A stretch of 32,000 bases of DNA from an endosymbiont of Escarpia spicata. GTDB taxonomy: Bacteria; Pseudomonadota; Gammaproteobacteria; Chromatiales; Chromatiaceae. The notes beneath the pieces are model-generated. The model saw nothing but the letters and a program-made list of their open reading frames with translations, was not told the DNA's origin and searched no databases. Shown piece after piece: positions 1 through 32,000 of this stretch. The stretch spans positions 24,355 to 56,354 of the forward strand of contig QFXE01000015.1 of assembly GCA_003349915.1 (NCBI GenBank), in the 5' to 3' direction. Position 1 is the stretch's first letter; the number at the start of each line of letters is the position of its first letter. The translations under genes and the position numbers were made by a program.

Positions 1-1144
1 TCTCCTGAATCTTGGTTTCCTGGGTACTGGGGTCTGTAGACACTGTCACGATCAGGCCCCCTCGCTGATAGTAGCGTTTAGTCTGGGCCAGTTCGCGTTC
101 AGCGGCATCGACAACTCGATGAATCTCACCCCCAACCACACGAATCGTCGATTTCATGCGCGCGGCATTGATGTCAACATGCAGGGTATCGAGCAAATCT
201 CGAATGTGCCGGTCAGCGCAATGGCCATGGAGACACTTGAATCCACCAATTGGCCAGCTGTCATCGGGCTCGAAATAGGCCGTACCGCTGTCAATAGCAT
301 CGGTGTGCTCATTCACCCAAGGGCAGGTGATGTCGTGTTTGCCGTTACCCAGTGGGATTTTGTATAGCCCACGATCCCTCAAGCTGGCGAGGACTGCGTT
401 TTCATCCGGGCGAGGCAGCAGGATAGGGTCACCGTCGTCAGGGCGAGGTTGGGCTGTATGGAATGCTTGCCTTTTCGCTCGGCCAGACTGTGACATCTCA
501 AGCTGCAGGCCGTTGACCAGTTCCTCCACTGAATACCGAAGATCGGGGTTCCAGGCTTTCATTTTGCATCGAAAGGCTGGATCATGTTTGCCATTGACTG
601 CAACAGGTAGGCGCGCAAGTCGTGCGCGTGGCCCGTTTGCACCGGGATCGCAGAGACCGGCGGAAACTACGGCATTCATGAGCCGATCAGCCAGCAAGCC
701 ATCCGTAAGAGGGGTGTCCAACAGGTAACCCGCCTGATAGTTGCCGGGTGAGGTTTCCAGTAGCCAGGTGGGTGACAGAGTCAGCCGCTCTTTCGGCACT
801 TTGGTGCCGATGTCATCGAGCATGATGGTGTGGAGCGCCACGAACTGGGCCTTGCGTCGACGATATTTACCGGCTTCGTCGGGACGAAATACTGCCAGTG
901 AGAAATAGTTGTTTCCGTCGTCAGATAAATCTGAATCAACATCGTTCCAAGGTTGACCGAACCACGCAGAACTCTTCACAGATGCAGGGTTGCCATGAAA
1001 ACTGACGATGATCGGTGAGGCATGGTCATCGTGGTTACCAAACACAGAGTTCAGAAACTCACCATTTCCAATTGAGTAGGTTTCGTCGGTTTTTTCGGTT
1101 ACATCAACACAGGTTGGTAAAACTGTCAGATCATCATGTTTCAT
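1..1144 (-). CDS. Island replication protein, AEP/RepB-like primase (prim-pol type), N-terminal ~381 codons; the gene continues past the left window edge
   Basis: There is an uninterrupted minus-strand frame from the ATG (complement 1142..1144) to position 1. It is absent from the ORF track because it has no stop in the window. My translation is MKHDDLTVLPTCVDVTEKTDETYSIGNGEF...FRPDEAGKYRRRKAQFVALHTIMLDDIGTKV...SPGNYQAGYLL...CPWVNEHT...FKCLHGHCADRH. It shows a hydrophobic-DD metal motif and a Cys/His cluster, as in primases of P4-like islands. A G8 Shine-Dalgarno-like run lies 7 nt upstream. The gene sits directly downstream of alpA. Confidence 0.7.
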   Translation of the reverse strand, partial: MKHDDLTVLPTCVDVTEKTDETYSIGNGEFLNSVFGNHDDHASPIIVSFHGNPASVKSSAWFGQPWNDVDSDLSDDGNNYFSLAVFRPDEAGKYRRRKAQFVALHTIMLDDIGTKVPKERLTLSPTWLLETSPGNYQAGYLLDTPLTDGLLADRLMNAVVSAGLCDPGANGPRARLARLPVAVNGKHDPAFRCKMKAWNPDLRYSVEELVNGLQLEMSQSGRAKRQAFHTAQPRPDDGDPILLPRPDENAVLASLRDRGLYKIPLGNGKHDITCPWVNEHTDAIDSGTAYFEPDDSWPIGGFKCLHGHCADRHIRDLLDTLHVDINAARMKSTIRVVGGEIHRVVDAAERELAQTKRYYQRGGLIVTVSTDPSTQETKIQE

Positions 1145-1159
1145 CGCTGAACCCCCCCC

Positions 1160-1357
1160 TTACTGTGCAGCCTTGCGACTGGCTTCAATCTTTTGGTTTA
1201 ACCAGTCATCAATATCAGATTCGAGCCAGCCGACAGAACGGCTACCCAGGATGATCTGGGCGGGAAATTTACCTTGGGCTATATAAAGATATATCGTGCT
1301 GCGAGAAAGCCCAGTACGTGCCTTGACGGCGGGAAGTCTGAGGATTGCAGTAGCCAT
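1160..1357 (-). CDS. alpA: AlpA/Vis-family helix-turn-helix regulator of integrative elements (65 aa)
   Basis: The sequence MATAILRLPAVKARTGLSRSTIYLYIAQGKFPAQIILGSRSVGWLESDIDDWL carries the classic AlpA (prophage CP4-57 regulator) signature. Its small size and position just upstream of the island primase fit. Confidence 0.9.
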   Translation of the reverse strand: MATAILRLPAVKARTGLSRSTIYLYIAQGKFPAQIILGSRSVGWLESDIDDWLNQKIEASRKAAQ

Positions 1358-1555
1358 GTTTGTGCCTCCTGAAGGCTCTGTGGAACATGGCTACCGATTG
1401 TTATGGCATGACGCTGGTATGAATAGCCGGGAATGTTGTAAAAACTTACTGGCAAAAACAGAGCGAGATAGGGAGGGCTTCTTGACTAAAGGGGGGGGTG
1501 GTTTCGGTCGATAGAAAAAATTATATCTATATTTACAATAAGTTAAATAGGGGGG

Positions 1556-2176
1556 TTATTTGCCTGGGGTTTTAGGTGCACCCCCTTTGTCTTGCCAGTT
1601 GGCTACCTTTGCACATTCTTCGATTCCCGTTTCGTTTGGTTTTCCTTCCTCATCAGATAATTTGTAATCAGCAGCATGTTCCCGGAGCCATTTGGATAGA
1701 GCCTGCTTAGGACTCTTGCCTGTTGTGTGTGTGGAATCTTCTAGCGCCAGCCAAGCGTTTATGGCAGCCGCAAGTTTTGGGGCATATCGCGGATGCAATG
1801 GATCTAGGTAATCTGGTTTATCTGTTTCTGTCGGAAAGAAAAACTCTGGCTGGAACTCTTGATCCCTTAACCATGCGCGAATGTCTTCCAACAAGATGGT
1901 GGTTCTCTGCCAGTCAATCTCATCAAATTCACACTCGGGGTCGAATTGAAGATCTTCTTCGTACATAGTCCTGGCGGGGAGTCGTTGAGACAAAACTGCA
2001 TGACAGAGCGCCGATCGTACCGCGTCGTAACCTTCGGGGCGTTTGTCCGGTTCCCAATCATCAACCCATTCTTGGTTGACAGCAGGGTCTGCACCGACGA
2101 TCAGAAGCGCAGTCTGAATAACGCTGTATGCTTCGCAAAGATGCCAGTAATCGAGTCCTTCCATAATCGAATCCAA
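1556..2176 (-). CDS. Hypothetical island protein (206 aa), acidic, no recognisable domain
   Basis: This is a long ORF with protein-like composition, co-oriented with alpA and the primase. I could recognise no motif. Confidence 0.6.
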   Translation of the reverse strand: MDSIMEGLDYWHLCEAYSVIQTALLIVGADPAVNQEWVDDWEPDKRPEGYDAVRSALCHAVLSQRLPARTMYEEDLQFDPECEFDEIDWQRTTILLEDIRAWLRDQEFQPEFFFPTETDKPDYLDPLHPRYAPKLAAAINAWLALEDSTHTTGKSPKQALSKWLREHAADYKLSDEEGKPNETGIEECAKVANWQDKGGAPKTPGK

Positions 2177-2255
2177 TTTGAATTGTCGTTGATGCGCCGC
2201 TAGGTGCCATTTTCATCCGATTGTATCCCTAGTAGTATAAGCGCAGGAACATGAA

Positions 2256-2396
2256 ATGACGCAACAGGCGAAACACTTTTCAGTGGCGATAATCAACTCC
2301 GAAACCAGCGCCATACTTGTAGAGCCGGTCGTAAAGGGTGGGCTAAAAGCCGTGGCTGAAAAAGAGCGGCGCAGTCTGGCCAACAGATTGAAGTGA
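2256..2396 (+). CDS. Possible small ribbon-helix-helix-like ORF (46 aa), apparently split from a 22-codon continuation at 2396..2464
   Basis: My own translation is MTQQAKHFSVAIINSETSAILVEPVVKGGLKAVAEKERRSLANRLK*, with the stop overlapping ATG 2396 (TGATG). The next frame reads MIRRYCNEAGVSIKDTYTNRAN*. It is too short for the ORF track. It lies about 150 nt upstream of hsdR. Confidence 0.25.
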   Translation: MTQQAKHFSVAIINSETSAILVEPVVKGGLKAVAEKERRSLANRLK

Positions 2397-2547
2397 TGAT
2401 TCGGCGGTATTGCAACGAGGCGGGAGTGTCTATTAAGGATACATATACAAATCGGGCCAATTGAATGAGTCACGACAAGGAAGGTTGGATGGGCACCAGA
2501 ATTAAGAAAATAAAACAACCGCCCCTGGAGACAGAGGCTGAGTATCG

Positions 2548-4896
2548 ATGGACAAAAAAGACAAACAACAACTCAGTGAAATAGACATCTGCGACCTGTT
2601 CATCACCCCTGCCATCAAGGAGGCAGGCTGGGATCAAATGCAGCAGATCCGCCGTGAGGTCACCCTGACCCCCGGCCCGGTCATCGTTCGCGGCAACATG
2701 TCAGCCCGCAACAAGAAAAAGAAAAAATTCGCCGACTATGTGCTCTCCAAGGAGCCCGGTATCCCCATTGCCGTGGTCGAGGCCAAGGATAACAAGCACA
2801 CTGTAAGCCACGGTATGCAGCAGGCGCTCGGCTATGTGGAAATACTCGAAGTCCCCAGTGCCTTCAGCTCAAACGGCGACGCCTTCGCCTCCCACAACAA
2901 GGTGCTAGCGACCGGTGAGCCAATCGAAACCGAATTTCCGCTCGATGCATTCCCAACGCCAGCAACCCTCTGGCAACGGTACAAGACCTATCGTGGCATC
3001 GAAGATCAGGCCGAAGATCTGGTTATCCAGCCCTATCACATGGACAGCAGCGGCAAAGAGCCACGCTACTACCAGGTAGAGGCCATCAATCGCACCATCG
3101 AGGCCGTTGCCCGCGGGCAAAAGCGCGTCCTGCTGGTCATGGCCACCGGTACGGGCAAGACCTACACCACCTTCCAGACCATCTGGCGGTTGTGGAAGGC
3201 TCAGCACGTCAAGCGCGTACTGTTCCTGGTCGACCGAAATATCCTTGCTGATCAAACCCTGGTTAACGACTTCAAGCCCTTCGGCTCGGTCATGACCAAA
3301 ATCAAAAACCGCAAGATCGACCCATCCTACGAGATCTACCTGGGCCTATACCAAGCCATCACCGGGCCGGACGAAGAAGATAAGATCTTCAAATCCGTCT
3401 CCCGCGACTTCTTCGACATGATTGTCATTGACGAGTGCCACCGTGGCAGCGCCGCAGACGATTCCGCCTGGCGTGAGATCCTCGAATACTTCTCCGGTGC
3501 CGTGCAGCTCGGTCTCACCGCCACCCCCAAAGAGACCAAATACGTCTCCAGTACCACCTATTTTGGCGAGCCGGTTTATACCTACAGCCTCAAACAGGGC
3601 ATAGAAGATGGCTTCCTCGCGCCTTACAAGGTGGTACGTATCGACATCGACAAAGATGTGCTCGGCTGGGTGCCACCGCCCGGTATGAACGACGACCTCG
3701 GCCAGGTGATCGAGCATCGGGAATACAACCAGGCAGACATGGACCGCATCCTGGTCCTCAATCAGCGCACCAAACTGGTGGCCAACCGTGTCATGCAATA
3801 CCTCAATGCCACCGATCCATTCAGTAAGACCATCATCTTCTGTGAAGACATCGACCACGCCGAGCGCATGCGCGTCGCCATCGTTAATGCCGCCGGGCAG
3901 GTGGCTATCGACAACCCCAACTACGTCATGCGCATCACTGGTGACAGTGTCGAAGGCAAGGCCGAGTTGGACAACTTCATCGACCCGGAAAGCCGCTTCC
4001 CGGTCATCGCCACCACCTCTGAACTACTCAGCACCGGCGTTGATGCCAAAACCTGCAAGCTCATCGTGCTGGACAAGACCATCACCTCCATGACCAGCTT
4101 CAAACAGATCATTGGCCGTGGCACCCGCATTGATGAGGAGAACGGCAAGTGGTTCTTCAGCATCATGGATTTCAAGAAGGCCACCGAACTGTTCCGCGAT
4201 CCCGACTTCGATGGCGAACCCGTGGTGATCTACGAGCCGGGCGATGACGACGACCCCGTGCCACCCGATCCAGATCCCGGTGATGATGTGCCAGATGATG
4301 AGATACAGGAGGAGCCTGGCACATACAAAGTGCGCGTCAGCGGCGTACCAGCCCGTATCATCCACGAACGTATCGAATACATCGGCCCAGATGGTGATCT
4401 GATCACCGAGTCCTACAAAGACTTCAGCCGCAAGCAGATTCAATCTGAATACGCCTCACTGGATGACTTCCTCAAACGCTGGAACGGCGAGAAGAAAAAG
4501 CAGGCCATCCTCGACGAGTTGGAAGAACACGGCATCGTCCTCGACAACCTTGCCGCTGAGATCGGCAAAGACTATGGCGACTTTGACCTCATCTGCCACA
4601 TCGCCTTCGGCCAGCCGCCACTTACACGTAAAGAGCGCGCCAACAAGGTCAAAAAGCGCAACTACTTCACCCAATATGGCGACCAGGCCCGAGCCGTACT
4701 GGATGCCCTGCTGGAAAAATATGCTGACGAAGGCATTAACACCCTGGAAAGCGCCAAGGTGCTGAAGCTCAAACCTTTCGACCAGATAGGCACCCCGGTG
4801 GAGATCATCACCAAGGTATTCGGTGGCAAAGCAAAATACGAGGCCGCCATACAAGAACTCGAACAAGCCCTCTTTGAGCAGGACCAAACCGCATGA
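2548..4896 (+). CDS. hsdR: Type I restriction enzyme R subunit (HsdR), 782 aa, probably the EcoAI/EcoEI-like (type IB) family
   Basis: It has an N-terminal PD-(D/E)xK-like nuclease region (FADYVL...VVEAKD), helicase motif I MATGTGKT and motif II DECHRG. The C-terminal segment YGDFDLICHIAFGQPPLTRKERANKVKKRNYF resembles the EcoEI R C-terminal domain. There is an ATGA stop/start overlap with hsdM. Confidence 0.95.
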   Translation: MDKKDKQQLSEIDICDLFITPAIKEAGWDQMQQIRREVTLTPGPVIVRGNMSARNKKKKKFADYVLSKEPGIPIAVVEAKDNKHTVSHGMQQALGYVEILEVPSAFSSNGDAFASHNKVLATGEPIETEFPLDAFPTPATLWQRYKTYRGIEDQAEDLVIQPYHMDSSGKEPRYYQVEAINRTIEAVARGQKRVLLVMATGTGKTYTTFQTIWRLWKAQHVKRVLFLVDRNILADQTLVNDFKPFGSVMTKIKNRKIDPSYEIYLGLYQAITGPDEEDKIFKSVSRDFFDMIVIDECHRGSAADDSAWREILEYFSGAVQLGLTATPKETKYVSSTTYFGEPVYTYSLKQGIEDGFLAPYKVVRIDIDKDVLGWVPPPGMNDDLGQVIEHREYNQADMDRILVLNQRTKLVANRVMQYLNATDPFSKTIIFCEDIDHAERMRVAIVNAAGQVAIDNPNYVMRITGDSVEGKAELDNFIDPESRFPVIATTSELLSTGVDAKTCKLIVLDKTITSMTSFKQIIGRGTRIDEENGKWFFSIMDFKKATELFRDPDFDGEPVVIYEPGDDDDPVPPDPDPGDDVPDDEIQEEPGTYKVRVSGVPARIIHERIEYIGPDGDLITESYKDFSRKQIQSEYASLDDFLKRWNGEKKKQAILDELEEHGIVLDNLAAEIGKDYGDFDLICHIAFGQPPLTRKERANKVKKRNYFTQYGDQARAVLDALLEKYADEGINTLESAKVLKLKPFDQIGTPVEIITKVFGGKAKYEAAIQELEQALFEQDQTA

Positions 4897-6422
4897 GCAA
4901 CGTTTCTGGCATCATCAAATCCATCCAGGACATCATGCGCAAAGATGTCGGCGTCGATGGCGACGCCCAGCGCATCAGCCAACTGGTGTGGATGTTCTTC
5001 CTCAAGATTTTCGATGACCGCGAGGCAGAACTGGAACTGCTGGAGGACGACTACCAGTCACCCCTTCCCGATGACTTGCGATGGCGGGCTTGGGCAGCGG
5101 ATACCGAAGGGGTGACGGGTGAAACCCTGGCCCGATTCGTCAACGACTCACTGTTCCCCACGCTCAAGGAGAAACTACCCACCCACGGCCCGGCAGGCCA
5201 ACGCGCCCAGGTGGTGCGCACCGTCTTCGAGGATGCTTACAATTACATGAAGTCTGGCACTCTCATGCGCCAGGTCATCAACAAGATCAACGAAATCGAC
5301 TTCAACAACACCGAAGACCGCCACACCTTCGGCAGCATCTACGAACAGATTCTCAAAGACCTGCAAAGCGCCGGTAATGCGGGCGAGTTCTACACCCCCC
5401 GTGCTGTCACCCGCTTTATCGTCAACCGGGTGGATCCCAAGCTGGAAGAGAAGGTGCTCGACCCGGCCTGTGGAACCGGCGGTTTTCTCGCCTGCACCAT
5501 CGACCACAAGCGTGAGCACTACGTCAAAACCAGCGAAGACGAAGAAGACTTGCAAGCCTCCATCTTCGGCGTAGAGAAAAAGGCCCTGCCGCACATGTTG
5601 GCCACCACCAACATGATCCTGCATGGAATCGACACGCCCACCGACATCCGCCACGACAACACCCTGAGCCGCCCCTACAAGGACTACGGCAACAAAGACC
5701 GCAAAGCCGTCATCATCACCAACCCGCCTTTCGGCGGCATGGAAGAGGACGGCATCGAAAACAACTTTCCCGCCAACCTGCGCACCCGTGAGACCGCCGA
5801 CCTGTTCATGGCGCTCATCATCAAGCTGCTCAAGGACAAGGGCCGCGCCGCCGTGGTGTTGCCCGATGGTTTCCTGTTTGGCGAAGGCATGAAGACCCGG
5901 CTCAAGGAGAAGCTGCTGGAAGAGTGCAATCTGCACACCATCGTTCGTCTGCCCAATGGTGTCTTCAACCCCTACACCGGCATCAAGACCAACCTGCTGT
6001 TCTTCACCAAGGGGCAGCCCACCGAATGGATCTGGTACTACGAGCACCCCTACCCGGAGGGCGTCAAAAGCTACAACAAAACCAAGCCCATGCGCTTTGA
6101 GGAGTTCCAGGTCGAGATCGACTGGTGGGGTGATGAGGCCGCCGGCTTCGCCAGCCGTGAGCAAACTGAACAGGCCTGGCAGGTCAGTGTTGACGAAATC
6201 AAGGACCGCAACTACAACCTCGACATCAAAAACCCCCATGTCGGCGAACAGGTCAATCACGATCCCGACGAACTGCTGCAACAGTATCAGGAGCAGCAAC
6301 AGGCCATCACTGACCTGCGCGAACAGCTCAAGGCCAGTCTGCATCAGGCACTGAACGCGACCGCCAGGGATGGCGGAAGTGCCGAAAATGCAGGAGCAAT
6401 TTTTGGCGAGGACCAGGCATGA
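4893..6422 (+). CDS. hsdM: Type I R-M N6-adenine DNA methyltransferase subunit (HsdM), 509 aa
   Basis: It has the AdoMet motif LDPACGTGGFL and the catalytic motif IITNPPFGG. It shows the HsdM N-terminal pattern (IIKSIQDIMRKD...QLVWMFFLKIFDD). ATGA overlaps occur on both sides. Confidence 0.95.
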   Translation: MSNVSGIIKSIQDIMRKDVGVDGDAQRISQLVWMFFLKIFDDREAELELLEDDYQSPLPDDLRWRAWAADTEGVTGETLARFVNDSLFPTLKEKLPTHGPAGQRAQVVRTVFEDAYNYMKSGTLMRQVINKINEIDFNNTEDRHTFGSIYEQILKDLQSAGNAGEFYTPRAVTRFIVNRVDPKLEEKVLDPACGTGGFLACTIDHKREHYVKTSEDEEDLQASIFGVEKKALPHMLATTNMILHGIDTPTDIRHDNTLSRPYKDYGNKDRKAVIITNPPFGGMEEDGIENNFPANLRTRETADLFMALIIKLLKDKGRAAVVLPDGFLFGEGMKTRLKEKLLEECNLHTIVRLPNGVFNPYTGIKTNLLFFTKGQPTEWIWYYEHPYPEGVKSYNKTKPMRFEEFQVEIDWWGDEAAGFASREQTEQAWQVSVDEIKDRNYNLDIKNPHVGEQVNHDPDELLQQYQEQQQAITDLREQLKASLHQALNATARDGGSAENAGAIFGEDQA

Positions 6423-8188
6423 GTGCAGAGGTAAATGCTCAAGCCAGCGGTAATCCGGTCATCGATCATCTAGATCTCTGGAGCAGTGTCTATGTGAGAA
6501 AGGCCACCACTGGACGTGGTAGCAATGTCAAGGTCAGTCCCTACGGCATCCAGAAACTGCGCGAACTGATTCTGGAGCTGGCTGTGCGGGGAAAGCTGGT
6601 ACCACAAGACCCCAATGATGAACCTTCCAGTGTGCTGTTGGAAAAGATTGCTGAAGAAAAAGCGCGGTTGGTAAAGGAAGGTAAGTTAAAGAAGCAGAAA
6701 AAGTTACCTAGAATCGGAGATGAACAGCCTCATAATCTCCCAGAAAACTGGGAGTGGATGCGATTGGGGGCCGTTACAAATTACGGGGTTACTGAAAAGG
6801 CCAATCCTGGTGATGTTGATGATGATGTTTGGGTTCTAGAGTTAGAGGATGTGGAAAAGGTTACATCAAGATTACTGAAACGCATTCGGTATTCTGAACG
6901 GCCATTCAAAAGCGCAAAAAATAGATTTGAAATTGGAGATGTGCTCTACGGAAAGCTACGCCCCTATTTGGATAAGGTTCTGGTCGCGGACGAATCTGGT
7001 GTTTGTACCACTGAGATTATCCCAATAAGAAGTTACGCGGGATTTGTTTCTGAATATTTGCGTCTGTTACTTAAAGCTCCCAGTTTTATTATTTACGCCA
7101 ACGAATCAACACATGGAATGAATCTACCTAGGCTGGGGACTGATAAAGCTCGACTGGCGCTGATTCCAGTGGCACCCGCTGCCGAACAACACCGCATCGT
7201 CGCCAAAGTCAACGAACTCATGGCCCTCTGCGACCATCTGGAACAACAACAAACCGACAGCCTCCAGGCCCACCAGACCCTGGTCGAAACCCTGCTGCGC
7301 ACCCTCGTTGATGCCAGTGATGCCGAAAGCACCCAACAAGCCTGGAGCCGCATCGCTGAACACTTCGACACCCTCTTCACCACCGAAGCATCCATCGATC
7401 AACTCAAACAAACCATCCTCCAACTCGCCGTCATGGGCAAACTCGTCCCCCAAGACCCCAATGACGAACCGGCTAGTGTGTTGTTGGAAAAAATTGCGGA
7501 AGAGCAGGCGGGGTTGATAAAGGAAGGAAAGATAAGAAAGAAAATTGCATTGCTGGAAATATCCACTGATGAAAAATTGTTCGACTTGCCTTTTGGTTGG
7601 GAGTGGGTGCGCTTGGGTGCGCTATCACCAGATTTTCAAAACGGTGCGTCGAGCCGTGGAGACAAAGAAGGAAAAGAGACTGTAGTTTTGAGACTGGCAG
7701 ATATTGATAACTGGCGCATATCACTCGCAGAGCCCCGGAGCCTTACGATAGCAGAATCCTCAATCAACAAATATTCGTTAGAAAAAAATGATGTATTGAT
7801 TATCAGAGTAAACGGCAGTGCAGATATTGTTGGCAGATTTGTCTTATGCGACCGTGAAATCAAAGCCATTTATTGCGACCACTTCATTCGTATGCGCTTT
7901 CCTGTGCAAGCACTTGTTCCTGCGTATCTTGAATTACTTGGCTCTTCAAGTCTGGTTAGGCAAAAGATTAACGATCTGTTCGTCAGCACGGCAGGCCAAA
8001 AGACTGTTAACCAAAAACACATTGGCTCTTTAGCAATTACACTTCCTCCTCTGGCCGAACAACACCGCATTGTCGCCAAAGTAAACGAACTCATGGCCCT
8101 CTGCGACACCCTCAAGGCCCGCATCCAGGATGCCCAAACCGCCCAGGTTCATCTGGCTGATGCCGTCGTCGAGCAGGCCGTGGCATGA
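6419..8188 (+). CDS. hsdS: Type I R-M specificity subunit (HsdS), 589 aa, two target-recognition domains separated by duplicated conserved helices
   Basis: The conserved spacers are duplicated: GKLVPQDPNDEP(S/A)SVLLEKIAEE... twice and AEQHRIVAKVNELMALCD twice. Each TRD starts with the LP.(N/G)WEW.RLG motif. Confidence 0.95.
   Translation: MSAEVNAQASGNPVIDHLDLWSSVYVRKATTGRGSNVKVSPYGIQKLRELILELAVRGKLVPQDPNDEPSSVLLEKIAEEKARLVKEGKLKKQKKLPRIGDEQPHNLPENWEWMRLGAVTNYGVTEKANPGDVDDDVWVLELEDVEKVTSRLLKRIRYSERPFKSAKNRFEIGDVLYGKLRPYLDKVLVADESGVCTTEIIPIRSYAGFVSEYLRLLLKAPSFIIYANESTHGMNLPRLGTDKARLALIPVAPAAEQHRIVAKVNELMALCDHLEQQQTDSLQAHQTLVETLLRTLVDASDAESTQQAWSRIAEHFDTLFTTEASIDQLKQTILQLAVMGKLVPQDPNDEPASVLLEKIAEEQAGLIKEGKIRKKIALLEISTDEKLFDLPFGWEWVRLGALSPDFQNGASSRGDKEGKETVVLRLADIDNWRISLAEPRSLTIAESSINKYSLEKNDVLIIRVNGSADIVGRFVLCDREIKAIYCDHFIRMRFPVQALVPAYLELLGSSSLVRQKINDLFVSTAGQKTVNQKHIGSLAITLPPLAEQHRIVAKVNELMALCDTLKARIQDAQTAQVHLADAVVEQAVA
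7181..7234 (+). repeat. hsdS internal direct repeat, copy 1 (54 nt, encodes AEQHRIVAKVNELMALCD)
   Basis: gccgaacaacaccgcatcgtcgccaaagtcaacgaactcatggccctctgcgac differs at 2 of 54 positions from copy 2 at 8054..8107. Confidence 0.9.
8054..8107 (+). repeat. hsdS internal direct repeat, copy 2
   Basis: gccgaacaacaccgcattgtcgccaaagtaaacgaactcatggccctctgcgac lies 873 nt downstream of copy 1 in the same frame. Confidence 0.9.
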
Positions 8189-8211
8189 CCGACTGGGGAT
8201 AACGCACCGAA

Positions 8212-9657
8212 ATGGATCTCAAGACCGTTCACATTGCTGGCTACAAGAACCTGGTCGATACCCGGCTCACTTTTGAAACCAGCGAAACACCCATCACTAT
8301 TATCGGCAACAACGGTACCGGCAAATCCAACCTGATCGAGGCACTGCTGCATATCTTTGTCGGCCTCTACTACGACAGGCCGCCGGAATTCGATTTCCAC
8401 ATCCAGTACGCAGCGCACAACAAAACCATCGAGATCAGCAACAGCGTTGAAACTGGTCGCTATAAGGTCATTGTCGACGGCACACCATTGAGCAACACCC
8501 GGTTTAAGGAATGGGTGCGAGAGCCCAATCAGATGCCGCCTTTCCCCTCGCAGGTGTTTACCTATTACTCCGGCACTTGCGACCGGGTGAAAAATATCAT
8601 CAAGAAATACAACCGCAGCTATCTGTACAAACTGAGACGACAGTCAGACGATCTGGAACGGCAGTTTGTCTTCTCCGATATATCACAGGCCGAATGGATT
8701 ATGCTTGGATTGATTGCTCATCAGCATCATGGACTGTTGAAAGAAATGGGAATTGGAGAACTGGATGCACTGCACCTGGCCATCCAACCACCAGAAAATT
8801 ATGTTCGAGATGAGGATGATCCAATCTTTTGGGGTACAGAAGGTGGCATTCGAGAGTTTTTGGCAGATATCGACAACCTCGCACTAGATCGCCGTGAACC
8901 GTATGCAAAATATAGCTGGTCGCATGATCGAGAAATGCGATTGTATTTATTGGAAACAGAACAACTAGAGAAAATCGGTTCAATATTAGAGCGACGGGGA
9001 ACCAACCTCTACAGTATGCTGCAAGCATTATCGGCAAAAAAAATACTAACGGATATTCTCTTTGATGTAATTAATCGAGAGGATAGTGCACAATACCAAA
9101 CCGATTCATTGAGTGAAGGTGAAAAGCAGCTTTTATGCGTAATCGGTGGTTTAACTCTATCTCAAAACAATGAATGCCTGGTACTGCTGGATGAGCCGGA
9201 TACCCACCTGAACCCCGCCTGGTCATGGCGATACGATAACCTGCTCAAGCAGGCGCTCACCTCCCGGCAGCGCACTAACTCGACCACCATCATTGCCACG
9301 CATGACCCCATTCTCATTTCCGGCCTGACCCGTGAGCAGGTGTTTATCGCCCGGATCGAGGGTAACCAACTGCTTTATGAGCAGCCATACCGAGACCCAC
9401 GGGGCCAGGGTGTGGCCAATATTCTGGTGAGCGAGTATTTCGGTCTGCCTTCGAGTTTGGATGAAAACACCCAATCGTTACTCGATGAACGGCTTCGTCT
9501 TGCCTATAAATCTGAAGCACTCACGGATGAAGATAAAGAGCGGTTGTCGGTAATCAATAAGCAACTCGAAGGCCTGGGCTTAACCATCTCGTTTCGTGAT
9601 CCAGCGTATAAAGAATTTGAGGAATGGAAGTTTAGGCAGGCACAGGGGGATGTGTGA
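8212..9657 (+). CDS. ABC/SMC-like AAA ATPase (AAA_15/AAA_21 type), Septu PtuA-like defence ATPase, 481 aa
   Basis: It has Walker A GNNGTGKSN near the N-terminus, the ABC-signature-like LSEGEKQLL and Walker B LVLLDEPDTHLNP followed by ATHDP. It starts 23 nt after hsdS and is immediately followed by an HNH-like gene. Confidence 0.8.
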   Translation: MDLKTVHIAGYKNLVDTRLTFETSETPITIIGNNGTGKSNLIEALLHIFVGLYYDRPPEFDFHIQYAAHNKTIEISNSVETGRYKVIVDGTPLSNTRFKEWVREPNQMPPFPSQVFTYYSGTCDRVKNIIKKYNRSYLYKLRRQSDDLERQFVFSDISQAEWIMLGLIAHQHHGLLKEMGIGELDALHLAIQPPENYVRDEDDPIFWGTEGGIREFLADIDNLALDRREPYAKYSWSHDREMRLYLLETEQLEKIGSILERRGTNLYSMLQALSAKKILTDILFDVINREDSAQYQTDSLSEGEKQLLCVIGGLTLSQNNECLVLLDEPDTHLNPAWSWRYDNLLKQALTSRQRTNSTTIIATHDPILISGLTREQVFIARIEGNQLLYEQPYRDPRGQGVANILVSEYFGLPSSLDENTQSLLDERLRLAYKSEALTDEDKERLSVINKQLEGLGLTISFRDPAYKEFEEWKFRQAQGDV

Positions 9658-9672
9658 GATACATTGATCTAG

Positions 9673-10470
9673 ATGCGGTTATCGATTCAATCTCCGGTGG
9701 AGATCCTTGTCACGCTGAAGGCCGTTGATGACGCGATGCCGGGTAAGTCGGATGCCGAAAAAGTAGATACCGCAGCAAATGGAAATGATCACTGGAGACC
9801 CGTCAAAACGCATCTAGAGGATGCCAGTAATCGCAAGTGCTGGTACACCGAATCAAAGAGTCCTGGTTGCCAGAATGATGTGGAACATTTCCGCCCCAAA
9901 GCAAGAGTGCCCAAGGAAGGTTGTATTGAACACTGGTACTGGTTTCTGGCGTTTAACCCCATCAACTATCGTCTTAGCAGCCAATTTTCCAATCGGCTAA
10001 ATTATAATTCGGTATTGGGAGCGACGGGTGGAAAAGGTAATAAGTTTCCACTCATGCCTGGTTCTCCACGGGTAACAGACATGGCCGGGTTGGATGATGA
10101 GCAGCCAGTGATTCTTGATCCCTGCATCGAGGCGGATACGGAGCTTCTAGAATTCCAGCCCGACGGCCGACCGGTTGTGAGTATGAAGCATGTGGCAGAT
10201 GTCGATGCGAGGTATAGAGTTGAACAGAGCAAACTGTTGTTGAATCTGGACTTCCCGACATTCAACGAAGGCAGAGAAAGTCTGTATAACAGAATCAAGG
10301 AATTGGTGGAGCGCGGTGATCGATATGTGCGAGATGGTGTCGATGCACTGGAGGATGTACAGAATGACCTGCGCGCTCTGATGCATGAGGGCGCGGAATA
10401 CAGCAAAGCAGCGGAGTGCTACATACGTTGCTTCCGTGACCGCGATTGGGTTGAGGAGCTGATTTTGTGA
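9673..10470 (+). CDS. HNH-like nuclease of the TIGR02646 / Septu PtuB type, 265 aa (start uncertain, see findings)
   Basis: The motif KCWYTES...DVEHFRPKA...NPINYRLSSQFSNRLNYN...GKGNKFPL matches the C.YCE...IEHFRPK...N...C..CN.K pattern of PtuB-like HNH proteins, but both Cys pairs are degenerate. It is the partner gene of the upstream ATPase. Confidence 0.7.
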   Translation: MRLSIQSPVEILVTLKAVDDAMPGKSDAEKVDTAANGNDHWRPVKTHLEDASNRKCWYTESKSPGCQNDVEHFRPKARVPKEGCIEHWYWFLAFNPINYRLSSQFSNRLNYNSVLGATGGKGNKFPLMPGSPRVTDMAGLDDEQPVILDPCIEADTELLEFQPDGRPVVSMKHVADVDARYRVEQSKLLLNLDFPTFNEGRESLYNRIKELVERGDRYVRDGVDALEDVQNDLRALMHEGAEYSKAAECYIRCFRDRDWVEELIL

Positions 10471-10631
10471 TCGCTTTGATAACACTCGGCAATCTTCAAG
10501 GGTACAGATTAGGTCCGAACTACTACACTTTTTCTGACTGCCAGAACTTCGCCCCAAACAACGTGGTCAAGGGTTTGTGCCTCGGCACCGTGCTAGTATT
10601 TGTCGTCCCAAAGTGCTTCCTCCAGTGAGGC

Positions 10632-11840
10632 TCAGACTCTTTGGTTTATATGAATAATCTCCGCACCAGTTTTTAGCTTATCAAGGTAATCCGCCCATTC
10701 CTGCATCATCCTGACCCTCTCCGGCATGTGTTCTGCGTAGTTATAGGCTGCTCGAACTGAATTTCTCTCAGCATGAGCTAATTGGCGCTCGATAGCGTCT
10801 CTGTGCCAACCCTGCTCATTCAGAAGGGTAGAAGCCATAGAGCGAAACCCGTGGCCCGTCATTTCTTCTTTTGTGTACCCAAGTCGCCTCAGGGCTGCAT
10901 TAACTGTATTTTCTGACATGGGACGTTTATTGCTGCGCACGCCTGGAAAAACATACTTTCCGTTGCCGGTGAGTGGCTTGATCTCTTTCAGAACTGCCAC
11001 TGATTGTGTTGAGAGTGGAACAATATGGAGCGTCCGCATTTTCATCTTCTCGGCTGGAATGCGCCACTCTGCGTTGCCCAGGTCAATTTCTGACCATTCG
11101 GCATGTCGAAGCTCTCCAGGGCGTACGAATGTCATGGAGGCAAGCTGGAGGGCGCTGCGGGTGATGAATGAGCCCTCATAGCCGTCAATCGCTCTCATGA
11201 GTTCACCAATCTTTACCGGATCGGTAATACTGGCATGGTGTTTTTGTCGGGTAGGGGGCAGGGCACCTTTCAGATCGGCAGAGGGATCGCGTTCTGCCCG
11301 ACCAGTGGCTACGGCATAGCGGAAGATCTGTCCGCAGCTTTGGTGGATGCGGTGGGCTGTTTCCAGTGCGCCTCTGTCTTCTATTCGGCGAAGGACTGTC
11401 AGTAGCTCAGGTGCTGTGATCTCGCCGATTGTCCTTGTGCCAATCCAAGGGAACACATCTTTCTCCAGTCGCAGCAAGATCCGGGACGAGTGGGTTTTCG
11501 ACCAGTTGGGCTCATGCTTGCCCCACCATTCACGGGCTACAGCCTCTAGGCTGTCTGCTCCTGATTGGGATGCCTTGGTTGCTTTGCGGGCTTCGCTTGG
11601 GTTAATTCCATCCACCAATTGCTTTCGGGCTGTTGATCTCCTGTCTCTTGCAGCTTTCAGAGACACGTCAGGATAGACCCCCATTGAGAGGGTTTTCCGC
11701 TTGCCGTTGAAACGGTAATCCAATCGCCACCACTTTCCTCCTTTTGGAGTAATGAGGAGATACAAGCCCGAGCCATCTGTCAGTTTGTATTGTTTGTCTT
11801 TGGGCTTGGCGTTACGGATGGCGCTGTCAGTGAGTGGCAT
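10632..11840 (-). CDS. int: P4-type (DUF4102-containing) tyrosine integrase, ~402 aa from the MPLTDSAIRNAKP start (the longest ORF extends to 11891)
   Basis: The N-terminus MPLTDSAIRNAKPKDKQYKLTDGSGLYLLITPKGGKWWRLDYRFNGKRKTLSMGVYP is typical of P4/CP4-57-like integrases. The C-terminal catalytic region reads HGFRSMAST...LAHAERNSVRAAYN. The gene lies adjacent to the 3' end of ssrA. Confidence 0.95.
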   Translation of the reverse strand: MPLTDSAIRNAKPKDKQYKLTDGSGLYLLITPKGGKWWRLDYRFNGKRKTLSMGVYPDVSLKAARDRRSTARKQLVDGINPSEARKATKASQSGADSLEAVAREWWGKHEPNWSKTHSSRILLRLEKDVFPWIGTRTIGEITAPELLTVLRRIEDRGALETAHRIHQSCGQIFRYAVATGRAERDPSADLKGALPPTRQKHHASITDPVKIGELMRAIDGYEGSFITRSALQLASMTFVRPGELRHAEWSEIDLGNAEWRIPAEKMKMRTLHIVPLSTQSVAVLKEIKPLTGNGKYVFPGVRSNKRPMSENTVNAALRRLGYTKEEMTGHGFRSMASTLLNEQGWHRDAIERQLAHAERNSVRAAYNYAEHMPERVRMMQEWADYLDKLKTGAEIIHINQRV

Positions 11841-11943
11841 GGCGGTAACTCCAGTGGCGGTAAGTGGGGCTACCGCCAAACTTACCGTCATTTATCGTGG
11901 ATTTCATAGGATAATACTAGACGGTAACGGACAGTCAGGCAAT

Positions 11944-11969
11944 AAAAAAGCCCGCTGTTACGCGGGCTT
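11944..11969 (-). terminator. Rho-independent terminator downstream of ssrA (stem AAGCCCGC / GCGGGCTT, followed by a U-tract on the minus strand)
   Basis: The minus strand reads ...AAGCCCGCgtaacaGCGGGCTTTTTTATT and lies about 35 nt past the tmRNA CCA end, inside island DNA. Confidence 0.7.
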
Positions 11970-12002
11970 AGGGTCTTTATTGGATTGCTTTGGATCTTGA
12001 AT

Positions 12003-12378
12003 TGGTGGAGGCGGGCGGATTCGAACCGCCGTCCGCGAGTCCTCTGCCTGAGGTTCTACATGTTTAGTCCGGTCTATTATTTTTAGCTGGCTGCCACCCG
12101 ACGGACAGGGTGTGCAGATAGCGGTTTCGGTAAAGTTTTAACGAATCCGCCCCGAACAAGCTTCATCGCGATCTTATGAGATATGACGCCTGATTGGTCC
12201 GAAGACCCTGGACGCATAAGCACGGCTCCAGTCAGACGGCATTCTACCGGTTATTAAGCGGCGAGTGCGTAGTTGTCGTCGTTGGCAACTATAAGTTTAC
12301 AGCTAGTTTTACGAGGTAATCTGCCCCTCGACATGCACCTAAGGTTTTGTAACCCCCGTCGAAGCCTACGTCGCCCCC
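12003..12378 (-). ncRNA. ssrA: tmRNA (SsrA), ~376 nt, tag peptide ANDDNYALAA
   Basis: The minus strand starts GGGGGCGACGTAGGCTTCGACGGGGGTTACAAAACC and ends CGGACGGCGGTTCGAATCCGCCCGCCTCCACCA. The internal reading frame gccaacgacgacaactacgcactcgccgcttaataa (complement 12251..12286) encodes ANDDNYALAA**. smpB is adjacent. Confidence 0.97.
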
Positions 12379-12459
12379 AAGGAGAAACTTTTCTCAAGTC
12401 TCAAGAGTAGACATTATAAATTACCAGGAAGTTCCGCGCCATGCCGAAGTGAGGTTGGA

Positions 12460-12942
12460 TTAGCCGCGTTTGAAGATTCGCTCTTTCTCCCGCTTCCAGT
12501 CACGGTTTTTGTCGCTGCTGCGTTTATCGTGCTGTTTTTTACCTTTTGCCAGACCGATCTCCAGTTTGGCGTAGCCTTTTTTCCAGTAGAGTGCGGTGGG
12601 AACCAGGGTGTAGCCTTTTCGCTCCACCAAGCCGATGAGTTTGCTCAGTTCACGGCGGTGCAGCAACAGTTTTCGGCTGCGGGTCGGATCGGTCGTGACA
12701 TGGGTGGACGCGGTTTTGAGGGGGGTGATATGGGCGCCAAAGAGGTAGGCCTCGCCGTTCTGAATGATGACGTAGCTCTCCTTGATCTGCACGTGTCCCT
12801 CGCGCAGGCTCTTGACCTCCCATCCCTGCAGGGAGATGCCCGCCTCGTAGCGTTCTTCGATAAAAAAGTCGTGCTTCGCCTTCTTGTTGAGGGCGATGGT
12901 CGAGCCGCCGGAGGATTTCGCTGATTTTGATTTTTTTCCCAT
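12460..12942 (-). CDS. smpB: SsrA-binding protein SmpB (160 aa)
   Basis: [34 protein letters not shown]...[10 protein letters not shown]...[14 protein letters not shown] is the canonical SmpB sequence. Confidence 0.97.
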
Positions 12943-13056
12943 CGGCGCATTCTATGCGAGTGGGCATCTATCGGCCAGTCCTGCCTTGTTATAGAGGTTG
13001 ATTTCACGCAGAATAAATCGCTTTCGATCAAGCGCTTCAGGGGACACAGTTTTCGC

Positions 13057-14463
13057 ATGACTGAACGGACATCCATCCACGGCCAGTGGTCATCCAGGCT
13101 GGTCTTTATTCTGGCTGCAACGGGCTCAGCGGTGGGATTGGGCAATATTTGGAAATTCCCCTACATCACTGGCGAGAATGGTGGGGGTGCATTCGTTTTG
13201 GTCTATCTGCTCTGTATTGCTGTGGTGGGTATCCCGATCATGATGGCGGAGGTGATGCTGGGGCGGCGTGGCAGGCAGAGTCCGATCAACACCATGACGG
13301 CACTGGCAAAAGAGGAGGGCGCTTCGTCTGCCTGGTCTCTGGTCGGCTGGAGTGGTGTGCTGGCCGGTTTTATTATCCTCTCTTACTACAGCGTGATCGC
13401 CGGCTGGGCTTTGGCCTATGTCTTTCGGGTGGCCGGAGGGCTTTTCAATGGTGCCGATGCGGCAGGGGTGCAGGCGGTTTTTACCGGTCTTACCGGTGAT
13501 CCGGAACGCTTGATTGCCTGGCATACCCTGTTCATGCTGATGAGCATGGCGGTGGTGGCGCGCGGGGTGCGGGCTGGTCTGGAAAAGGCGGTGACCTACC
13601 TGATGCCGGCGTTGTTTGTGCTGCTGTTTGTGCTGCTGGGGTATGCGATGAGTACGGGGGCGTTCATCGACGGCCTGAAATTTCTCTTTCAACCCGATTT
13701 CGGCAAGCTGTTCTACGTATGCGAAACTGTTGCTGGAACCGAAAGTTGTGAGCTGTCCGGCAGTCCCGTACTGGTAGCGATGGGACACGCTTTCTTTACC
13801 CTGAGCCTGGGTATGGGGGCGATTATGGTTTACGGCTCCTATATGCCGAAGGGGACCTCTATCGCCCGTTCAACGGTGTTGATTGCGCTGTTGGACACCC
13901 TGGTTGCACTGGTTGCTGGCATGGCGATATTCCCCATCGTGTTTGCCAATGGTCTGGAACCCGGTTCAGGCCCAGGGCTGATCTTTCAGACCCTGCCGAT
14001 TGCATTCGGCGCCATGCCCGGCGGACAGTTCTTTGGGACTCTGTTTTTCGTTCTGCTGGTCTTTGCCGCATGGTCCTCGGCGATCTCGCTGATCGAACCG
14101 GCGGTTGCCTGGTTGGTGGAGAATCGGGGGCTGACTCGCGTACGTGCCTCTGCCGTGATCGGTATGACGACCTGGGTTTTGGGCCTTGGCAGCATCTTCT
14201 CCTTCAATATCTGGTCAGGGGATGAGTATAAGTTGTTCGGAAAGACGTTCTTTGATCTGTTGGACTATCTGGCAGCCAATATTATGCTGCCGCTGGGTGG
14301 TTTGCTGATTGCACTGTTTGCCGGCTGGCTGATGAAACGGGAATCGAGTGTGGATGAGTTTGCCATGCATGCTTGGCGTTATGGTCTGTGGCGGGTGCTG
14401 ATCCGCTACGTTTCGCCATTGGCCGTTGTTGTCGTCTTTCTTAACGCTGTCGGGATTTTCTGA
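13057..14463 (+). CDS. Sodium-dependent transporter, neurotransmitter:sodium symporter (SNF) family, 468 aa
   Basis: It has the N-terminal SNF signature WSSRLVFILAATGSAVGLGNIWKFPYITGENGGGAFVLVYL and is a multi-span hydrophobic protein. Confidence 0.9.
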   Translation: MTERTSIHGQWSSRLVFILAATGSAVGLGNIWKFPYITGENGGGAFVLVYLLCIAVVGIPIMMAEVMLGRRGRQSPINTMTALAKEEGASSAWSLVGWSGVLAGFIILSYYSVIAGWALAYVFRVAGGLFNGADAAGVQAVFTGLTGDPERLIAWHTLFMLMSMAVVARGVRAGLEKAVTYLMPALFVLLFVLLGYAMSTGAFIDGLKFLFQPDFGKLFYVCETVAGTESCELSGSPVLVAMGHAFFTLSLGMGAIMVYGSYMPKGTSIARSTVLIALLDTLVALVAGMAIFPIVFANGLEPGSGPGLIFQTLPIAFGAMPGGQFFGTLFFVLLVFAAWSSAISLIEPAVAWLVENRGLTRVRASAVIGMTTWVLGLGSIFSFNIWSGDEYKLFGKTFFDLLDYLAANIMLPLGGLLIALFAGWLMKRESSVDEFAMHAWRYGLWRVLIRYVSPLAVVVVFLNAVGIF

Positions 14464-14465
14464 GT

Positions 14466-14900
14466 ATGCCGGTAGTGAGCAAAAGCGCCCTGGTTCATCA
14501 TTCAGCCGAAGAGATGTACCGATTGGTGTGTGATTTTGAGTCTTATCCGGAGTTTCTCCCCTGGTGCAGTGCCAGCCGTCTGATCTCAAGAACCGAGGAT
14601 CAGATTTGTGGAGAATTGGAGGTTTCCCGTCTTGGTATTCGACAGCGTTTTTCAACCTGCAATGCGTTGGTTGTCAATGAACGGATGGATATACAGTTGC
14701 GGGATGGGCCATTCAAAAAATTACAGGGTGGCTGGCGATTCACTCCCCTCAAAACCGATGCGAGCAAGGTGGAGCTGGTACTGGATTTTGAGTTCTCGGG
14801 AAAATTGATCGATGCTGCTTTCGGCAAGGTTTTTAATCATATCGCCACCACGCTGGTAGAATCGTTTTGTAAGCGGGCGGATGAGGTGTACCGTGACTGA
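14466..14900 (+). CDS. ratA: SRPBCC/START-fold RatA (YfjG/PasT, Coq10-like) family protein, 144 aa
   Basis: MPVVSKSALVHHSAEEMYRLVCDFESYPEFLPWC... is the family pattern. It also has the conserved position next to rnfH, bamE and smpB. Confidence 0.85.
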   Translation: MPVVSKSALVHHSAEEMYRLVCDFESYPEFLPWCSASRLISRTEDQICGELEVSRLGIRQRFSTCNALVVNERMDIQLRDGPFKKLQGGWRFTPLKTDASKVELVLDFEFSGKLIDAAFGKVFNHIATTLVESFCKRADEVYRD

Positions 14901-15210
14901 TGAAGATATTTTGGTGGAAGTGGCCTATGGGAAGCTTGATGAGCAGGTCATTCTTGAGGTCGAAGGTGCATCCGGCATGACGGTGCGCAAGGCCATCGAA
15001 TCGTCAGGGGTTCTGGAGCAGTTTCCTGAGATAGGCCCGGACTCAGTCAAGGTGGGTATTTTCGGCAAACTCACCAAGCAGGATACGGTATTGAACAGTG
15101 GTGACCGGGTGGAGATTTATCGGCCACTGATTGCTGATCCCAAGGAGGCGAGAAAGAAGCGCGCTGCCGAGGGTAAGGTAATGAAAAAAGGTGGCGGTAC
15201 GAAAAGTTGA
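14881..15210 (+). CDS. rnfH: RnfH/RatB (UPF0125) ubiquitin-fold protein, ~105-109 aa (start ATG 14881 or GTG 14893)
   Basis: ILVEVAYGKLDEQVILEVEGASGMTVRKAIESSGVLEQFPEI...KVGIFGKLTKQDTVLNSGDRVEIYRPLIADPKEARKKRA is the typical RnfH sequence. Confidence 0.85.
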   Translation: MRCTVTDEDILVEVAYGKLDEQVILEVEGASGMTVRKAIESSGVLEQFPEIGPDSVKVGIFGKLTKQDTVLNSGDRVEIYRPLIADPKEARKKRAAEGKVMKKGGGTKS

Positions 15211-15212
15211 GT

Positions 15213-15236
15213 AGGAGCGGCGAGGGCGCCGCTCCT
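15213..15236. terminator. Perfect 10-bp hairpin between convergent rnfH and bamE (possible bidirectional terminator, no clear U-tract)
   Basis: The sequence is AGGAGCGGCG-aggg-CGCCGCTCCT. Confidence 0.45.
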
Positions 15237-15240
15237 GCAA

Positions 15241-15696
15241 TCAATCATCCTCGATTTCAAGGCCGGCTTTCTGCAGTGCCTTGTCTACGATGCCCAATTC
15301 GCCAGTGTAGTCGGGTACGCTGACAACGAGTTCTTTCTTTTCCTTCTGTTCAGCAATGTTTTCCGCAGGTTTGATGTCTCCACTGTAACGGACCATTGAG
15401 TTACCGTCGAAAAAAACGGAAAAGTGCTTGATCTCCAGAGGATCGTTGCGCCTCTTTATGCTGAAAAGGTAATCCCATCGGTTCTGATGAAAGACATCCA
15501 CCAGGAGAGGGGTGCCGAGTAAGAATCGCACCTGCTTTCGGCTCATTCCAGGCTTGAGTTCAGCCACCACTTCAGGGGTGACGATGTTGCCCTGTTGGAT
15601 GTCAGGAATATGGACCAGGGAGAAGTCCTGCCAGCTTGAACAACCGCCAAGGACGAGGAGAGTGCTGACCAAAAGAGAGATGAGAATCTTTTGCAT
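15241..15696 (-). CDS. bamE: Outer membrane protein assembly factor BamE (SmpA/OmlA lipoprotein), 151 aa
   Basis: It has a lipoprotein signal with the lipobox LVLGGC, then IQQGNIVTPEVVAELKPGMSRKQVRFLLGTPLLVDVFHQNRWDY, the BamE core. Confidence 0.9.
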   Translation of the reverse strand: MQKILISLLVSTLLVLGGCSSWQDFSLVHIPDIQQGNIVTPEVVAELKPGMSRKQVRFLLGTPLLVDVFHQNRWDYLFSIKRRNDPLEIKHFSVFFDGNSMVRYSGDIKPAENIAEQKEKKELVVSVPDYTGELGIVDKALQKAGLEIEDD

Positions 15697-15776
15697 TACG
15701 AGTACAATTCAATAAAAATCAATGTTGGATGATACCTCATCACCTTCTGAAAAACACGAAGGCGGAGTAGTGATAA

Positions 15777-16199
15777 GTGGATAATCAGGAAATTAGAAAA
15801 GCGGGCTTGAAGGTTACCCTGCCAAGGGTAAAGATTCTTGAGCTACTTGAAGCGAGTGTGCCCCGCCACGTCAGCGCCGAAGATGTCTATAAGATGCTCC
15901 TGGAAAAGGGCGAAGAGATCGGTCTGGCGACTGTCTACCGGGTGTTGACCCAGTTTGAAACAGCGGGTTTGGTTACCCGGCATAATTTTGAGGGAGGGCA
16001 CGCAGTATTTGAATTGGATCGTGGAGAACATCACGATCACATCGTCTGTGTACTCTGTGGGAAGGTTGAAGAGTTTATGGATGCCACTATTGAAGAACGG
16101 CAAAAAGAGATTGCCGCAGAGCATGGATTTGAAATGGAGGACCACTCTCTGATTATCTATGGGCGTTGCAACAACCCTTCATGTCCGGGCCGGGAATAG
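15777..16199 (+). CDS. fur: Ferric uptake regulator Fur (140 aa, GTG start)
   Basis: LKKAGLKVTLPRVKILELL..., the HHDH motif and the CxxC pairs (CVLCGKV, CNNPSC) are present, giving a full-length Fur pattern. Confidence 0.95.
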   Translation: MDNQEIRKAGLKVTLPRVKILELLEASVPRHVSAEDVYKMLLEKGEEIGLATVYRVLTQFETAGLVTRHNFEGGHAVFELDRGEHHDHIVCVLCGKVEEFMDATIEERQKEIAAEHGFEMEDHSLIIYGRCNNPSCPGRE

Positions 16200-16262
16200 T
16201 GACAGTCTCCCAGCGGTTCTCGCCGTGTAAGGAGTTGTGATTCTCACGCTCAGCCAGCACTA

Positions 16263-16802
16263 CTACCCCTGATTCCTTGCGGCAGAGACAATTTTCAGAC
16301 AAGGGGGTGATCCTGTCCCCGGGGATGGTAACTGTCCCTTATTGCAGCAAATAACCTTTGGCGTTCCGGTCAATCCGAGTGTGAGCATGGATGTTCGGAC
16401 AGGTGGGGTGATGTCCGATGAAAGCACCCCTGAATCCTGGTGGTGGATGAAGAACTCGGTCCAGGTGGACTCCAGTATATCCGCTACGACGATCAACATG
16501 CGGGTTCTCAGCGGCTGTCCTTTGTCTCCAAGTGCAATATACAAATCGAGCAGAGCGCCAGCGATGCCTGCCTCATCATTGAGACGTAAGTGGAGATAAA
16601 TTCGCTGTACATGAGAGCGCAGGTCGGAAGGCTCATGTGTGATCTGCCGGGCCAGGTAGCTCGAAGCCTGCTCCCACCAGTTGCCGGCGTTCAACCAGAG
16701 TTGCTTTGCATCAGGAATACGAAACGCAGCCTCGATATCGGGATCGATCTCCCGAACACGCCGGAGTTGATGCTCATGGTCAGAGTGGGTGATGACTCGC
16801 AC
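16263..16802 (-). CDS. Hypothetical protein (179 aa, GTG start), helical, last gene of the GTPase/Roadblock cluster
   Basis: The ORF has protein-like composition for about 140 aa (ASSYLARQITHEPSDLRSHVQRIYLHLRLNDEAGIAGALLDLYIALGDKGQPLRTRML). The C-terminal ~35 aa are low quality. It is separated from the Roadblock gene by 163 nt. Confidence 0.5.
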   Translation of the reverse strand: MRVITHSDHEHQLRRVREIDPDIEAAFRIPDAKQLWLNAGNWWEQASSYLARQITHEPSDLRSHVQRIYLHLRLNDEAGIAGALLDLYIALGDKGQPLRTRMLIVVADILESTWTEFFIHHQDSGVLSSDITPPVRTSMLTLGLTGTPKVICCNKGQLPSPGTGSPPCLKIVSAARNQG

Positions 16803-16965
16803 TTTGCTTTGCCAGAGTGTACGGTGCCGGTTCGTTGCCAGTTATAAGGGCTCCAATCGCCCGTTCCGCCAAGTCTACCACAGATGCGGCCTCTCTCTGA
16901 CATCGATCAATATTGACAGTGAGTGACTACTTGATGCCATCAAATGGTGATCTCAAGGTCTTGGA

Positions 16966-17328
16966 TCAAATCATTTTGATGATGTTTTCCGTTGCACGCT
17001 TTACGTCGAGAAAGATTAAACCCAGTTTTGCGGTGGGTTTTGCCAACACAGTGACTACCGCCTCCTCTCCGGCGTGCATCATAAGCACGTAACCTTTGTT
17101 GCCTTTCACCAGGACCTGTTCGAGCTCGCCGCGGGCAAGTTCCTGGGCGGTACGGTCTCCCAATGAGAGCATGGCGGCACTCATCGCGCCAACCCTGTCT
17201 TCATCCATTCCCGCAGGCAGTTGTGATGCCATCATCAAACCATCCGTTGAGATAACCCCGGATGCTTCGATATCGGCTGAAGTGCCGTTAAGATCACTCA
17301 ATATAGAGTTCAGCATGTCTGAGCGCAT
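16966..17328 (-). CDS. Roadblock/LC7 (MglB/CvnB-like) domain protein, 120 aa
   Basis: ADIEASGVISTDGLMMASQLPAGMDEDRVGAMSAAMLSLGDRTAQELARGELEQVLVKGNKGYVLMMHAGEEAVVTVLAKPTAKLGLIFLDVKR is the canonical Roadblock/LC7 pattern. Confidence 0.85.
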   Translation of the reverse strand: MRSDMLNSILSDLNGTSADIEASGVISTDGLMMASQLPAGMDEDRVGAMSAAMLSLGDRTAQELARGELEQVLVKGNKGYVLMMHAGEEAVVTVLAKPTAKLGLIFLDVKRATENIIKMI

Positions 17329-17475
17329 GTTTATGTCCCCAACTTTATAAAATTATTGTAGATTTCTGTTGTTATCATTACTTTACAGCCCCGGCGGGGA
17401 GAGGTGAATTTCTCGACCTTGTGACCGACAGTGTTTTCTCTTAAATGCATGGTGCGAAGGCAAGGATAGGTATTT

Positions 17476-18129
17476 TTACCCATTCAGGTTTCCATAACGT
17501 TTGTTCAATGCCCAAATCAGCTGGGTCAATACCGGCTGATTAAGATGTGGTACGCCGCCAATGACGAGCACGAATCGGTGCTCACCAATGTAGATTGGCC
17601 AGAATCCAACCTGGCTGTTTCCTGCTGCGTCCACCAATGCCCACGCGCTGGTCCAGAATTCCAGCTTGTCATGCAAAATGTTGAGCCGGCGTTCGTGCAT
17701 CGAGGCAATGTCAGCGCTGATAGCGGACAGATAAATCGCAGTTTCGTTGGAAAAACCCAGGGAGTAGATAGAAAATCCCTGATAATCCGCCAAAATGACT
17801 TTGCCGCTGCCTGAAAGCTTTGGGAGCAATTTTGGCAACAACTGCTCGATGATTTCCTCCGGCGCTGCGTGTCTCTCTTCAAAACCCTCGATCCAGCCCA
17901 TGGTCTGGGCTTTGTAGAGCGTCTCCAGTGTCTCTTCTTCGTCGACTTGGCTCCAGGATATCAAGTTTTCCAGGGTCAAACGATGGCTCGACTCCCCATC
18001 CATCATGGCGCGCAGCATGATTCTGGCTAATGTCGGGTCGGGTGCAGAGACACAATAGTAGGCACCAGCGGGCGTTGGGAGTACAAACAAACCCTGCGTT
18101 AAAAGATAGTTTTCCAAGTCAGGCAGCAA
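17476..18129 (-). CDS. Hypothetical 217 aa protein; the C-terminal half looks like a divergent Roadblock/longin-type fold, the N-terminal half may be winged-helix-like (a CvnC/DUF742 analogue?)
   Basis: The C-terminal segment GKVILADYQGFSIYSLGFSNETAIYLSAISADIASMHERR...AWALVDAAGNSQVGFWPIYIGEHRFVLVIGGVP follows the Roadblock alpha-beta-beta-alpha-beta-beta pattern. Its start overlaps the GTPase stop by 11 nt. Confidence 0.6.
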   Translation of the reverse strand: MLPDLENYLLTQGLFVLPTPAGAYYCVSAPDPTLARIMLRAMMDGESSHRLTLENLISWSQVDEEETLETLYKAQTMGWIEGFEERHAAPEEIIEQLLPKLLPKLSGSGKVILADYQGFSIYSLGFSNETAIYLSAISADIASMHERRLNILHDKLEFWTSAWALVDAAGNSQVGFWPIYIGEHRFVLVIGGVPHLNQPVLTQLIWALNKRYGNLNG

Positions 18130-18733
18130 ATTCCAGATCCAATGAAACCACTAATGCTTCGATAAGTAATGCTACGTCGATTTGGTTTCTCGCATCTACC
18201 GAAAAAACGGGAATATTAGGAAGGACGTTCCGTAGTTGCGCCTGATAATCGTTGATTCTGGGGGTAATGCAGATGTCTGTTTTGGTGATACCGATGGCAA
18301 TGCGACTTTTTTTGGTGAACTTTTTGAATGCCCGGAGGAAAAAGTGCAGTTCACTGAAGGGGTCTGGATGGGTGTTGTCGATGAGCAGTACCAGGCCAGT
18401 ACTGCCCTTGCTCAGAATATCCCACATGAAGTCAAAGCGTGTTTCGCCAGGTGTGCCGTAGAGATGAAGGGTTTTAATTCCCGGCAGCTGCATTGTCCCG
18501 TAATCCATGGCGACGGTGGTGGTCGTTTTGGAATCCCGGGATATGTCGGTAGCCTGGGCCTCGGTAGTCAGGGGAGGGGTAGTGCAGACGCTGGTGATTG
18601 CTGTGGTCTTACCTGCACTAACCGGCCCAGCAAAGAGTATTTTGTAGTTATCCATCAGGTGGTTAGGGGAGGCAGACCTAGGAGACTGTCGGGTTATGGA
18701 AGAATCTACTGCGCCGGTGGGAAATCGGTCCAT
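18119..18733 (-). CDS. Small P-loop GTPase of the COG2229 / CvnD (conservon) type, 204 aa (the core may start at MDNYKILF, complement 18655)
   Basis: It has G1 GPVSAGKTT, G3 LYGTPGETRFDFMWDIL, G4 GITKTD and a G5-like FSVDA. It is linked to Roadblock genes. Confidence 0.85.
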   Translation of the reverse strand: MDRFPTGAVDSSITRQSPRSASPNHLMDNYKILFAGPVSAGKTTAITSVCTTPPLTTEAQATDISRDSKTTTTVAMDYGTMQLPGIKTLHLYGTPGETRFDFMWDILSKGSTGLVLLIDNTHPDPFSELHFFLRAFKKFTKKSRIAIGITKTDICITPRINDYQAQLRNVLPNIPVFSVDARNQIDVALLIEALVVSLDLEFAA

Positions 18734-18841
18734 TTTTTCGATATTTTTCGTTAAATAGGTCCACTATTCGCCTCAAAAGATCAAAAAACTGGCCTCGATT
18801 TCCCACCTTGCTCGCTACGATTCCCATAATCTGACAGCCTC

Positions 18842-20179
18842 CTAGTGCAGGCTTAACTGACGCAGGATTTTTTGGAACAATGTTTTGTTGCCGTTGGACT
18901 TGACGGGGTTATCTTCGGTGGCGATTTCCTCATTTATGCTTTCCTCCGTGGTTGCCAGTCCGATTGCATGAGCGGCGCTGAAGAAGGAAAAAACATAACG
19001 TTGCGGGATTTCCAATGCCTGGGCGGTGCTGGCCAGCGTGTGTGCCTGTTTTGCCCAAAGTGCAGCAATTCGAGTGGCTTGGGGAAAAATCTGCAAACGC
19101 GTCAGATTGGGCCAGTGTTTAAATACGACGGTATTGTTGGGGCTGACGTTGACAGGAATCCGTCCCAGGCTGGTCCAGAGCGTGAGTTCCCAAACAAAAG
19201 CTTCCACGGGGCGGCGATGGGTCTGGCCCGGTATGTCGCATACTGAATCCTGTACAGAGAGCAGGTATTCATCATCGTTGACTGGTTGGGAGGCCAGCGA
19301 CTGTAGCCGTTGGCCGTCAATTTCAACCAAAACTTCTCGGGTCATAGGAACAATGGTAATTGAGCCGTGGCTACTTGAGATGCTGACGGGCCGCCCGGAG
19401 GTTTCAGCAAGCTTGACGGCCTTCTGTACACGTCCGATCAGAAATCTTTTTGGATCGTATTGCACCCAGGCGAGCTGGGTTTCATTATCCAGGTCCACGT
19501 CAGGTGTTGAGCCGATGAATGGCGCAGCAGTTTTTATTTCCTGTTTGCCAACTGAGATCTGCTTGGTTGTCGCATCGGCAGGTTCGCTCAGAAGCGGTGG
19601 GTTATTGGTCTGCCCACCTTGCTTGTATGCATACAATTGGGCGCGTCTGATCTTCTCTTTTTTCAACAGCGCCTGTAGCAATTTGATTTTATGCCGTAGC
19701 TCCTGATGGTGGCCGGTAAGCGCCAGCTCAGCTTCAGCAGATGATTTGGGCAGGGAGACCGGTGCCACTTGCCTCTGTTGGAGATGCAGTTTCTCGCGGA
19801 TTTTTTCCAGCTCACTGTGCAGAAGATCTGCCTGCAATGGTTTTTGCAGCCATTTTGCGTTTTCTACCTCCGTCTTATGTAGGGAGAGCAGAATAGCAGG
19901 GCAGCTGCGTTGGCGCTCTGCGTGTTTTGCCCAATAAGACTTACCACGAAGGCCATCCAGGTCGATAAGGCAGATGTCGGCGGACTGTGGATCCACAGCT
20001 ACGACATAGTCGCCCTGACATCTGTCTGAGAAGAAGTACCGCAATCTGTTTTCGAGGCGCTCGTTGATATCGAGCAGGGCGACTTTCAGTGGCCTGTAGT
20101 CTGTCTTCTGGGGCATTGCACAGGTTGCGATGAATGATTGCTCAATAGGGGTATCGTTGCTCTGCTTTTGAACTTTCAT
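18842..20179 (-). CDS. Receiver-like (REC) domain protein with a long Lys/Gln-rich linker and an unassigned ~230 aa C-terminal domain, 445 aa
   Basis: The N-terminal pattern is KVALLD(beta1)...ADICLIDLDG(beta3, acceptor Asp)...PAILLS(beta4 Ser)...LQKPL(beta5 Lys). The C-terminal region (EAFVWELTLWTSLGRIP...ATRIAALWAKQAHTL) is not recognisable to me. Confidence 0.6.
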   Translation of the reverse strand: MKVQKQSNDTPIEQSFIATCAMPQKTDYRPLKVALLDINERLENRLRYFFSDRCQGDYVVAVDPQSADICLIDLDGLRGKSYWAKHAERQRSCPAILLSLHKTEVENAKWLQKPLQADLLHSELEKIREKLHLQQRQVAPVSLPKSSAEAELALTGHHQELRHKIKLLQALLKKEKIRRAQLYAYKQGGQTNNPPLLSEPADATTKQISVGKQEIKTAAPFIGSTPDVDLDNETQLAWVQYDPKRFLIGRVQKAVKLAETSGRPVSISSSHGSITIVPMTREVLVEIDGQRLQSLASQPVNDDEYLLSVQDSVCDIPGQTHRRPVEAFVWELTLWTSLGRIPVNVSPNNTVVFKHWPNLTRLQIFPQATRIAALWAKQAHTLASTAQALEIPQRYVFSFFSAAHAIGLATTEESINEEIATEDNPVKSNGNKTLFQKILRQLSLH

Positions 20180-20431
20180 AACTACACTTTTAATCTTGTG
20201 GCTACTTTGTATAGAACTCAGAATAACGCGCAGCGAGGTTCTTATGATAGGGCATGAAACCTAATTTTACATCGGGTTGGATCTGTCCGCCAAATCATCA
20301 TTCAGGTCTTCGGGATAGTGTCCTGATGGGCAAGAGCTGGGAAGTGTGTCACAAAAGCACAATGAAATGGCGGGGGGCTGGATAATGAGGCCAGGAAGTG
20401 ATGATTGTTTACAATACGCCCACTGGAGTGA

Positions 20432-22105
20432 TTACCGCCTGTCCGCGAGGGAGATCATCTCTTCAGCGTGGGCGAGCGTCTGTTCAGTTATTTTGATACC
20501 GCCCAACATGCGGGCGATCTCCTGGATTCGGCTCTCATCCCCCAGTGGGGTGATCTCCGTGCGGGTCAGCTTATTGGTCGTGCTTTTCTGCACTTGGAGG
20601 TGGTTCAAAGCCTGTGCCGCTACTTGGGGCAAGTGGGTGACGCAGAGAAATTGCCTGGACTCGCCGAGGGTGCGCAGCATCTGGCCTACGATCTCAGCCA
20701 CACTGCCGCCGATGCCGACGTCGACCTCATCGAATACGAGGGTCGGGGTGTCGCCGTAACGGATGGTGGCGACCTGGATGGCCAGACTGATGCGGGAGAG
20801 TTCACCGCCGGAGGCCACCTTGTTAAGGGGCTGCAGAGGCATGCCTGGATTGGCGGAGACCATGAATTCGATCTGCTCAAGCCCCGAGCCGTTGGCGTCT
20901 GCTGCGTTGATCCCCTTTAGGGTGACATCGAAACGTCCACCGGGCATACCCAGTTGTTGCATGGCAGCACTGATCTCCTGAGCCAGTCGTTTGCCGGCCT
21001 GACGGCGCTTGCCGCTCAGTTTTTTCGCCTGCCCTAAAAACGCCTCCCGCTGTTTTTCAACATAAACGGACAGGGTCTCCAGCTCTACATCGGCGTTCTC
21101 CAACTGCGCCAGCTCCTGCAGGATCTGCTGCAGACGCTGGGGGAGTCTCTCCGGGCTGACCCGGTATTTTCGCGCCATGTCATGCAGTGCGCCGATGCGC
21201 GCTTCCACCTGCTGCAGGCTTTCGGGATCGAGTTCAAGACCTGAGAGATAGTTGCGCAGGCTGATCAGGGCCTCATCCACCTGAATCAGGGCGCTTGCCA
21301 GCATTTCCCCGGGTTCTTCGAGATTGCTGTCCAGCTCCTGCAGTGCGCTGAGTTCATCACTCAGACGTGCGAGTTGGCTGCGCAGTGACGGCTCGTTCTC
21401 ATCGAGCCCATCGATCACCGCTCCGCACCCAAAACGCAGTCGCTCCAGATGGCTCAGGCGTTTGTGGTCTCTGTCCAGCGTCTTGATCTCTGCGGCGGAA
21501 GCACCAAGCTGCGACAATTCATCGGCCTGAAATCGCAGCAGGTCCAGTCGGGAGGCCCGGTCTGCAGCAGCGGCCAGCAGGGTTTCCAGTTGTTCAAATG
21601 ATTTGCGGTAGTCTCTGAATGACTCATCGACTGTTTTTGTCAGGCCAAGATGGCCCCCGTAGGCATCGAGCAGACGCCGCTGATAGTGGGGGCGCAGTAG
21701 TGATTGATGCGCGTGCTGGCCATGAATCTGCACCAAACGTTGCCCCAGTTCCTGGACCTGTTGGATAGGGACAGGGCGACCGTTGATATAGGCGCGGGAG
21801 CGGCTCTCTCTGGAGAGCACTCGTCGTAGCAGGCAGTCGTTCTCATCGTCTAGGGAGTGATCCTGGAGCCAGCTGTGGATCTCCGGCAGGGCGGAGATAT
21901 CGAAGATGGCGGTGATTTCGGCTCGTTCACTGCCGTTCCTGATCATGCTGTTGTCTGTTTTGCCGCCGAGGGCCAGACCAAGGGCATCGATCAGGATAGA
22001 TTTACCCGCCCCGGTCTCACCGGTGAGAGCGCTCAGTCCGGAAAAAAGGTCCAGCTCCAGTGCTGCAACGATGGCCAGATTACGAACATATATCTGCGTC
22101 AGCAT
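20432..22105 (-). CDS. recN: DNA repair protein RecN (557 aa)
   Basis: MLTQIYVRNLAIVAALELDLFSGLSALTGETGAGKSILIDAL is the N-terminus. The protein has an SMC-like architecture with the C-terminal ASGGELSRISLAIQ...LVFDEVDVGIGG. Confidence 0.97.
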   Translation of the reverse strand: MLTQIYVRNLAIVAALELDLFSGLSALTGETGAGKSILIDALGLALGGKTDNSMIRNGSERAEITAIFDISALPEIHSWLQDHSLDDENDCLLRRVLSRESRSRAYINGRPVPIQQVQELGQRLVQIHGQHAHQSLLRPHYQRRLLDAYGGHLGLTKTVDESFRDYRKSFEQLETLLAAAADRASRLDLLRFQADELSQLGASAAEIKTLDRDHKRLSHLERLRFGCGAVIDGLDENEPSLRSQLARLSDELSALQELDSNLEEPGEMLASALIQVDEALISLRNYLSGLELDPESLQQVEARIGALHDMARKYRVSPERLPQRLQQILQELAQLENADVELETLSVYVEKQREAFLGQAKKLSGKRRQAGKRLAQEISAAMQQLGMPGGRFDVTLKGINAADANGSGLEQIEFMVSANPGMPLQPLNKVASGGELSRISLAIQVATIRYGDTPTLVFDEVDVGIGGSVAEIVGQMLRTLGESRQFLCVTHLPQVAAQALNHLQVQKSTTNKLTRTEITPLGDESRIQEIARMLGGIKITEQTLAHAEEMISLADRR

Positions 22106-22974
22106 CAGCCCCAGCCCAACTTGGCGCGCAGGAGATTGTAGTGATCGTGTCCACGGGGATGGATCAGTCGAACCGGGTGCTTCGCCTTGCGGATGCGGAT
22201 TATATCCCCCTCCACCACCGGGAGCGTGGCCTGGCCGTCACAGGTGACCCGGACATGTTCCGCATGACCCTGGGCCAGGTGAATCTCCACTTCGCTGTCA
22301 CCGTCCACCACGATGGGGCGGTTGCTCAGAGTATGGGGGCAGATGGGGACCAACACCAGAGCATTGAGCGAGGGCATCAGCAGGGGGCCACCGCCGGAGA
22401 GAGCGTAGGCAGTGGAACCGGTCGGTGTGGAGATGATGAGACCATCAGAGCGCTGATCATTGACCAGTTTGCCGTTGATATAGGTCTCGAATTCGATCAT
22501 GCGGGCAATATTCCACTTGTGCACCACCACGTCATTGAATGCAGGAATGGCATCACTCGAACCCTTGTCCTCACCGATGGAGGCCTGCAGCATGAAGCGT
22601 CGCTCCTCATCGTAATCCCCAGCCAGAATGGCGTCGAGATGGGGCAGCATCTCTTCGGGTGAGATATCAGCGAGAAAACCGAGTCTGCCAAGATTTATAC
22701 CGAGAATGGGGGTGTCCTGGTCTGCCAGTACACGGGCAGCGTGCAGCAGAGTGCCGTCACCGCCCACTACGATCACCAGGTCACTGTTACTGGGTAGGTC
22801 GATTTCGGGAATGCCGGGCAGGGGTCGTCCCTCCAGCAGTTTGCAGGTGGCCTCTTCCAGCAGTACCTCGTGACCGCGCCGGGAGAGGAAATCCCAGAGA
22901 CGACGGGTTGTCGCCTTGACGGTAGGGTCTCCGTGCTTGCCGATCAATCCGATGCGCTGGAAAGGCTGGTTCAT
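22105..22974 (-). CDS. nadK: NAD(+) kinase (289 aa)
   Basis: It has the GGDGT motif (VIVVGGDGTLLHAAR) and the NRPIV/TPTGSTAY motifs of PpnK/NadK. Confidence 0.95.
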   Translation of the reverse strand: MNQPFQRIGLIGKHGDPTVKATTRRLWDFLSRRGHEVLLEEATCKLLEGRPLPGIPEIDLPSNSDLVIVVGGDGTLLHAARVLADQDTPILGINLGRLGFLADISPEEMLPHLDAILAGDYDEERRFMLQASIGEDKGSSDAIPAFNDVVVHKWNIARMIEFETYINGKLVNDQRSDGLIISTPTGSTAYALSGGGPLLMPSLNALVLVPICPHTLSNRPIVVDGDSEVEIHLAQGHAEHVRVTCDGQATLPVVEGDIIRIRKAKHPVRLIHPRGHDHYNLLRAKLGWG

Positions 22975-23112
22975 TTTATTAGCGGCTCCTTAGTGCCGGG
23001 AATCATCGGTTTTATTCAAGGAAACTTAGCATGTGCTTCAGACCAATCCAAGCATTCAGAAGGCTTATATTCCTTGACTCAAAAGGGGTGAGTTGCTAGT
23101 TTTCACCCGGTT

Positions 23113-23139
23113 TTGGCACTCGATATAAAAGAGTGCTAA
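23113..23139 (+). promoter_or_regulatory. CIRCE operator (HrcA binding site) upstream of hrcA
   Basis: TTGGCACTC-gatataaaa-GAGTGCTAA compares with the consensus TTAGCACTC-N9-GAGTGCTAA (1 mismatch, exact 9-nt spacer). It lies 25 nt before the hrcA start. A possible sigma70 promoter TTGACT-17-TAGTTT lies just upstream (~23073..23101). Confidence 0.85.
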
Positions 23140-23163
23140 CAGTGTGCCTTTGCGGAGGGCTTT

Positions 23164-24219
23164 TTGGCAACGAAGAAGGTAATCAGTGAAAGCGGGGTTG
23201 GCGAACGTGCCCAGCACTTTCTCAAAGTGCTGATTGAACGCTATATCCGTGATGGTCAGCCCGTGGGTTCCAGAACGCTGGCGAAGGATGCCGGGATGGA
23301 TCTGAGTCCTGCGACCATCCGCAATGTGATGTGCGACCTGGAGGATCTCGGGCTGGTGGCGTCGCCACATACCTCGGCCGGGCGGATTCCCACTGTGACC
23401 GGTTTTCGCATGTTCATCGACTCTCTGCTCACTGTGCAGCGGCTGCAGGCGGGAGAGGTTGAACGCATTCGCTCGGAGCTGGCTTATTCCGGTGATGCGG
23501 GTAACCTGCTGACCTCGGCCTCGCAACTGCTCTCCGGCGTGACGCACATGGCCGGGGTTGTGACGGTCCCGAGGCGGGAACGCACGGCATTCCGTCAGAT
23601 CGAGTTCCTGCCGCTATCCGAAAATCGGGTGTTGGCGATCCTGGTAACCAATAATGGCGAGGTGGCTAACCGCATCCTCAATACCCATCGGGATTTTACC
23701 CGCCTGGAGTTGGATCAGGCCGCCAATTTCCTCAACCACTCCTTCTCCGGGCTGGAGATGGAGAAGGTGCGTAGCCGGGTGCTGGAAGAGCTGAATGCCG
23801 CCCGTGAAAGTTTCGATCAGACCATGGCCCAGGCGCTGGAGATGGCGGGAGAGGTGGTCGATGCGAGCGCACCGCGCGAAGATTGTCTCATTGCCGGGCA
23901 GACCAATCTGATGGAGTTCGAGGATCTGGCCAGTCTGCAGCAGCTGCGCAAACTGTTCGATGCCTTTGCCGAGAAGCGCGAGATCCTTCATCTGCTCGAT
24001 CAGTTCCACAATGCCGATGGGGTGCAGATATTCATTGGTGAGGAGTCGGGTTTTCAGATGCTTAACGGTTGTTCGATCGTGACCGCCCCTTACCAAGTGG
24101 ATGAAGATGTGGTGGGTATGCTGGCTGTCATTGGCCCAACCCGCATGGAGTATGAAAGGGTGATCCCGATTGTCGATGTCACGGCAAAGATTTTGGGTGC
24201 GGCCTTGAAAAACAGATAG
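23164..24219 (+). CDS. hrcA: Heat-inducible transcription repressor HrcA (351 aa, TTG start preceded by GGAGGG)
   Basis: ERAQHFLKVLIERYIRDGQPVGSRTLAKDAGMDLSPATIRNVMCDLEDLGLVASPHTSAGRIPT is the canonical HrcA N-terminus. Confidence 0.95.
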   Translation: MATKKVISESGVGERAQHFLKVLIERYIRDGQPVGSRTLAKDAGMDLSPATIRNVMCDLEDLGLVASPHTSAGRIPTVTGFRMFIDSLLTVQRLQAGEVERIRSELAYSGDAGNLLTSASQLLSGVTHMAGVVTVPRRERTAFRQIEFLPLSENRVLAILVTNNGEVANRILNTHRDFTRLELDQAANFLNHSFSGLEMEKVRSRVLEELNAARESFDQTMAQALEMAGEVVDASAPREDCLIAGQTNLMEFEDLASLQQLRKLFDAFAEKREILHLLDQFHNADGVQIFIGEESGFQMLNGCSIVTAPYQVDEDVVGMLAVIGPTRMEYERVIPIVDVTAKILGAALKNR

Positions 24220-24230
24220 CAACCCCAATT
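24204..24230 (+). promoter_or_regulatory. Sigma32-type heat-shock promoter for grpE
   Basis: CTTGAA-13 nt-CCCCAATT compares with the consensus CTTGAA-N13-15-CCCCATNT. It overlaps the hrcA stop and lies about 50 nt upstream of the grpE ATG. Confidence 0.6.
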
Positions 24231-24279
24231 TGTCGGGTAATTCAGAGCAAAATATTGAGATTCAGAGGTTAAGTAAGAG

Positions 24280-24894
24280 ATGGATAAGGATCAGCCGGCA
24301 GAGTCCAGCGAAGAGATAGATAAGGTAGAGGATGTGAGCGAAGAGAAGGCCGCGGAAACCGTGGTTGAGGGCGAAGTCGTCAGCAACGGGGAGGACTCCC
24401 CGGAGGCGTTGACGAAGTTGCTGGAAGACGCCCGCAGCAAGGCCGACGATCACTGGGATCAGCTGATGCGTACACGTGCCGAGATGGATAATCTGCGTAA
24501 GCGCCAGGAACGCGATCTGGAAAATGCCCATAAATTCGCGCTGGACAAATTCTCCCAGGACCTGCTGCAGGTCTGGGACAGTCTGGAGTTGGGTCATCAG
24601 GCCGCGCAGGAAGAGAGCGCCGATGTGGAGAAGCTGCGGGAAGGCACGGAGCTGACCCTCAGGCTGCTCAGCAGCGTGATGGAGAAGAATGGTGTGGAGC
24701 AGGTCGATCCTACGGGTGAGACCTTCAATCCGGAATTCCATCAGGCGATGTCGATGCAGGAGCGGGATGACGTGGAGCCCAATACGGTAGTGGCTGTTGT
24801 GCAGAAGGGTTACCGCCTGAATGGCCGCCTCATTCGTCCGGCAATGGTGATGGTTTCCAAGGCGCCGTCCGCACCCGTTGATGAACAGGCTTGA
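24280..24894 (+). CDS. grpE: Nucleotide exchange factor GrpE (204 aa)
   Basis: RTRAEMDNLRKRQERDLENAHKFALDKFSQDLLQVWDSLE...FNPEFHQAM...GYRLNGRLIRPAMVMV is the canonical GrpE sequence. Confidence 0.97.
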   Translation: MDKDQPAESSEEIDKVEDVSEEKAAETVVEGEVVSNGEDSPEALTKLLEDARSKADDHWDQLMRTRAEMDNLRKRQERDLENAHKFALDKFSQDLLQVWDSLELGHQAAQEESADVEKLREGTELTLRLLSSVMEKNGVEQVDPTGETFNPEFHQAMSMQERDDVEPNTVVAVVQKGYRLNGRLIRPAMVMVSKAPSAPVDEQA

Positions 24895-24917
24895 AGTTTT
24901 TTCGGCTGACCCCATCT
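24890..24917 (+). promoter_or_regulatory. Sigma32-type heat-shock promoter for dnaK
   Basis: CTTGAA-14 nt-CCCCATCT overlaps the grpE stop and lies about 63 nt upstream of the dnaK ATG. Confidence 0.7.
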
Positions 24918-24979
24918 ATAGAGTCAGTTAGCAAGAATTAACACATTAATTTAGATATAGAATTCGGAGATAGAGAGAC

Positions 24980-26932
24980 ATGGGCAAGATCATAGGAATC
25001 GATCTGGGTACCACCAACTCCTGCGTGGCAGTGATGGAAGGTGATGCCGCAAAGGTGATCGAAAACAGCGAAGGTGATCGTACCACCCCCTCCATCATCG
25101 CCTATGCGAATGATGGTGAGATCCTGGTGGGTCAGTCGGCCAAGCGTCAGGCGGTTACCAACCCCGATAACACCCTGTTTGCCATCAAGCGCCTGATCGG
25201 TCGTATGTTTAAGGACGATGTGGTGCAGCGCGACATGGATATGGTGCCCTACAAGATTGTCAAAGCCGACAATGGCGACGCCTGGGTCGATATCAGTGGC
25301 AAAAAGATGGCCCCGCCGGAGATCGCAGCCAAGATCCTGCAGAAGATGAAGAAGACCGCTGAGGACTACCTCGGTGAAGACGTGACCGAAGCGGTCATCA
25401 CCGTTCCGGCCTACTTCAACGACTCCCAGCGTCAGGCCACCAAAGATGCCGGCCGTATCGCCGGTCTCGACGTCAAGCGCATCATCAACGAGCCCACTGC
25501 TGCGGCCCTGGCCTACGGCATGGACAAGAAGCGCGGCGACCAGACTCTGGCGGTCTATGATCTGGGCGGCGGCACTTTCGATATCTCGATCATCGAAATC
25601 GCCGAGATTGATGGCGAACACCAGTTCGAGGTGCTCTCCACCAACGGTGATACTTTTCTCGGTGGTGAAGACTTCGACATGCGCATCATCGACTTCCTGG
25701 TCGATGAGTTCAAAAAAGATCAGGGCGTCGACCTGCGCAATGACCCCCTGGCCTTGCAGCGCCTGAAAGAGGGTGCGGAGAAGGCCAAGGTGGAACTCTC
25801 CAGCAGCCAGCAGACCGATATCAATCTGCCCTATATCACGGCGGATCAGACCGGTCCCAAGCATCTCAACATCAAGCTGATCCGCGCCAAGCTGGAGTCG
25901 CTGGTGGATGATCTGGTGACTCGCACCATCGACCCCTGCAAGATCGCCCTCAAGGATGCAGGCATCTCCACCTCCGATATCGACGAGGTGATCCTGGTCG
26001 GTGGCCAGAGTCGTATGCCCAAGGTACAGGAGCAGGTACAGGCTTTCTTCGGCAAGGAACCGCGTAAAGACGTCAATCCGGATGAGGCGGTGGCCATCGG
26101 CGCCGCTATCCAGGGTGGTGTATTGGGTGGTGAGGTCAAGGACGTGCTGCTGCTCGACGTAACTCCGCTCTCCCTGGGTATTGAAACCCTGGGTGGCGTG
26201 ATGACCAAACTGATCGACAAGAACACCACCATCCCGACCAGTGCGTCCCAGGTTTTCTCCACTGCCGATGACAATCAGACCGCGGTAACCGTGCATGTAC
26301 TGCAGGGTGAGCGGGAGCAGGCGGGGGCCAATAAATCCCTGGGTCGTTTCGATCTGACCGACATTCCTCCGGCGCCTCGTGGTGTACCGCAGGTCGAGGT
26401 GAGCTTCGATATCGATGCCAACGGCATCCTCAACGTTTCAGCCAAAGACAAGGCGACCGGTAAGGAACAGTCGATTATCATTAAAGCCTCCTCCGGTCTG
26501 AGTGATGATGAGGTTGACCGCATGGTGAAGGACGCCGAGGCGCATGCCGATGAGGATCGTCAGTTCCAGGAGCTGGCAACGGTTCGCAACCAGGCGGACA
26601 ATATGATTCATGCCACCAGAAAATCGATGGAAGAGCTTGGCGAAGACAAGCTGGAAGCCGGTGAGAAGGATACCATCGAAGCGGCGATCAAAGACCTCGA
26701 AGAGGTGATGAAAGGCAACGACAAGGATGCGATCGAGGCGAAGACCAAGGTACTCACCGATGCCTCGTCGAAAATGGCCGAACGTCTCTACGCCCAGCAG
26801 GGTGGTGACGCGGGCGCCGCCGAAGCAGCGGGTGCTGCCGGCGCAGCAGACAACGACGCCGGTGCCCAGGGTGGTGCCGACGACGATGTGGTCGATGCCG
26901 AGTTCGAAGAGGTCAAAGACGACAAAAAATAA
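24980..26932 (+). CDS. dnaK: Molecular chaperone DnaK (Hsp70), 650 aa
   Basis: [21 protein letters not shown]...[13 protein letters not shown]... is the full-length Hsp70 pattern. Confidence 0.99.
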
Positions 26933-26954
26933 GGCCGGAATGCCTTGCTGAAAC

Positions 26955-26990
26955 ACCGCGCATCGACCCTTCGGTTGGTGCGCGGTTTTG
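26955..26990 (+). terminator. Hairpin terminator/attenuator after dnaK
   Basis: ACCGCGCATCGACC-cttc-GGTTGGTGCGCGGT is followed by TTTTG. The stem is about 14 bp including G-U pairs, and it starts 23 nt after the dnaK stop. Confidence 0.65.
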
Positions 26991-27056
26991 GCATTTATTG
27001 GGGGAACGCTTTGCGTTTCATATATCATATGAGTTTGAAGTTCGGTTCAACAGCGC

Positions 27057-28205
27057 ATGTCTAAACGCGATTACTACGAAGTACTGGGTGTACAAAAGAA
27101 CGCCAGTGAGGCCGAGATAAAGAAGGCCTACCGGCGTCTCGCCATGAAGTACCATCCTGATCGGAATACCGGAGACGAGGCGGGTAAGGCTGAAAAGAGT
27201 TTCAAGGAGGCCAAAGAGGCCTACGAGATTCTCTCCGATGCCCAGAAGCGGGCTGCCTATGACCAGTTTGGACATGCCGGTGTCGATTCCAGCATGGGCG
27301 GCGGCCCAGGAGGATTCGGCGGCGGCAACGCAAATTTCAGTGATATCTTCGGCGACGTGTTCGGCGATATCTTCGGTGGTGCCCGAGGCGGCGGTGGCGG
27401 TTCTCGTGTACAGCGTGGTTCCGATCTGCGCTACAACCTGCAGCTTTCATTGGAAGATGCCGTCTCTGGCACCACCGTGAAGATTCGGGTGCCCACGCTG
27501 GTCAAGTGTGATACCTGTGGTGGCACGGGTGCAAAGAAGGGTTCCAAGCCCAAGATCTGCGATACTTGCGGAGGACAGGGTCAGGTACGTATGCAGCAGG
27601 GATTCTTCTCTGTGCAGCAGACCTGTCCACGCTGTCATGGAAAGGGCTCCGTCATCGATAATCCGTGTACAAGCTGTCATGGTCAGGGTCGGGTGCAGGA
27701 GCACAAGACCCTTTCGGTGAAAGTGCCGCCAGGGGTCGATACCGGTGACCGTATTCGTCTTTCCGGTGAGGGTGAGGCCGGCGAGAATGGCGGTCCTTCA
27801 GGCGACCTCTATGTGCAGGTCGTGGTTAAACCCCACGGAATATTCAAACGGGAGGACAACCACCTCTATTGTGAAGTGCCGATCAGTTTTTCCGTCGCGG
27901 CGCTGGGGGGGGAGCTTGAAGTGCCGACCCTCGGTGGTAAGGTAATGCTCAAGATCCCGGCAGGGACCCAGACCGATCGTATGTTCCGCATGCGCGGCAA
28001 GGGGGTGAAGCCGGTACGTGGCGGTGCGGTGGGTGATCTGCTCTGCAGGGTGCAGGTGGAGACACCGGTAAACCTGACAGATGAGCAGCAAGAGTTGCTG
28101 AGAAAATTTGATGAAACCATGAAAAAAGGTGGCAGTAAGCACAGTCCTCAGTCCAGCACCTGGGTGGATGGTGTAAAGAAGTTTTTTGAAGGAATGGGCT
28201 TTTAG
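27057..28205 (+). CDS. dnaJ: Co-chaperone DnaJ (382 aa)
   Basis: It has a J domain with KYHPDRN, a G/F-rich region and four CxxCxGxG zinc motifs. Confidence 0.99.
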
Positions 28206-28257
28206 TTATATAACTGCCATAACGGGCTGATGATCCGCTGGTTAACCGAGCAACTGA

Positions 28258-29073
<816 letters not shown>

Positions 29074-29201
29074 CCCCTTGGACTGGTCGCTTCGCCTGCC
29101 GCTATTTTGGGTACTGATACTGCTGGCAGGATGCAGCGATACCCCCCTACCTGTCACCGGAAGACCAGGTCCGGCAGTTCGTCGCCAGAGGTGAGGTCGC
29201 G

Positions 29202-29552
29202 GTGGAGGGCCGGGACCTGAGCGGTGCAGCAGCACTGATCTCGGAGCAGTATTCTGATGGCAGAAGGCGTACCCGGCATGAGATCAGGCGCCTGCTGGCG
29301 GGTTATTTTCTACGGCACAAATCGATTCATGTCGTCTACCGGATCGACCAGGTGGAGTTGCTTGAGGATGCGCAGGCGCAGGTCGTGCTGTTTGCAGGCA
29401 TTGCCGGTACCGCTCCTGTGGGTAGTGAGGCGCTGAGCCAATGGCGTGGTGAACTGTTGCGCATTGAGCTGCTGGTGGCACTGGAAAATGATGAAGAGTG
29501 GCGTCTCCAGTCGGCCAAGTGGCGCCGGGCGAGCAAAAAAGATCTTTTGTAG
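29202..29552 (+). CDS. Hypothetical protein (116 aa as called); probably the body of a ~158 aa lipoprotein whose signal peptide is in another frame (29078..29146)
   Basis: The ORF-track body starts at GTG 29202, but the frame is open back to 29118 with no earlier start codon. Frame 2 from TTG 29078 encodes MDWSLRLPLFWVLILLAGCSDTP, a signal peptide plus lipobox, and ends at a C6 tract. Confidence 0.5.
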   Translation: MEGRDLSGAAALISEQYSDGRRRTRHEIRRLLAGYFLRHKSIHVVYRIDQVELLEDAQAQVVLFAGIAGTAPVGSEALSQWRGELLRIELLVALENDEEWRLQSAKWRRASKKDLL

Positions 29553-29574
29553 GGTGCGCTGTGCGCACCATGAC
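29547..29574 (+). repeat. REP-like palindromic element, copy 1 (TTGTAGGGTGCGC-tgt-GCGCACCATGAC)
   Basis: It has a perfect 7-bp stem GGTGCGC/GCGCACC with a 3-nt loop. Its TAG is the stop codon of the upstream ORF. It is nearly identical to the copies at 30646..30669 (inverted) and 30679..30704. Confidence 0.75.
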
Positions 29575-29642
29575 TGCTAAGGGGTCGGAGTCAATCTGGC
29601 CCGGTTTATGCTGGTTATCTGTCAGGATTCGTATGACAGGCC

Positions 29643-30629
29643 GTGTTTATGCTTCAGTTACCCGCACTACCCGCCAGCCAGGGAGCCACCACGCTCTCCG
29701 GTGCCTCATCAGGAAAAGGCGGTAATCAGTCAGCTGTATCACCGGACAGCGCGCCGGAAAACCCTTTTGATCAGCAGATGCAGGAGATGATCGACGACCT
29801 CGAAGAGGGGGTAGTCATTGCTCTGCCGCTGATGCCGGGTGTAGAGGGGAGTGACAAACTGACCCCATTTATAGCCACCGGCGGCAACCTGCTGCCGTTC
29901 AATCCCGCTGCAAACGGCAAGACAATGCCGCAAGCTGCTATCCAATTGACAGACACCTCTGGCTTGCAGGCAGCGCTGCCCCCCATCGGTACGGACGCCC
30001 AGGCTGACATGAAAACTGCGTTGATGCTCGGACAACTGGCCCAGGGAGCGGCGAAAGGTGACCTGGCCGGTTTGGGCAGGGTTTCAGAAGGTGTTGCCCT
30101 TGAGGGCAGGACAGTTGGAGAAATTACCGGTGGATTCAGCCTGGCCGGATTCCAGGCAGTGGGTGGCGGCACTGCTGCCCGACCGGGCATGGAGATGCTG
30201 CGGGTCGATGTGCCTGTCAGCCAGCCGGGATGGGATCAGGCCGTAGGAGAACGCATTCAGTGGATGCTCGGCCGCAATATCCAGAGTGCTGAAGTAAAGC
30301 TGACACCACCGAATATGGGGCCGATGGAGATCCGCATCTCCGTGCAAAATGACCAGGCCAGCGTAAGTTTCATCGCTCAGCAACCCCTGACGAGGGAGGC
30401 CCTGGAGGCCGCGATACCCCGTTTGCGTGATATGTTGGGTGAAGCCAATCTGAACCTGGCCAACGTGGACGTGGGGCAGCGTGAGAACCAAGATGCGCAA
30501 CCCGGTGCTGAAGGTCGAGGCAGGGGAGAAAGTGTAGGTATTGGTGGTGAATCCGCGAACTTGCCGGAGTCAGGAGAACCCCAAGCGACAAGGCGGATGT
30601 CGAATGGTCTGGTAGACGATTACGCCTGA
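29643..30629 (+). CDS. FliK-like protein with a C-terminal flagellar hook-length control (Flg_hook) domain, 328 aa (start GTG 29643 or ATG 29649)
   Basis: The C-terminal segment AEVKLTPPNMGPMEIRISVQNDQASVSFIAQQPLTREALEAAIPRLRDMLGEANLNLANVDVGQ matches the FliK C-terminal domain pattern. The N-terminal region is low-complexity, Ala/Gly/Pro-rich. Confidence 0.7.
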   Translation: MFMLQLPALPASQGATTLSGASSGKGGNQSAVSPDSAPENPFDQQMQEMIDDLEEGVVIALPLMPGVEGSDKLTPFIATGGNLLPFNPAANGKTMPQAAIQLTDTSGLQAALPPIGTDAQADMKTALMLGQLAQGAAKGDLAGLGRVSEGVALEGRTVGEITGGFSLAGFQAVGGGTAARPGMEMLRVDVPVSQPGWDQAVGERIQWMLGRNIQSAEVKLTPPNMGPMEIRISVQNDQASVSFIAQQPLTREALEAAIPRLRDMLGEANLNLANVDVGQRENQDAQPGAEGRGRGESVGIGGESANLPESGEPQATRRMSNGLVDDYA

Positions 30630-30645
30630 CGAAATCTTGGAATGT

Positions 30646-30669
30646 CGGTGCGCATGGCGCACCTTACAA
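30646..30669 (-). repeat. REP-like palindromic element, copy 2 (inverted orientation)
   Basis: The reverse complement reads TTGTAAGGTGCGC-cat-GCGCACCG. It sits between convergent fliK-like and wecB. Confidence 0.75.
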
Positions 30670-30678
30670 TCTCGGACA

Positions 30679-30704
30679 GTAGGGTGCAACCCGCGCACCA
30701 TGAC
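30679..30704 (+). repeat. REP-like element, copy 3 (GTAGGGTGC-aaccc-GCGCACCATGAC)
   Basis: It is the same length as the corresponding 26 nt of copy 1 (29549..29574) and identical to them apart from the central 5 nt. Confidence 0.7.
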
Positions 30705-30705
30705 G

Positions 30706-31836
30706 CTATGTGTCCAACAACGATTTGATCGAATCGACCACCCGCCCGGCGGTCTTGCCGTCCCAGAGATCGGGTGCGCTGCCTTTTCCTGATTCGCCTC
30801 GGAGCACTGCGTCGATCTGTCCTTCGATACTCTCCAGGGTGCTGAGCTGGTTGGTGCCCTGGGTGATGGTAATCGGCCGTTCAGTATTGGGGCGAAGGGT
30901 CAGACAGGGGATGCCGAGATAGGTTGTCTCTTCCTGCAGACCGCCGGAGTCAGTGATGGCGATACGGCAGTTGAAGACCAGATTCATGAAACTGATGTAG
31001 TTCTGCGGCCCCAGCAATTTGATGTTGGGATTGTCTGAAATCGATGCCAGCAGCCCGGTGCTCTCCAGATTCTTGCGTGTTCTCGGGTGAACCGGGAAGA
31101 CGATGGTCAGCGCTTTGGCAAGATGGGTCAACATGTCGCAGAGCGACTTCAAGGATGTCGGGTTATCCACATTGGCCGGTCGATGCAGGGTGACGACGGC
31201 ATATTCCCCCTTTTCCAGCCCCAAATCGGTATAAGCCGGGTCAGCTTCGATCTTGTCTCGCATCATCTCCAGTGAATCGATCATGATGTTGCCGACCCGG
31301 ATGATCTTCTCCCTGGCGACGCCTTCATGCAGCAGGTGTTCGTCCCCGTCTGAAGAGGGGGTCCAGAGAATGTCCGCCAGCACATCTGTTGCCAGACGGT
31401 TTACCTCTTCAGGCATGCTGCGGTCGAAAGAGCGCAGACCAGCCTCGAGGTGAGCGACCAGCGGACGATTCAAGCTGCTGGTGTCATCGGGGTCGTAGAC
31501 GACCTTGGTGGCTGCCAGCGTGCAGGCGATGGTTGAGTTGACGTCGCCGACCACCACTACCATGTCTGGTTTGTGTTCCAACACGATCTTCTCATAGGCC
31601 ATCATGACCTTGCCCGTCTGTTCTGCGTGGCTGCCGGTGCCTGCGCCCAAATGGATATGTGGCTCCGGGAGTTGCAGGTCATGAAAAAAGGCATCGGACA
31701 TGTTCAGATCATAGTGCTGGCCCGTATGCACGATTTTCGGATCGGCCCACGACTCTTTGGCGAGTGCGTGGTAGAGCGGCGCGATCTTCATAAAGTTGGG
31801 CCGGGCTGCTGCGATCAGGTGTATGTTCCGTTTCAT
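30706..31836 (-). CDS. wecB: UDP-N-acetylglucosamine 2-epimerase, non-hydrolysing (376 aa)
   Basis: IHLIAAARPNFMKIAPLYHAL...VHTGQHYD...MSDAFF...VVVGDVNSTIACTLAA...HLEAGLRSFDRSMPEEVNR...TDSGGLQEE is the canonical WecB/MnaA pattern. Confidence 0.93.
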   Translation of the reverse strand: MKRNIHLIAAARPNFMKIAPLYHALAKESWADPKIVHTGQHYDLNMSDAFFHDLQLPEPHIHLGAGTGSHAEQTGKVMMAYEKIVLEHKPDMVVVVGDVNSTIACTLAATKVVYDPDDTSSLNRPLVAHLEAGLRSFDRSMPEEVNRLATDVLADILWTPSSDGDEHLLHEGVAREKIIRVGNIMIDSLEMMRDKIEADPAYTDLGLEKGEYAVVTLHRPANVDNPTSLKSLCDMLTHLAKALTIVFPVHPRTRKNLESTGLLASISDNPNIKLLGPQNYISFMNLVFNCRIAITDSGGLQEETTYLGIPCLTLRPNTERPITITQGTNQLSTLESIEGQIDAVLRGESGKGSAPDLWDGKTAGRVVDSIKSLLDT

Positions 31837-32000
31837 TGACTAAAGTCGCTCCGATTATTGTTTCGTCCTGGATCTTTCTTTCGCTGACTATGGGTATGGC
31901 TGCCCGGCAGCAATAAGGAAGACGGTTTATTTTGATGTCTGGGGTCGAGTGGTAATGTTATTTTTTGTAAAGATGAAGTATGGAATACCACTCTGTATCG

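Follow-up and report, generated by a model that had tools for sequence, protein, structure and literature searches.

A predicted Group 3 MglA small-GTPase module in a rearranged form between recN and fur of the Escarpia spicata endosymbiont

Group 3 MglA systems were defined by comparative genomics, with the architecture DUF>MglA>MglB>MglB (Wuichet & Søgaard-Andersen 2014, PMC4316618). A REC-like N-terminus, a variable linker and a winged helix-turn-helix (wHTH)-like C-terminus of the large protein, as well as the presence of one or two MglB proteins, were reported in the same study. Its Table S2 gives Noc_0132 and MEALZ_2464 as Group 3 loci with the order DUF>MglA>MglB(>MglB), and XCV4103 as an "MglA" of 444 aa that lacks a separate DUF gene. 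Two other classes are the conservon (Group 2), which has a CvnA kinase and a DUF742 protein, and the Myxococcus Group 1 MglA, which has an intrinsic arginine finger and the motif TVPGQ. An Asp-Gly type motif has been described for the MglBs coupled to Groups 2 to 5.

The window analyzed here is a 32,000-nt stretch of contig QFXE01000015.1 from the endosymbiont of Escarpia spicata. The ORF list confirmed five co-directional minus-strand ORFs in its recN-fur interval. The synteny nadK-recN-//-fur-bamE-rnfH-ratA-smpB-ssrA is otherwise conserved with the module inserted at the double slash, in agreement with a sequence-only reading of the locus. The features are as follows.

16263..16802, minus strand: p179, core domain only (~residues 23-151; tblastn, alignment)
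16966..17328, minus strand: short canonical Roadblock/LC7 protein (MglB-2), 120 aa (Pfam Robl_LC7, 1.6e-16)
17476..18117, minus strand: long MglB paralogue (MglB-1), 213 aa (family alignment, model, Foldseek)
18119..18655, minus strand: MglA-family (Group 3) small GTPase, 178 aa (Pfam, homologue lengths, motifs, structure matches)
18842..20179, minus strand: p445, the "DUF" of Group 3 MglA systems (homology to Noc_0132, model, Foldseek)
20264..20293, minus strand: sigma-70-like promoter match (9/12 hexamer matches, consensus scan)
16200..20431, no strand: divergent cassette block, bounded by the stops of recN and fur

The five genes are classed by homology as a genuine small-GTPase signalling module of the "Group 3 MglA system" type, because their homologues Noc_0132 and MEALZ_2464 are named by locus tag in PMC4316618. 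The p445 protein is homologous to Noc_0132 (P0316; E 1.9e-41, 93% coverage), and the GTPase shares 57% identity with MglA from the MEALZ_2464 locus, a listed Group 3 system (PMC4316618). The domain guesses made from sequence, namely, a receiver, a small GTPase and a double Roadblock, were largely right according to profiles, models and Foldseek; as also stated there, no histidine kinase is encoded nearby, and no function is established for such modules in Gammaproteobacteria. In the Pfam/NCBIfam check proposed for these assignments, the GTPase and the 120 aa protein were matched, and the 445, 217 and 179 aa proteins had no match of their own.

The longest ORF of the GTPase gene reaches position 18733, from which a 204 aa product had been read. 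Its identity as a GTPase stood and its length did not: the best 120 of the 3,671 homologues found were 178 to 187 aa long, and since homologues have 178 aa, the start is almost certainly Met27, the ATG at 18655 (MDNYKILF...). The GTPase matched ATP_bind_1 (1.2e-8), Roc (7.8e-6) and Ras (1.6e-4) in Pfam and carried the motifs G1 GPVSAGKTT, G2 TTTTVAMDYG, G3 GTPGE, G4 TKTD and G5 DAR, of which G2 TT, G3 GTPGx and G5 DAR agree with the signatures published for Groups 2-5 and for Group 3. The closest solved structures were Thermus thermophilus and Myxococcus xanthus MglA (E ~2e-5), whose catalytic Gln aligns with E71. The 178 aa GTPase was shown to belong to the MglA lineage without an intrinsic arginine finger. 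Replacement of the catalytic G3 Gln by Glu (GTPGQ to GTPGE) was confined to the tubeworm symbionts in the motif statistics.

The 120 aa protein MglB-2, correctly read as a canonical Roadblock/LC7 protein, showed the strongest conservation in the module (66-100% identical over 86 loci, dN/dS 0.00-0.05), with PDB sequence matches to Thorarchaeota Roadblock (5.6e-25), Prometheoarchaeum Roadblock3 (2.9e-16) and CvnB5 (3.9e-9). For MglB-1, a 217 aa protein overlapping the GTPase gene by 11 nt had been described; this overlap is an artefact of the longest ORF, which begins at 18129. The start is most likely the TTG at 18117 (MENY...), because it fits the family consensus MxxYxL and gives 213 aa like P0121/P0122; it lies 1 nt past the GTPase stop codon (TGA 18121-18119). 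The N-terminal ~85 aa of MglB-1 form a helical, winged-helix-like domain, followed by a Roadblock fold at ~89-217 (217 aa numbering). The family (211-214 aa, invariant D115 and G118) had no Pfam match in the first family search; member by member, 51 of 68 matched Robl_LC7. With the MglB-1 model (pLDDT 91.2), Foldseek retrieved MglB, Roadblock and Ragulator/LAMTOR at probability 1.0 (E 3e-4), and the profile retrieved CvnB5 from the PDB (E 0.031), in line with the second, divergent Roadblock suspected in the C-terminal half. The Asp-Gly type motif is present as TDG in MglB-2 and as the invariant D115/G118 in MglB-1.

The locus had been likened to MglA/MglB and conservon GTPase systems; it is related to both and belongs to neither, being Group 3 instead. 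That it is a horizontally acquired conservon of the actinobacterial type or a Myxococcus-type polarity module is hardly credible. The pairing of a GTPase with Roadblock proteins is common to both, the ATP_bind_1 match is shared with CvnD-type GTPases and G5 DAR with Group 2, CvnB5 is among the PDB matches of both Roadblock proteins, and the module includes a REC protein, comparable to RomR of the Myxococcus system. However, a CvnA-like kinase and a DUF742 protein are absent from the window and not recurrent in 86 related loci, on which the Group 2 identity was rejected, and the GTPase lacks the Group 1 arginine finger in G2 and has GTPGx, not TVPGQ, in G3, on which the Group 1 identity was rejected. 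The published classification assigns homologues of this cluster to Group 3, which is distinct from both Group 1 (MglA) and the conservons of Group 2 (PMC4316618), and the distribution is gamma- and betaproteobacterial.

The p445 protein (100% identity with an E. spicata endosymbiont protein annotated as hypothetical) consists of a REC-like domain (~30-137), a variable helical Lys/Gln-rich linker (~138-222; 23-118 residues long in the family) and a conserved alpha/beta and winged-helix-like C-terminus (~223-445). Its AlphaFold model had a pLDDT of 84.7, mostly above 90 in the C-terminal domain, and matched the receivers PhoP, CheY and RssB in Foldseek (E 2e-5 to 1e-3). Together with conserved pocket residues (D73 in 74/75, D75 in 75/75, S99 in 70/75 and K113-P114 in 75/75 family members), this fold supported the receiver-like N-terminus, and the beta1 acidic pair is kept only in part, as had been noticed. 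The domain may be a pseudo-receiver, because the REC model lacks helix alpha4. Among family members, Response_reg was matched in four and HTH_20, MarR_2, PF0610-like_N or HTH_5 in a few. A natural fusion, P0298, joins a p445-like region (7-376) to a GTPase (392-555), and XCV4103 is likely a DUF-MglA fusion; such fusions support a direct partnership of the REC protein and the GTPase.

The original proposal of Wuichet and Søgaard-Andersen was a transcriptional switch, in which p445 would be an atypical DNA-binding response regulator with gene expression as its output, gated by the GTPase and the two MglBs instead of, or besides, phosphorylation. We regard it as possible but rather unlikely here. 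It is consistent with the wHTH-like fold of the p445 C-terminus (Phyre2 confidence of at least 90%, PMC4316618), a three-helix and strand motif at 368-411 of the model (pLDDT >90), the helical wHTH-like N-terminal domain of MglB-1, with two weak MarR_2 matches in its family, and the natural fusions. The HTH_20, MarR_2, HTH_5 and PF0610-like_N matches in p445 members also point that way, but they are weak and sporadic (at most 4/75 members), and the p445 profile retrieved no DNA-binding protein from the PDB. The putative recognition helix appears strikingly hydrophobic (IPQRYVFSFFSAAHAIGL), which would be atypical for DNA binding, and no conserved target operon adjoins the module across taxa. 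Neisseria meningitidis NMB0478, by synteny the long MglB, showed DNA binding in a South-western assay (PMC2885667), but this assay of the membrane fraction is non-specific, having also lit PilQ, Omp85 and FtsE, and its authors saw no DNA-binding motif. An NMB0478 null mutant had wild-type piliation, aggregation and competence (PMC2885667). The NMB0478 data speak against pilus biogenesis as the role and give mild preference to a nucleic-acid-linked one.

The 179 aa protein, earlier set down as a helical unknown, is judged from gene neighborhoods to belong to the module as its conserved fifth component and not to be an incidental neighbor, with a core that still matched nothing in the PDB or Pfam. 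Homologues were found by tblastn in about 60 of 86 loci, placed upstream of the REC gene, and the order was exactly p179>p445>GTPase>p217>Robl in 47; 442 representative clusters were matched at E ≤ 1e-3, of which 144 also passed E ≤ 1e-10. The family usually has a C-terminal TPR tail (TPR_19 in 25/40 members), and no TPR_19 was found in the p179 of the window. In the tubeworm symbionts the gene is at the 3' end of the operon instead of the 5' end and the tail is lost. Co-conservation of the five genes despite this permutation suggests one functional unit. The 1-nt junction of GTPase and MglB-1, the lack of any minus-strand terminator-like site inside the cluster (consensus scan) and a single upstream promoter-like site point to one operon. 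This site, the sole one on the cluster strand, lies in the 252-nt recN-p445 spacer and is a weak match, as the region had fewer matches than expected from shuffling. Small PAS (24 loci), CZB (14) and REC (14) proteins encoded directly downstream of the module at other loci support a signal-transduction context.

Nucleotide identity to the L. satsuma and L. barhami symbionts, scanned in 200-nt windows, was ~95% outside the block, 60-83% inside and ~90% over the Roadblock gene. The dS inside was 0.50-1.10 compared to 0.11-0.41 outside (3-8 times higher). Such a sharply bounded block implies allelic replacement. Acquisition had been suggested from low GC and GC3 judged by eye; GC3 is indeed lower in the cluster (0.56-0.62) than in recN and nadK (0.69), but composition alone does not single out the cluster, because fur (0.52), ratA (0.54), rnfH (0.58) and bamE (0.60) are as low. 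Acquisition is supported instead by the block and by the fact that every non-tubeworm genome sampled carries the cluster elsewhere in the chromosome. In a decaying remnant, the TPR tail and catalytic Gln would have been lost by drift and the divergence would reflect relaxed constraint, as the identities between symbionts of p445 (60%), p179 (72%) and GTPase (76%) against 97-99% in flanking genes, the replaced Gln and the truncated p179 might suggest. Decay is very improbable, however, and largely refuted by dN/dS, which over the whole set of five genes was 0.03-0.27 in the divergent comparison and 0.00-0.32 in close ones; purifying selection acts on all five (p179 dN/dS 0.18-0.23). All ORFs are intact in eight symbiont loci, both alleles of the cassette keep the G3 Glu, and dS is raised as well, for which relaxed protein constraint cannot account.

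Our main reading, with a probability of about 0.6 that covers the operon and the steps jointly, is that one operon encodes a Group 3 MglA-family small-GTPase switch. Direct evidence covers GTPase identity and domain assignments; for the GTPase cycle, GAP platform, receiver, adaptor and output we infer the following. The GTPase would alternate between GTP and GDP forms and need partner proteins for hydrolysis, as in solved MglA-MglB complexes. MglB-1 and MglB-2 would form a heterodimeric platform that binds one GTPase asymmetrically, in parallel to the MglB homodimer binding one MglA, and acts as a GAP or nucleotide-state regulator. The p445 protein would be the signal-receiving partner, its Asp73 phosphorylated by a kinase encoded elsewhere or by a small phosphodonor, which would alter the interaction of the C-terminal domain with the GTPase; it could act as a RomR-like recruiter/effector or bind DNA. 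The p179 family would serve as an adaptor, its TPR tail coupling the switch to a further partner in most bacteria. Any GAP, GEF and effector roles are putative and drawn by analogy only. As output, the switch might act on transcription through the winged-helix domains, or on type IV pilus or cell-surface behavior. A hint of surface behavior comes from Snodgrassella, in which a point mutation in mglB of its Group 3 system altered soft-agar flares and host-specific gut colonization (PMC11112851). A localization or surface-behavior switch is slightly favored over a transcription factor.

In the tubeworm symbionts the switch would have been re-wired, with the fifth gene moved, the TPR lost, G3 Gln changed to Glu and the G4 Lys restored, and put between recN and fur, where it would behave as a cassette that can be exchanged and exists as two divergent alleles. 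The module class, the architecture of the large protein and the number of MglBs are already known. New are p179 as the fifth component, the G3 Gln to Glu change found only in tubeworm symbionts, and the sharply bounded divergent cassette; the copy described here is an unusual, rearranged Group 3 variant, whose GTPase may differ from the rest of the family in the mechanism of GTP hydrolysis or, by a wide margin, in its rate.

By sequence homology, the five minus-strand genes between recN and fur (16263-20179) are a Group 3 MglA system. The prokaryotic MglA-family GTPases were divided into five groups by Wuichet and Søgaard-Andersen (2014, Genome Biol Evol; PMC4316618), and Group 3 was almost exclusive to beta- and gamma-Proteobacteria. 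In that description, a "DUF" protein with a receiver-like N-terminus, a variable linker, a wHTH-like C-terminus and no Pfam model accompanies the GTPase, one or two coupled mglB genes lie downstream of mglA, and the motifs are a Thr in G2, GTPGQ in G3, DAR in G5 and a G4 often without the Lys of [NT]KxD (PMC4316618). Among the members in Table S2 of that study, Noc_0132 of Nitrosococcus oceani (DUF>MglA>MglB) corresponds to P0316, a full-length homologue (E 1.9e-41) of p445, the 445 aa protein of the window, and MEALZ_2464 of "Methylobacterium" (Methylotuvimicrobium) alcaliphilum (<MglB<MglB<MglA<DUF, 178 aa MglA) belongs to the compared locus L003, with genes of 419, 178, 214 and 120 aa, where the GTPase homologue P0057 shared 57% identity with that of the window over 85% of its length. 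Metme_1347 of Methylomonas methanica and NMB0476 of N. meningitidis are listed there as DUF>MglA>MglB>MglB (PMC4316618), and the same order in the window equals that of the NMB0476 and MEALZ_2464 loci. Group 3 membership follows from homology to these listed members, and TT in G2, GTPGx in G3 and DAR in G5 agree with it, the last residue of the window G3 being Glu in place of Gln; the Lys in the window G4 still allows it, because the published wording is "often lack". The loci NMB0476-0479, MEALZ_2464 and Noc_0132 have in common with the window the gene set, TT in G2, GTPGx in G3, DAR in G5 and the beta/gamma distribution. Since the class was catalogued in 2014, the cluster falls short of being categorically new.

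Gene models were corrected from the homologues. The p445 protein had a 100% identical counterpart among the hypothetical proteins of the Escarpia spicata endosymbiont, and the GTPase was 98% identical to a Lamellibrachia anaximandri endosymbiont protein, which places the origin of the window in a vestimentiferan tubeworm symbiont (Sedimenticolaceae). The 204 aa GTPase ORF gave no identical entry in an exact-sequence look-up because it is over-extended: its 26-residue N-terminal extension was not conserved in homologues, which measured 178-187 aa among the best 120 of 3671, and the start was therefore placed at ATG 18,655. For MglB-1, the long Roadblock protein encoded next, TTG 18,117 is the most likely start, giving a 213 aa product that begins with MENY, since this fits the family consensus MxxYxL and the size resembles that of the homologues P0121 and P0122. 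The start sits 1 nt past the GTPase stop codon, with an identical 1-nt junction in the L. satsuma symbiont, so that the 11-nt overlap between the GTPase and "217 aa" genes described in the sequence-only reading proved to be an artefact of the uncorrected starts. Tight translational coupling of the GTPase and MglB-1 is likely. Gene packing was tight, and one promoter-like site upstream of the five genes (at about 20,264-20,293) and no terminator-like site between them were seen, both of them weak evidence.

The GTPase matched ATP_bind_1 (1.2e-8), Roc and Ras in Pfam, and its nearest solved structures were those of MglA (E ~2e-5). Its G2 is TTTTV, having the Thr and not the Group 1 Arg finger, and its G5 is DAR (SVDAR). 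In G3, GTPGE, the GTPG part is kept and the Gln is replaced by a Glu aligned with the catalytic Gln of MglA. This Glu was present in 8/8 tubeworm-symbiont loci (GTPGE[TPV]RF) and in 0/67 other loci with a full-length GTPase match (GTPGQERF). The G4 is TKTD, with the canonical Lys, and TKxD was found in the tubeworm symbionts, whereas most relatives have TQxD, TQMD in most homologues. All five genes showed dN/dS of 0.00-0.32 in every comparison, so selection maintains the module. The lineage-specific change of a catalytic residue under purifying selection is beyond the accessible literature.

Two known GTPase systems had been put forward as analogues of this cluster, the actinobacterial conservon and the MglAB/RomR polarity module, and it is a member of neither. 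The conservon (Group 2: CvnA kinase-like, CvnB Roadblock, CvnC DUF742 and CvnD GTPase; Mfp in mycobacteria) likewise joins a GTPase and a Roadblock protein with two-component-type parts, has a DAR G5 and no arginine finger, and both Roadblock proteins show a detectable relationship to its CvnB5. The cluster nevertheless lies outside the conservons because it has neither a CvnA kinase-like gene nor a DUF742 gene. A receiver protein stands in place of the histidine-kinase-like protein, there are two Roadblock proteins, one with an extra N-terminal domain, a fifth TPR-family protein is present, and the phylum is another. HATPase, HisKA and DUF742 were absent from the five proteins at E<=1 in the Pfam/NCBIfam scan, confirming the reported absence of a histidine kinase from the module, and neither these domains nor any histidine kinase recurred among the flanking genes of 86 related loci. 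The Myxococcus xanthus polarity module (Group 1 MglA, MglB, MglC, RomR/RomX and RomY, with the TPR-containing effector SgmX) resembles the cluster in combining an MglA-family GTPase with Roadblock regulators, a second Roadblock paralogue, a REC-domain partner and, in most Group 3 loci, a TPR-containing partner, and MglA is the nearest solved structure. It is set apart by its intrinsic Arg finger and its G3, TVPGQ, both absent from the window GTPase. In addition, the partners form one operon in the window, whereas in Myxococcus RomR, RomX, MglC and SgmX are encoded apart, the C-terminal domain of the window REC protein differs from that of RomR, and any link of the cluster to motility is putative.

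The p445 sequence alone had no Pfam or NCBIfam match. Its AlphaFold model (pLDDT 84.7) contains a five-stranded alpha/beta domain at residues 31-137, a low-confidence helical linker, 23-118 aa long across the family, and a C-terminal domain at ~223-421, mostly with pLDDT >90, in which residues 368-411 form a three-helix and strand, winged-helix-like unit. Foldseek against PDB retrieved the receivers PhoP, CheY, RssB and VanR (E 2e-5 to 1e-3); the family profile matched a response regulator weakly (E 0.0099), and Pfam Response_reg was reached by 4/75 relatives, all distant (best 3.4e-6). In the 75 homologues, Asp75 and Lys113-Pro114 were invariant (75/75), and Asp73 (74/75) and Ser99 (70/75) were nearly so. 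The receiver N-terminus proposed earlier is thus supported by the fold and by a conserved putative phospho-acceptor pocket; however, the acidic residues expected after beta1 are displaced and only partly kept (LGMDER in the family, LLDINE in the window), and helix alpha4 is absent from the model. A few members showed weak HTH_20, MarR_2, HTH_5 and PF0610-like_N matches. A natural fusion, the 563 aa homologue P0298, joins a p445-like part (7-376) to a GTPase (392-555), and XCV4103, given in Table S2 as a 444 aa "MglA" with the separate DUF gene unlisted (PMC4316618), is likely another. Such fusions support a direct partnership of the REC protein and the GTPase.

Both Roadblock assignments were retained. 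MglB-2, the short 120 aa protein, matched Pfam Robl_LC7 (1.6e-16). Its best PDB sequence match was the Thorarchaeota Roadblock 7F8M (E 5.6e-25), the Prometheoarchaeum Roadblock 9JUE followed at E 2.9e-16, and no solved MglB matched at E 0.01, which places it by sequence much nearer to Asgard-archaeal Roadblock than to any solved bacterial MglB. Its gene (16966-17328) was by far the most conserved of the module, with 66-100% identity over the 86 loci. MglB-1 is composed of a winged-helix-like domain and a Roadblock fold. As a single sequence it was below detection by Pfam and NCBIfam; its AlphaFold model (pLDDT 91.2) shows an N-terminal helical domain of ~85 residues followed by the Roadblock fold, for which Foldseek gave probability 1.0 to MglB of M. 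xanthus and T. thermophilus (6hjm, 1j3w, 3t12), Asgard Roadblock and Ragulator LAMTOR, with target-normalised TM of 0.5-0.65. Robl_LC7 was matched by 51/68 members of its family, and the family profile matched CvnB5 at E 0.031. These results bear out the second, divergent Roadblock fold suggested for the C-terminal half of the "217 aa" protein, and the by-eye domain guesses as a whole turned out essentially right when set against Pfam, family alignments and structure prediction. Pairwise hhalign among the p445 REC, middle and wHTH domains, the N- and C-terminal parts of MglB-1, the p179 core and the MglB-2 family gave probabilities <2% throughout, with no sign of hidden paralogy between the unassigned domains of the module; because the comparison with the short Roadblock was insignificant, the assignment of the MglB-1 C-terminus leans on Foldseek and Pfam. 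The Ragulator LAMTOR2/3-Rag and Asgard Roadblock systems are similar in the Thorarchaeota match of MglB-2, the LAMTOR match of MglB-1 and the arrangement proposed for the module, a Roadblock heterodimer serving as platform for a small GTPase. The likeness extends to the fold level only; the window has a bacterial operon and an MglA-type, not Rag-type, GTPase. The genome scan with the MglB-1 family found 320 relatives in species-representative genomes, overwhelmingly Gammaproteobacteria, among them Chromatiales, Methylococcales, Thiodiazotropha, Ectothiorhodospira, Methylophaga and tubeworm symbionts.

The co-conserved proteins are five, not four, and the fifth is missing from the published DUF>MglA>MglB>MglB description. 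Homologues of p179, the 179 aa product of the fifth gene, were found in ~60/86 loci by tblastn with the window proteins as queries, and the exact order p179>p445>GTPase>MglB-1>MglB-2 in 47; in methanotroph loci the homologue is the 246-247 aa gene before the "DUF". The family comprises 442 representative clusters at E<=1e-3 and has a conserved core, HVQRI...YGALLDLFIxLGxKGxxLRxRML...SxLSKGLxG, for which no Pfam, NCBIfam or PDB match was obtained. Most members carry a C-terminal TPR of ~80 residues (TPR_19 in 25/40). The tail was also considered as a FimV/HubP C-terminal motif, which was weak and seen in 5/40 (best E 0.02) compared with 25/40 for the generic TPR, and this candidate was rejected. 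In the tubeworm symbionts the gene is shifted to the 3' end and the TPR is lost, so that a p179-family gene in this position and form distinguishes the window from published Group 3 loci. That p179 is kept despite the permutation argues for its functional linkage to the module. Small proteins of sensor type recurred as satellites directly downstream of the module in other taxa: PAS in 24 of the 86 loci, together with a Phosphonate-bd protein, CZB in 14 loci (Pfam 8.9e-13) and extra REC proteins in 14 loci.

Several loci departed from this organisation. No separate GTPase gene was present between the genes for the REC protein and the long MglB in L032, L033, L036, L051 and L052 (at ~3400-7700 in each), and in those with ORFs listed (L032, L036, L052) the p445-like ORF was enlarged to 504-583 aa and the p179 homologue was short, TPR-less and 184-196 aa long. 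In L026 and L045, from Methylophaga and Methylophagaceae MAGs, MglB-1>MglB-2 precede REC-protein>GTPase with another gene between, a second independent rearrangement that kept the components together. The MAG loci L073, L074 and L077, labelled Bifidobacterium or Ilumatobacteraceae, contain the trio p179>MglB-1>MglB-2 with no adjacent REC protein or GTPase, and L029, labelled Acidimicrobiales, contains the full five-gene module; these Actinobacteria-binned contigs could reflect gammaproteobacterial mis-binning or real transfer. A divergent second GTPase paralogue of 39% identity (L063, 3316-3810, minus strand), ~1.6 kb upstream of the module GTPase gene and on the opposite strand, and a Roadblock fragment upstream of the module in L019 (2399-2521, minus strand) may be traces of duplication.

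In the window, the five genes break a conserved housekeeping synteny. On one side of the block are recN (20,432-22,105; SMC_N) and then nadK, and on the other fur (15,777-16,199), bamE, rnfH, ratA, an SNF-family transporter gene, smpB and the tmRNA gene. The corresponding orders are grpE-nadK-recN-bamE-ratB-ratA-smpB-ssrA in E. coli and recN-fur-omlA in P. aeruginosa. Among Group 3 loci, tubeworm symbionts alone had the module at the recN-fur site; every other genome sampled, Thiodiazotropha from the same family among them, has it elsewhere and in canonical order, so that the recN-fur location is derived.

The cassette was compared with the loci of the L. satsuma and L. barhami symbionts (L002 [CP053680] and L012) by dS and a 200-nt nucleotide identity scan. 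The flanking genes showed protein identity of 91-99%, most of them 93-99%, and dS of 0.11-0.41, and the five cassette genes dS of 0.50-1.10, that is, 3-8 times the flanks, with p445 protein identity down to 59-60%. Breakpoints fell at the recN stop and the fur stop (~16200-20431), with ~95% identity outside and 60-83% inside, rising to ~90% over the MglB-2 gene. Against the symbionts of L. anaximandri and E. laminata and a Sedimenticolaceae MAG, identity was a uniform 90-97% over the whole stretch. Allele A is carried by the symbionts of E. spicata, E. laminata and L. anaximandri and allele B by those of L. satsuma and L. barhami, and the two segregate independently of the flanking phylogeny, since the L. 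satsuma flanks are as close to the window as those of the same-allele genomes. This is most simply explained if the cassette was replaced by homologous recombination, recN and fur providing the arms; at its borders, the search for repeats or mobile-element ends gave just short chance-level repeats. The alleles diverged after the lineage-specific re-wiring, because both carry the permutation and the Glu. Composition was a poorer guide: GC3 of the cassette (0.56-0.62) was indeed lower than that of core genes (0.69-0.72), as had been judged by eye, and higher than that of the ssrA island (0.49-0.54), and yet GC and GC3 are undiagnostic of the acquisition that they had been said to fit, because fur, ratA, rnfH and bamE have matching GC3. 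The five-gene definition and the cassette-like allelic replacement are beyond the accessible literature.

Elsewhere in the window, 2548-12378 appears to be a genomic island integrated at the tmRNA gene, with the following features:

12003-12378, minus strand, tmRNA, tag peptide ANDDNYALAA
10632-11891, minus strand, phage-type integrase (Arm-DNA-bind_3, Phage_int_M, Phage_integrase), adjoining the tmRNA gene
9673-10470, 265 aa island protein with no assignment
8212-9657, AAA_21/SMC_N-type ATPase of the island
2548-4896 (hsdR), 4893-6422 (hsdM) and 6419-8188 (hsdS), complete type I restriction-modification system

The low island GC3 (0.49-0.54) refers to hsdS, the ATPase, the 265 aa protein and the integrase. 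In the L. satsuma symbiont locus L001, only an integrase fragment was found at the equivalent place.

Literature searches by locus tag and genus brought up neither biochemistry nor genetics on a Group 3 GTPase; the experimental work that they found on the group consisted of one study in Snodgrassella and two incidental findings in Neisseria. Snodgrassella communis (Neisseriaceae) has a Group 3 mgl with two linked mglB and one orphan, and the G78R change in the orphan MglB gave motile flares on soft agar and made the bacterium more competitive in a non-native bee host (PMC11112851). In N. meningitidis, NMB0478 co-purified with the inner membrane and bound DNA in a South-western screen, and pili, aggregation and competence in the null mutant were like those of the wild type (PMC2885667). 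Synteny identifies NMB0478 as the long MglB, as NMB0477 is annotated "GTP-binding protein", and the NMB0477 protein was 5-fold up when the Fur-controlled sRNA NrrF was expressed, relative to an nrrF deletion (PMC5586341).

The module combines an MglA-family GTPase that lacks an intrinsic Arg finger with two proteins of Roadblock fold, one of receiver fold and a fifth co-conserved protein. By analogy with M. xanthus genetics and the solved complexes of MglA with MglB, the two Roadblock proteins would pair into a heterodimeric platform, which would bind a single GTPase and control its hydrolysis or nucleotide state. The REC protein may be phosphorylated by an unlinked kinase or a small phosphodonor and couple this input to the GTPase, either as recruiter or effector or by providing a DNA-binding output, and the p179 family may serve as an adaptor through its TPR. 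One candidate output is a surface or type IV pilus-linked behaviour, suggested by the Snodgrassella hint and by a TPR adaptor that resembles SgmX, the effector of MglA; the Neisseria mutant, however, was piliated like the wild type, which speaks against a part in pilus biogenesis itself. The other candidate is transcription, suggested by the winged-helix domains and the DNA binding of NMB0478.

For the horizontally transmitted tubeworm symbionts, we consider it unlikely, at roughly one chance in eight, that the cassette is a host-association determinant, a reading that draws on the two deeply diverged, recombination-exchanged alleles, the fixed site, the re-engineered GTPase (Gln to Glu, G4 Lys restored) and the TPR-stripped adaptor, and that parallels the Snodgrassella mglB point mutation altering host-specific gut colonisation. 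If it is true, a five-protein G-protein switch would control surface or colonisation behaviour under diversifying, allele-swapping selection between host lineages. The practical gain for the window is a correct annotation replacing four "hypothetical proteins". Hundreds of beta- and gammaproteobacterial species have Group 3 systems, among them Neisseria, Xanthomonas, Stenotrophomonas, Acinetobacter, methanotrophs, and free-living and symbiotic sulfur-oxidisers, and here the module is seen acting as an exchangeable cassette in animal symbionts. For specialists in bacterial small GTPases the variant and the fifth component are useful and testable: the model could be examined in a tractable host such as Methylotuvimicrobium, Neisseria or Acinetobacter, and the Gln to Glu variant, kept under purifying selection, offers a ready-made test of the hydrolysis mechanism of the family.
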